From contig OZ316891.1 in NCBI GenBank assembly GCA_973895155.1, positions 32,437,208 to 32,501,207 of the forward strand: a DNA stretch of 64,000 nt, in the 5' to 3' direction. The stretch comes from Marsupella aquatica (lineage: Eukaryota; Plantae; Marchantiophyta). The translations under genes were made by a program, and so were the position numbers. Shown here piece by piece: positions 1-64,000 of the stretch; the stretch's first letter is position 1, and each line of letters starts with the position of its first letter. The notes beneath the pieces are model-generated. The model did not search any database, had not been told where the DNA came from, and saw only the letters and a program-made list of their open reading frames with translations.

Positions 1-1934
1 GAGAAACTGAGAAATGCTCCATCATTTGTGGCAGCATACCGGGTGTCCCGAGAGATTGTTGTGTGGTGGCAATCAGGAAACTGTGTCCCCGGAAAGCTGA
101 AGATGCTGCAAAGCTGGATATCTTGGTGGGTTGTTTGCTGGCGCCAGTGGGGCAATTTTATTCAAGTGGTAAGGCATCCATCTATCTAGACTGTAATGTT
201 CATCAACTTCATATTAGCGCCAGGCGCTGGTTATTTTCTCCATACACGTCAAAACAAGTAGTACAAGAAATTGAAGCCAATATGTAGTTAGAATTCAGTA
301 TTAAACATTGAAATTGTATTTCAGGCCTGTTCTACATATTTATGTTGCCAGCGCCGGGCGCTGGTAATAGAATACTACTTACGGTTGACATTTTTGTATG
401 GCAGAGCAAAAGCGCTGAGGAAGGTGCCTTGATCCCCAACTGTACAGGGTCAGAATCAAGGCATGCGTCCATGAAAGCCTCGGCTACAAAGAAAAAGGTC
501 GGTCTTTATGAAGCTTGCGAAGTTGACCAAAACCATGCTCTGTCTCAAGTTGCCGGATACAGTGCATACCGTAAAGGCTTGAACCGGGGGAAGGGGCCAA
601 CTATATGGGAATTGGCGTTCCATTCCGCCGATCAAGCAGGTTCGCCAAGATTGTTTGAAGAAGCGACTAATATGCTTCTATCTAACGCAGCAGAATTCGA
701 TTTGGAAAGAAGTACTCCCCTGAATGGAGATATAATGACGAAGTCAATGAAGAGGAAGGGACATGCAACTGGGACTGTCTCTCCACAAGATTCCCATCGG
801 CATGACACCGTTCTAATAACCACACCAAATACTCGTGGTTTGAAAAGGAAGAACCTGAACAGATCTGACTTTTCTTCTATTCCCTCAAGTTCTGATCATC
901 CTGTCACAAAGGCGGTGAATCTCTCAGGTATGGTCACATCAGAGAGTGATACTGATTCACTGGACTATACTCCTCAAACAACCCAAACAACAAGATCCTC
1001 AAAACCTCCGCTCAGTGCCCCAGCAGCACTTCAGAATCAACTTCCACGCACGATTGTGCTAGAGAAGGATGTCCCTCCGGGGCAGTGGCAGTTGCAATGG
1101 ACATCGAAGTATGGAGCAGGTCTGCAATGCAATGGTACACTGAATGGGAGTTTGGATCGCGATGAGTGTCGAAATCGTATCAAGAAGGTTGGCTTCCATT
1201 CGTCTGAAGGTGTTGTCGGAATTGTCGTGAAGGGCCATCGTCTCTTCAGGGGCGAACCCGTCTCCGAAATGATTTGGTTTTGCCCAAACCAAGCGTGTTA
1301 CAAGAGTCATCCGCGTCGTGGTGTTCAGAAGCTTCCTCCTTTTCCTGACATTTTGCCTGTTCTGAAGGGTACGAGCCTGTCTCCTTCTGAAATTACATTC
1401 TTGGAAGAGCAAGGACTTGTCTTAGCACGAACAACAAGATTGAGTCGATCTGCGCCATCTGCTTTTGACCTCAGGATAAATGTTAACGTGTTCCCAGAAA
1501 CAATAAGGTTTTTGGAGCCAAATCTCCGACTTGGTAGTCGGAATGGGAGGAACTCAAGGCCTCGGTCTAATCTCACTGTGGGTCACACAAAGCGAATGGA
1601 GTCTGCACGACAAGAAGTGATGAGTTTGGATGGGGAATGGAATGTTCAGACCGGAAATGCTTTTGGAAAGCAATTTCGAATTCGAACCCATGAGAACCAT
1701 CGATCACCAAGCACATACTTTGTCCAAATCTGTATCTTCCCCGCTTGCTCTTGTGAAGACTTCTTCCTCCGACATTCGCGTGGCAAGTCGTACATGCCTT
1801 GCAAACATCTATACTGGGTGTACATAAATGTTTTCAAACTTGAGATTGAGGAGTCGACTCTTTGTAGCCAACCTATTTTGACTTTAGGCGAAGTCAGGCT
1901 TGTGCTGGAGAGGCAGAACTTGAATGGCTTATGA
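1..1934 (+). CDS. MULE-like transposase, C-terminal part (exon 1-168, intron 169-404, exon 405-1934) with SWIM zinc finger
   Basis: PNCTGSESRHASMK resembles the MULE TNNxxESxHxxLK catalytic-Glu motif. C-terminal CSCEDF...CKHLYWV is a SWIM finger (CxC-x(n)-CxH). The GTAAGG...GCAG intron is at the same position as in the paralog (17758-17968). Confidence 0.7.
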
Positions 1935-2649
1935 GAGAGATCGAAACTGCCCAACAGGTCGTCGTTCAATATAACGGTTATTCCCTATTTTGTCTTTTTC
2001 CAACAGATATTTTAGTTGTTTTATTGAGACTTTGTTGGTTAGCGTCGGGCGCTGGTTCTAGGAAACCGGATATTCATTGCTTCATTATGTACGTGCATTG
2101 TGGAAGAATGACCTCTTGTTTTATTTAAAATTTGTAAGTTGATTAAATTGTCTACTGTCTTCAAAGCCTCGAGGATGTGATTTGTCATTTGTTTGTGACG
2201 TTTGAAGGTCCATTTAATCAACTCCTTTAGATTGGGTTGATTTGGACTCCACGATTGACATGTGCTATGGTGGGTCCCACTCTAAGGGTCACTATTTGGC
2301 GATGAAAATAGATTGATTTGCATGAATGTTTCTTTAGGCACACTCCTAATACCATGTTTTTTATCTTCTACAATAAATTGTTGTGTCAATGGAGGATTGA
2401 TAGTACACTTCATCCATCAAATGGCACAAAATAATTGTTTGTTTTAAACTTTATTGCCCCCCAAAAAATTATGCCATTAGAGTGGTGGATATGCACCTTA
2501 GAGTGGTGGATATGCACGTTATGGTTCAGGCAAAACTGGTAACAGGGACAAGCTTACTGGTAACAGGTACAATTTCCCTGTTAACAGAAAATAAACCCTT
2601 GGTAACAGGTTTTCTGTTTTCTGTTTTCTGTCATGGCTATCATACCCCC
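1..2649 (+). mobile_element. Mutator-like DNA transposon, family M copy 1 (right end only)
   Basis: Carries the 3' part of the transposase. It ends in ...TTTTCTGTTTTCTGTTTTCTGTCATGGCTATCATACCCCC, whose reverse complement resembles the left terminus of copy 3 at 19461 (GGGGGATCTCTCCGTGACAGCAAATAGCAAACAG). Three TAGCGCCNGGCGCTA-type palindromes at 215, 349 and 2040. Confidence 0.7.
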
Positions 2650-3116
2650 ATTAGGCCTGGTACGAGCTTTGAAGTCGAGTCAACTATGTGTGCGTAACTT
2701 GACGTTCTGAATTGGAGGTGTGAGATCTGTATGTGCCCCCAAGAATGAAGTGCAGTGAAGGAGGTTGAGTTCAGGATTGAGTTTGCAAGGCAAGTACGGG
2801 ATTGGTTTGAGTCCAATCTACCGTCGCAATCTGGAGTGAGCCGGGCTCAAGTTCAGGATTGAGCTTGCATGGCAAGCATGGGGCTTGCAGGGCAAGCACG
2901 CCACAATCTGGAGGAGACAGCCTTCGGCCCTAGTGTTCGGATCAAGTGTTCTCAGTGAACTATTGTGCACATCTTTGAATCTAATTGAGTTTTCCTCTCA
3001 GGCCTCATTTCTCTCATGGATGTGTGTGTGTGTGAGGCAATCTGAGTGTATGATGGGACTAGCAGCGCCACTGAGAGGTGTACAGGGTGCATTGAAGCGG
3101 GCTGGGTGAGGACTAT
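2650..3116 (-). repeat. Inverted fragment of LTR family B (reverse complement of about 11340-11806)
   Basis: Near-identical to the reverse complement of 11340-11806; interrupted at 3117 by LTR A. Confidence 0.85.
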
Positions 3117-3889
3117 TGTGGTGCGTCCCATGGCTCCCTAAACCCAAGAAACCCCCCCAGCACAAGCCGATTCCCGCAGGTTTCGCGCTTGGCGGGGCTG
3201 TTTCCACGGCTTAGCGGCATGGGACGCTGCTAACCTCTTCTACATCTATTAACATTTTACACACATATACTGGACAGATCCTTCATCGGGTCATGAGATA
3301 TGAAGCCGGCCTACTCTAGGCCTTCCCTTGTCTACCTCTCCTTCTTGTTAGGTATGTTTGGATTCCGCCGCCGGAATGATCCCCAATAGGCTTGGTTAAG
3401 CCGCTAAGACCTCTCTCAGCTCGACACATCCAACTCTCACTCCCTTGCTTACTTTCCTTTCCCTATTAGTTGATGTGGGCACTCTTCACACAAATAGTAA
3501 AATGACTCCTTCTGACTGAGTCATACCATGCACTTGCCATACAAACAGTACATCTCATACACAAGCTCTGCGAACTAAGCCGTGAGGCCAACTCTATTCA
3601 GCTCTTAGGCATGAGGAAACATGAATATACACAAGGTCACGGTATAACTAACCGAGAGCTTCTCTTACTACTTGATCCCAGCCCGGCTGGTGCAAACTAA
3701 AAACTTGCTAAAGAAGAGGCCCTGAGCTCCCCGCTGCCCAAGTACTTATCCTGGTAGTGGATCCGCCTAATTCTTTGCAGCGTAAGCCTAACCTACCTGA
3801 CAGTAATCTACTTGCCCGAATCTACCTATGTACAGCAAGGCAGGAGCACAAGTGTTGCTCCTACCAGTGGAACCGCAATCCCACTAAGC

Positions 3890-3909
3890 TTTAGGGTTTA
3901 GGGTTTAGG
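3890..3909 (+). repeat. Interstitial plant telomeric repeat (TTTAGGG)x~3
   Basis: TTTAGGGTTTAGGGTTTAGG replaces AAGTGTCAGG, which is present in the other three LTR A copies. Confidence 0.75.
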
Positions 3910-4022
3910 CCGCTCCTGGTCCTGATCCTAATCTTAAACTTGGAGATCAGCGCCCGCCCGGCCCACTCACGCCTCCTACCTCCACGTCCGCCCTTTCTAA
4001 AAGGAACGGCGCCCTTGCACCG

Positions 4023-7000
4023 TCACGACACCGGTGGTGGATCCTCAATGGACGCCCCCAACACTTCCTCCTCAGCCACTGCCGTTGGCCCGCCTACTGA
4101 CAGATTACCTGCCCTTGACCGAGTCAACTCTCCCTCGGCCTGACTGGGTCCACCTTCGGCTTCGGCCTCGACACCGGCCTCGGCAATACCCACGGCTTCG
4201 GCCTCAGCCACTCCCACGGCTTTGGCTTCCCCTTCTTCTAGGGTAGTTGGATCCTTAGCCGTGACCCTGTCTGGGGTCGGTGCTGGGTCTACCTCCTTGA
4301 TCACCACGGCCTGTGGAGTCGTATTACTCCTTGACCCTGAAGGTTTCCGCTTCTTCTTCATCGCTGGCTCGGCAGCTGGTCCCTTCCCCTTCCCACTTAC
4401 TTCCGACACTGGTGCAGGTGGCGTGGCTTGTCCTTCGGCAATTACCACCCCTGGTAACTGGTTCGCCCCAACGGGAGATGGACCTGCTGCAGCTAAGCAT
4501 TTAAATATTGCGGCTTGTTTCTTCAGCCGCTCTGTTTGGTTGTCGGCCCGCCACTGTAGGTTCTCCATCTTCCTCGTGATTTCCTCCAACTCCTCTTGGG
4601 TCTCATCCAGGTCCTTACGTGCCCCCTCTAGCTCGTTTTTGGCCTCCTCCTGCTCCCTGTGGGCTTCCTCCAATTCCTTCTTCAAGGTAGCCCTCTCCTC
4701 CCGGGTTGCTCTTAGCTCCTTGTCAAGCTCTGCAATGATGACAGACTCCATCTGGTTCATCTTGGCATAAGTCTGATCGAGCATATCGTCCTTCTCCCTT
4801 AGGTTGGCTTTGAAGGTGGCCGTTAGGGACGCAAGCTCCTGCTGCAGCGCAATAATCCCTTGATAGGATTTCCCTAACTCGGCCTCCTTCTGCTCAAGGG
4901 CTCCGCGGCTTTTCTCGAGCTCCCCTTTCAACGCTCGTTCCTTTCTTTGGGTCTCTGCCATGGCCCGGTTGTTAGCTGTTATGTGGGCCTCCTCTGCATT
5001 CCTCAGCTCTTGCTTCCACTTCTCCCTCTCTTTGATCGCATCGGCCAACTCTCCTTGGGTCCGCGTCAGTAGATTCTCGATCATCCGGTTATCAGATTGT
5101 GCGGCATCCAACTGGCCCTGCATGATATTTAGCTCATGCCGCTTAATCCGCAGCTCATCTTGGGCTTTCTTGGCCGCCCTCAGGTCCTTGATTTTGGCTT
5201 CCCTTTCCCTAAGCCGACGAATGACCTCGTCCTTCTTGCTTCTTTCCAAGGCCAGCGCTTCTTCCAATTGGCGCTTCTCCAACTGCTCCCTATGGAAAAA
5301 GGGTCCTACCTCCAATTCCTCCCCAAAGATGCCGAGCGCAAGTTCCCCACACATCTCACCATACTCCCTGGCTCTATTCTTAGCGTAGGTGGAGTAAGTA
5401 GAAGTGATCGGCATCGCCCATCGCGGCCTCTGCTCCCAAGCCGTCTTGCGGGTCTCTTCAATCGTGGCTAGAGGTTTGCTTCCTTTTTCGGCTAGCCGCC
5501 TAATGTCCTCCGGCCAATCTCCTCCTGGTAAATGCTTTTCCCTAGCCAGGGCTGCTTCCTCTTCCTGCCTGATTCGCTCCTGAAATTCCAGCGCCGTCTG
5601 TTTTATGCCGTCAAAGCTCGGGGGAGCAACATCTGGTGGAGGAGACTCAGGGCTACTCTGCTGGTTGGGGTCCCCTCGTACTACCCTTGGAAGTGTGGGG
5701 ATAAACCGGCCACAGGTCCTTACTCCTGGAACGTGATGGTCCGACCCATAGCCGGAGTTATCATGGCCGCAGTCCTCCACTGCCTCCTCTACTTCTTCTA
5801 CTTCCGGCTTCTCCCTCTCTTCTTCGTTGGTAGGAGCTTCCAGCAATTCTGCCTCAGATTCAGAGCTTGAGACTCCGGTAGAGGGGTCTTCCCTTCTAAG
5901 TCTGCTTAAGTTGACCTCTGGGGCAGTGTCCTGCATTGTTGCCGCTGCCGTTGTCATTGCCGATGCCGATCTCTTTTCTTTCTCCAGCAGCTTCAGCAGA
6001 CTCTGCATGCCTGGTTGCTGCATCGGCAAGTCCTCCGTTCTTGGTCTAAACACCTGGTCGATTGTAGGACTGTCGGGCGGTTTGGGTTTCTCAGTTGCCT
6101 ATCTCTGTTCCGGAACTGGTGCCCTTGCCTGTAGGGGAAGTACCGGGGCAAAGGTCTAACCTCTGGCATACCGGCACAACAGCGGCATGTGATAGCCAAG
6201 CCGCGATATGCTTCCCACGCCGATTACCTGCTGCTCCTCCTTCAAGATTTTCTTCAATTGGCTGAGGAGGTACCCGTTGTAGTCCCGGCTTGGGTCTGGT
6301 CTCTCTGCCAGATAGACCTGTGCCTTGCCGATCTCTGCCCTCGGCAAGTTACAATGCATGGTTACCCGCAAGAAGTCGATCATCTCTCCAATGTGCGGGT
6401 TGGTACAGGTGTTCCGGAAGAAGCCATTCTTCGTTGATGGTCCGGGGAACGACCGGAACTCTTTGTCAGGCAAGGTCTTCCTGGTATCAACCTTGGTTTT
6501 ATTGCCTATCGGCAAGCCAAATACTTCGGCAATCACCTTGGGAGTAAGATAGAAATCCTTCCCATATATCCTCGTGCAATTGGTCTCGGGTTCCCATGAC
6601 CCAACGAATTCTAATAGGTCTGAATCCGGCACCTCCGGCTTCAGCCATGGTAATCTTACAAAGGCTTCCAAGCCGGATCCGGCCATGAAGCCTTGGTACT
6701 TCTTGGTCTGCATGGCCGTAAAGCATGCATCCTCCTCCCATGCAAAATGTAATTGCACCTCCACTGGTAGAGTTGCCGCCCAGCCCTTCCAGGTGTCATC
6801 CCTGGTTGGAATGGCGTTGATGGGGTCGCTTTCCTCCTCCTCGGCTTCGCTCTGCCTCCTGCTCTGCTGTCCGGCTGGTTTCTTTGGTGCCGCCGACCTC
6901 GTTCTTTTGGCCGGGGTGGCTTCATCGTTGACGACTCCCTTCCTCTTCATCTCAGCTGCCGTGGAGGTTTCTCCTAGCACTGTTGCCTGGGTCCACCTTT

Positions 7001-7304
7001 CTGTGCTACCCTTTAATTCCCAGTGTATGTCGTTGCAGTTCTTGATGGCCTCTCGGATGCCGATGATGCTGTCTTTGCAAAACAGAAGATCGTCAAGCTG
7101 ATTGGAAGTAGGAGTCCACAAGAACTCGGCCTTGATGAGTTTGCCTCCTAAGAAAGCTGTTTTCTGCAGCTCCCACAATCTAGCGAGCTCCTGTCGTTCT
7201 CGAGCTACTCTTTCTGATTCTTTGTCCTCGTAAGTCTTGATGTACTCAGTTGCCCGTTCGAACAGGCATCCCCAGAAATGTGCCGCTTGATTGACGTTGC
7301 TCAT
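4023..7304 (-). pseudogene. LTR-encoded accessory ORF (PMD/plant-transposon-like domain + long coiled coil), one premature stop at 6156
   Basis: ORFs 6156-7304 and 4023-6053 are in the same frame; TAG here where the intact copy (28344-31943) has CAG. Confidence 0.85.
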
Positions 7305-7668
7305 ACCCTCCTTAGGTTGATCGTTGGTATCTACTCCCTCCCCGAGTGCTTGCCTAAGCAGCTGACAGTAGTTGGCCTCCCGTAGTCGTCTGCCTAGTTC
7401 CTACTCGCAAATGAGCCACCGTCTCCTGCAAGCGCTCCTTATCCCTCTCCTCCTCCGGTCCTTCCTCCCGTTGATCCTTCCCAGCCGCTGACGCTTAGCA
7501 CACCCTAACCCTAATCGAGTTTTCACCCCCAACGTTCTTACCTCTGGCCTCGGCCCGGGTTCCATAGTTGCCCCTAATTGTTTATATTTTTCTTGTTTTG
7601 TCCCTATACTAAGGTGTTTCGAGGGTGTATTCCTGCTTTACCCCCTTAACTGGCCGAGTGATTCCTGG

Positions 7669-10407
7669 CTAGGCATCACATAGCTCCCCACTTAATTGTG
7701 AAGCGTCCTTGCGAACAACTTCATCTTCGTCCATATAGTATTTCTTGAGGCGGTCGTAGTGAATATGAACTGGATACACTTCTCCCGTAATGTTGGCCAA
7801 TTGTACGGAGCCATTGGAGAACTTCATGGTTACTCTAAAGGGTCCTAACCAGCGAGTGTAAAGCTTCCCTAGAAACCTACTATACCTACTGTCATAAAGT
7901 AACACAAGATCACCGGTGTGAATACTAACTACTTTCAACTTTTTATCATACTGCTGCTTCATGATATTCTGCCTATATTCTACTCTCTCGGTTGAAATCA
8001 TTCTCGCCTCCTCTAAAGCTTCTAATCTATATTCTCGCTCTTTTAGGCTCTCCTCCGCTGAGGCTCTTTCCTCAATTGTAACTTGAAATGTCGGTATCTC
8101 AAGTTGCATGGGTACCAAGGCTTCTTGTCCAAAGGTTAAGAAGAATGGTGTATGACCGGTAGTGGATTTATAAGCTAAATTGTAAGCAAAAACAGCAGCA
8201 AACAATTTATCATCCCAATCAAGTTTGTTCTGAGCTACTGTCTTGTTCAATATCTTTCCTATAATTCCATTGGCTCGTTCTGTCAATCCATTTGCCTTTG
8301 GGTGGTAAGGAGTAGTAGGCCTATGTCTAACTAAATACTGTTCATTTAAACGACTAATTATATCATTCAAAAAATGGGTTCCTCTATCACTAACTAATTC
8401 TAGGGGTGCCCCATACCTGGTGAAGATCTGCTCATACATGAATCTAGCCGTAGTAATTGCATCATCCTTCGTGGTCGGCCTGGCCTCCACCCACTTAGTT
8501 GCATAATCCGTAGCTAGGATGATGTACTTGTTTCGTTGAGGGTGGGTCAGTGGTTTCAGAGGTCCGATGTAATCAATACCCCACTTTTCGAATGGTGCCA
8601 GAGGTAGAATAGGGTGCAGTGGATGTCTGGTGGACGCCCTTGGTCCTCCTGCTCGCTGACAAGGATTGCATTGTTTGATAAACTGATAGACATCCCTGTG
8701 CAAGGTAGGCCACCAGTAACCGGCATTTAATATCTTTTTAGCCGTGGTTACTGGGGCAAAATGTCCTCCGGCCTCTTCTCCATGCATAGCCCGTAAGACT
8801 CGTTTTACCTCTCCCTTTTCCAAACATCTTTGAATCGTGCCGTTGATTCCATGCTTGTGCAGTATGCCTTTAATGCACTGATACTGTCTGACCTTCCGTA
8901 AAAAGACTGCGGCTTGTTCTCGGGTTAGCCCTAGCTGTAATCTGGACGTGCTGAGAAATTGTAAAATCTCAGGGTACCATGTTTCAGCTAAGTCCACAAC
9001 GAATAGTTCCTCGTCGGGAAATCGATCATCGATGCAATCCGTGGCTGGTTCACCTGTGATCCTTGAGAAGAAGTCGGCATTGGCATGTAACTTTCCTGGC
9101 TTGATCTTTAGCTCGTAGTCAAACTCCTGTAATAGCAAAATCCATCTTGCTACTCTGCCTGTAAGGTCCGGTTTATTGACTAGGTACTTCAAACTTTCAT
9201 GATCGGTATGAAAGATGACCTTGTAACCTAGCAAATAATGCCTAAACTTTTTACAGGAATAAATGACTCCTAATGCTTCTCTTTCTGTGGTGGAGTAGTT
9301 CCGTTCGGCATCGGCAAGCTGACGGCTTGCAAAGTATATGGGATGGTCCCTTCCTTTCTCATCCAACTGACTTAGTACTGAGCCGATACAGAAGCCCGAG
9401 ACATCTACAAAAACATGAAAATCTTTGTTCCAGTCCGGTGCTATCATGACTGGGGCCTCAACTAACATCTGCTTCAATTCTACCACCGCTGTGACTCGTT
9501 CGGGTGTGGGTTCAAAGTCTGCCCCTGCCTTGAGCATGTTGGTTAATGGTAAAGCTAGCTTGGCAAAATCTTTAATAAACCTACGATAATACCCAATGCA
9601 GCCTAAGAAGGATCTTACATCCTTTATGTTCTTAGGTTGCATGATGTCAAGCCATACTGCTAGCTTACCTTTGTCAATCTCAATGCCCTTCTTTGATACC
9701 TTATGACCTAGTAGCACCCCCTCGGTTACTGCAAAGAAACATTTATCTGGGTGTAACTTGAGACCTACCTCTTTGCATCTCATGAAGGTTTTCCTGAGAT
9801 ATTTAGCATGTTTCGATGCCTTCCCAAATACTGCAAAGTCATCAATGAAGATTTCCATGAACTTTCTCAAGTAATCATGAAAAATGTTCACCATCAATCG
9901 TTGGAACATAGCTGGTGCGTTGCAAAGTCCAAACGGCATACGATTGAAGACATAGATCCCCCATTCCGTGATGAAGGCCGTCTTGATTTGGTCTTCCTGC
10001 CGAATCCTGATTTGGTTATAACCAGAGTACCCATCCATGAAGGAATATAGTTCATGATTGGCTACCATGTCTAGTACCATATCAGTAAAGGGTAAGGGAA
10101 AATGGTCTTTTAACGTTGCTTCATTCAGCTTTCTGTAATCCTGACAAACCCGGATCTTGGGTTTACCATCGGGTCCAGCTTTCTTGGGAACTATCACAAT
10201 TGGAGACACCCAATCTGAATGTAGGACTGGAGTGATAAATCCGGCTTCCACTAGTTTATCGATTTCTGTCTTGACCATCAGGGAATACTTAGGGTTCATC
10301 CTTCGAATCGGTTGTCGAAATGATTTGGCTCCTAACATGAGATCAATTCGGTGTTCTCCCAGTTTTGGGTCTACTCCTTTCAGATCTTGATGACTCCATG
10401 CGAACAC
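7669..10407 (-). CDS. pol: Gypsy pol (RT-RNase H-integrase), 5' part lost
   Basis: RT motifs DYRKLN, MPFGLCNAP, FIDD; RNase H DVS...ERNYSTTEREAL...TDH; integrase H-x-H-C-C finger, WGIDY, VSDRG, NGLTER, and GPF motif. Athila/Tat-like RT. Confidence 0.95.
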   Translation of the reverse strand: MFAWSHQDLKGVDPKLGEHRIDLMLGAKSFRQPIRRMNPKYSLMVKTEIDKLVEAGFITPVLHSDWVSPIVIVPKKAGPDGKPKIRVCQDYRKLNEATLKDHFPLPFTDMVLDMVANHELYSFMDGYSGYNQIRIRQEDQIKTAFITEWGIYVFNRMPFGLCNAPAMFQRLMVNIFHDYLRKFMEIFIDDFAVFGKASKHAKYLRKTFMRCKEVGLKLHPDKCFFAVTEGVLLGHKVSKKGIEIDKGKLAVWLDIMQPKNIKDVRSFLGCIGYYRRFIKDFAKLALPLTNMLKAGADFEPTPERVTAVVELKQMLVEAPVMIAPDWNKDFHVFVDVSGFCIGSVLSQLDEKGRDHPIYFASRQLADAERNYSTTEREALGVIYSCKKFRHYLLGYKVIFHTDHESLKYLVNKPDLTGRVARWILLLQEFDYELKIKPGKLHANADFFSRITGEPATDCIDDRFPDEELFVVDLAETWYPEILQFLSTSRLQLGLTREQAAVFLRKVRQYQCIKGILHKHGINGTIQRCLEKGEVKRVLRAMHGEEAGGHFAPVTTAKKILNAGYWWPTLHRDVYQFIKQCNPCQRAGGPRASTRHPLHPILPLAPFEKWGIDYIGPLKPLTHPQRNKYIILATDYATKWVEARPTTKDDAITTARFMYEQIFTRYGAPLELVSDRGTHFLNDIISRLNEQYLVRHRPTTPYHPKANGLTERANGIIGKILNKTVAQNKLDWDDKLFAAVFAYNLAYKSTTGHTPFFLTFGQEALVPMQLEIPTFQVTIEERASAEESLKEREYRLEALEEARMISTERVEYRQNIMKQQYDKKLKVVSIHTGDLVLLYDSRYSRFLGKLYTRWLGPFRVTMKFSNGSVQLANITGEVYPVHIHYDRLKKYYMDEDEVVRKDASQLSGELCDA
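7681..7693 (-). promoter_or_regulatory. Polypurine tract of family A
   Basis: AAGTGGGGAGCTA immediately precedes the LTR TG on the minus strand; same sequence at 32059-32071. Confidence 0.7.
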
Positions 10408-10523
10408 ATCCTGGAATTCAATCAGTAAGTCACTGATCTCTTTCTCAAGTTCAGGTGCTAGGTCTCTCCCTAAATTCAGTTCCCTTCCTTCTCCTAAGTT
10501 GAATCCTTGGGATTGAGCTTGGG

Positions 10524-11215
10524 TCCTATGACAGTAAGCATACGTATAGACCTATGCGCACCATAGCGCTAGGCCCTGTGTGTACGGGCCCAATATGAAG
10601 ACCCCTTCTCACCAGAACTATCATGAGCGCAGACCTGATCCCCAACCTTGGTTCCTTGGGATTGAGCTTGGGTGATGTGTGATAGAGTCTGGCTATGATC
10701 TAGGCTGGTGTTAAGGGCATAAATTGGTGTTTACCGGCCTTCACAACATCCCTTCGTGATCCTCAGGTACAAGGAGATGTTTTTGGTGTTAAGACCCATG
10801 TCAATCGCGTGACAATTCACATGCCCAGTCTTGCAAGCAATTCTTGGGAATGGTTTGTTGGGCCTCCCGCAAAGCACACTGTAACATCCCCACTGCAATC
10901 CCCTCTTGTCACGCGATTGACATGGGTCTTAACACCAAAATAGTCACTATGGGTGCCAAAACCATCTCCTTGTACCTGAGGATCACGAAGGGATGTTGTG
11001 AAGGCCTCTAAACACCAATTTATGCCCTTAACACCAGACTATCATAGCAAGACTCTATCACACATCACCCAAGCTCAATCCCAAGGAACCAAGGTTGGGG
11101 ATCAGGTCTGCGCTCATGATAGTTCTGGTGAGAAGGGGTCTTCATATTGGGCCCGTACACACAGGGCCTAGCGCTATGGTGCGCATAGGTCTATACGTAT
11201 GCTTACTGTCATAGG
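10524..11215. repeat. Long inverted repeat, ~300-bp arms (10524-10815 / 10906-11215), ~90-bp spacer
   Basis: The arms are near-perfect reverse complements, for example CCTATGACAGTAAGCATACG... versus ...CGTATGCTTACTGTCATAGG. Confidence 0.9.
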
Positions 11216-13358
11216 TATGTTTCTATTCCGCCGCCGGAATGTACCCATAAACCAGTGACTCCTGACTGATTCCCGACTTAGGGACTTCTAAGCCATTGCC
11301 CCACCACTCTGCCATTCCACTCTCAGCAATCAGAGCTATGACAGTCCTCACCCAGCCCGCTTCAATGCACCCTGTACACCTCTCAGTGGCGCTGCTAGTC
11401 CCATCATACACTCAGATTGCCTCACACACACACACATCCATGAGAGAAATGAGGCCTGAGAGGAAAACTCAGTTAGATTCAAAGATGTGCACAACAGTTC
11501 ACTGAGAACACTTGATCCGAACACTAGGCCCGAAGGCTGTCTCCTCCAGATTACGACGTGCTTGCCCTAAAAGCCCCATGCTTGCCATGCAAGCTCAATC
11601 CTGAACCTGAGCCCGGCTCACTCCAGATTGCGATGGCAGATTGGACTCAAACCAATCCCGTACTTGCCTTGCAAACTCAATCCTGAACTCAACCTCCTTC
11701 ACTGCACTTCATTCTTGGGGGCACATACAGATCTCACACCTCCAATTCAGAACGTCAAGTTACGCATACATAGTTGACTCGACTTCAAAGCTGGTACCAG
11801 GCCTAACGGCGATCTACCCCAGACTGCAATGAGGCCCGCCCTCACGCTTGCCCTGCAAGCTCCGCTCTGGCCATAGATCCCTTAGTGCTCTCCACCAGAC
11901 AAAGGCCGGGACTCCCCATGGATCACGTAGCCTTGCCAGACTAAACTGTAAATGCTCCTCCTGCTGCCCCTCAATCAATGTCTCAGCCTCCCTAATGTGC
12001 TCACCACAAATCAAATTGACATCCTCCCCACAGTTTACAATCACCAATACATCACCTATCACCAAGGCTCTGTATCGGGGGAAAAGAACCCAGTTGTGCT
12101 ACCCACTAGAAAGAGCCACAATCCAGCTTGCAAACCTAGCAACCCATTGCTGTGAAGCTTGGCTGATTACTCCCTGAGTAATAGCACAACCAAGCTCTCC
12201 CCAACACGCAGCGTCCAAGTCCAGCCTTGCTTGCACAGAGCTCCTCCCTGCTGCTCAGTCTAAGTGAGATCACACAATTGAAGTCCCCCCCCCTCTACCG
12301 GGGGGCTGCTCTATATACTCTCTCCTTGAGCCCAAATGGGTGGATGCTACGCTGCTGGAGCCCCATCCCAGCCCTAACAGAGCCGCCACTATCTCTAACT
12401 ACTGAACCCTAACTCACAGCTTTATTTCTATCTCAAATTGGCTATGTACTTTGGATTTGGCCCTCCTCCATGGTTTTCGCGAGCTTGCGCCTCCTCTCCT
12501 GATTTCTCTATTCAACCATTTGCTGCGTGGATAGCAGCGTTGGAAACGGCTTGAGCTCCTCTTTCCAACGAGGTCAATTATAGCCGATTTGGTCAAATAC
12601 ACAGAGAGTTATGCCCCCGCAACCGAGAGGGGGTACTCACTGCTGCGCTAACCCGAGTTACATAGCTAACCCGAGTTCGGCTAACCTAACTATCCTATCT
12701 AACCCGAGTAGAGCTAACCCGTGGTCTCGGGTTAGGCCGCTACCCGCTATCCGCTATCCGCTAACCTAGCCTAAGTTGAGCCTGAACCCGAGCTTACCTA
12801 TGCTAACCTGAGCCCAAGTTTAGGCTAACCCGAGTTAAGTCTAACCCGGGATCAATCTAGTCCGAACCCGGGTTAAGCCTAAGCTGAAGCCGTGCTTACC
12901 TGAGCTAAGCTGAAGCCATGCTTACCTGAGCTAAGCTGAAGCCGTGCTTACTTGAGCTAAGCTAAAGCCGTGCTCACATAAGCTAAGCCGTGGTCGAGCT
13001 TGGGTTAACCCGAAACTGAAGCTGAATCCGCTAATTTCGGCCACAAGTTAACCCGTCACACTAATCAGGCCGTATCTTTCTTAATACACCTCCGTTTCTC
13101 GAGTGTTTCATATCGATTTTACTCGCCTTGACCAGATCTTCCCAATGCTCTTTACAGATCCGGATTTGGTGACATATTGAACGAGATATGGTCGCCGACT
13201 ACCTACGACATAGCCTTTTATTTCCCTAACACTCAACGCCATGATTGCCCTTATTCTTGCCATCTTGCTAATTGTTATGCAATATCAATAGCTACTCCTT
13301 GCATACAGCAACCTACTTAATCAGATTACAAAATAAGGACCATGTCATTGGCGTCACA
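10880..13358. repeat. LTR family B (non-coding, about 2.5 kb) with internal short tandem repeats
   Basis: Termini TGTAAC...GTCACA. The right end interrupts the ParB-like gene of family M copy 2. Internal AACCCGAG repeats and a 26-bp GCTTACCTGAGCTAAGCTGAAGCCGT repeat at about 12645-13030. No matching TSD. Confidence 0.6.
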
Positions 13359-14837
13359 CCTCTACATTGTTCCACGTAATCCAGGTATGACACCACTGTT
13401 TTACTAGATCATCATTCACGCTGTTCGGATGGAAGAATTGCCTTCGGAGCTCAGGATTGCAATGGGCAATAAGCAAAGTACTCCTGAGCTTGGGGTCGAG
13501 TGCGGAAACAGCAGTAAAAAGCCTGGCTTGGTCCATTGTACACAAGACGGTATCAGGTTTCTTCTCTTGCTTATTTCTCTCCGTCACAGCATACATTTAT
13601 GCGCACGTAGATAGAAAGTCCTCAAATTCAGGACTCAACAAAGGAGTGATTTTTGATGTTTTCACTGCCCAGTCCTTGGTGGCCTCCTTCATCATTATGG
13701 CATGCCTTGTGGAAACCTCCTCGGCCGACCAGGGGATACCTAGGGCCGCAGCGGACTCCATGTCTAGCTTGAATTGGTTAGAATATGATTTAATTTTATT
13801 CTCACATAGAATATAGACAAGAGCCTCTTGAGGCATCTTCTTCGTGTACCAGGATCCTTTCCGCGTCTTCAGCCTGATCTGCTCAATCTTCTTATAATTG
13901 GCAGGGTCGATGAGCTTACTATAGTACTCCAGGTCGTGAATCAAAATCCTCTTGATTCGATCTGCATCAAGGATCCATGACGGTTTGACCAAGGCTTGTC
14001 CAAGCCTGAAGGAAAACAAAGGAATTAGAAAAACATTCAAGCAGCGCCGGGCGCTCGTAAAACAATTCCTCTTAGAGATATGCTATAAAGAACAACTTAC
14101 TAGTTCACGGTGTGGATCACCGCTTCAATTTCAATCAGTGAACCCTTGTCCCCATTGAAGACAGTACAAAGCACTTGCGGGTGGTATTTTGGGTTTTCTG
14201 GATTCTCCTTAGTGACAAGCGTCCAGGAGTACAACCGATGGTTCTCGTCAAAAATTGAGAACATCTTATCCTTCAGAACAAGAAAATTGGGGTCTGCCGC
14301 ACATTCTTCCTCGAACTTTTTGTTTTCGGATATCCATATTGGATCCCAAGTATCATGAATTTCCTGTGTGCAAGTGAGCGTCACTCCCTCAGCGTCCGCC
14401 GGCTGAACATAAAACCTCATTCCTATCGACAAATTGTATCCCATACTACGAAAAGAGTCTTTCAACTTGTCAATGGAGGAGCTATCTTTCTGCAAAGTGC
14501 GGACGACCTCCATGTGCACCAACCAACACAGCAGAATCCTAGGAGGCTCCTTGTTAAACCCTCGGAAATCCTTCCCAAAGAACATGACATGTTTTGAAAT
14601 AAGGTCGGTCTTCGAGAATGAGACATCTCCGATTGCAAATGTGTCAACATTCTCCATCATTTTTCATGTCGGCTTCGGAAACAAATTACTTGATACGGGA
14701 ACAAGTGATGCGCTTGACCTCGTCACTCGACGTGTATACACCAAACCTGAAAATGAAGACTTAGAAGACTCGCAATAGCCATGATCACGATCCCCCACAA
14801 CACTATACCCCCTCGACGAGGAGGGGACTGCATCCAT
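13359..14837 (-). pseudogene. ParB-like domain protein (N-terminal half of the ParB-MTase gene), intron 14006-14100
   Basis: KDKMFSIFDENHRLYSW (DGNHR in the paralog). Collinear with 22138-23980. Several in-frame stops; truncated by LTR B. Confidence 0.7.
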
Positions 14838-15153
14838 CGTCTCCCGCGATGAGTGTTGTACGAACGGTCGTACACTACAATTCTCACGATTGAGTACTGA
14901 ATCTCCGTACCAAATTAACAATTGATGGAGTACTATACCCGATTGATCAGTGCTATCTCCCTTGATGTAATCTATTTAAGAGACGTTACGATGAAATTGG
15001 GTATTAGTTATTGTTAAAACAAAGCGACAATCTAAGAACTGTGAAAGATATTAATGTAGAATCCGCTAAACTGTTTTTGTGAAGATCACGCTAACCGTAG
15101 TTACCGTTAAATATTACCGTTGACCAGACTACTAAAACTTGGTAATGCAATGC

Positions 15154-15543
15154 TAGCGTCGGGCGCTAGTAAAATTTTAACCACATTGGTCATACAGTTT
15201 AATGTGTTCAATAGATAGCGCCCGATGCTACCCATTCCGTGGTCTATTAAAGGTTATGTTTTTGTCATAGTTTAGGCAAATGTTTTTGGAAATGAAGAAC
15301 TTTAGGACGTAGGAAGTTTAATTTTGTTCACATTTGGTCCTTAAATATGGTGTACCAATACTAGCGCCCGGCGCTAGTACATGTATCCCTAAATGGTGCC
15401 TAAATTTGGATGATATTGCATGTTTAGATACAAAAAAGTAGACTTATTGGTGTCCACTGTAATGCTAGCGCCCGACGCTAGTCTGCTGTGTGACTGGATT
15501 CTAACCTTATAAATCCTGGAATTTTTGGTAGCGCCAGGCGCTG
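15154..15543. repeat. Cluster of five 15-bp palindromes TAGCGCCNGGCGCTA between the divergent genes
   Basis: Copies at 15154, 15216, 15362, 15466 and 15529, separated by unique AT-rich DNA. Confidence 0.9.
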
Positions 15544-15775
15544 TTGAAATCATGTGAATTATCTTGGCCTATATGTGTTCATTTTGACACAAAAAAATAT
15601 CCCTGACACCCGCACTTAACGGGGCAAAAGGACAAACTCTACATTTATGATTTCAACGGACACAATTCTATGTCATATTCAAACTACTTTTATAACGGTC
15701 AGTCATCTTCATGCATTAGTATAAGCATTCCATTTGGGAGGAATTTGCTTTGTTGATTCCTTCATTTTCTCCACA

Positions 15776-18700
15776 ATGTCTTGCTCAATTGTAATTACAT
15801 GTGCTTGTACTGGAGACGTCGTCAACATCCCCGTGCAAGTCTCTGATGCTTACAAGCAAGTTAGTGAAACCTACCTTGGGAGATTTGATTTGAGGATGAA
15901 TGATATTGAGTCCATTGTTCCACAGGAATCGACGAGTGGAGAACTTCAACGGGCTGCGGCATTCGATGTAGATGAGGGAGTACACTTTTGGCATATGAAT
16001 GCCGGGCTTAGTTACACGCTTAATGTCAGACGTGTCACTCCGGAACCAGCAGTTGGGAACATTCCTGTTGTTGTTGTTGACATATCTGACAATGAAGATG
16101 GTGATGTTGCACCCACTCCTCCTTCGCAGTACAAAGTTCCGGTTTCTGCTTTTGTTAAGGATGAGCCGGTGGCTACCTCCGGAGTTGGTCATAAAGTCTA
16201 CCGGAGGAGTGCGATGGACGCCTTACTCAAGGCCACGGGACATAGTGAACTGTCAAGATTTATCTTGGCATGGGACTTCCGGCATGAGCAAGTTCCTTGT
16301 TTGCCAGACAAGTACAACGGAAATGTTGTATTTGAACTGCCTCCCATTGAGGGAACGCTCTCCAAGGGATCTAGACTTCGTGACATGGACCGTGCCAAAG
16401 ATTGTTACATTTGGACCCAAATTTTTCCAACAACTGCAAACGTGCATCCAAAGAAACATTGGGAATTTGGTAAGGTTACGTGTACCGGGTTCATCAAGTG
16501 CAGGAACAAGTCCTGTGAGTACTTTCAGCGAAAGAAGAGATGCAATGCAAAGGCCTGGCATGGTGCTCCTAAACTCAGTGGCCAACACGTGGTGGGTTTG
16601 TTGATTGAAGAGGGTGGTGTAGTCTGTCACTATTGTGCGTAGATTCCTTTCTGTGTGAAGTCTTGCCCTGCTCGCTTGTTTTATATGTACCCTCAAGTCC
16701 TTCTTGATACAAAGACCTGTAGTCACATGTCTCGGCTCGCAGTTCATATAGGTGAGCATAACCATCCAAGTAGGAAAGTTTTCTCGAGGAGCGCTGAGAA
16801 GATAGCTGAGGATTTGATAAGAAAAAATCATGAAGCCAATCCTCTAGCAAAGCCGCCTGGTATTTTGAATTCCGCAACCGGTTCGCTCGTGAAAGCTCTT
16901 TGCAAAAACGTCAACAACATAGTAGATATTGAAGAAACGGAGATTTGGAAGTCTCTCATGGTACTGTCTACCCCCCAGAAATTTGCATCGCTTTGTCAAA
17001 GCGTTTGAATGGACCAGGCTGGTCATGGTAGTTAGATTTCCTAGCTCGGATGCAAAAATCAAATAACATTTCTTTCCTCCAAAGGTACCTCCTATCGGGT
17101 CAAGGTTGTGTAGCAGATAGGCCCCATATATTCAAAATGACAGTCAAGGGTCATGGATCTGGTGTAGATCTTCTCCGGCAAATGCAACCTGGCGGAAGAT
17201 TGGAAGGAGCTTGGGTGAGTTTTGATGTGATGAAGCGAGTGACAACCGACTGGTTTACTTTCAGTGCACACGTTTACAATCACAACTTCCGAGCTCTTTG
17301 TACAATCTTCACATGCGAACTAAAAGCTGAAGACACGGAGTCCTTTGAGAAAGCGTGGAGAATTATGATTGAGGTTTGTAAGGAAAATGGGTTACAAGAC
17401 GTTGTCATTCAAGGTTTTATGGCTGACAATGCTCAGGCTGGATGGATCGCCGTTCGCAATATCTTTTTTGGAGGGCACCTAGACCCTGAACGTGAACGCT
17501 CTGATGCATTTCACTTTTACCAGTCGTTCCATCGACACTCTACAGAAAGAGTTTTGGAGGGTAAGCAACCAGAACATCGACAACTATGAGAGAAATTGCG
17601 GAATGCTCCAACGTTTGTTGCGGCGTATCGAGTTTCGAGGGAGATTGTGTTATGGTGGCAAGCGGGAAATTGTGTCCCAGGAAAGCTGATGATGTTGCAG
17701 AGTTGGATATCTTGGTGGGTTGTTTGATGGCGTCAGTGGGGGAATTTCATTTGTGTGGTAAGTTTTCCTGATGCGTTTATTAGTCAAACCTCAGTGTGTT
17801 TATACTAGCGCCAGGCGCTACTTTAATTTTCACTCAGAAAACCTTCAAACTTTACAGAAAATGAAACTTTTACCGATAAACCTTCTTTTATTATCTCCTA
17901 CTCATTGCTAGCGCTTGGCGCTGCTTATACAAAAGAAGTAAATTTTGTCTGAACGGGTTTTATTGCAGAGCAAAAGTGCAGAAGAAGGTGCGCTCATTCC
18001 AAACTATACCGGGTCAGAGTCAAGGCACGCCTCCATGAAAGCATGGGCTACCAAAAAAATGGTGGGTCTCTTTGAAGCATGCAAAGTTGATCAAAATCGA
18101 GCTTTGTCACAAGTTGCGGGTTACAGCGCATATCGGAAGGGACTCAATAGAGGGAAGGGGCCAACTATCTGGGAATTAGCATTTTGATCCGCAGACCAAT
18201 CTGGTTCACCCAAGTTATTTGAAGAAGCAACCAACATGATTCTTTCAAACGCTGTTGATTTGGATCTGGAGAGGAGCTCTCCTCTGAATGGAGATATTGT
18301 CACAAAGTCGGTTAAGAGGAAGGGACTCGCAACTGGGATTGTCTCGCCACAAGACTCCCATCGGCATGACACCATTCTCATCACTACACCAAATACTCGA
18401 GGGTTCAAACGGAAGAATCTCAACAACACTGCCTTCACTTCCTTTCCTGCAAATGTAACAGATCCCATAGTCGACATCGGCGGTAGCAACACTTCAACGA
18501 ATGGAAGTGATTCCCTCGCAAACACCCCTGAAGCCAGAGGAACAACAACATCGTCGCAACCCCCACTCAGTGCTCCGGCTGTTCTTCAACATTTGCCGAC
18601 AGAGTCAACTCCTTTGGAAATGGACGTTCCTAGAGGGACCTGGCATTTGTGGCGGACGGCCAAATATGGGGCAGGGCCTCAGTGCAATGGGACTTTGCAT

Positions 18701-19460
18701 GGAAATTCTGAGAGGGATGAGTGTCGAAATCGTGTGAAAAAAGTCGGGTTCCATTCGGCAGCAGGTGTTGTCGGCATTGTTGTCAGCGGACATCGCATTT
18801 TTAGAGGCACACCCATTGCAAAAATGATATGGTTCTGCCCAAACAAAACATGCTACAAGAGCCGCCCGCGTCGTGGTGTTGAATGCCTTCCTCCTATGCC
18901 GGATATCTTGCCAGTTGTGAAAGGGACCAACCTGTCACCTGCCGAGGTAGAGTTCCTTGAAGCACAGGGAGTCTCGATGGTCCAAACAGTTGCGACGTCT
19001 CGCGCTGCACTTGTTCCATTTGACTTGAGAATTAATGTAAACGCATTTACTGAAAGAATCAATTTTGCCGATCCCAACGTACGCCTTCGGACCAGGAATG
19101 GGAGAAACTCCCTCGGGGGTTTCACTTCCACAAAAATGGCATATCACGTGCGACGAAGGATAGGGTCATTTTATTGGTTCTAAGAGAAGACTTAAGAATT
19201 TTTGTAGAAGAACAATAGGGTCTTTTAAATTCAATTTTGAGACTTATAAGAACATTAGGGTCGTTTTAATCCAAAATTTGGAATATTCCAAGAATATTCC
19301 AACTTTATAGGGGTTAAAAAATTAAAAAAATTCTCACATTTTAGGGGGTCCGAGGCCTAAAAACGTCGGAGGTGATGGGGAGGTCCCCATATAGTGAGAC
19401 CCCCGAGGAAACTCCAGACCTCGATCAAATCTAACACTGGCTCACAGTACACGAATGGAG
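15776..19460 (+). pseudogene. MULE-like transposase with N-terminal GCM/WRKY-like Zn domain; intron 17758-17968; stops and a MITE insertion
   Basis: Cys/His-rich region CTGFIKCRNKSC...CHYC...C...HIGEHNHP. DDE-like motifs WVSFDVMKR, FMADNAQA, DAFH (CxxH position) and PNYTGSESRHASMK. Paralog of 1-1934 and 26273-27422. Confidence 0.7.
19112..19407. mobile_element. MITE, 296 bp, 8-bp TSD GAAACTCC
   Basis: TIRs CTCGGGGGTTTCACT / AGTGAGACCCCCGAG, with TSDs at 19104-19111 and 19408-19415. Removing it restores GRNSRPRSNLT, as in the paralog. Confidence 0.9.
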
Positions 19461-20219
19461 GGGGGATCTCTCCGTGACAGCAAATAGCAAACAGCAAACA
19501 GTAAACAGCAAACAGCAAAACTCATACCAGCAAATGTGCACCCAAAAAAAGTCACCGAAGGGTATGAAAATATTGTCACATATATTGGACGTGAAGCGGC
19601 CATTGAGTACATTTATACTAGCGTCGGGCGCTATAAGGAAAAAACCAAATAAAAACCTCTTTGAAATACCGGCTACAGTAATAGCCCCGGGCGCTACTCC
19701 AATCCGACACGTCAGGGCGTTCTTATTGAGTATCGTCGTTCTCCATAAACGGGTAAATAAAACAAGGAGAACTAAAGACCAGATCCACAACCACCACTCG
19801 ACTCTGAGTCCGATTCAGAGCCGCTACTTTCTGATCTATCAGTGGACTCTGCTTTGTCGTCCACATACTTGGATTTTGCAATATCATCTACGAAGTGATT
19901 CTGCACAAACTTTCTATCTGAGCCTCTCTTGAGTCTAAGACCCTTACTCTACCAAGTAAGCGTCCTGACTGAATCTGCCCGTCGTGCCGCCTTTTCAGCA
20001 TAAGAGGGGAGAACAAATGGCTTCTCCGGGGTCTGTACAACGTTCCTAGAGACGTTCCTTCGAAGTTGAAAATGCCTCCGAAGATTCCACTCTAACCTGA
20101 GAATTTGAACTGGAGTTCTTTAGTCGAAGTCGGGAAATCGGGCGAATTTTCTAGACATAAGGGAGTAGAGGAGTTCTTTGGAAAAAAGTATACAACAAGA
20201 GAAAGAAAGCTAAAGAAAA

Positions 20220-23200
20220 TTACTCTTCTGACTCTTCACTGTCCTCATCTCCAGATCCAAGGTCCACCACATTCTTCGACACCTCATCATCTTTAGATTG
20301 CTGAGAAGCATTGCCACCCTCATCCTCGTCTTCTGAATCAAAATTTAGAATAGCAAGGAGCCTGTCCTGCTTCTTACTTCCAGGAATCTTCTTAGGAGGA
20401 GTTGGTGCAACCACTTCTTTGTTCTATAAAAGATCGAGGAAGACCTTACCGGAAGTATCAACAAACTCTGGACGATTTTCCAGCCCAACAACAAAGCGAC
20501 CAGAATAATCTCCAGCCACAAACGTACTACCGGAACCTACTGTCCAGTCCATAACGATATCTCCAGGAAGAGTCACCAATTCCAAAATAGTTTGCATGAA
20601 ACCCACAGGCAATCGTGAATTTCCTGCAAATTGGAGCTCAGGAGTCGGGTCATGTCGCGGCAACAAAAACCCAATAATGTTAGTGACGGAAGGGTCTTCT
20701 TCATTCGATAGTGGCCGGAACTTGGGGTCTTTCGGGACCCTTCCCTTTGTCAAAATGCGGCAAAATATATTAAGAGTAAGTGTGAATATCTGCAACACAG
20801 TTTCCCAATGAAGGCAGTATAAGAAAACAGACACATATATTAGCGCTTGGCGCTAGTCAACCATTCATCCTTACAAAAGATAAGTGAATTGTAGATATTG
20901 CGAATGCTGATAGTAGCGTCGGGCGCTAGTATGTGCAAGAGGAATTGTTACCTGAGTATCAGATCGGGGCCTATACATTGGTGTAGTCATGACCACATGG
21001 TGGGTTGAAATACACTGGAAACACTTAGAATCCTGGCAAGCCGCAATCACTTCAGATACCTGATCATAGTCTCCTCTGTGTAAAATTGCAAGTAGGCCAT
21101 CGTCTGCAAGGAACGGCTCCATGGCTCGGAAGAAAGAGCTGGGAATAGTGTAATCCTGAAGGTTCCACTTGGGAACCTTCCGATCAAGAAGTGTTGGTTT
21201 TAACCCAGTGGGAATGTAGATGAAACCAGCATCCACACCAAAGCCCCTCTCTTTTCCGCCACGCATTACTCCCTTCTCTCTGTCTCCTGACTTTACCAAT
21301 TCCTTTCCCCAGGCCTCAACTTTAGTAACCCACATGGGCTTCATCCCCTTGTTAAATACCAAATTGTAAAATTCGTTTAAATTGGACTCCACAAAATAGT
21401 GTCTAGAACACCTTCGCTTAAAATTCCCGACATCTCTCTGGAGTCCACAGGAAATAATGTCTCGAGTAGATGATGCTGCTCTGTCCTCACCGGCGCCTCT
21501 CTTTTTCTTTTTCTTCGTGCTAGTTGCGTCAAGAGGGACAATGGATTTTCCAGCACCATCCGGGGTCCCTTGATCCGGGGTTTCTTGAGCTCCAGTGTTT
21601 GCCTCCGATGCCTAAGGAGTTGCATCATTCTTCCCTTCGGCAGCCGGGACCTCCGTGTCGGACTTTCAACCTCCTGTTAGGCACAAAAACTTGAATGAGT
21701 CCAACCTTTCAGACTAGCGCCAGGCGCTATTAATCAAAGGAATTTCCAAATGAAACTCCTGCATAAGCAGCGCCAACAAGTAACCAAAAAGCGCTTAGAC
21801 TACTGACTTTTCTTGAAGGACCTTGTGGAGTCACTTGGTGCAGCTGACTCATTCTTCGCCTTTCCTCTTGGCTTACGGCTTCGGTCAACGTGCATGACAA
21901 GAGACTCACAATTCTTCTGTAACTCAGATGCAGATTCGTCAACATCAGACTAGAGACCTTGCTTCATTGTAGACACATAGTTGGTAGGGATCTGGGACTT
22001 TTGCAACTTCATGAAGGCATCCTTCTCAGCTTTGTCGAACGGTAAATCCCATTTGTCTGTGTCGAGGTACCAGGGACAGTGAAGTCTCTCCCACTCCGAC
22101 AATGATCGTGGTGGAAACTTTCCCTCCGCTGGGTACATCAATACAGGTCGGCAAGAGCGTCTCCATCTTTGATAGACACCCATTTCTGAAATGCAGCCGG
22201 GTATGCCCATAGAGTGTCAGGAGATCTAAGCTCCATCCACATGTAAAACCGGTATAGATATCGTTTGGCTCTCTTCCGGTTCCGCTCTGTGTAATCTTCC
22301 TTGTCCACATATTTGGAAGACCACAAGTTGTTGAAGAATTTTGCCTTGACAAGATCCCCAAAGTTTCTGAATTCATCGAGAATGATCTTAAGCATGGCCT
22401 CCATTGACTCACACCCAGACTTTGTGAGACGGTCAGCCGGCATCCGGTCAGAAATCTGTTTGAAGGAAGTGTGAAGCATTCCAGTTGCAATTCCCTCCAC
22501 AGAATTCCAAGTATGCCATGTATGGCACCACTGCTTCACAGGCTCGTCGTTGACACTTGCAAGATGGAAAAACTGTTTCCGAATCTCGGGAGTGCAGTGG
22601 GCTACTAGAAGGGTGCACCTCAATTTTGGATCCAGGTATGAAACAACAGTAAACAACCTGGCTCGATCCATTGTGCATACAACTATGTCTGGCTTCTTCT
22701 CCCGTTTGTTCTTCTCAGTTACGGGATACATCTCAGCACAGGTTCCCAAATAATCTCCAAAATCCGGATGAAGTAAAGGGGTGATCTTCGTCACTTTGAT
22801 CGACCAATCTTTGGTCGCCTCCTTCATCATTGCCTCATGCCTCTTTGTGGTCTCCTCTTCTGACCAAGAAGCCCCTTGAGCTTTGGCTAAAGCCATATCA
22901 GACTTAAATTGATTTGAGTAAGACTTGATTTTGTCCACACACAGAATGTAGATGAGAGCATCCTGTGGCATTTTATGTGTAAACCAAGACCCCTTTCTCG
23001 TCTTCTTTTGGATTGCCTCAAACTTTGCCATGTTCGCGCTGTCGATTAGTGGCTTATAGTGATCAAGATCACGCGACAGAATTTGGGAAATTCTGTCCGC
23101 GTCAAGAATCCAGGAAGGCTCGACGACTGCTTGTCCAAGCCTGGATGCAATGAAAAGGAATTAGTAGCGCTGGGCGCTAGCAAAAATTGGGGAATGAACA

Positions 23201-23980
23201 CTTTCGCAAAGCATGTTTGGTCCAAAATGAATGACAAGGGTAACAACAGTTAATGAACAGAACTTACTGGTTCACGGTGTGCATTGCCGCCTCGAGCTCA
23301 ACTAGTGAACCTCTGTCACCATTGTAAATGACGCAAATCACACGAGGATGATACTTCAAGTTGTCCGGATTCTCCCTCGTGACGATTGACCACGAGTACA
23401 ATCGATGATTTCCGTCAAACACACAAAACATTTTATCTTTTAGAATATGGAACGCTGGGTCCGCATCACACTCTTCCTCAAACTTGTTGTTCTCTGCGAC
23501 CCAGATTGGATCCCAAGAGTCCCGGATCTCGCTGGTGCATATCTGAGAAACCCCGTCGGCATTTGCAGGCTGAACATAGAAAGGCATCCCAATGCGCGAG
23601 TTGTACCCGATGACACGGAATGATTCTTTCAACTTCTTGATCGATGAACTTTCTTTCTGTAATGTTCGAACAACCTCCATGGGGAGCAATCTACAAAGAG
23701 GAATTTGAGGTGGCTCCTTATCGAGTCCTCGAAAATCCTTCCTGAATGACAATGCGTGCTTTGATATTACCTCGTCCATCGATAAGCCTATGTCACTGAC
23801 TTCACCCATGGAGACCTCCTTAGGGTCCATTCTCCCTCTCCTCGACCTCGGGAAGGGCTGTGCAGATTCAGCTTCGGAAGTCGATAGGGACGCAGTCGAT
23901 CGAGTGACGCGACGGGTGTATACTGAACCAGCGAACAAAGATTGAGAGGACTCAGAATGACCACCATCAGCCTCCCCCAT
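20220..23980 (-). pseudogene. ParB-like domain + DNA amino-methyltransferase-like fusion; introns about 23141-23267, 21673-21808, 20790-20951
   Basis: FCVFDGNHRLYSW is the ParB/Srx GxHR motif. ELVTLPGDIVMDWTVGSGSTFVAG...VVGLE is a beta-class MTase SAM-binding motif I. GT/AG splice sites are present; there are frameshifts and stops. The 3' end is approximate. Confidence 0.7.
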
Positions 23981-24367
23981 TCTCGTATCACCTAGCCAAA
24001 AGTTTCCGTGGAGAGTGACTCGACCACCCGGCACTGTCGTACGCGCCGTGCAGTTCTTGTGACGATCACGTCTCAAAATGTACGGGACCAATAAAGGATG
24101 CACATATGCACTTGACAAACTCATACAATCTGAGGTCTGAGCGCATAGACGGACTAAATTATCCCAAATGAGCAATCTCCACCTCGTATTAAACACCGAT
24201 ACAATAGAACCAGCCATTCGAGTACAACGGTCCCAAGTACAGATGGCATTATCCGATTGGACTTTCATCCCAGATAAAAGCAAAAAGGGTTCCGTGAACC
24301 TCAATCTACTATAATATTACCGTTGGAAAGTGACCGTTGTAACCACATCAGTGTCGATAGTTGTGGA

Positions 24368-24749
24368 TAGCGCCAGGCGCTATTATTCAACATACTTTCA
24401 AATGTAGCTACGGGCAGTAATATCAACACAATTGTGAAGGTATCGACAAGCCAACTGTATTAGCGCTCGGCGCTAGTATTCAAATAAATGATGACATCCG
24501 AGTCCAATGACAACAACATGACCACATGAACCCATTCATTCAACGAATATTCCAATGAATTACAATAGCGCCTGGCGCTATTAAAATGCACATCAATTAA
24601 ACAGAATTTGTTGAAATAAAAGTAGAAATAACTCCTGCCTTGTGATTCCTTTCATTAATAGCGCCCAACGCTATCAAAAACACTTTAGAGATAAGACTTG
24701 TCATGACAGGGTTACGGACACTTTTTTCTCATAATAGCGCCAGACGCTA
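24368..24749. repeat. Cluster of five 15-bp palindromes upstream of the ParB-MTase gene
   Basis: Copies at 24368, 24461, 24566, 24659 and 24735. Confidence 0.9.
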
Positions 24750-24899
24750 GTAAAAACATTGACAGCAAACGTGTGTTTCAAAGAAATAGATCATGTACGC
24801 ATTCAGAAATACAATGCAAACACGGGAGTAGAACCGGAAATTTAGGCTTGGTCTTCTAAATTCAAAATCAATGACACCGAGGTAAAAACGAACGGCTAT

Positions 24900-25492
24900 G
24901 CCGTTCATATACAAAATGTTACATTACACTAGAAATTCGGCATACGATGAAGGAACCGTATGGGTTTTCTATCGGAAGAAAAGAGTGAAAACAAATCCTA
25001 TCAACCTCGGTGGATCCTCCAAGTCTCTCCAGCACTCAAACGATACGCTCTGACAACGTGAAATCAGTCTTCCCACCAACTTGGCTTGTACGCATCGGAG
25101 TCGTCATTCGAATCGCTCGATCCATACCACGCAAATCCTCGCCTGCTCGGTGATGAGTCCCCGCTCGAAGAATGATCACTCTCAGTAGATGAAGAAGATA
25201 CGGAGACTCTCGTGCAGATAGTGTCGGCTCTTGGACGGCCGACTGAAGCAGTGGCGATATCCCTAGCGGGAACAGAAGTTGGGCCGCTCGTATTTGGCCG
25301 ACTGGATCCTTTGCTGCGGCCCACAGTTGGGACATTCTTTGTCTTTGAGATGAGTTTCCCCTTCTTTGAGATTGGAACCGTTGTCCTCTCGGCATTCAAC
25401 CAAGGCGGTAAGCTATTTGATACGGGGGTCTCCCGGTCTGTGTCACTCGGGGGAAGTGCCTCCTCCTTTGCCTTCCCTCGTGGAGGTACCAT
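24900..25492 (-). pseudogene. Possible small Ser-rich accessory ORF in family M copy 3
   Basis: MVPPRGKAKEE...SSSSTESDHSSSGDSS...YKPSWWED, then stops; no recognisable domain. Confidence 0.3.
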
Positions 25493-25953
25493 TGAAAGTG
25501 AGGAAGAGGACGACAAAAAGAAGCGCGAACGAGAATGTGAAGGAGGACAACAGCGTGAACTAGGACGAGAATGAGAAACAAGGATGAGAAGGAGAACAAT
25601 AACGCGCACGAAAGCCAAAAAGAACAACTGGGCCCGAAAGTGATAACGGGAACCACGCGCCCGAAAGATGAGGCACAACTGCGACTCAATCAAGAATGGC
25701 TTGACAATGAGGACATCCGAGGGGAACGACTAGATATAAGGAGAGTTCGCACTTGGTCCTGGGTACCCACTTCAAAGAGGCCCCTCTGATATAACTTTCG
25801 TGGACGCTTCCTCTCTGACACATTTGGACCCGGGCGGATCGGATTCACGAAGATCCAGTGGAGATCTTCAAGCGTGCCAACTTAATTACTCGTACTGTAT
25901 CACGTTATTGTACTTATCCTTCCATTGAATGTTTTCAAGTCCATTGAAATAGG

Positions 25954-26097
25954 TAGCGCCAGGCGCTATTATTTATTGCCTTCGTACTCCTCACCCAAGA
26001 ATGTTTGCACCCAGAGGTAGCACCAGGCGCTATTATTATTGGCATTTGTAGTCCTCACCCAAGAGTGTTTTACACTTAGAGGTAGCGCCAGGCGCTA
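25954..26097. repeat. ~65-bp tandem repeat x3, each unit carrying the 15-bp palindrome, upstream of the transposase
   Basis: Palindromes at 25954, 26018 and 26083; shared TCCTCACCCAAGA...AGAGG context. Confidence 0.85.
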
Positions 26098-26272
26098 GTA
26101 ACTATGAACCCGAATCCTGCCGTTGGTAAGACGACAAAACGTCATTGATGGAGTGCGTCCAAATCCACAACAACTCTATAATGAGAATCGAACGTTTACT
26201 TCTCGTACTCGGATCTCATGATAAACATATTTCATTTCGCGCGGGGCAAATGCATATCCCTCTTTTGAAGCC

Positions 26273-27422
26273 ATGGCTCAAAATATCGTTGTCACGAGGA
26301 AGGACACTCGGGATGTAATCACAATTCCCGTCCTTGAATCATCTGAATCAAAGCGTGTTTCAGAGGAATATTTGGGAGTGAGATTTGATGTCCCCAAGGA
26401 GTCTATTTTAGCAATCTCGTTAGTGTCGGTTTGTTTGGGGGAGACTCCAGTTTTCTACGATGTTGTTCATGGTCAAAGATATTGGACTCTGGAGGCTCCG
26501 AAAGAATATGAGGTTTTTGTTTTGAGAGATTTTGGGGCCTCCTATACTCGTCCTCCCACAGCGGCTAAACTCGATGTCATCAAACTCTCGGAAAGTTCTG
26601 GAGATGATAAGCAAGCGACAACTACTCTCGGAGAGAAGATTCCACTTTACCCATTCGAGGTTAAAAAGGAGTCTAATGCGGATTGAGAAAAGATTGGGCC
26701 TTTGAATGTGTACCGGCAGAGTGCAATGGATACAATCTTGAAATCCAAAGGTCATAGTGAATTGTCTCGGTTTATAAGGGGGAGTGATTTTGTTCATCAT
26801 GTAGTGCCTAGTCTTCCCACATCTTACAATGGGAATGTGGTTTTTGAGTTACCCCCTGTAGACTGTGTGAACGCAAAAGGTGAACGTTTGAAAGATATGG
26901 ATCGTGGTAAGGATTGTTATTATTGGACTCGGATTGTAAAAACGTCTTCAAATGTTCTTCCAAAGAAAATGTGGGATTTCGGGAAAGTCCAGTGTATGGG
27001 ATCGCTGCAATGTCGAAATAATGCTTGTCCGTGGTGGAAAGACAACAAGTTTTGAAATAATGAGATGTGGGCAAGAACCCCAAAACTTTCGGGCCCATTC
27101 CGAGTTGGGGAATTGATCTCCGAAGGTGGAGTTGTTTGTCACCATTGCTCCGAACCTCCGATGTGCGTTGAGGCCTGCCCTGCTCTAATGTTCTACATGT
27201 ATCCATCTGCAAAAGTTGGCGTGAAGTCTTTGGCCTAGATGTCGTGACTAGCTGTTCATATGGGATTTCACAATCATCCCAGTCGACGGGTCTTTTTGAG
27301 GGAGGCAGAAAAGGTTGCAAGGTCTCATCTGGAGAAGGGATTCACTGCAAACCCCATGGCATCCCCAGCAGGGATTAAAAACTTTGCGACTGAGACACTG
27401 ACGAATACATTTTGCGAGGCCT
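26273..27422 (+). pseudogene. MULE-like transposase N-terminus (GCM/WRKY-like region), interrupted by LTR A
   Basis: YNGNVVFELPP...DMDRGKDCYYW...GKVQCMGSLQCRN...HMGFHNHPSR, homologous to 15776-17008; in-frame stops. Confidence 0.75.
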
Positions 27423-30400
27423 TGTGGTGCGTCCCATGGCTCCCTAAACCCAAGAAACCCCCCAGCTCAAGCCGATTCCCGTAGGTTTCGTGCTTGGCGA
27501 GGCCGTTTCCGCGGCTTAGCGGCATGGGACGCTGCTAACCTTCTACTACTACTATTAACATTTTACACACATATACTGGACAGATCCTTCATCGGGTCAT
27601 GAGATACGTAGCCGGCCTAATATAGGCCTTCCCCTGTCTTCCCCTATCTTCCCCTCCGTCTTGTTAGGTATGTTTGGATTCCGCCGCCGGAATGATCCCC
27701 AATAGGCTTGGTTAAGCCGCTAAGACCTCTCTCAGCTCGACACATCCAACTCTCACTCCCCTGCTTACTTTCCTTCCTTCTGTTGATGTGGGCACTCTTC
27801 ACACAAGTTAATGCGACACACAAATAGCAAAATGACTCATTCTGACTGAGTCATACCATGCACTTGCCATACAAACAGTACATCTCATACACAAGTTCTG
27901 CGAACTAAGCCGTGAGGCCAACTCTATTCAGCTCTTAGGCATGAGTAAACATGAATATACACAAGGGTCACTGTATGACTAACCGAGAGCTTCTCGTACT
28001 ACTTGATCCCAGCCCGGCTGGTGCAAACTAAAAACTTGCTAAAGAAGAGGCCCTGAGCTCCCCGCTGCCCAGGTACTTATCCTGGTAGTGGATCCGCCAT
28101 TCTTTGCATCGTAAGCCTAATCTACCTGACAGTAATCTACTTGCCCGAATCTACCTATGTACAGCAAGGCAGGAGCACAAGTGTTGCTCCTACCAGTGGG
28201 ACCGCAATCCCACTAAGCTAAGTGTCAGGGCCGCTCCTGGTTCTGATCCTAATCCTAAACGTGGAGATCTGCGCCCGCCCTGCCCACTCACGCCTCCTCC
28301 CTCCACGTCCGCCCTCCCTAAAAGGAACGGCGCCCTTGCACCGTCACGACACCGGTGGTGGATCCTCAATGGACGCCCCCAACACTTCCTCCTCAGCCAC
28401 TGCCGTTGGCCCGCCTACTGACAGATTACCTGCCCTTGACCGAGTCAACTCTCCATCGGCCTGACTGGGTCCACCTTCGGCTTCAGCCTCGACACCGGCC
28501 TCGGCAATACCCACGGCTTCGGCCTCAGCCACTCCCACGGCTTCGGCCTCCCCTTCCCCTAGGGTAGTTGGATCCTTAGCCGTGACCCTGTCTGGGGTCG
28601 GTGCTGGGTCTACCTCCTTGATCACCACGGCCTGTGAAGTCGTATTACTCCTTGACCCTGAAGGTTTCCGCTTCTTCTTCGTTGGTGGCTCGGCAGCTGG
28701 TCCCTTCCCCTTCCCACTTACTTCCGGCACTGGTGCAGTTGGCGCGGCTTGTCCTTCGGCAATTACCACCCCTGGTAACTGGTTTGTCCCAACGGGAGAT
28801 GGACCTGCTGCAGCTAAGCATTTAAATACTACGGCTTGTTTCTTCAGCCGCTCTGTTTGGTTGTCGGCCCGCCGCTGTAGGTTCTCCATCTTCCTCGTGA
28901 TTTCCTCCAACTCCTCTTGGGTTTCATCCAGGTCCTTACGTGCCCCCTCCAGCTCGTTTTTGGCCTCCTCCTGCTCCCTGTGGGCTTCCTCCAATTCCTT
29001 CTTCAAGGTAGCCCTCTCCTCCTGGGTTGCTCTTAGCTCCTTGTCGAGCTCTGCAATGATGACAGACTCCATCTGGTTCATCTTGGCGTAAGTCTGTTCG
29101 AGCATCTCGTCCTTCTCCCTTAGGTCGGCCTTGAAGCTGGCCGTCAGGGACGCAAGCTCCTGCTGCAGCGCCATAATCCCTTGATAGGATTTCCCTAACT
29201 CGACCTCCTTCTGCTCAAGGGCTCCGCGGATTTTCTCGAGCTCCCCTTTCAACGCCCATTCCTTTCTTTGGGTCTCCGCCATGGCCCGGCTATTGGCTGT
29301 TATGTGGGCCTCCTCTGTATTCTTCAGCTCTTGCTTCCACTTCTCCCTCTCTTTGATCGTGTCGGCCAACTCTTCCTGCATCTGAGTCAGTTTATCCTTG
29401 ATATTCTGATTATCAGCCTGCGCGGTGTCCAACTGCCCCTGCATGATGTTCAGCTCATGTCGTTTAATCCGCAGTTCATCTTGGGCTTTCTTGGCCGCCC
29501 TTAGATCTTCAATCTCGGCTTCCATCCTCCTAAGCCGCCGAATGACCTCGTCCTTCTTGCTTCTCTCTAAAGCCACCGCTTCTTCTAATTGGTGCTTCTC
29601 CAACTGCTCCCTATGGAAAAAGGGTCCTACCTCCAACTCCTCTCCAAAGATGCCGAGCGCAAGTTCCCCACACATCTCACCATACTCCATGGCTCTATTC
29701 TTAGCGTAGGTGGAGTAAGTAGAAGTGATCGGCATCGCCCATCGTGGCCTCTGCTCCCAAGCCGTCCTGCGGATCTCTTCAATTGTGGCTAGAGGTTTGC
29801 TTCCTTTTTCGGCTAGCCGCCTGATGTCCTCCGGCCAATCTCCTCCTGGTAAATCCTTTTCCTTAGCCAGGGCGGCCTCTTCCTCCTGCTTGATTCGCTC
29901 CTGAAATTCCTGCACCGTCTGTTTTATGCCGTCGAAGCTCGGGGGAGCAACATCTGGTGGGGGAGACTCAGGGCTACTCTGCTGGTTGGGGTCCCCTCGC
30001 ACTACCCTTGGAAGTGTGGGGACAAACCGGCCACAGGCCCTTACTCCTGGAACGTGATGGTCCGACCCATAGCCGGAATTATCATGGCTGCAGTCCTCCA
30101 CTGCCTCCTCTACCTCTTGGACGTCCGGCTTCTCCCTCTCCTCTTCGTCGGTAGGAGCTTCAGGCAATTCTGCCTCAGATTCGGAGCTTGAGGTTCCCAC
30201 GTACATTCGAACACCTGGCTTGGATTCCGGCCTGATTCTCTCCTTGTCTCCAGCAAAGGGGTTTTCTCTTGTGAGCCGGTGTAGGCCTACCTCTGTAGTA
30301 GTGTCCTGCATTGTTGCCGTTGCCGTTGTTGTTGCCGATGCCGATTTCTTTTCTTTCTCCAGTAGTTTCAGCAGACTCTGCATGCCTGGTTGCTGCATCG

Positions 30401-32058
30401 GCAAGTCTTCCTTCCTGGGCCTAAACACCTGCTCGATCGTAGGACTAACAGGTGGTTGAGGCTTCTCAGCCAACGGCCTCGGCGTTGGAGCTTCCTCGGG
30501 TGCCCTTACCTGCAGGGGAAGTACCGGGGCAAAAGTCTGACCTCTGGCATACCGGCACAACAGCGGCATGTGATAGCCAAGCCGCGACACGCTCCCCATG
30601 CCGATTACCTGCTGCTCCTCCTTTAAGATCTTCTTCAATTGGTTGAGGAGGTACCCGTTGTAGTCCCGGCTTGGGTCTGGCCTTTCTGCCAGATAGACCT
30701 GTGCCTTGCCGATCTCTGCCCTCGGCAAGTTACAATGCATGGTCACCCGCAAGAAGTCGATCATCTCTCCTATGTGCGGGTTGGTGCAGGTGTTCCGGAA
30801 GAAGCCATTCTTCGTTGATGGCCCGGGGAACGACCGGAACTCCTTGTCAGGCAAGGTCTTCCTGGTATCAACTTTGGTCTTATTGCCTATCGGCAAGCCA
30901 AACACTTCGGCAATTACCTTGGGAGTAAGATAGAAATCCTTCCCATATATCCTCGTGCAATTGGTCTCGGGTTCCCATGACCCCACGAATTCTAATAGGT
31001 CTGACTCCGGTACCTCCGGCTTCAGCCATGGTAATCTTACAAAGGCCTCCAAGCCGGATCCGGCCATGAAGCCTTGGTACTTCTTGGTCTGCATGGCCGT
31101 AAAGCATGCATCCTCCTCCCGTGCAAAATGTAGTTGCACCTCCACCGGTAGGGTTGCCGCCCAGCCCTTCCAGGTGTCATCCCTGGTTGGAATGGCCTTG
31201 ATGGGATCGACCTCCTCCTCTTCGGCTTCTCCCTGCCTCCTGCTCTGCTGCTCGGCTGGCCTCTTTGGTGCCGCCGACCTCGTTCTTTTTGCCGGGGTGG
31301 CTTCATCGTTGACGGCTCCCTTCCTCTTCATCTCTGCTGCCGTGGAGGTTTCTCCTAGCACCGTTGCCTGGGTCCACCTTTCCGTGCTACCCTTTAATTC
31401 CCAGTGTATGTCGTTGCAGTTCTTGATGGCCTCTCGGATGCCGACGACGCTGTCTTTGCAAAACAGAAGATCGTCGAGTTGATTGGAAGTAGGCGTCCAC
31501 AGGAACTCGTCCTTGATGAGTTCGCCTCCTAAGAAAGCCGTCTTCTGCAGCTCCCACAATCGAGCGAGCTCCTGCCGTTCTCGAGCTGCCCTTTCTGACT
31601 CCTCGTCCTCGTAAGTCTTGATGTACTCAGTTGCCCGTTCGAACAGGCATCCCCGGAAATGTGCCGCTTGATTGACGTTGCTCATACCCTCCTTAGGTTG
31701 ATCGTCGGTATCTACTCTCTCCCCGAGTGCTTGCCTAAGCAGCTGACAGTAGTTGGCCTCCCGTAGTCGTCTGCCTAGTTCGTGCTCGCAAATGAGCCAC
31801 CATCTCCTGCAAGCGCTCCTTACCCCTCTCCTCTGCCGGTCCTTCTTCCCGTTGATCCTTCCTAGCCGCCGACGCTTAACGCGCCCTAACCCTAATCGGG
31901 TTTTCACCCTCAGCCTTACCTCCGGCCTCTGCCCGGGTTCCATGGTTGCCCCTAATTGTTTATATTTTCCTTGTTTTGTCCCTATACTAAGGTGTTCCTA
32001 GGGTGCCTTCCTGCTTTACCCACTTAACCGGCCGAGTGATTCCTGTCTAGGCATCACA
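27423..32058 (-). repeat. LTR A (3' LTR, 4636 bp)
   Basis: TG...CA ends, adjacent PPT, repeated at 38283-42617. Confidence 0.85.
28344..31943 (-). CDS. Intact LTR-encoded accessory protein (1199 aa, or about 1113 aa from MSNVNQ): PMD/plant-transposon-like domain + long coiled coil
   Basis: Uninterrupted ORF. GLEAFVRLPW...LLEFVGSW...IYGKDFYLTPKVIAEVFGLP resembles plant mobile/transposon accessory domains; E/K/R-rich heptad region in the C-terminal half. Confidence 0.8.
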   Translation of the reverse strand: MEPGQRPEVRLRVKTRLGLGRVKRRRLGRINGKKDRQRRGVRSACRRWWLICEHELGRRLREANYCQLLRQALGERVDTDDQPKEGMSNVNQAAHFRGCLFERATEYIKTYEDEESERAARERQELARLWELQKTAFLGGELIKDEFLWTPTSNQLDDLLFCKDSVVGIREAIKNCNDIHWELKGSTERWTQATVLGETSTAAEMKRKGAVNDEATPAKRTRSAAPKRPAEQQSRRQGEAEEEEVDPIKAIPTRDDTWKGWAATLPVEVQLHFAREEDACFTAMQTKKYQGFMAGSGLEAFVRLPWLKPEVPESDLLEFVGSWEPETNCTRIYGKDFYLTPKVIAEVFGLPIGNKTKVDTRKTLPDKEFRSFPGPSTKNGFFRNTCTNPHIGEMIDFLRVTMHCNLPRAEIGKAQVYLAERPDPSRDYNGYLLNQLKKILKEEQQVIGMGSVSRLGYHMPLLCRYARGQTFAPVLPLQVRAPEEAPTPRPLAEKPQPPVSPTIEQVFRPRKEDLPMQQPGMQSLLKLLEKEKKSASATTTATATMQDTTTEVGLHRLTRENPFAGDKERIRPESKPGVRMYVGTSSSESEAELPEAPTDEEEREKPDVQEVEEAVEDCSHDNSGYGSDHHVPGVRACGRFVPTLPRVVRGDPNQQSSPESPPPDVAPPSFDGIKQTVQEFQERIKQEEEAALAKEKDLPGGDWPEDIRRLAEKGSKPLATIEEIRRTAWEQRPRWAMPITSTYSTYAKNRAMEYGEMCGELALGIFGEELEVGPFFHREQLEKHQLEEAVALERSKKDEVIRRLRRMEAEIEDLRAAKKAQDELRIKRHELNIMQGQLDTAQADNQNIKDKLTQMQEELADTIKEREKWKQELKNTEEAHITANSRAMAETQRKEWALKGELEKIRGALEQKEVELGKSYQGIMALQQELASLTASFKADLREKDEMLEQTYAKMNQMESVIIAELDKELRATQEERATLKKELEEAHREQEEAKNELEGARKDLDETQEELEEITRKMENLQRRADNQTERLKKQAVVFKCLAAAGPSPVGTNQLPGVVIAEGQAAPTAPVPEVSGKGKGPAAEPPTKKKRKPSGSRSNTTSQAVVIKEVDPAPTPDRVTAKDPTTLGEGEAEAVGVAEAEAVGIAEAGVEAEAEGGPSQADGELTRSRAGNLSVGGPTAVAEEEVLGASIEDPPPVS

Positions 32059-34785
32059 TAGCTCCCCACTTAATTGTGAAGCGTCCTCGCGAACAACTTC
32101 ATCTTCGTTCATATAGTATTTCTTGAGGCGGTCATAATGGATGCGAACTGGATATACCTCTCCCGTAATGTTGGCCAATTGTACGGAGCCATTGGGGAAC
32201 ATCATGGTTACTCTAAAGGGTCCTAACCAGCGAGTGTAAAGCTTTCCTGGAAACCTACTATACCTACTGTCATAAAGTAGCACAAGATCACCGGTATGAA
32301 TACTAACTACTTTTAACCTTTTATCATACTGCTGCTTCATGATATTCTGTCTATATTCTACTCTCTCGGCTGAAATCATTCTCGCTTCCTCTAAAGCTTC
32401 TAACCTATATTCTCGCTCCTTTAGGCTCTCCTCCGCTGAGGCTCTTTCCTCAATTGTAACTTGAAATGTCGGTATCTCAAGTTGCATGGGTACCAGGGCT
32501 TCTTGTCCAAAGGTTAAGAAGAAGGGTGTATGACCGGTAGTGGATTTATAGGCAAGATTGTAAGCAAAAACAGCAGCAAACAATTTATCATCCCAATCGA
32601 GTTTGTTCTGAGCTACTGTCTTGTTCAATATCTTTCCTATGATTCCGTTTGCTCGTTCTGTCAACCCGTTTGCCTTTGGATGGTAGGGAGTAGTAGGCCT
32701 ATGTTTAACTAAATACTGCTCATTTAAACGACTAATTATATCATTCAAAAAATGGGTTCCTCTATCACTAACTAATTCTAGGGGTGCTCCATACCTGGTG
32801 AAGATCTGCTCATACATGAATCTAGCCGTAGTAATTGCATCATCCTTCGTTGTTGGTCTGGCCTCTACCCATTTAGTTGCATAATCCGTAGCCAGGATTA
32901 TGTACTTGTTCCGTCGAGGGTGGGTCAGTGGTTTCAGAGGTCCAATGTAATCAATACCCCACTTCTCGAATGGTGCCAGAGGTAGAATAGGGTGCAGTGG
33001 ATGCCTGGTGGACGCCCTTGGTCCTCCCGCTCGTTGACAAGGATCGCATTGTTTGATAAACTGATAGACATCTTTGTGCAAGGTGGGCCACCAGTAACCG
33101 GCATTTAATATCTTCTTAGACGTGGTTACTGGGGCAAAATGTCCTCCGGCCTCCTCTCCATGCATGGCCCGTAGGACTCGTTTTACCTCTCTCTTCTCCA
33201 AACACCTTTGAATCGTGCCGTTGATTCCATGCTTGTGCAGTATGCCTTTAATGCACTGATACTGTCTGACCTTCCGCACAAAGACTGCGGCTTGCTCTCG
33301 GCTTAATCCTGGCTGTAATCTGGAAGTGCTGAGAAATTGTAAAATCTCAGGGTACCATGTACCAGCTATTTCCACAACGAATAGATCCTCGTCGGGGAAT
33401 CGATCATCGATGCAATCCGTGGCAGGTTTACCTGTGATCCTTGAAAAGAAGTCGGCATTGGCATGTAACTTTCCTGGCTTGATCCTCAGCTCATAGTCAA
33501 ACTCCTGTAATAGCAAAATCCATCTTGCTACTCTGCCTGTAAGGTCCGGCTTATTGACTAGGTACTTCAAACTTTCATGATCAGTATGAAAGATTACCTT
33601 GTACCCTAGTAAATAATGCCTAAACTTTTTACAAGAATAAATGACTCCTAATGCTTCTCTTTCCGTGGTAGAGTAGTTCCGTTCGGCATCGGCAAGCTGA
33701 CGGCTTGCGAAGTATATGGGATGGTCCCTTCCTTTCTCATCCAACTGACTTAGTACTGAGCCAATACAGAAGCCCGAGACATCTACAAAAACATGAAAAT
33801 CTTTGTTCCAGTCCGGTGCTATCATGACTGGGGCCTCTACTAACATCTGCTTCAATTCTACCACCGCTGTGACTCGTTCGGGTGTGGGTTCGAAGTCTGC
33901 TCCTGCCTTGAGCATATTGGTTAATGGTAAAGCTAGCTTGGCAAAATCCTTGATGAACCGGCGATAGTAACCAATGCATCCCAAGAAGGATCTTACATCC
34001 TTTATGTTCTTAGGTTGCATGATATCTAGCCATACTGCTAGCTTACCTTTGTCAATCTCAATGCCCTTCCTTGATACCTTGTGACCTAGTAGCACCCCCT
34101 CGGTTACTGCAAAAAAACATTTATCTGGGTGTAACTTGAGACCCACCTCCCTACATCTCATGAAGGTTTTCCTGAGGTATTTAGCATGTTTCGATGCCTT
34201 CCCGAATACTGCAAAGTCATCAATGAAGATTTCCATGAACTTTCTCAAGTAATCATGAAAAATGTTCACCATTAATCGTTGGAACATAGCTGGTGCGTTG
34301 CAGAGTCCAAACGGCATACGATTGAAGACATAGATCCCCCATTCCGTGATGAAGGCCGTCTTGATTTGGTCTTCCTGCCGAATCCTGATTTGGTTATAAC
34401 CAGAGTATCCATCCATGAATGAATATAGTTCATGACTGGCTACCATGTCTAGTACCATATCAGTAAACGGTAAAGGAAAATGGTCTTTTAATGTTGCTTC
34501 ATTCAGCTTCCTGTAATCTTGACAAACCCGGATCTTGGGTTTACCATCGGGTCCAGCTTTCTTGGGAACTATCACAATTGGAGACACCCAGTCTGAATGC
34601 AGGACTGGAGTGATGAATCCAGCTTCCACTAGTTTGTCGATTTCTGTTTTGACCAGCAGGGAATACTTCGGGTTCATCCTTCGAATTGGTTGTCGAAATG
34701 ATTTGGCTCCTAACATGAGATCAATTCGATGTTCCCCTAGTGTTGGATCTACGCCCTTTAGATCTTGGTGACTCCATGCAAACAC
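32047..34785 (-). CDS. pol: Gypsy pol RT-RNase H-integrase (separated from the protease region by a TAG at 34789)
   Basis: Same motifs as 7669-10407; copy 1 has CAG at the equivalent of 34789. Confidence 0.95.
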   Translation of the reverse strand: MFAWSHQDLKGVDPTLGEHRIDLMLGAKSFRQPIRRMNPKYSLLVKTEIDKLVEAGFITPVLHSDWVSPIVIVPKKAGPDGKPKIRVCQDYRKLNEATLKDHFPLPFTDMVLDMVASHELYSFMDGYSGYNQIRIRQEDQIKTAFITEWGIYVFNRMPFGLCNAPAMFQRLMVNIFHDYLRKFMEIFIDDFAVFGKASKHAKYLRKTFMRCREVGLKLHPDKCFFAVTEGVLLGHKVSRKGIEIDKGKLAVWLDIMQPKNIKDVRSFLGCIGYYRRFIKDFAKLALPLTNMLKAGADFEPTPERVTAVVELKQMLVEAPVMIAPDWNKDFHVFVDVSGFCIGSVLSQLDEKGRDHPIYFASRQLADAERNYSTTEREALGVIYSCKKFRHYLLGYKVIFHTDHESLKYLVNKPDLTGRVARWILLLQEFDYELRIKPGKLHANADFFSRITGKPATDCIDDRFPDEDLFVVEIAGTWYPEILQFLSTSRLQPGLSREQAAVFVRKVRQYQCIKGILHKHGINGTIQRCLEKREVKRVLRAMHGEEAGGHFAPVTTSKKILNAGYWWPTLHKDVYQFIKQCDPCQRAGGPRASTRHPLHPILPLAPFEKWGIDYIGPLKPLTHPRRNKYIILATDYATKWVEARPTTKDDAITTARFMYEQIFTRYGAPLELVSDRGTHFLNDIISRLNEQYLVKHRPTTPYHPKANGLTERANGIIGKILNKTVAQNKLDWDDKLFAAVFAYNLAYKSTTGHTPFFLTFGQEALVPMQLEIPTFQVTIEERASAEESLKEREYRLEALEEARMISAERVEYRQNIMKQQYDKRLKVVSIHTGDLVLLYDSRYSRFPGKLYTRWLGPFRVTMMFPNGSVQLANITGEVYPVRIHYDRLKKYYMNEDEVVREDASQLSGELCDA

Positions 34786-34788
34786 ATC

Positions 34789-36281
34789 CTAAAATTCAAT
34801 CAATAAGTCACTGATCTCTTTCTCGAGCTCAGGTGCTAGGTTTCTCCCTAAGTTCAGTTCTCTTCCCTCTCCTAAGTCGAGCTTCCGATATTGCCGTGCT
34901 TGGATCATATTAATCTGCTTCTTCAAATTCGGGTCCAGTTCGGCTTCCAGTCTCTCTAATCTCATACCTCCATAAACTGGGATCTCGGCTGGACTAGCCG
35001 AGTTGGTCCCTTCCTTGGTGTCCATAGATTGTCCCCTTACCGGTCTATTCGGTTTTGAATTAGTGGTCGGCTCCCCTTCCTGCCTTGGCTCTGGATCGTG
35101 TCTGTCCATCTCATCCACCTCTTGCTCCTGAGAGTTAGGCCGCTGTGCTCTCTCGGCTTCTAATAGGGCCTCAATTTGTTCTGCCCTCGTAATCGGCTTG
35201 TATGCCGATCCCTTGGTATTTAATTCCTTGCCAATGATCGATGGCGTTGTGGACCCCGTCGGCTCTGCCACAACGCCTGCAGAAAATCCACTGTCCCTGC
35301 TACTGCTCCCCACTTAGCCGTCTCATCCAATTGGTCTACATCCTTAACTTCCTCCGGAATTGCAGCTAAAAAGGTGGATTCTATTGTAAAGCAGTCCTCG
35401 ACCTCTTCGTCTTCTTCTTCCAAGTCACCTTCCATTGGTTCTTGCCATAATCCGCTGGGGGGTACCTCTGGTCCAAAGACACCTTCTTCGGTTAGGTTAG
35501 TGAAGCATTCTAACCAACGTACTTCATCGGCTGACTCCAGTCCACTATCGTACCCATCTACTTCCCTTATGCTTTTCCTACGGTCATCCTTAGTGTCCCA
35601 GGATACCGTGATAGAGGGGGTCCCGAAAGTGAACTGCTTTTTACCCCAATCTTCTATTACCTCGGCTAGGTACAGCCATGGCCTACCAATCAATAGCCGG
35701 AATGACGTAGGATTTACCGGCTTCATTACTACATAGTTAATGCTAAAGAAGATACCTCCTATTTCTGTCTTGATGCCGGTTAACACTCCCGTCGGAATGA
35801 CCTGATATCCATTGGCCATGTTCAACACTCTTCCAGTCATCTCCGGTGTTAGACCCCACCCTTTTGTTGTTGAATCAATCATAATACATACCCCTGATCC
35901 TCCATCGATGGGTACCCGTAGTAATAATTCTCCTTGAATCATTAATGGTAATGCTGGGGCTCCTTGATCTTCTTCTATCATTAGTACGTCGGATCTGGTT
36001 GCTACCTTGGGTAATCTCGGCTTGCCGAGAATAGCCTTCCTTAATTGCTTCTGGAAGTACGGGCTATTTTTCAATAGTTGACCTACTGTTGCCGAGACTC
36101 TAGATTCTAGTACATCTTTAGCCAGGTCATAGGGAACAATCGGCTTCTCTTCTGGTGGTGTTTCCGTCTTGGATTCGGCCAGTTTTGCCACGCTAGTCTC
36201 CACAGCTGTTGGGTCTTCCGAAGCAAACAATGCTTTTGCTCGTTTTACATCCTTGGCAATGGCTTCGGTATTCTCCAGGGT
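34789..36281 (-). pseudogene. Gypsy aspartic protease region with a frameshift near 35300
   Basis: VPIDGGSGVCIM and LLIGRPWL retropepsin motifs; same frame as gag after the stop at 36282. Confidence 0.85.
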
Positions 36282-38213
36282 TTATAATTCTCTTAGTTGT
36301 TCCTTAACACTAGCCGTAACAGAGGGGTAGAACAACTTAGGATGATCTCGATTGAAGTCGCTATCTTGTGAAGGATTGGTTTCACTGGTGGGCTCATGGC
36401 TTACCTGTATTGCCGGAGCCCTCCCTTCTCCTTCTGTTGATGTTGACGAAGAGTCGATTCTTTCCTCCGTAACCTTCCCTTTATTTTTGGCCAGCCCATC
36501 CCACCTTTCCTTCCTTCTGGTAGATCGAGTAGAGACCCGGTAGCAATCATGATCTAAATCCTCCTCTGAGAAGGTTGATAGGGCTTCGGCCTCATCATCA
36601 GATGGTACAAACTCTGCCTCCGCATCCTCTTGCCATCCTAGTTCGATGTGGTTGATTTGAACTCCTCCGGGGGTAGTACCTGGCGGTAAGATCTTGATCG
36701 GCAAAAGCTTATGATTTGCGGCCAGGCCTGCCAACCAAGTAGGACATTGCCCTAGCATATGACCTTCCTGTCGGCATCCCATACATAGCTGAGCTGGTTG
36801 TCCATCACCCTGTTTGCGTGCATTCGGGCATTCTCTAGCAAAATGGCCAGGTTGACCACAATTATAGCACGCCGCAAATCTTTGCACATTCGGCCTAGGA
36901 GGTACTGACGGGTTCTGAATAATCCGAGGATACATCTCTCCTGGATTGTTCCTTAACCCTGACCACAGAGATGCAGGTCTGTTGGATAGGTCTCGTGCTC
37001 CAGTCTCACTGATGCCGAAAACACTATCAGCGGCATCTCCCAAAAAGTACTCTACTTCTCCCTGACATGGTCTGATCTCGGCCACATGCCGAACATGATT
37101 AGTATTAAGCTTAGGACAAGCATCTTTATGGTGTCCGGTTTTATAACATAAGGCACACCATACAGAGCTATCCTCCTGTACTACCTTCTTCTTTGGTTTT
37201 ACCTCTGCAATGATAGCCTTAAGTTGCTCGGTAAGGGCTACGATGTTATCTGGTGGCTTAGCCTCCATCTTGACTTTCGTCTTCCCTCTCCTTCCGCCCT
37301 TCCTTTTCCTAGTTTTTTCTTCTTCAGAACTAGAAGATGACTCACTCTTGCTACTCCCACTATCCGAGCTTGACTTATCACTTCTAGACTTCTTGGAATG
37401 TTTCTTCTTCTTATCTTTTTTCTTATGGGGTGATCCCTCCTCTGATGAGGAACTCTCAGACTTAAGCTGTTTCTTCCGGCTTGTGATATCTGCATTAATG
37501 TATAATTGAATATCCTTAATTGCTTCGGCTAAAGTCTCCGGGTTCTCCTTCCTAATTGCAAAACTCATCTTCTGTGGCAAAGCATTCACCAACCATTGAA
37601 GTTGCATACCTTCAGATGCATTGGTCTTTGTACGTCTTACCAGTTTCTGAAAGCATTGCAAGAACTTCCTGAAGGATTTGTTCTCCTTGAACCGAAGTTG
37701 TCCCAACTTCAGCACTGCTAGTTCTGAAGTTCCAATGGGTCGAAACTCCTTAACAAAGAGTGTTTTGAAGATATCCCAGATGGCTTGATCTTCCACATCT
37801 AATGCTCTGTACCAAGGCCTAGCCTCACCCTTGAACAGGCCGGGAAGAATCTGCATCTTGATGGCCGATTCTCCATTTGCTGCAGCGGTTCCCTCGAAAT
37901 CATCCAACCATTCGTCCGGATCCTCATCTCCTCTCCCATGAAATGCCTTGTAATGTATGCGCGACCGCTGGCTCAATCTGGTCCCTGGCCTCTCGTCTGG
38001 CCGTGCCTCTGGTTCCCCCATGTCGGTTGGAGACTCACTTCTCCTTACCGACTCTTCTTCTGGTATGTCTTCTTCGACGCCACTTCCAGTTTCGGAGCTA
38101 CCAGCTCTTTCTGCCCCTCTCAGTTGCTGTGTATCATGCCACCCGGCGAGCTGCTGCAGTCGAGCTCTCTCCCGTTGAATCACTCTTTCTTCCCTCGGTG
38201 TAAGGTCAGTCAT
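36282..38213 (-). CDS. gag: Gypsy gag with three CCHC zinc knuckles
   Basis: FHGRGDEDPDEWL...ARPWY capsid-like region; CALCYKTGHHKDAC, CYNCGQPGHFAREC and CMGCRQEGHMLGQC. Confidence 0.9.
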   Translation of the reverse strand: MTDLTPREERVIQRERARLQQLAGWHDTQQLRGAERAGSSETGSGVEEDIPEEESVRRSESPTDMGEPEARPDERPGTRLSQRSRIHYKAFHGRGDEDPDEWLDDFEGTAAANGESAIKMQILPGLFKGEARPWYRALDVEDQAIWDIFKTLFVKEFRPIGTSELAVLKLGQLRFKENKSFRKFLQCFQKLVRRTKTNASEGMQLQWLVNALPQKMSFAIRKENPETLAEAIKDIQLYINADITSRKKQLKSESSSSEEGSPHKKKDKKKKHSKKSRSDKSSSDSGSSKSESSSSSEEEKTRKRKGGRRGKTKVKMEAKPPDNIVALTEQLKAIIAEVKPKKKVVQEDSSVWCALCYKTGHHKDACPKLNTNHVRHVAEIRPCQGEVEYFLGDAADSVFGISETGARDLSNRPASLWSGLRNNPGEMYPRIIQNPSVPPRPNVQRFAACYNCGQPGHFARECPNARKQGDGQPAQLCMGCRQEGHMLGQCPTWLAGLAANHKLLPIKILPPGTTPGGVQINHIELGWQEDAEAEFVPSDDEAEALSTFSEEDLDHDCYRVSTRSTRRKERWDGLAKNKGKVTEERIDSSSTSTEGEGRAPAIQVSHEPTSETNPSQDSDFNRDHPKLFYPSVTASVKEQLREL

Positions 38214-38260
38214 TACCTACGCTTCCGTTCTAACTTCATATCTCACGGCTTAAGAAATGC

Positions 38261-38278
38261 CCCCTCCATCTAGCGCCA
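38261..38278 (-). promoter_or_regulatory. Primer-binding site, probably tRNA-Asn
   Basis: TGGCGCTAGATGGAGGGG lies 4 nt inside the 5' LTR. It is complementary, with one mismatch, to my recollection of the plant tRNA-Asn 3' end (CCCCTCCTTCTAGCGCCA). Confidence 0.7.
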
Positions 38279-38282
38279 AAAA

Positions 38283-41200
38283 TGTGGTGCGTCCCATGGC
38301 TCCCTAAACCCAAGAAACCCCCCAGCTCAAGCCGATTCCCGCAGGTTTCGTGCTTGGCGAGGCCGTTTCCGCGGCTTAGCGGCATGGGACGCTGCTAACC
38401 TTCTACTACTACTATTAACATTTTACACACATATACTGGACAGATCCTTCATCGGGTCATGAGATACGTAGCCGGCCTAATATAGGCCTTCCCCTGTCTT
38501 CCCCTGTCTTCCCCTCCGTCTTGTTAGGTATGTTTGGATTCCGCCGCCGGAATGATCCCCAATAGGCTTGGTTAAGCCACTAAGACCTCTCTCAGCTCGA
38601 CACATCCAACTCTCACTCCCCTGCTTACTTTCCTTCCTTCTGTTGATGTGGGCACTCTTCACACAAGTTAATGCGACACACAAATAGCAAAATGACTCAT
38701 TCTGACTGAGTCATACCATGCACTTGCCATACAAACAGTACATCTCATACACAAGTTCTGCGAACTAAGCCGTGAGGCCAACTCTATTCAGCTCTTAGGC
38801 ATGAGGAAACATGAATATACACAAGGGTCACTGTATGACTAACCGAGAGCTTCTCGTACTACTTGATCCCAGCCCGGCTGGTGCAAACTAAAAACTTGCT
38901 AAAGAAGAGGCCCTGAGCTCCCCGCTGCCCAGGTACTTATCCTGGTAGTGGATCCGCCATTCTTTGCATCGTAAGCCTAATCTACTTAACAGTAATCTAC
39001 TTGCCCGAATCTACCTATGTACAGCAAGGCAGGAGCACAAGTGTTGCTCCTACCAGTGGGACCGCAATCCCACTAAGCTAAGTGTCAGGGCCGCTCCTGG
39101 TTCTGATCCTAATCCTAAACGTGGAGATCCGTGCCCGCCCTGCCCACTCACGCCTCCTCCCTCCACGTCCGCCCTCCCTAAAAGGAACGGCGCCCTTGCA
39201 TCGTCACGACACCGGTGGTGGATCCTCAATGGACGCCCCCAACACTTCCTCCTCAGCCACTGCCGTTGGCCCGCCTACTGACAGATTACCTGCCTTTGAC
39301 CGAGTCAACTCTCCATCGGCCTGACTGGGTCCACCTTCGGCTTCAGCCTCGACAACTCCCACGGCTTCGGCTTCAGCCACCCCCACGGCTTCGGCCTCAG
39401 CCACCCCCACGGCTTCGGCCTCCCCTTCCCCTAGGGTAGTTGGATCCTTAGCCGTGACCCTGTCTGGGGTCGGTGCTGGGTCTACCTCCTTGATCACCAC
39501 GGCCTGTGAAGTCGTATTACTCCTTGACCCTGAAGGTTTCCGCTTCTTCTTCGTTGGTGGCTCGGTAGCTGGTCCCTTCCCCTTCCCATTTACTTCCGGC
39601 ACTGGTGCAGGTGGCGCGGCTTGTCCTTCGGCAATTACCACCCCTGGTAACTGGTTCGCCCCAACGGGAGATGGACCTGCTGCAGCTAAGCATTTAAATA
39701 CTGCGGCTTGTTTCTTCAGCCGCTCTGTTTGGTTGTCGGCCCGCCGCTGTAGGTTCTCCATCTTCCTCGTGATTTCCTCCAACTCCTCTTGGGTTTCATC
39801 CAGGTCCTTACGTGCCTCCTCCAGCTTGTTTTTAGCCTCCTCCTGCTCCCTGTGGGCTTTCTCCAATTCCTTCTTCAAGGTAGCCCTCTCCTCCCCGGTT
39901 GATCTTAGCTCCTTGTCGAGCTCTGCAATGATGACAGACTCCATCTGGTTCATCTTGGCATAAGTCTGATCGAGCATATCGTCCTTCTCCGTTAGGTTGG
40001 CTTTGAAGGTGGCCGTTAGGGACGCAAGCTCCTGCTGCAGCGCAATAATCCCTTGATAGGATTTCCCTAACTCGGCCTCCTTCTGCTCAAGGGCTCCGCG
40101 GCTTTTCTGGAGCTCCCCTTTCAACGCCCGTTCCTTTCTTTGGGTCTCCGCCATGGCCCGATTGTTAGCTGTTATGTGGGCCTCCTCTGCATTCCTCAGC
40201 TCTTGCTTCCACTTCTCCCTCTCTTTGATCGCATCGGCCAACTCTCCTTGGGTCCGCGTCAGTAGATTCTCGATCATCCGGTTTTCAGATTGTGCGGTAT
40301 CCAACTGGCCCTGCATGATATTTAGCTCATGCCGCTTAATCCGCAGCTCATCTTGGGCTTTCTTGGCCGCCCTCAGGTCCTTGATTTCGGCTTCCCTTTC
40401 CCTAAGCCGACGGATGACCTCGTCCTTCTTGCTTCTTTCCAAGGCCACCGCTTCTTCCAATTGGCGCTTCTCCAACTGCTCCCTATGGAAAAAGGGTCCT
40501 ACCTCCAATTCCTCCCCAAAGATGCCGAGCGCAAGTTCCCCACACATCTCACCATACTCCCTGGCTCTATTCTTAGCGTAGGTGGAGTAAGTAGAAGTGA
40601 TCGGCATCGCCCATCGCGGCCTCTGCTCCCAAGCCGTCTTGCGGGTCTCTTCAATCGTGGCTAGAGGTTTGCTTCCTTTTTCGGCTAGCCGCCTCATGTC
40701 CTCCGGCCAATCTCCTCCTGGTAAATGCTTTTCCCTAGCCAGGGCTGCTTCCTCTTCCTGCCTGATTCGCTCCTGAAATTCCAGCGCCGTCTGTTTTATG
40801 CCGTCAAAGCTCGGGGGAGCAACATCTGGTGGAGGAGACTCAGGGCTACTCTGCTGGTTGGGGTCTTCTCGTACTACCCTTGGAAGTGTGGGGATAAACC
40901 GGCCACAGGTCCTTACTCCTGGAACGTGATGGTCCGACCCATAGCCGGAGTTATCATGGCCGCAGTCCTCCACTGCCTCCTCTACTTCTTCTACTTCCGG
41001 CTTCTCCCTCTCTTCTTCGTTGGTAGGAGCTTCCGGCAATTTTGCCTCAGATTCAGAGCTTGAGACTCCGGTAGAGGGGTCTTCCCTTCTAAGTCTGCTT
41101 AAGTTGACCTCTGGGGCAGTGTCCTGCATTGTTGCCGCTGCCGTTGTCATTGCCGATGCCGATCTCTTTTCTTTCTCCAGCAGCTTCAGCAGACTCTGCA

Positions 41201-42617
41201 TGCCTGGTTGCTACATCGGCAAGTCTTCCTTCCTTGGCTTAAACACCTGCTCAATTGTAGGGCTAACAGGTGGTTGAGGCTTTTCTGCTACCGGCCTCGG
41301 TGCTAGAGCTTCCTCGGGTGTCCTTACCTTCAGGGGAAGTACTGGGGCAAAGGTCTGACCTCTGGCATACCGGCACAACAACGGCATGTGATAGCCAAGC
41401 CGCGACACGCTCCCCATGCCGATTACCTGTTGCTCCTCCTTTAATATCTTCTTCAATTGGTTGAGGAGGTAGCCGTTGTAGTCCCGGCTTGGGTCTGGCC
41501 TTTCTGCCAGATAGACTTGTGCCTTGCCGATCTCCGCTCTCGGCAAGTTACAATGCATGGTTACCCGCAAGAAGTCGATCATCTCTCCTATGTGCGGGTT
41601 GGTGCATGTGTTTCGGAAGAAGCCATTCTTCGTTGATGGTCCGGGAAACGACCGGAACTCCTTGTCAGGCAAGGTTTTCCTGGTATCAACCTTGGTCTTA
41701 TTGCCTATCGATAAGCCAAACACTTCGGCAATTACCTTGGGAGTAAGATAGAAATCCTTCCCATATATTCTCGTGCAATTGGTCTCGGGTTCCCATGACC
41801 CCATGAATTCTAATAGGTCTGAATCCGGCACCTCCGGCTTCAGCCATGGTAATCTTACAAAGGCTTCCAAGCCGGATCCGGCCATGAAGCCTTGGTACTT
41901 CTTGGTCTGCATGGCCGTAAAGCATGCATCCTCCTCCTGTGCAAAATGTAGTTGCACCTCCATTGGTAGAGTTGCCGCCCAGCCCTTCCAGGTGTCATCC
42001 CTGGTTGGAATGGCGTTGATGGGGTCGCTTTCCTCCTCCTCGGCTTCGCTCTGCCTCCTGCTCTGCTGTTCGGCTGGTTTCTTTGGTGCCGCCGACCTCG
42101 TTCTTTTTGCCGGGGTGGCTTCATCGTTGACGACTCCCTTGCTCTTCATCTCAGCTACAGTGGAGGTTTCTCCTAGCACTATTGCTTGGGTCCACCTTTC
42201 TGTGCTACCCTTTAATTCCCAGTGTATGTCGTTGCAATTCTTGATGGCCTCTCGGATGCCGATGATGCTGTCTTTGCAAAACAGAAGATCGTCAAGCTGA
42301 TTGGAAGTAGGAGTCCACAAGAACTCGGCCTTGATGAGTTCGCCTCCTAAGAAAGCCGTTTTCTGCAGCTCCCACAATCTAGCGAGCTCCTGTCGTTCTC
42401 GAGCTGCTCTTTCTGATTCTTCATCCTCGTAAGTCTTGATGTACTCAGTTGCCCGTTCGAACAAGCATCCCCAGAAATGTGCCGCTTGATTGACGTTGCT
42501 CATACCCTCCTTAGGTCGATCATTGGTATAGGGTTTTGTCCCTATACTAAGGTGTTTCCAGGGTGCATCCTGCTTTACCCCCTTAACTGGCCGAGTGATT
42601 CCTGGCTAGGCATCACA
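38283..42617 (-). repeat. LTR A (5' LTR, about 4.33 kb, ~270-bp internal deletion near 42530)
   Basis: Same termini as the other LTR A copies; next to the PBS; identity to the other copies ends exactly at ...AGGCATCACA. Confidence 0.85.
39204..42503 (-). pseudogene. LTR-encoded accessory ORF with a premature stop at 41211
   Basis: ORFs 41211-42503 and 39204-41201 are in the same frame; CAG>TAG change. Confidence 0.85.
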
Positions 42618-42772
42618 GGTAATAAGACCAAGGTTGATACCAGGAAGACCTTACTTGACAAGGAGTTCCGGTCGTTCCCAAGACCATCAACAAAGAATGG
42701 CTTCTTTCGGAACACCTTCACCAACTCGCACATTGGAGAGATGATCAATTTCTTGCGGGTGACCATGAACTG
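42618..42772 (+). repeat. Short opposite-orientation fragment of the LTR A accessory ORF
   Basis: Encodes GNKTKVDTRKTLLDKEFRSF...FLRVTM, matching the LTR ORF. Confidence 0.85.
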
Positions 42773-43419
42773 TACTTGGCGCTATGATGTTTCATGGTTG
42801 TTTTTCATTACGGTATTCAGTTTTGGGTAGCGCCTGGCGCTATGATGTTTTCACGTATGAGTTGATCGCTATGTTTGGGACCCTGGATGATTGAAAGTGA
42901 ACATTGCATTGGATTTAGAGAGTTTTTACCCATTGACTAGCCGGGTTATTAATGGAATATTCTCTTTGCACATGAAATTTTGGGATATATTGTTGACGTT
43001 TTGGTTGAAATATTTTCCTGTTTCCTTTTTGCTGTTTCCTATTTGGATTTTTCTGTTTCCTAGCACGGTGGTGATACCCAAAAAATAAGGACGGAGTTCC
43101 GATTTGGTTGAGGATATGTTTGAGTGGTTGTCTGCACTCTGTTAATTCTTCTTGTAATTATTGTCGTGATGCCCAAAACAAATATCATTGATTGGCATAT
43201 TTGTGTTGTCGAATTTGGAACGAAGATCCTTGGGTTAACTTATCGCGTTGAATCTTCTTGATTAGTGTTTAGGTGAACGTTCTTGGGTCAAAAATTTTGT
43301 GAATATATTTTTCTTTTGATCAAAGAAATAAAATCAGTTTTTCCATCACTATTTTGTAGGTTGCTGAGAAAGACCTCACCATCTCATTTATTACTCCAGG
43401 TATCCACTCTTATTTTGGA

Positions 43420-43959
43420 ATGGCCGTCATTGAGAACCCTGTCTTTACAAGGTTAGCGATGTCATTCGACAAAGAGAAGAAACAAATTCAGCAGAAAAGT
43501 GGCCAAAAGGAATCCGGATTGCTTTTGGATGGACTTCCTGATGAGATTGTTGAAATGTTCATTTGGCCCATTTTGAAAGTTTGTTGTATAGAGGATGCAT
43601 TTGATTCCTCCAAGAACCAAGCTGATGAAAGATTGATGCAATTAAAAATAATGGTGTGGCTTGGATGCACCTCCAAGAAATGGAACCAGCTCGTAATTTG
43701 TACACGAGTCTTGGGTATTCTTAGACTAGCAAGAAGCCAGTTTGAGGAAGTAAATAAAATGCTGACAAGCATTCTCGATGGAAAACCCCTTCAGAATGTT
43801 CATATTGAAGCTTTTGTTAGGATGGAAACACCGAATCTTCCTCCAATCGATAATATAGGTTTATTTTCAAGGTCTGACCTAAATCGATTTCAAGAAGACT
43901 GGCACAATCTTGAGAAAGATGAGCAAGCAAGGCTCTTGGAAATGTATGGGGAAGCTTAG
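43420..43959 (+). CDS. F-box-like protein (179 aa)
   Basis: LLDGLPDEIVEMFIWPIL...LGCTSKKWNQLV resembles the F-box consensus LPxE...CVSKxW, with an insertion. Confidence 0.5.
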   Translation: MAVIENPVFTRLAMSFDKEKKQIQQKSGQKESGLLLDGLPDEIVEMFIWPILKVCCIEDAFDSSKNQADERLMQLKIMVWLGCTSKKWNQLVICTRVLGILRLARSQFEEVNKMLTSILDGKPLQNVHIEAFVRMETPNLPPIDNIGLFSRSDLNRFQEDWHNLEKDEQARLLEMYGEA

Positions 43960-44486
43960 AGTCCGGTTTAGAGTCCTTCCATTCATGTTTTGGACTGCTC
44001 ATCTTGAATGGGCTCTTTGTTAGAATGGACTCTTTTTAAGAATATCAACTTAGTTTCGAATGAATAAAGAGTTTTGTGATTCGACCCTTGCATCAACCAC
44101 ATTTGCCACGCGTAAAATCTATTTGGTTTAATACAAGGACGTGGGGATATGCCTTATCTACATCTAGTCAGAAACAAAGTCCTATCAAGCGAAAAAAGTA
44201 TAAATAGACCTCCGGACTCCAACCCTCCGCTTTTGGATACACCTTATCGCCTGTGGATACGAAGGTGATAAAGTATAAATAGGAGAGCCTGATCAGAAAG
44301 TTTACGCTCATTTCTTATCCTTCTCAACTTCACTTGCCTCCATGTTTTTCTTGGGCTGCAACATCTTTATAGCTTTTTGTATTTGCTCCAATCAAAATAA
44401 AAAAGCAAGTAAAAACTCAAGAAACTCTCCCCTCCTTGTCGCACTTCATTGTTGAATCCTGAGTGCAAAGAACATAACATTTCAAG

Positions 44487-45031
44487 GTTGAATACGAGAT
44501 GGGATACCGCGTATCCCATCTCGCATCCAACACCCTCTTTTTTAGTATTCCATCGGAACCTCCTAGCTGTTTGTTGACTCTAAATACAAAATGGGATACC
44601 ACGTATCCCATTTCGGATTCAACTTTGTCTTTCAGTGCAGATTACTAGAAATTCCTGATGTTTAGGGTTTAGGGTCATTGGGGAGGATCGTTGCAAGAAG
44701 AGCCGCATTGGATGATGTTGGATACGAACCGGGATACCCCGTATCCCATTTTGCATTCAACTCCCTATTTTTCATTCTTTGAATCAGACTCCAAGCAACT
44801 GTTGATGTTGGATGCGAAGTGGGATACCGCGTATCCCATTTCGCATTCAACTCCCTATTTTTTGTTCTTTGCAACAAACTCTAGGCAATTGTTGATGTTG
44901 GATGCAAAGTGGGATACCGCGTATCCCATTTTGCATTCATTTCCCTATTTTATGTTCTTTGCATCAGACTCTAGGCAATTGTTGATGTTGGATGCAAAGC
45001 GGGATACCGCGTATCCGATCTCGCATTCAAC
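44487..45031. repeat. Array of six ~45-bp palindromes (core GGGATAC-N3-GTATCCC), the last four in a 90-bp tandem repeat
   Basis: Cores at 44501, 44593, 44731, 44821, 44911 and 45001; for example GTTGAATACGAGATGGGATAC-CGC-GTATCCCATCTCGCATCCAAC. Confidence 0.92.
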
Positions 45032-45084
45032 TACTTTTGAATGTTTACGCTCTTGTTCTTAGTGTGTCAATCTTTTACAGGAAC

Positions 45085-48000
45085 ATGTCAAACAAATCAA
45101 AGTCGTCTGGTTTGACCGAGTCCTCACGGACATCCATCATCGATGAGATTTGGAAGAAGGACCTTTACACCGAGGAGAAACTTGTGAGAAATAGGTGGTA
45201 CTTCAAGGATGCCCGAGCGATGGATATTCACAGAGCCTATAAAGGTCCAGCTATGTGGTTGGTTATAGTTAAGGGAAAAGACCATTGCCATTATGGATTA
45301 GTCGTGGACAGTGCGGAGGCAGATATCACCAACGCAAAAACAAAACAGCTGAAGAAGATTCCAATGTACCTTTGCATTCTTCCGAACAATGTCTTCATTG
45401 TAGTTGTCCTCAACTACGAGAAACTTGATCGGGTCTCGATGAACACATTTCCTGATGACCCGATCTACAAGCTAATTTTGCAAGTTCCGAAGATTGAGGA
45501 CTTTTCTTATTGGTGTTTGAAATTTGTCTTCAAGTCTTGGAGGGTTGTTGAGGATTTCACCAATGTTGCATATTGGTCCGTCGTTGGAGCTGACTTTGGC
45601 GTCAAAGAGCGTCCTCTGAAGTTGAAAGTGACAAAGCCTATCGATCTGGCTTCGAAGTCAGGGGAGATGTCTGGAACACCCTCGACAAAGGAGAAATCTG
45701 CCACAGTTTCTTTTAAGGAACCGGCAAAGAGGAAGCTTGCATATCAACTCTCCGGGGAAGGTTCTAAAGCAGCGGTGTCAGGAGAAGTTGCTGGCAAGAA
45801 GAAACTGGATCGATGTGACATCCAGAAGCGCGCACCATCTGCACTTGGAAGTGTTGTCTCATCTTTGGTCTTATCAATTTTACAGACACAGTCTCAGATT
45901 CCTTCAACTTTGTCAGGTGGGCCTTCTCTATCATCTAGGGGTGCGGTGAAAGAAAAGAAAAAAGATTCAACAGATACCACCACAGCTTTGCAGCGGGAAG
46001 AGACACTTGTGGTTTGTGAAGAAGTGTCTCGGTTGATGGAGATCAAGAGAGTTCAGAAGACAACAGTTATTCTGAAAATGACTAACCTACTTCTTGTTGA
46101 CAATATTGACGATGAGAACTCAACATTGGTTTGAATAGTCGATCGGTTGCATGTGGAGAACATCAAGACTTTGATGAAAATGAATCCAACAAATTTCACC
46201 ACGCCATTTGTCTAATTTGTGATCCCCGAAGACTGCCCGACAGTGACAGACTGGGACCCAGAAAAGGCAAGGAGCTGGAGATATCGAGTGATTGGAGGTA
46301 ATCACGGTGCTTGGGCTAAGAGAGAATTGTATCAGGCTTATGGGAGAGAGATCTTCAATGAACTCCAAGCTTGGGTGTATGCTGGTCTCACAAGGGAGGA
46401 CATTCAGAAATTTAGCATCCAACATAATATTGATCAGGAGTACAGGAAAAAAATAAACAACATTGATCAAATCCAAACAATGCATAAGATTTTCCTTGCC
46501 AGAGGTATGGCAAAAACCAAGGAGACTAGAGAAGCGTGTGCCATGGAGGTTTGCCACGACGGGTTTTTTCCAGGGGATGCCACAAGCCTGAAAAAGCATG
46601 AACCTCTCTTCCAAATTGCGTTTAGGTCGGGTAAGGTCTGGGAACTCCAAGACCAGATCTTTGAGATGTGGAACAAGTTGGAGATCAAAGGGCAAAATAA
46701 GCAGAAGTCACCAATCAAGAAACTGAAGAAAAAAGGAAAAGCACAGTCAATTCCAAAAGCTTTGAATAAGCTTGTAGGGGGCCTTACCCTGACACCTTGG
46801 AGAGCAATCCAGGGAATTGAACACGACCAATTTTTGGAGTCCCTTCTTCTCCGAGTGAAGGACCGGATGATCTCTTTGGAGCAGATGGCAAAAGAAGCCG
46901 AGAGTTACAAGAAACTTGTGAAAATCAGCAAGCTTTTTGTTCAGTTGTCAGGGCAGCCAGACTGGGCGACTTGCAAACAAATGTTTCCGAAAGAAATAGA
47001 ATCTGCCAAGCTCGAAAGATGGAGTGGAAAGTTGTCCGATGTGGTATGTTCTCCCCTTCCATTGATTGGACTTTTCTATTTGTTTCTCATATGGTCGACT
47101 AATCTTATATGGTTTTAAGAATTTGGGTGGTTTCCTTCCTGGAATTCTTGTTTGAATGCGTACTAGTTGGATACGGGGTATCCCATCTCGGATTCACTTG
47201 TGGTTATTTGACGTTGGTGATGTTTCAATTTGGTTTTTGCTTGGTGGAATGCAAAGTGGGATACGGGGTATCCCATCTTGGATTCACTTGTGGTTTTTTT
47301 ACTTTGGTGATGTTTCAATGTGCTTTTTGCTTGGTGGAATGCGAAGTGGGATACGGGGTATCCCATCTCGGATTCACTTGTGGTTATTTGACGTTGGTGA
47401 TGTTTCAATGGGGTTTTTGCTTGGTTGAATGCAAAGTGGGATACGGGGTATCCCATGTTGCATTCGTTGTCCAGATTTGATTGTTTGAATACCTAAATGG
47501 TTGTCTCCCCATTGTCTTTTCTTTGGATTCTTTTAACAAGTTTGCGTTTGCAGTTGAAAGCTTTTTCAAAGAAGAAGAACAAGGATGCAATTGGTGCCAA
47601 TTTGGTTGAGAAGCCTTCAGAGGAGCTGACTTCAAGTGTTATTCCCCCGGGGTTTAAGAATTATGTTCAAGAAGCGATTGAGAACTACAACCATCGTCGT
47701 GGGATTGAAACGGTTGAAGCAGAGTCGAGTGACCATCGATGGAAAAATGCTGATGGAAATTTCATCAGATATACATTGCATTGTGGAGATGTCAGGGCGC
47801 TGGATAAGTTTGAAGAGAAAAGGAATTACACACTTGCAATTGCAGACATTCCTTATGGATTCAATGCGCCTGGCTCTGAAAATGATGAGGTCTCATTTTC
47901 AGAGAGTGACATTGTGGTTGTGGTGAAGTGTTTTGCCAAGGTGACAAGTTCAAAGATGTGGAGGTTTGTTGTGATTCACTCTTTGCAGCAAACTTGGTCT

Positions 48001-48663
48001 GTGATGAATGCCCTGGGAAAAACTTGTAACGTAGGTGTCAAGGCTGGAATTTGGGAGAAGCCAAATGTACATGCTCATCCTTCCGGGAATCGATTGGCTT
48101 GGGCTTTTGAAAACTGGTCAATCGGATATTATCACGAGAGTGGTATTAGGACCAGAGACATGTACAATTTTGAACATGATGAGAAAAGGGTAAACATCAT
48201 AAAAGTTCCTTGTGTTACAAAGAAATGTGTAACACCATTGTGGGAAATACTGAACCCTTACTAGAAGCCGATAGCTCTAGCAGATTGGTTCATTCAACAT
48301 TTTAGTGAAGTAGGGGATTGGGTTGCTGATTTATGTGCGGGGAGTGGTTCGACCTCATGCGCTGCCTTGTTAGGGAAACGTCCGATGACAGCCGTGGAGC
48401 TCAGTTCAAGCCAGGTGGATTGTATCCGGACCCGACTTGTCACGCTTGATGAATTGTGGGACTTGAATGATGAAGCAACCAATGAGGGTACAGGACCTAT
48501 GAGCTTCGAGGTTCAACCACCTATTGGTGGTACTACGAGCACCCTCACCACTGGAACTTGCATCATTACAATGGCGGAGGAGAACGACAATGATGAGGAT
48601 GAAGAGGATGAAGTGGAACATGAAGCTCCAACACTTGATCTTGGCTCATTCCTTGAGGTGTAG
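45085..48663 (+). pseudogene. ParB-like domain + beta-class N6-adenine/N4-cytosine DNA methyltransferase fusion; intron 47044-47553
   Basis: RYRVIGGNHG (ParB-like). MTase motifs: LHCGDV, YTLAIADIPYG (motif IV, DPPY-like), NPY*KP (HPTQKP-like, CAG>TAG) and GDWVADLCAGSGST...TAVE (motif I). In-frame stops near 46134, 46213 and 48264. Confidence 0.8.
47155..47470. repeat. Intronic 90-bp tandem repeat x4 carrying the GGGATAC-GGG-GTATCCC palindrome
   Basis: Cores at 47168, 47258, 47348 and 47438, inside the GTATGT...TTGCAG intron. Confidence 0.92.
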
Positions 48664-48745
48664 ACTTTAGTTTGATTAGTTCTCTCATGTTGTATCTATT
48701 GATCCAAACTTGTGAAATATTGAGGAAGATTATGATTGTCCGACT

Positions 48746-49198
48746 ATGTTCTTATTTCACAAAGTAATGTCTTTGCAGGAACCAAAGGTGGATTTTGTAT
48801 TGAAACATGTTCTACATAGATTCTCACACAATACTTCTAGTGGGTTTCTTTTGGATAATAAAATATTGAGCCAACTTGAACCCGGTCAATATTTGGGTGA
48901 TGAAATAATGGAATTTTACCCACAATTAATAACCAAGGAACATGGAGATCTGGCTCCCTCAGTAAACACATTATCCTTTTTTTTTTTACCCTTGGCTTGT
49001 TTCAAGGATTGAAATAGAACCAGCTGAGACCTTATTGGAATCAATTCAAAAGATGCAAAATTATTACAAGCCACTATTTTCCCAAATTGAGATCATTCTC
49101 ATGCCAATTCACATGAGCATGCACTGGAGTCTGGTTGTAATATGTTTGGATCGGATCGAATCTTTGATCAAAATGTATCATCTAGACTCTCTTGCCGG
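48746..49198 (+). pseudogene. Ulp1/SENP-like (C48) protease, truncated by an LTR insertion
   Basis: LEPGQYLGDEIMEFY and IILMPIHMSMHWSLVVI...YHLDSL contain the catalytic His and Asp; the Cys region is absent beyond the LTR junction. Confidence 0.75.
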
Positions 49199-50064
49199 TG
49201 TCCGGGTGACCGTGTTTTCTGGTAAGAGCATGTTGGCTCTTATAAAGTTAACCTTGCATGCCCATAAGTTCTACACTAAAACCAAAATGATAACTTTTGT
49301 CAGAAGGGTGGTGGGTATTAAGAAAGGTTCAGGTGAAACTAATATACTATTAAATCCTACTTCACCATACTTGCGGATCAACACATCTCGGAAACTAATT
49401 TTTCTACGACATACAATCCTAATATCTCAAAAAGAAAATGAAATAGGAATGTCATCTGGACTCCTATTTAGATCCATGACTTCAATAAAAGACAAAGATA
49501 ATGCACTCCCACTCCTCTCGGTAAGACACTATTGGGTATACTATTGGTTCATTAGAACTCATAACAACAGCTGCAAATTGAGCTCCAAAGTGATAAGTTA
49601 AATGTTGCCTCATGGATGGCTTGTCTAAAAAATGGACTCTAACCAAAAATGGGTTACGAAGGGGAAGATTAGGAATATCTCTCCCTCCTAGATTCATAAT
49701 GACTCTCTTATTCCTTTGCTATCCGGGCCAAAGAATGCCCCACCCCTAAGTTCCCAAAGAGACCTTGTTCCCTAAGATCCCATCTATAAGTCTACCATTC
49801 ATTCCTTTGCTATTTGGGCCAAAGGATGCCCCACTACTATATACATAAGGCAAAGAATAGAAGAGAAAGATGAGAGAAGAAAAGAGGATCGCTTCGACAT
49901 GGAAATTATCAAAATGTGAGAATGAAGAGAGAGTGTCTCTCACCACTTTATTTATATTGAATCCAAGAGGGCATGGATTACGCCCAAATGCTTGGATGAA
50001 AGCCAAATGGCACACATCCAACATAGGAATGTGTGCTAGTACTATTGCAATCAAAACAAATAAT

Positions 50065-50650
50065 GCATGCAAGTAAAATAACTAATGCATGCACCTAAAA
50101 TAATTTGTGCATGCATGCATCTTGTGGCTTGCACATTTGCTCACCTTGCATGCGCATAAAACAACTAATGCATGCAAATAAAATAATTTGCATGCATCTA
50201 AAATAATTTGTGCATGCATCTTATGGCTTGCACATTTTTTCACCTTGCATGTACATAAAACAACTAATGCATGCAAATAAAACAATTTGCATGCATCTAA
50301 AACAATTTGTGCATGCATCTTGTGGCTTGCACATTTGCTCACCTTGCATGCACATAAAACAACTAATGCATGCAAATAAAACAATTTGCATACATCTAAA
50401 ACAATTTGTGCATGCATCTTGTGGCTTGCACATTTGCTCACCTTGCATGCACATAAAGCAACTAATGCATGCAAATAAAACAATTTGCATGTATTTAAAA
50501 CAATTTGTGCATGCACCTTATGGCTTGCACATTTTCTCACCTTGCATGCACATAAAACAACTATTGCATGCTAATAAAACAATTTACACATGCATCCAAA
50601 TAATTTGTGCATGCATCTTGTGATTTGCATAGTTGCTTACCTTGCATGCA
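50065..50650. repeat. 99-bp tandem repeat (about 6 units, ATGCAT-rich) within LTR C
   Basis: Unit AACAATTTGTGCATGCATCTTGTGGCTTGCACATTTGCTCACCTTGCATGCACATAAAACAACTAATGCATGCAAATAAAACAATTTGCATGCATCTAA. Confidence 0.9.
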
Positions 50651-50810
50651 CATACGTAATAGTCAAATTATTTAGTTACCCCGTAACAAAATATAAATCT
50701 AACCTATATACTTACTAATATACTTAGTGGTAATGATTTCATCATGAATAATTGAATTATCACGACATATCACTCCTACCAAACCTGTGCAACCTCCGAA
50801 TGCACCACAC

Positions 50811-53800
50811 CTATAGATCGCGATAATTTTCATTCTCATCCAAAGCTTCAAAGTCATCTAGTTCAAACTCTTCCTCTTCTGCCATAAAGTGAGTTCGCCG
50901 CTTGAACAATTTCACTTGCTTTCCTGCATAGGGAGTGCGATGAATTGCTCCATCCAGTTCTCTAACCAAGTAGGTTGCATTAGGATTGACTTTTTCAACA
51001 ACAAACGGTCCTCTCCAACGACGTGCAAACTTCTTTAAGGTAGAATGTTGTTGCTCAAGGCCTCCTTCATAGATCAACACCCAATCTCCACTCTGGATTG
51101 GAATTGGCCTCAAACGATAAGTCTTATCAAATCGCTCCTTATTCTTCTCATGAGCCTCCTTTAGCCTTAGCAAAGCCTCCTCAATTTTCTCCTTGGTCTG
51201 GCTAAAGTGCTCAATCCTTCGTTCCAATAATTTCTCTCGAGTGATGTCATCTTCCCAATCAATTGTTCTCCTGCTTTGAACATTCTCTTCAATCTGCATC
51301 AAAGGTAAATGTTCACAGACCAATTCGGCAGGTGCAAATCCTGTTGTTGAAGTGCATGTCATCCGATCTGCTAAAAGAGCAAACGGTAGAAGGTTTGGCC
51401 ACATTTATGCTTTTCTTTGGCAAGACTTTACCAAGGCATTTACAATCGGTGGGTGTCCTCGCTCAATCTTCCCATTGCCTTCCGGGTTGTAGGCAGTAGT
51501 AAGTTTGAGCTTGATGTTGAATTGATCAAAGAAATCTACAGCCTCATCCGAATTGAGTTCTCCTCTATCTGCTCTCATTTGCACAAAATAACCATGACGT
51601 GCAATGATATCTTCAAGTACAAACCTGCATACTGCTTCAGTAGTATTAGAGGTCAAAGCCCTTCCTTCCACATAAGAAGATAAATCTTCTCTTGCAAGGA
51701 CAAGGTACTTTGCTCCTCTAACTTCCAATGGCATGTGCACCACATCTATTGCCCACTGAAAATGTAATGATAAAGGACTAGTAGGATTAAGCCCATCCCT
51801 AAATCAAACTTTAGAGTAATATTGGCAAGTCTTACAAGACCCAACATATGATTTTACATCCACATACATGTCTGACCACCAATACCATCTCTGAATCCGC
51901 TCATAAGTAGCTCTAACTCCTCGATGTCCTACTTCAATTGCATCATGAGAGTCCCACAAGACCTTTTTCTTCTCCTCTTCAGTATCAAGGACTCTACATG
52001 AAACATGTCCTTTCTTCAAAGATCTTCTCCATAAGACACCATCCTTCAGCATGAACTTGTAAGCCTTCTTCCGTAATCGCTGAAACTCATCATCTATCAA
52101 TTCAAAAGACCTTTGAAAAGTACTAAGGTACCTTCCAATCAAAAGCAACTGTCCAAAATATAGCTCCTCCTGAAACTGTAAAACCTCAAATTCTCTACTC
52201 ATAACTTGAACTGCTTCTATCTCAGTATGATCATATCGAGCTCTTGACAGCATATTAGCTACAGGGTTATCTTTTCCAGCAATGTGCCGAAGCTTAGGAT
52301 TGATCATTCTGATAAAAGCTATCCAACATAGCATAGCAATATCTGGAGTATCACAATTAGCAATCATCCCTAAAAGTGGTAAACAATCTGTCTCAAAAAT
52401 TACTTGTGCTCCAATCAAGGAGACCTTTTCTTGACACAAAGTTGTTCTTGCACCCCATAATTCTTGTTTGATTTGAGGATAATGTCTTTATCTTGCTGAA
52501 AAGACCTTAGCCCCAAACCTTGATGCAAATCTCCTTCCCTCCTTGTCATCTTGCCCTACTGCCCATCCAACAACATCAAGGCTTGAATCAATAGTAACAA
52601 TGATTGGCCTTCCATCATAGCATAAGGGACGTAGAACAAGGGGGCTAAGTAATGCCTCCTTTAATCTTTGCATAGCCTCCTTGTGTGCCTCAGTCCAAAC
52701 AAATTGCACATTCTTCCTTAGTAATCCATACAAGGGATCAGCAATATGTGCAAAGTGTGGAATCCAAACCCTATAAAACAAACAAGCACCAAGAAATCTT
52801 TGCACCTCTGAAGATGTTCTGCAATCTTTCATCTGATTGATGGCATCCACCTTTCCTTCATTTGACCTCCTCCCTTCAACTCCACAAATCTGTCCCACAA
52901 TCAGGACTTCACGGAGCCCAAATGAAATTTTTTCTCCATAAAGAGTGAGCCCAACCTCAATCAGTCTCTTCAAGATGGCCTTCACATCCTGAATGTGCTC
53001 CCATACAAACTGTTGCAATCCATCTTCTCGTACAGTCTCATCCTTCTTTGCTTCCAAACACCCCTTGATTGGCATATCATCAAGGAATGGTTGAGTCTTC
53101 TCTGGAATAAAACAATGTAGTACCTTATTCATGGCATTCTGCATGTGTGCCACTGAATTGGTTGCTCCTTGAGGCAAAGTACACATGCGAAGTAGCCCCA
53201 AAAGTGTCCTCATTGTAGTGATATCCCTGCTACTTTGAGCCAACTGAAACTGATCATAGCCTAAATAGAGGTCACCATATGAATAGATGGCTCTACCGGC
53301 AAACTCTTCTGCAAACTCATCAACTATAGGTCCTATTCCAGAGTTGCAAATAGTAACCTTGTTGGGGGGTTGCATATCCTGAATAAATCTAAGTTTACAA
53401 TTTTTCTTGTGAATGGTAAACCAACGATTAGAATAAGATGCATCTGCTCTTTCCAAGATCCTAGTGGAAAGCTTCTCCTTCAATAGATCAATAAGTTTAT
53501 GCAACAAAGCCTTTGGCACCGGAATAGGTTTCAAATCCCAAGGAATATGAGGGACAGTGAAAATTACCATAGGAGTAACAACACTAGGATCCATACATCC
53601 CATCTCTTCAGGATAAAAGGCAAAAGCCTTACCATGTTCACCAATCATTCGTCAAAACTTCTCTCTTTCTGTTCTTGTCAACAACCCATCATCGCCAATC
53701 CTTAGTTGATTAAGGGTCTCCTTTGTGAATTTATGGCCAATCTTAGTTCGATCTCTAAGACTGGTCTCCTTCCTTGCCTTCTCCAGAACCTCCTTAGCAT

Positions 53801-54004
53801 TCAAAAGCAAAGGAAGTGTCGCTGGTCTCACTTTCTTGTCCACCATTTTGTACTTGGTGTTGAGCTCAAGAAATTGAGATAATTCACCATACAACTCATG
53901 ACTGATTTCCATAAAAGTTTTACCCTCTGAAAGACCTTCAATTACTTCTTCCAAAGAGACTACCACTCCTTCTTCATCTAGAAGGCCTTCAATCTCCTCA
54001 CATT
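50811..54004 (-). pseudogene. pol: Gypsy pol (RT, RNase H, integrase) with multiple stops
   Basis: RT LRFIQD...DLYLGYDQ...LPQGATNSV...FLDD; RNase H ETDCLPL; integrase GHRG...CKTC, RADRG, NGKIER, RWRGPF. Confidence 0.9.
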
Positions 54005-54936
54005 CACTACAACATATTTGACACTTTTGCAAAGGTATTTTTGTCAACGCTCTTGTATTTCCGATGGGCGGCGCTTTGCATATTTTGCGAATCAACCCGT
54101 ATCGCAAATATAATAGCTAAAGCGCATTATATCGCTAATTGCAAAGTACGTGGTTTTGCAAATTTTACCAAAACGCGTCGAATGGAAAGGCGCCTTTCAA
54201 AGATGGAAAAATCGCTCGCCGACTCCGAAACTAACTCATGTAAATATTTGCAAAGAAGATTGGATTGAAAATGTTTTGCGATAGTAGTTGTTTGACAAGT
54301 TTAAGAATGTCGGAGGATGGAAGATTTGCAAAACGGTGAAAATATGAAATTTGTGATTGATTTTGCATCACAAGTTTGCGAAGAGTGTAGTATAAAAATA
54401 TTGAGAAACGAGAAGATTCATAGAAATTGCGAGTCCGGTGAGAGTTTGTGAGCTTCGCAAATTATTCACAAACTAAAAATTAAGATTATTGTGAGGTGAG
54501 ACAATGAAGAGGGTGGATGGTCCAATATATGGATGGGGCAGGAGGGAAGAGGAAGGGAGGATAGAGGGAGGTACAATGAAGGATGGAAAAGGGAGGGAGT
54601 ACAATGGAAGAGGAAGGAGGGAGGAGAAAGAGGAAGGGAGGAGGAGGGACAGACGTACCACGGAGGAGGGAAACACGAGAGTGAGAATGAAAATTATGGA
54701 ATAAGTAGGAAATAAAGTTATATTGAGCAACAGAGGTTAGATAGAAAGTTGCATGTAAAATTCACAAGTGATCACAATAAAACAATACAATACATATGTC
54801 ATGAGTATGACTCATTCAAAAGTGAATGGCAAATATAAATATAGACAATCCTTTTTTTATATCACCAAACATGAACAAATCAAATATAACATGAACAAAT
54901 GTCTAGGCTGGACCCAAGTGCATATAAATATGTCCC

Positions 54937-57900
54937 TCACACTTGGTCCTCATCGGCCTCAAGGTCATCTAGGTCTGATACAATAACATCTGGCTTCTCA
55001 AAAACAATGGAACGAGAACGTGGCACATAGGTGATGACAATTGACCACTCGGTGTCTAAGGGGTATGGAATGTAGAAACATTGCTCCAAGTGTGATGGGA
55101 AAGCAAATGGTTCTGACGTTTGCCAATGAGATGCTTGAACACTAGTGGCACTTGTCTTCAACCGTGTAAACCCACTCTCATCTTGAAGTACAGTGCAATT
55201 TTGACCAACAAGGTTCACTTTGAACCACTTGCACTTGAAGACATATTCCTCAAACTTTGAATGGTTGTCATATGATACCACCAAGATCTCCTCTATCTTC
55301 CCATAGTGTGGCACAACATCTCTAACAATGTTCCTGTCATGGCGGCTGCTTCTGGAGTCTTGAGAAAATTCCCCTTGAACTCCACAATCAAAAGTACGAC
55401 CCCTCTTCTCATAAGGGAAGAAACCCTGAAATGAACAAAACCCACAAATTTTTATTACACTGTAAAAGATACCATTAATGTAATAATCATCAAAATATGA
55501 CACCTATCCCTAAATAGCCAAAACCCACATGGCCTATGGCATAATTATAGAAGCCAACATTACAGTTATGGATGTCATTAATGATAATAGAAAGTTTTTA
55601 AACAATAGAAATAACTAATCAAAATAAGGTCTACATGAATTAATAGAGGAAGAAAGGTTAGGTACTAGTGGACCTGAAGTGTCTCCCTTGTGTCCACATA
55701 GCCGTCTTGGATGTCACCACTCTCAAAGGGCCATGAACAATGGTCCGAACGTCATCTGTGATGGTAGGAAAGTGGGACACATCTCCTCCTTGTGTCACCA
55801 TGTCATCCAACTCAAGCAACTTTTGCTTCATATACTCATGCATCTTAGGAAAAATTCTTGCTCTTTGACTTGTTCTCTTGGCATTCTCATAAAACTCTCT
55901 CCATTTCTCCATGATATTACTATTACTCAACATAAATGTTGTCAACTGTGACCACTCTGTTGATGTCAACATGCGTGTTTTTGTGGCACCTGTTAAACGG
56001 TCCTCCTCCTCTTCTCTTTCCTCCATCCAAGTACGTGGACAAGTAGGATCAATGGTGGCCAAGATGTTACTACAATAAATCATACTCTTTGCTGCCAAGT
56101 ATCATGTAGCTATGCTTCCCTCCACCAGTGCACGGTTACGTACATAAGCCTTCAACACCGCCATGTAACGCTCAAGCCAATACATCCATCTACAATGCAC
56201 TGGACCTGCAATGGCAACCTCCCGCACAAGATGCACAAGTAAATGAACCTGACAATCAAAGAAGGAAGGAGGAAGGGCTTTCTCCAACTTGCATACCACC
56301 TCAGCTGCCAATACCTCCATCCCAGGGATCTCTTCTACATATATCTCCTTTGAGCATATCCATCTCAACAAACGACCCAATGACCAGATGGCATCTTGCA
56401 CTTCTTCACTCCCTATACCTATAATTGCCACTGGCAATATATGCTGCAATAGGCGATGATAGTCATGTGTCTTCAGATATCGTGGCCACTTGTGATTGTC
56501 CTCCATCCCAAAAGCTTTTCGAAGGTTGGCACCATAGCCTGTAGGAAACCGCATCTCTCCTATACGGTTCCAAAATTCACGTCTTTGGCCAACACTCAAC
56601 ACCCAAGGAGCAGAAGGACGATTCTCCACACCTGTGATAGGATCAATTGTCACCCAAACATCTGGATGCATTTTCATCTCCTCGCATGCCTCCCTAAAAT
56701 TAGTGTCCTTCTCCCCATAAAAATGCTTTATCAAAGCCTTCCCCCCACATTTCCCTCTATGTGCATGGGGTCTAAAAGATGGCGGATCTTCAACTCAGAC
56801 CAATAGGGCAAAGTGGCTAGTATACTCCACCTGGTCAAACCTGTCCTATCAAAGGTGAAGGAATCATTTGGGTCTGCCACCCTATCAGCTAGTGACTTCC
56901 AATGTGCAAAACTTGTTGCATCAGGAATTTCACGCTCATCACCAAATGGCATGTCAAAGGAGGAGAATAGAAGTGGGTCAAACCTCATCTCATGCCCCAT
57001 GGGAAGAAACTTTGTATGCCCAATATAAACAATCTTTCTAATCCATGAACAATATGTGGCCATGTCCTCTAAGCTTGGGCCACAAGTAGAGTAAGCTTTG
57101 TACCCCTGAGTTTGCAATCCAGAGACAAAACCAAACCCTGCTTACATAGAAGAAATCAAACCATGCAAACTTTATGTTAGAGTTGTCACATGAGAAACAT
57201 CAATAGGAACTACACATTATTGAAGGGTTGCAAATGGCATGGAAGTCATCTTACCAGGATAGTCACGCATTGTCCAACAAATGATCCCTCTCAATTGAAA
57301 GACACGTGGAAAACCTCCTGTAATTTTCCTGCCATCATATGCCCACACTCCATTCCATAATTTTTGAAGTTCTCCAACCAATAGTGCCAAGTAAGTGTCA
57401 AAGTTCTTCACCTTTTTTGGACCTGGGATAATCAAAGACAATAAAAGGAACCCCTTCTTCATGGATAGCCATGGTGGGAGGTTATAATTCATGACAACCA
57501 CAGGCCAAACTGATGTAGGTTGCCCCTTTCCTCCAAGTGAATGAGGGCTAACTCCATCAGATGCCAATCCTAGCCTCACATGGCGAGGATCATGTGCAAA
57601 GTCTGGCCATGTTGCCTCAATATGTTTGTGAGCAGGGGAGTCAACTGGCAACCGCATGACACCAGACTCTGATCGATGAGTCTTATGCCATACCATCAAC
57701 TCTGCCAAGTCAGAACACCGATACATGTGCAACAACCGAGGAATGATGGGAAACCAACGAACAACCTTCCTTGGCACCTTCTTTGTTAGCATGTTGGGGT
57801 CATAGCGAGGCTCATCACATGTTGTACATTGTGTCATGTTTGCATTGGCCCCATGAAATAACATGCAATCATTCACACATGCATGAACAATATGATATTC

Positions 57901-58428
57901 CATGCCAATAGATGAGAGAACACTCTTTGCCTCCTTCCAAGTTGCTGGCAACACATTCTCAGTGGGCAACATAAGGTCATGGCAAAGTGCAAACATATCA
58001 GATAACAAGACATTGCTTGCCTTGTGTTTGGCCTGTAGGTTCATCAACCCCAAGATGGCTGAAAGACGACTCAAACGAGCACCCTCATAGATAGGTGTTT
58101 GGGCATGTTCCTCTGCTTCTTCCCATTGGCGTTGTCCCTCAGGGGTATGTCTTGGGCGTGGATCATTGGGGGGCACCTGCCCTTCATTGGGAAGGTCATC
58201 ACCAAGGTTGTCGGCACCAAACCAATCAACCATAAAGTCATCCATGGCTCTATCCTGGTCATCAGTTACTTGTTCATCCGTCCAAGGTACCTCTTCATCA
58301 GGGTTACTGCTTCCACTAGCACTTGATGAGGAGTGTGACTCTAATCCATGTCCTTCTTCTGGCATACCCATTTCTCGATATGTTGCTCTCAATCTCCGTG
58401 GTAACATATTTGGAGAGGGTCGCACATT
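54937..58428 (-). pseudogene. CACTA TnpD-like transposase (Transposase_21, DUF4218 and DUF4216-type regions), spliced, with stops
   Basis: IVHACVNDCMLF, RHVRLGLASDG, YNLPPWL, LIIPGP, RDYP, DPMHIEGN, LKTHDYH, FFDCQVHLLVHL, GPVHCRWMYWLER, YGKIEEI, FKCKWF, EPFAFPS. Confidence 0.92.
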
Positions 58429-58603
58429 CTAAAAACAAAGCAAACAATTGAAAGTTATATTGCAAAGAGAACACACACAAAAATGGGCTAGGGGTGTGCA
58501 AAAATGAAATAATATTGGTTGTGGTGCAAATACAAAATGTGGCCAAAGGCATATGTAGTGTCCTTTGATATACAACATACCACCTATGACCCTTAACTTA
58601 ACC

Positions 58604-59419
58604 CTAATCCCACTCATAGTGAGTAAATAACTCATCCCCTGAGTTAATGGTCCTTGTTGCTACAACTAGGCAATGGTCATGATGATATGTCTGGCCATAA
58701 GGTGCTGGCGGAGGACCCTCAATGAAAACCCACTCACAATTTTGCCTACGTTTAGGGCGAGTCCCCACGGTACTGTTTATGAAACCAACAATATTCCCAG
58801 TCCGTATGGGGTCCCCATCTATGACACGCTGCTCACTATACCTTCTAGTGTTTCCATCAAAAGTATCCATGTCCAATGCATAAGTCTTCCACTCAGGGTG
58901 TTGTGCAAGGATCATGTTCCAATATCTTCTGTTGTAGATGGGTCCACCATAAGGAAACAAAGTAGGCCCCTCTCGGCCGCGTCCACCTCTACCACTCTCG
59001 GCGTCCACAATGATGTCCTCACAGGCAAAAACTCCATAGCCATGTCTATCCCCAAGTGTGGAAGGTTTGATAACCCAACGTCTACCCCAAACCTCTACCT
59101 CCGCACCGTAGGAAAGCTGTTGTGGCAAACCAAAAGTCTCAGGATCCCAGTCCTTGATGACAGGGACACATCTGCCAGTGAACTCACAATCACCCCACCG
59201 ACCCGTAACCACTGCCTTGTACAAATCAGTATCCCCTCGGGCCTGCCTCTTGGAACGCTTTCTCCCTCTTGGGACAATAGCCTCAACCCCAACTTCCCTA
59301 GGACTGGTGGGCCTTGCCGCTAGACCCAAGGCTTTTGAGAATGCATTGCCTATAGCATCTAGAACACCTTGTGATGGGACATAGGGTGCTTGTGCCGCAG
59401 GTCTAGGCCTATTGGATAC
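58604..59419 (-). CDS. SET domain exon within the CACTA element
   Basis: S...HGYGVFACEDI, PYGG, IDG...GNIVGFINS, NCEW and LVVATRTINSGDELFTHY match SET motifs (GxGxFA, NxxRFINH, ELxFDY). Confidence 0.8.
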   Translation of the reverse strand, partial: VSNRPRPAAQAPYVPSQGVLDAIGNAFSKALGLAARPTSPREVGVEAIVPRGRKRSKRQARGDTDLYKAVVTGRWGDCEFTGRCVPVIKDWDPETFGLPQQLSYGAEVEVWGRRWVIKPSTLGDRHGYGVFACEDIIVDAESGRGGRGREGPTLFPYGGPIYNRRYWNMILAQHPEWKTYALDMDTFDGNTRRYSEQRVIDGDPIRTGNIVGFINSTVGTRPKRRQNCEWVFIEGPPPAPYGQTYHHDHCLVVATRTINSGDELFTHYEWD

Positions 59420-59522
59420 CTATTCCACCGAAACCAAAACAAACAAAAGTAGGTGTGAAATTGCAAACCTTCAACCATTGAGTAATGGGAATAGGGTAGG
59501 AAAACTAAGGCATAACACTTAC

Positions 59523-59756
59523 CATATGAGATGAAGAAGCCCCTGCCGTATGACGTCCACAACGCCCATATCTCTCAATATGTTGGGCACATATGTAAGA
59601 TTTTTGGGAAACCTGACCCACACATCTGGAACATTCACAAAGTTGACGGGGTGGACTGCGAGGAGGAGGTGCGGTCGTGTGATGTTGAGGTGGAGGTGGT
59701 GTATCTTCATCAGAGGAGGACGAGTCTGTGGTGGAGATTTCAAAAGATGAAGACAT
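59523..59756 (-). CDS. First exon with a transposase-associated Zn-binding-like motif
   Basis: CECSRC...CAQHIERYG resembles the CACTA N-terminal CPCxxC...HL..G motif; phase-0 GTAAGT donor at 59522. Confidence 0.6.
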
Positions 59757-61055
59757 ATCCCTTGTAACAAGATATAATTAAAATGGGCATGTTATGACCA
59801 AAACATACCACAAAATGATATAAATCAAAGTTCCCAAATAATGATGACAAGAAACCCAAACCAAAATGACCATAGCAATAAAAAAGGTACCTTTATGAGA
59901 CCCGGGCTCAGCAGTGCCAATAGGTCTTGTGGCTCTAAGATAATTAATGAACCCAATCTGAAAGTATGAGGGAAAAGCTGCAACCATTCCATGTATATGT
60001 AAGCACAATAATCTGGACCAGACAAGAACAAAAAACCCTATATACATGTCCCCTTTATACATAGTGGCAACCAAAAGTGTTAAGTACATGAAAGGAACAC
60101 TTTAGCCGATCATGCAATGTTTACCTTTCAGATGCTCGGGCTCTCACAATGCATATGCATTAGTATCAAATCATCAAAAAGTGCCGCACCCTGCAAGCTA
60201 TCATATATTCCTCTCCTTTGTTAGCAAAACCCACGCCAATCCCCTTTTGATTCATAAACCCAATGAACCTCTCTTAAACCCAAAAGGCTGCAATATAAAT
60301 CTCATGAAACCTTGCTTTGTCTTATCCAAACCTTCAACCCCAAACCGCATCCTACCTATTAAACCTAAATCTGACTTACACACAAACCCAAACCTTTCTT
60401 CAACCCTAGAGACCTTTCTATTTAAAAACCCCAAACCCTAAAACCCTAAACCCAAACCTTACTTATTTCTTGTAAACCAAATCCCACACCTTTATTATTT
60501 CTTCTAAACTAATGTAAACCCAAACCTTAGCCTAAACCAACACCATACATAACCCATTAACCTGAAATCTGCCTAACCCTGCAAACCCGCCTTCAACTAT
60601 TATCTAACACCCAAAACATGGCCAAAAAGCATTCCAAATATGAGTATAGAGGGGTCCACTTCACCTTTGAAAAAAACCCTTTCAAATGAAGCCAACATTC
60701 CCCCAGGACGAGTTGCCAATGTCTTGCGAAGCCGCTTCCTTCGCAAATACCATCACAAATTAGAATTGAGGTTTGCGAAGCTGCTGCTTTCGCACGACCT
60801 TCAGAAAAACAGAGCCCGAGAGCATTTCTACGAGAGAGCGAAGGTGTTGCAAAGCCTTTCACGTCGCAATGGTTTCGCAAAATTGAGAAACTATATGCGA
60901 AACAAGAAGAATCGCAAATTGCAAAACGGGTTGCTTTGCAAGTCTTTCCCGCTTGTACTTTTGCACTCGGCCGCGGCGTACTCAGCGGCATTTGACAAAT
61001 TTCAAGCGTAGGGAGGGAGAAGGGAGCTCGCGCGCGCTCGGGGGGTGGCTTGGCT

Positions 61056-61431
61056 ATGGATTCCAGTGGAGCAAATGGAGGTGATGGGGCAGGGGTGAGT
61101 GACAGTGGCAATGGGAATGAAGGCAATGGGGAGCAGGAGAGGAATCGATGGACCGATTTGATGGCTGAGCACCTCAATGCAGCACAGTTGAGCCACTTAG
61201 ATTTGACTACACCAGCAAGGATTGCTTCTTTGAGTGCAATCCTTGGGCAAGCCTTGCAAACGGGAGTAGATGTAGGGAACATTGCAAGGGAGGAGGAGCA
61301 AAGGAGTGCAGCTCAACAGAAGGCAAGAGAGAAGAAGCGTAAGAAGGAGGAGAGGGCCAAGGTAGGAGTAGTCTCACCTGCTGCCCTAGAAAAGAAGAGG
61401 AGGAGAGAGGAACGAGATGAGATAAGAGCAC
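61056..61431 (+). CDS. 5' part of a divergent second CACTA ORF, interrupted by LTR A
   Basis: MDSSGANGG...basic KKRKKEER/EKKRRREER; the ORF runs into the LTR at 61432. Confidence 0.4.
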
Positions 61432-64000
61432 TGTGGTGCGTCCCATGGCTCCCTAAACCCAAGAAACCCCCCCAGCACAAGCCGATTCCCACAGGTTTTG
61501 CGCTTGGCGGGGCCGTTTCCGTGGCTTAGCGGCATGGGACGCTGCTAACTTCTTCCTCTACATCTATTAACATTTTACACACATATACTGGACAGATCCT
61601 TCATCGGGTCATGAGATATGAAGCCGGCCTACTCTAGGCCTTCCCTTATCTTTCTCTCCTTCTGGTTAGGTATATTTGGATTTCGCCGCCGGAATGATCC
61701 CCAATAGGCTTGGTTAAGCCGCTAAGACCTCTCTCAGCTCGACACATCCAACTCTCACTCCCTTGCTTACCTTCCTTTCCCTATTAGTTGATGTGGGCAC
61801 TCTTCACACAAGTTAATGCGACACACAAATAGTAAAATGACTCCTTCTGACTGAGTCATACCATGCACTTGCCATACAAACAGTACATCTCATACACAAG
61901 CTCTGCGAACTAAGCCGTGAGGCCAACTCTATTCAGCTCTTAGGCATGAGGAAACATGAATATACACAAGGTCACGGTATGACTAACCGAGAGCTTCTCT
62001 TACTACTTGATCCCAGCCCGGCTGGTGCAAACTAAAAACTTGCTAAAGAAGAGGCCCTGAGCTCCCCGCAGCCTAGGTATTTATCCTGGTAGCGGATCCG
62101 CCTAATTCTTTGCAGCGTAAGCCTAATCTACCTAACAGTAATCTACCTGTCCGGAGCTACCTATGTACAGCAAGGCAAGGGCACAAGTGTTGCTCCTACC
62201 AGTGGAACCGCAATCCCACTAAGCTAAGTGTCAGGGCCACTCCTGGTCCTGATCCTAATCTTAAACCTGGAGATCAGCGCCCGGCCCACTCACGCCTCCT
62301 ACCTCCACGTCCGCCCTTCCTAAAAGGAACGGCGCCCTTGCACCGTCACGATACCGGTGGTGGATCCTCAATGGACGCCCCCAATGCTTCCTCCTCAGCC
62401 ACTGCCGTTGGCCCGCCTACTGACAGATTACCTGCCCTTGACCGAGTCAACTCTCCCTCGGCCTGACTGGGTCCATCTTCGGCTTCGGCCTCGACACCGG
62501 CCTCGGCAATACCCACGGCTTCGGCTTCAGCCACTCCCACGGCTTCGGCTTCACCTTCTTCTAGGGTAGTTGGATCCTTAGCCGTGACCCTGTCTGGGGT
62601 CGGTGCTGGGTCTACCTCCTTGGTCACCACGGCCTGTGGAGTCGTATTACTCCTTGACCCAGAAGGTTTCCGCTTCTTCTTCATTGCCGGCTCGGCAGCT
62701 GGTCCCTTCCCCTTCCCACTTACTTTCAGCACTGGTGCAGGTGGCGCGGTTTGTTCTTCGGCCAGTACCACTCCTGGTAACTGGTTCGCCCCAACGGGAG
62801 ATGGACTTGCTGCAGCTAAGCATTTAAATACTGCGGCTTGTTTCTTTAGCCGCTCTGTTTGGTTGTCGGCCCGCCGCTGTAGGTTCTCCATCTTCCTCGT
62901 GATTTCCTCCAACTCCTCTTGGGTCTCATCCAGGTCCTTACGTGCCCCCTCCAGCTCTCTGTGGGCTTCCTCCTGCTCTTTGTGGGCTTCTTCCAATTCC
63001 TTCTTCAAGGTAGCCCTCTCCTCCTGGGTTGCTCTTAGCTCTTTGTCGAGCTCTGTCACGATTTCAGACTCCATTTTATCCATCTTGGCATAAGTCTGAC
63101 CGAGCATATCGTCCTTCTCCTTTAGGTCGGCTTTGAAGCTGGCCGTTAGGGATGCAAGCTCTTGCTGCAGCGCAATAATCCCTTGATAGGATTTCCCTAA
63201 CTCGGCCTCCTTCTGCTGAAGGGCTCCGCGGCTTTTCTCGAGCTCCCCCTTCAACGCCCATTCCTTTCTTTGGGTCTCCGCCATGACCCGGTTGTTGACT
63301 GCTATATGGGCCTCCTCTGCGTTTCTCAGCTCCTTCTTCCATTTCTCCCTGTCCTTGATTGCATCGGCCAATTCTCCCTGGGCCTGAGTCAGTTTATCCT
63401 TGATAATCTGACTATCCGCCTGCGCTATGTCCAACTGCCCCTGCATGATATTTAGCTCATGCCGTTTAATCCGTAGCTCATCTTGGGCTTTCTTGGCTGT
63501 CCTTAGATCTTCAATCTCGGCTTCCATCCTCCTAAGCCGCCGGATGACCTCGTCCTTCTTGCTTCTCTCTAAAGCCACCGCTTCTTCTAATTGGTGCTTC
63601 TCCAACTGCTCCCTATGGAAAAAGGGTCCTACCTCCAACTCCTCCCCAAAGATGCCGAGCGCAAGTTCCCCACACATCTCACCATACTCCATGGCTCTAT
63701 TCTTAGCGTAGGTGGAGTAAGTAGAAGTGATCGGCATCACCCAACGCGGCCTCTGCTCCCAAGCCGTCTTGCGGATCTCTTCAATCGTGGCTAGAGGTTT
63801 GCTTCCTTTTTTGGCTAGCCGCCTGATGTCCTCCGGCCAATCTCCTCCTGGTAAATCCTTTTCCCTAGCCAGGGCTGCCTCCTCTCCCTGCCTGATTCGC
63901 TCCTGAAATTCCTGCACTGTCTGTTTTATGCCGTCAAAGCTCGGGGGAGCAACATCTGGTGGAGGAGACTCAGGGCTACTCTGCTGGTTGGGGTCCCCTC
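61432..64000 (-). repeat. LTR A copy 4 (runs off the window) with the 3' part of the accessory ORF (62346-64000)
   Basis: Starts TGTGGTGCGTCCCATGG like the other LTR A copies; homologous coiled-coil ORF. Confidence 0.9.

Follow-up and report, generated by a model that had tools for sequence, protein, structure and literature searches.

Mutator-type transposons of a liverwort carry a dispersed palindrome and an accessory gene with predicted ParB-type and methylase domains

RESULTS

Nested, decayed Mutator-type elements carry the palindrome

The window analyzed here is a 64-kb stretch of liverwort DNA, and all positions refer to it. Three nested, decayed Mutator-type elements (A, B, and C) and one orphan end, together called family M, carry all window copies of the palindrome TAGCGCCNGGCGCTA. 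The segment 13359-27422, which the initial annotation took to be one transposon, turned out to be a nest of element B (13359-19460), a MITE within B, and element C (19461-27422), which sits inserted in the transposase gene of B. The features are as follows.

1-2649, plus strand: element A, 3' part of a MULE-type transposase gene and right end; 70% nucleotide identity to the transposase of B; intron at ~169-405, SWIM-like C terminus, stop at 1934; palindromes at 215 and 349 (intron) and 2040 (3' noncoding DNA)
13359-14700, minus strand: element B, 5' part of the predicted ParB-methylase gene (ParB-type exon plus helical exon), cut short at 13359; palindrome at 14042 in intron 1
14701-15778, no strand: element B, divergent spacer; five palindromes (15154, 15216, 15362, 15466, and 15529)
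15779-19460, plus strand: element B, decayed MULE-type transposase gene with stops and a frameshift near 17029, split by the MITE and then by element C
17758-17969, plus strand: intron of the B transposase gene; palindromes at 17806 and 17909
19112-19407, no strand: unrelated, high-depth MITE with 8-bp terminal inverted repeat and 8-bp target duplication; palindrome-free
19461-19700, no strand: element C, left end and subterminal DNA, GGGGGATC...TGACAG; palindromes at 19619 and 19682
19790-20090, minus strand: short ORF, or else a terminal exon (LPSYAE...FVDD), for which Riccia gene models have a counterpart (similarity by eye); one stop in the window copy
20220-23980, minus strand: element C, accessory gene with predicted ParB/sulfiredoxin (Srx)-fold, helical, and beta-class amino-methylase parts; decayed copy with a frameshift near 22200 and stops near 21950, 21610, and 20425
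23141-23267, ~21690-21810, and 20790-20951, minus strand: introns of the C accessory gene; palindromes at 23165, at 21715, and at 20841 and 20914, respectively
23981-26260, no strand: element C, divergent region; eight palindromes, five at 24368-24735 (24368, 24461, 24566, 24659, and 24735) and three at 25954-26083 (25954, 26018, and 26083) in a 64-bp tandem unit
25064-25729, minus strand: low-complexity ORF in the C divergent region, candidate only
26261-27422, plus strand: element C, 5' part of the transposase gene; 46 to 52% amino acid identity to B; cut at 27423 by a Ty3/gypsy LTR
42782-43079, no strand: orphan family-M right end; palindrome at 42828 and degenerate copy at 42770
44487-48660, plus strand: comparison system, consisting of a second gene with a putative ParB/Srx-type motif (45066-48660) and upstream palindromes; a Ulp1 protease adjoins

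In line with the initial call of a MULE transposase, the best Atlas feature matches of the family-M transposase were MULE clusters (score, 0.94), and the best 10 all belonged to the same family or clan. The Pfam MULE profile did not match the window transposases, and the SWIM profile matched that of element A at an E value of 3.6 only. By eye, we recognized D..D, DxxH, W, E, and a SWIM-like end, a pattern which we take to mark MULE-type transposases. On these sequence features, we class the transposase as a MULE-type DDE enzyme. Two of four runs showed a joint with GT..AG ends that leaves out 17758-17968; it is too short to count.

The three family-M ends are G rich and of one type, with at most one end present in each copy. 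The left end of element C resembles those at 2649 and 43079 (73% identity to the latter over 59 bp), and the target-duplication check revealed different flanks at 19461 and 43079, the two ends being from different insertions. The palindrome at 42828 had been singled out as an exception outside family M; its position was correct, but it lies 250 bp inside the family-M right end at 43079. With the palindromes masked, the CpG observed/expected ratio was 0.64 to 0.78 in family M versus 0.29 to 0.60 in other window elements, a comparison confounded by element age. This is a weak hint of escape from methylation-type silencing.

The palindrome lies in noncoding DNA and is likely under selection

In the 64-kb window, TAGCGCCNGGCGCTA occurs in 26 copies at up to two mismatches (shuffle mean, 0.05), 8 of them exact, and every coordinate listed initially was recovered. 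In looser form, the palindrome reaches 21 bp (TAcTAGCGCCNGGCGCTAgTA). Allowing three mismatches added only the sites 10564, 11162, and 36674, all within LTR-element DNA and within chance (mean, 0.75; maximum, 4). At up to two mismatches, the palindrome is absent from the other window repeats (~47 kb), which upholds its reported absence from the LTR and CACTA elements. When the sites were used to train a weight matrix, the weakest copy scored 19.2 bits and the next site in the window 6.9 bits. Furthermore, an unbiased count of spaced palindromes placed exactly two at the top, that of family M and that of the second gene.

As the initial annotation stated, the copies lie in introns, divergent regions, and subterminal DNA; none of the 26 falls in a coding exon as delimited here. 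All three recognized introns of the C accessory gene and the transposase intron contain the palindrome. It is found at orthologous intron positions in the A/B pair and in the B/C pair. The B and C accessory proteins share 66 to 70% amino acid identity, and synonymous sites of their genes are saturated (pS, 0.83 to 0.97; pN, 0.18 to 0.19). In the B and C spacers, 31 of 34 local matches fall on palindrome copies, and all 24 mismatches lie outside the AGC/GCT positions (P = 1.5e-6 if uniform). Since the palindrome was kept in matching introns despite synonymous saturation, it is likely under selection.

The half-site at 38271, presumably the expected position of an LTR primer-binding site, fails to account for the palindromes. 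The exact motif was present in 85 loci of viral contigs, 79 of which had a single site and 6 two sites (up to two mismatches, fetched flanks); thus, the motif is not clustered there. The match at viral locus L090 is due to chance.

The accessory gene combines a predicted ParB/Srx fold with a methylase domain

The first exon was modeled with a pLDDT of 92. Of the chains matching it structurally with Z ≥ 2, 11/12 belong to the ParB/sulfiredoxin superfamily, by labels that in part we assume. The best was KorB (Z, 7.2; rmsd, 2.7; 92 aligned), so that no Z reached 8, and Foldseek had ParB-CDP in its top row (E, 0.049; probability, 0.99) and nothing at E ≤ 0.001. Among Atlas neighbors, DUF3723 accounted for 31% and ParB_N for 11% of the members. 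Sequence searches of Pfam, NCBIfam, PHROG, PADLOC, and PDB did not name this exon; weak hints were DndB in 3/80 members and a PHROG ParB match at E 0.095. A ParB/sulfiredoxin fold is therefore predicted from the model, as had been proposed, and the order of ParB exon and methylase has sequence support in addition.

The residues presumed to bind phosphate are conserved: R55 (63/70), G140 (76/80), N141 (79/80), H142 (74/80), R143 (67/80), and N187 (61/65). The DGNHR motif noted initially, along with methylase motif I, is present, and its N and H (79/80 and 74/80) match, by eye, E102 and R103 of Caulobacter ParB. The family reads DGNHR where ParB clamps have the GERR CTP motif, and their catalytic Gln/Glu was not found. 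As judged from the sequence, GNHR in place of the ERR motif makes membership in the ParB CTPase clamps less probable, but not nucleoside triphosphate binding. No ParA-like ORF was detected among the 29 window ORFs scanned.

The middle exon was modeled as all helical (pLDDT, 74; C-terminal third of low confidence). Its listed fold matches were generic bundles only, with neither a helix-turn-helix (HTH) behind the ParB domain, a finding limited by that C-terminal third, nor another known DNA-binding fold among them.

The last exon matched PF01555 above the cutoff (E, 3.2e-8), and its profile matched CcrM and DpnA; motif IV precedes motif I, and the SAM-binding motif I is retained. These features assign it to the beta-class amino-methyltransferase domains, confirming the methyltransferase call. 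The canonical motif IV, (D/S/N)PP(Y/F/W), is replaced in the window gene by YIPT (at 21218), which lacks the aromatic residue. Of 23 motif-IV matches among stored proteins, 22 read D-(L/M)-(P/S)-(S/T), and these come from a single Riccia species; the other, a fern protein, reads DVPF. Lack of the aromatic residue makes self-methylation doubtful, and the methylase of the accessory protein is likely to be catalytically impaired.

Relatives and a second palindrome-associated gene

An exhaustive homolog search returned 232 matches; word-indexed searches with exons 1 and 2 found none among longer proteins. Of 20 homologs looked up, the 14 with an organism name were all from Riccia (full-length relatives, an example being KAL3677308.1) or Adiantum (partial). 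Riccia P0154 (1,207 amino acids) has the same ParB and methylase domain order as the window gene, and only its methylase tail was matched in a phage tblastn search. None of four fetched metagenome loci (contigs of 1.2 to 1.8 kb) contained the family-M palindrome at up to four mismatches; a palindrome of their own was repeated in one, partial in one, and missing in two. In the related locus L002, a third, different palindrome is present twice in the same intron (0/500 shuffles), a test defined after seeing the locus, with both copies part of a 48-nt duplication.

The second gene in the window has a GGNHG motif, putatively of ParB/Srx type, and a methylase with DIPY as motif IV. It is accompanied by GGGATAC-N3-GTATCCC, with six copies upstream (44501-45017) and four inside its intron (47168-47454). 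These 10 copies (0.07 expected) are not independent, as they form two 90-bp tandem arrays, and they are found only beside and inside this gene. The ParB-type assignment is putative, being based on a single motif recognized by eye; HHalign gave a probability of 0.4%, and sequence searches, phage tblastn included, yielded no matches. The CACTA element's own terminal-type repeats cluster at ~54030-54460 and 60720-60940; the second gene is thus outside this element.

DISCUSSION

Self-recognition by a ParB-type accessory protein is already in print, in the papers found as a proposal only, for two algal systems, and family M is therefore a variant of an existing idea. The Ectocarpus Sola1-1_Ec32 accessory protein combines ParB and methylase on a DNA transposon, with a proposed self-methylation mechanism (PMC12477816). 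By its description, that element is from a brown alga and has a Sola transposase, whereas family M has a MULE transposase; main-text passages of the paper mention no palindrome, whereas family M is rich in them, and motif IV is degenerate in the window family. PAG3 and PAG2 are reported on red-algal Plavaka (EnSpm) elements and also on Chondrus Mutator elements (10.1101/2025.02.11.637652). According to this source, PAG3 likewise has a ParB-like N-terminal domain and adjoining inverted-repeat arrays, and the Plavaka cassette includes a PF01555 methylase, with self-binding proposed. However, PAG3 is described as fused to a 2OG oxygenase, the methylase (with SET) being a separate gene, and its repeats as tandem arrays beside the gene, whereas family M has a ParB-methylase fusion and individual sites spread through all introns and spacers. 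The layout of the second window gene is nearer to PAG3. What family M has in common with the algal systems is a DNA transposon in which a ParB-like domain is joined to a domain that modifies nucleic acids.

According to the same source, VANDAL of Arabidopsis is the sole transposon for which both binding and modification of its own sequence are known (10.1101/2025.02.11.637652). Its VANC protein binds in introns, intergenic DNA, and terminal DNA, and as in family M, a MULE with an accessory gene carries short motifs in such noncoding DNA, partly by tandem duplication (PMC5735166). The VANDAL-like layout proposed initially thus holds; the epigenetic self-marking proposed with it, if by 4mC or 6mA, is doubtful given the degenerate motif IV. 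VANC motifs are described as 8 to 9 bp, nonpalindromic, and fast diverging (PMC5735166, PMC10398659), in contrast to the stable family-M palindrome. No VANC-type Pfam domain matched family-M proteins, and VANC function is experimentally shown, whereas that of the family-M accessory protein is predicted.

The ParB-parS, KorB-OB, and Noc clamps resemble the accessory family in their N-terminal fold, in a palindromic site of similar length, and in conserved residues (Arg, G-x-x-R, and Asn) that, by eye, fall where phosphate binding is plausible (PMC8367383). As described there, these clamps have GERR, an HTH, ParA, and a C-terminal dimerization domain; the window family has GNHR, no HTH among the listed matches, no ParA among the 29 ORFs, and a C-terminal methylase. 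Unlike bacterial clamp sites, the family-M sites are dispersed over a eukaryotic transposon. The methylase shares PF01555 and motif IV before motif I with CcrM, DpnA, rotifer N4CMT, and Marchantia DN4MT1, and differs from them in its degenerate motif IV, its fusion to ParB, and its location on a transposon.

We favor, with moderate confidence and by analogy with VANC, that the accessory protein binds the palindromes, recognizes its own element, and keeps it active. The palindromes in introns, spacers, and subterminal DNA would be its binding sites, and the protein, probably as a dimer, would be the binder; the grounds are that, in three unrelated settings, genes of this kind come with palindromes of their own. 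Several points count against it: the listed matches of the middle exon include no known DNA-binding fold, the ParB exon has no Foldseek match at E ≤ 0.001 and no Z of 8, the second gene is assigned from one motif and its 10 palindrome copies are not independent, and a repeated palindrome was present in only one of the four fetched loci. The palindrome is also common to elements whose transposases are 46 to 71% identical, while VANC motifs diverge quickly. Moreover, motif binding and activation of the element are within the reach of Mutator transposases themselves.

It seems unlikely that the palindromes are sites of the MULE transposase, bound by its N-terminal Cys/His domain for end pairing or activation, with the accessory gene a passenger or nonspecific. 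The AtMu1c transposase alone does bind motifs and hypomethylate its family, palindromes lie 160 to 610 bp from three ends, and the window CACTA element, which has no ParB gene, bears short repeats of its own toward its ends. However, AtMu1c peaks at the terminal inverted repeats, whereas 22/26 sites here are internal and none is in the terminal 150 bp. Furthermore, the transposase N termini of B and C are only 48% identical, less than the accessory proteins, with the palindrome unchanged, and the second palindrome family is restricted to the ParB-motif/methylase gene it accompanies.

Even less probable is that the accessory protein binds the palindromes and uses an active methylase to mark its own element with protective 4mC or 6mA, as proposed for Ectocarpus (PMC12477816). 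Domain order and motif I are retained, Riccia copies show good conservation of the module, and the fern relative and the second window gene read DVPF and DIPY; against this stand YIPT in the window and the aromatic-free motif IV of the 22 Riccia matches. For N4CMT, a model has the motif Tyr stacked against the target base, and the enzyme loses its activity when SPPY is changed to APPA.

It is very improbable that, to escape silencing, family M accumulated the site of a host factor for transcription or chromatin: conservation of the palindrome over large element divergence would be expected of a slowly evolving factor, but the other window repeats lack it and different ParB-type genes accompany different palindromes. 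To our knowledge, no plant factor has this palindromic site. Spread of a functionless palindrome by local duplication or a tiny mobile repeat is largely excluded, since, despite some tandem duplicates (64-bp unit at 25951-26097; 42770 and 42828), most copies have unrelated flanks, Rfam gave 0 matches, the invariant AGC/GCT positions include CpG, and copies persist in orthologous introns.

If the accessory protein is the binder, its ParB domain may bind nucleotide and act as a switch or spreading clamp. A clamp would carry the effect from ~13 sites across an element of at least 10 kb; we put forward CTP-dependent spreading tentatively, as doubtful. How the VANC effect spreads over kilobases is left open in PMC5735166. 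The output would be anti-silencing or transcriptional activation, as for VANC. Since motif IV is degenerate, the methylase module would serve as a DNA reader, dimerization module, or SAM sensor, not as a writer. A broader and equally speculative view is that land-plant transposons repeatedly domesticated a nucleotide-gated ParB clamp that slides and shields them from silencing, with a palindrome code of its own in each ParB-methylase lineage, three different palindromes being present in the loci analyzed, and a dead methylase as sequence reader.

Family M offers a sharply defined candidate site, likely under selection, together with a protein to match whose full-length relatives are annotated in a liverwort, so that binding, nucleotide dependence, and methylation effects are directly testable. 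If binding and spreading are true, a bacterial-type loading and spreading protein would act in plant chromatin, as a eukaryotic ParB-parS-type system, and protein plus site may serve as a tool for keeping transgenes active.

A palindrome repeated in the noncoding DNA of family M

The 15-bp palindrome TAGCGCCNGGCGCTA occurs eight times in exact form in the window and 26 times at up to two mismatches, compared with 0.05 expected, and all 26 positions reported in the initial annotation were recovered exactly. A third mismatch added only three matches, all in LTR DNA and within chance. When exact spaced palindromes were counted without bias across the window, the TAGCGCCNGGCGCTA family ranked first. 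A symmetric weight matrix scored the 26 sites at 19 to 33 bits and the next-best window site at 6.9 bits, a gap that is partly circular since the matrix was trained on the same sites. The 24 mismatches fell on positions 1/15 (eight), 5/11 (three), 6/10 (eight), and 7/9 (five); none affected the AGC/GCT positions, even though these include a CpG. The initial observation of a palindrome family is thus confirmed and strengthened.

Self-comparison of the window and translation revealed three elements of the Mutator-type family M and one orphan end. The stretch 13359 to 27422, previously taken for a single transposon, is element B plus a MITE and element C, and the site at 42828, previously placed outside the family, belongs with the fourth end.

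Family M and associated features in the window
1-2649: element A; 3' half of the transposase and right end
13359-19460: element B; 5' half of the accessory gene (minus strand), divergent spacer, decayed transposase
19112-19407: MITE of 296 bp inside the B transposase; CTCGGGGG ends, 8-bp target duplication, high depth
19461-27422 (cut at 27423): element C; left end, small ORF, accessory gene (20220-23980, minus strand), spacer, transposase
19790-20090, minus strand: short ORF or exon located downstream of the methylase; several Riccia gene models contain a look-alike (LPxYAE...FVDD); candidate third conserved component of the cassette
25064-25729, minus strand: ORF of low complexity, rich in Ser, Arg, and Lys, flanked by the two motif clusters of C; possibly a gene of its own or a 5' exon of the accessory gene
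43079: orphan (fourth) right end, with the site at 42828

Element C starts inside the B transposase (19461) and is cut at 27423 by a Ty3/gypsy LTR. No window copy has both ends, and every gene in these copies is disrupted by stops or frameshifts. In contigs from all four sequencing runs, the region is matched by thousands of variant pieces (85 to 99% identity), which fits a multicopy family, read-contig depth not being equivalent to copy number. Elsewhere, the first gypsy copy has its pol region split by a 690-bp self-inverted segment (10525-11215; 84% identity).

A Pfam search of the family M transposase gave no MULE match. By Atlas features, its core falls with MULE clusters (score, 0.94); the top three clusters carry a MULE family on 12 to 18% of members, and the ten best matches all agree. 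The translation displays D, D, DxxH, W, and E with a SWIM-like end, which we take to be a MULE-type signature. The transposase is likely a MULE.

Every recognized intron and spacer of family M has at least one site, and none of the 26 lies in a delimited family M exon, although coding constraint by itself would also tend to keep sites out of exons. The motif is present at the same accessory-gene intron in B and C and twice in each copy of the transposase intron common to A and B. Comparison of the B spacer with the C spacer gave 34 local matches, 31 of which overlap a motif copy. In protein sequence, the accessory genes of B and C share 66% of residues in the ParB exon and 70% in the helical exon, and since pN is 0.18 to 0.19 and pS 0.83 to 0.97, synonymous sites are saturated and the gene was under purifying selection. 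Despite this saturation the motif has stayed in place, so that it too is likely selected. Some copies arose by local duplication (a 64-bp unit), as in VANDALs according to the available text of PMC5735166 (for VANC, see also excerpts of PMC10398659); most have unrelated flanks.

A ParB-fold protein with an altered methylase

The first exon of the accessory gene had 232 relatives at an E value of ≤0.001. Of the 150 listed, 20 were looked up, and 14 carried an organism name (nine Riccia sorocarpa, five Adiantum). This makes a seed-free land plant the likely host, although identity to the long named relatives was only about 25 to 39%. A full-length Riccia relative (P0154; 1207 aa) aligns with the window gene from the ParB exon through the methylase tail, confirming the ParB-methylase fusion. 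Four short metagenome loci (L001 to L004) share an intron at this position.

The exon 1 model had a pLDDT of 92. Foldseek returned no match at an E value of ≤0.001, and its top rows were almost all ParB, Noc, sulfiredoxin, PadC, KorB, SbnI, and SerK. With an exhaustive structural aligner, 12 of 48,161 chains reached a Z of ≥2, 11 of them in the ParB/Srx superfamily, to which SspE, BrxU, and Atu1540 presumably belong; the best was KorB (Z, 7.2; rmsd, 2.7; 92 residues). Individual scores are middling, and it is the consistency of the match list that argues for a predicted ParB/Srx fold. The middle exon was modeled as all-helical, with no HTH among its structural matches. By eye, the conserved N-terminal Arg, GNHR, and C-terminal Asn correspond to the phosphate-binding residues R60, R103/R104, and N136 of ParB, but residues suggested to be catalytic or cytosine specific are changed where mapped (ParB residues from excerpts of PMC8367383). 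The domain likely binds a nucleotide; behavior as a ParB-type clamp is a less likely possibility. For window positions 23267-23830, the nearest Atlas cluster has DUF3723 on 31% of members. The DUF3723 papers found mostly concern fungal Starship elements, which hints that ParB-fold accessory genes may be common to very different giant transposons.

The last exon matches PF01555 (E value, 3e-8), and a search with the family profile found CcrM and DpnA. Its motif IV reads YIPT. Of 181 proteins examined, the majority being fragments with the ParB part alone, 23 fit the motif IV pattern: 22 from Riccia with D-(L/M)-(P/S)-(S/T) and one from a fern with DVPF. In N4CMT, according to the excerpts available, an aromatic residue of motif IV is modeled to stack on the target base, and mutation of the motif kills activity. 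Since YIPT and the Riccia pattern lack this residue, the self-marking by methylation that had been suggested appears unlikely.

A second gene and other palindromes

A separate gene in the window has its own palindrome.

Second locus and neighbors
44487-48660: ParB-motif/methylase locus, with the second gene at 45066-48660; GGNHG motif, methylase with an intact-looking DIPY motif IV
48740-49600: Ulp1 protease, next after the second gene
50053-50654: TGCATGCA-rich, about 100-bp tandem array, flanked by the Ulp1 gene and the second gypsy element

Its methylase matched a PHROG (E value, 7e-13) and PF01555 (1e-5); the gene is called ParB-like on a single motif. The palindrome, GGGATAC-N3-GTATCCC (17-bp core, with arms extending imperfectly to about 20 bp), sits in 90-bp tandem units, with six copies upstream and four in the intron (0.07 by chance). 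In L002, ATCTCGGC-N7-GCCGAGAT occurs twice in the conserved intron (883-1025) and in 0 of 500 shuffles, a test defined after seeing the locus; L003 has a related partial copy (744-765). No repeated palindrome was found in the L001 and L004 contigs (1.2 to 1.8 kb). An 18/21 match to the L002 palindrome within gypsy coding DNA of the window (34981-35005) is probably chance.

Candidate readers of the sites

According to the available text of the following sources, chlorophytes and chytrids have Dam methylases with a fused ParB-HTH (Iyer 2016, PMC4738411); Ectocarpus Sola1-1_Ec32 encodes, opposite its transposase, a ParB-like plus N4/N6 methylase protein (1104 aa) for which binding to and modification of its own element have been proposed (PMC12477816); and in red algae, PAG3 carries a ParB-like domain and lies beside inverted-repeat arrays, homologues of the red-algal accessory genes being present in Chondrus Mutator elements (10.1101/2025.02.11.637652). 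The literature found held no such gene or palindrome in land-plant transposons and no binding test; dispersed sites of a similar kind may be recorded in supplementary data to the Bostrychia and Ectocarpus papers.

We consider it probable that the accessory protein binds the palindromes if an active-methylase variant is counted in, and hold this a little less firmly if that variant is left out. The pairing of the second gene and of L002 with palindromes of their own speaks for it. Binding by the MULE transposase is unlikely. Still, the available AtMu1 text describes a Mutator transposase that by itself binds motifs and activates its family, and the CACTA element of the window has short repeats close to its ends but no ParB gene.

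CACTA element
54030-61000: Transposase_21, DUF4218, DUF4216; TTGCGA-type repeats near both ends
58604-59419: SET-domain ORF carried by the element

However, AtMu1 binding peaks at TIRs in the same text, whereas 22 of the 26 sites here are internal. Furthermore, the transposase N terminus is only 48% identical between B and C, compared with 66 to 70% for the accessory protein, which better suits an unchanged site. That the accessory protein binds the sites as an active methylase is quite improbable.

Beta-class methylases are described, in excerpts, as dimers that read DNA via loops beside motif IV. In the favored scenario, the palindromes would be bound by the accessory protein as a dimer, with either its helical middle or its impaired methylase module as the possible site reader, and the nucleotide-binding ParB domain would switch or extend occupancy. 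The CpG observed/expected ratio of family M (0.64 to 0.78, versus 0.29 to 0.60 in other elements) is a weak hint of lower methylation, confounded by element age. In summary, the ParB-parS-like interpretation is partly supported: the predicted ParB fold holds, and self-methylation is unlikely. Family M would be a further variant of the ParB-type accessory proteins already proposed to bind their own transposons in algae, and by analogy with VANC the outcome would be an element that stays transcribed and less methylated.
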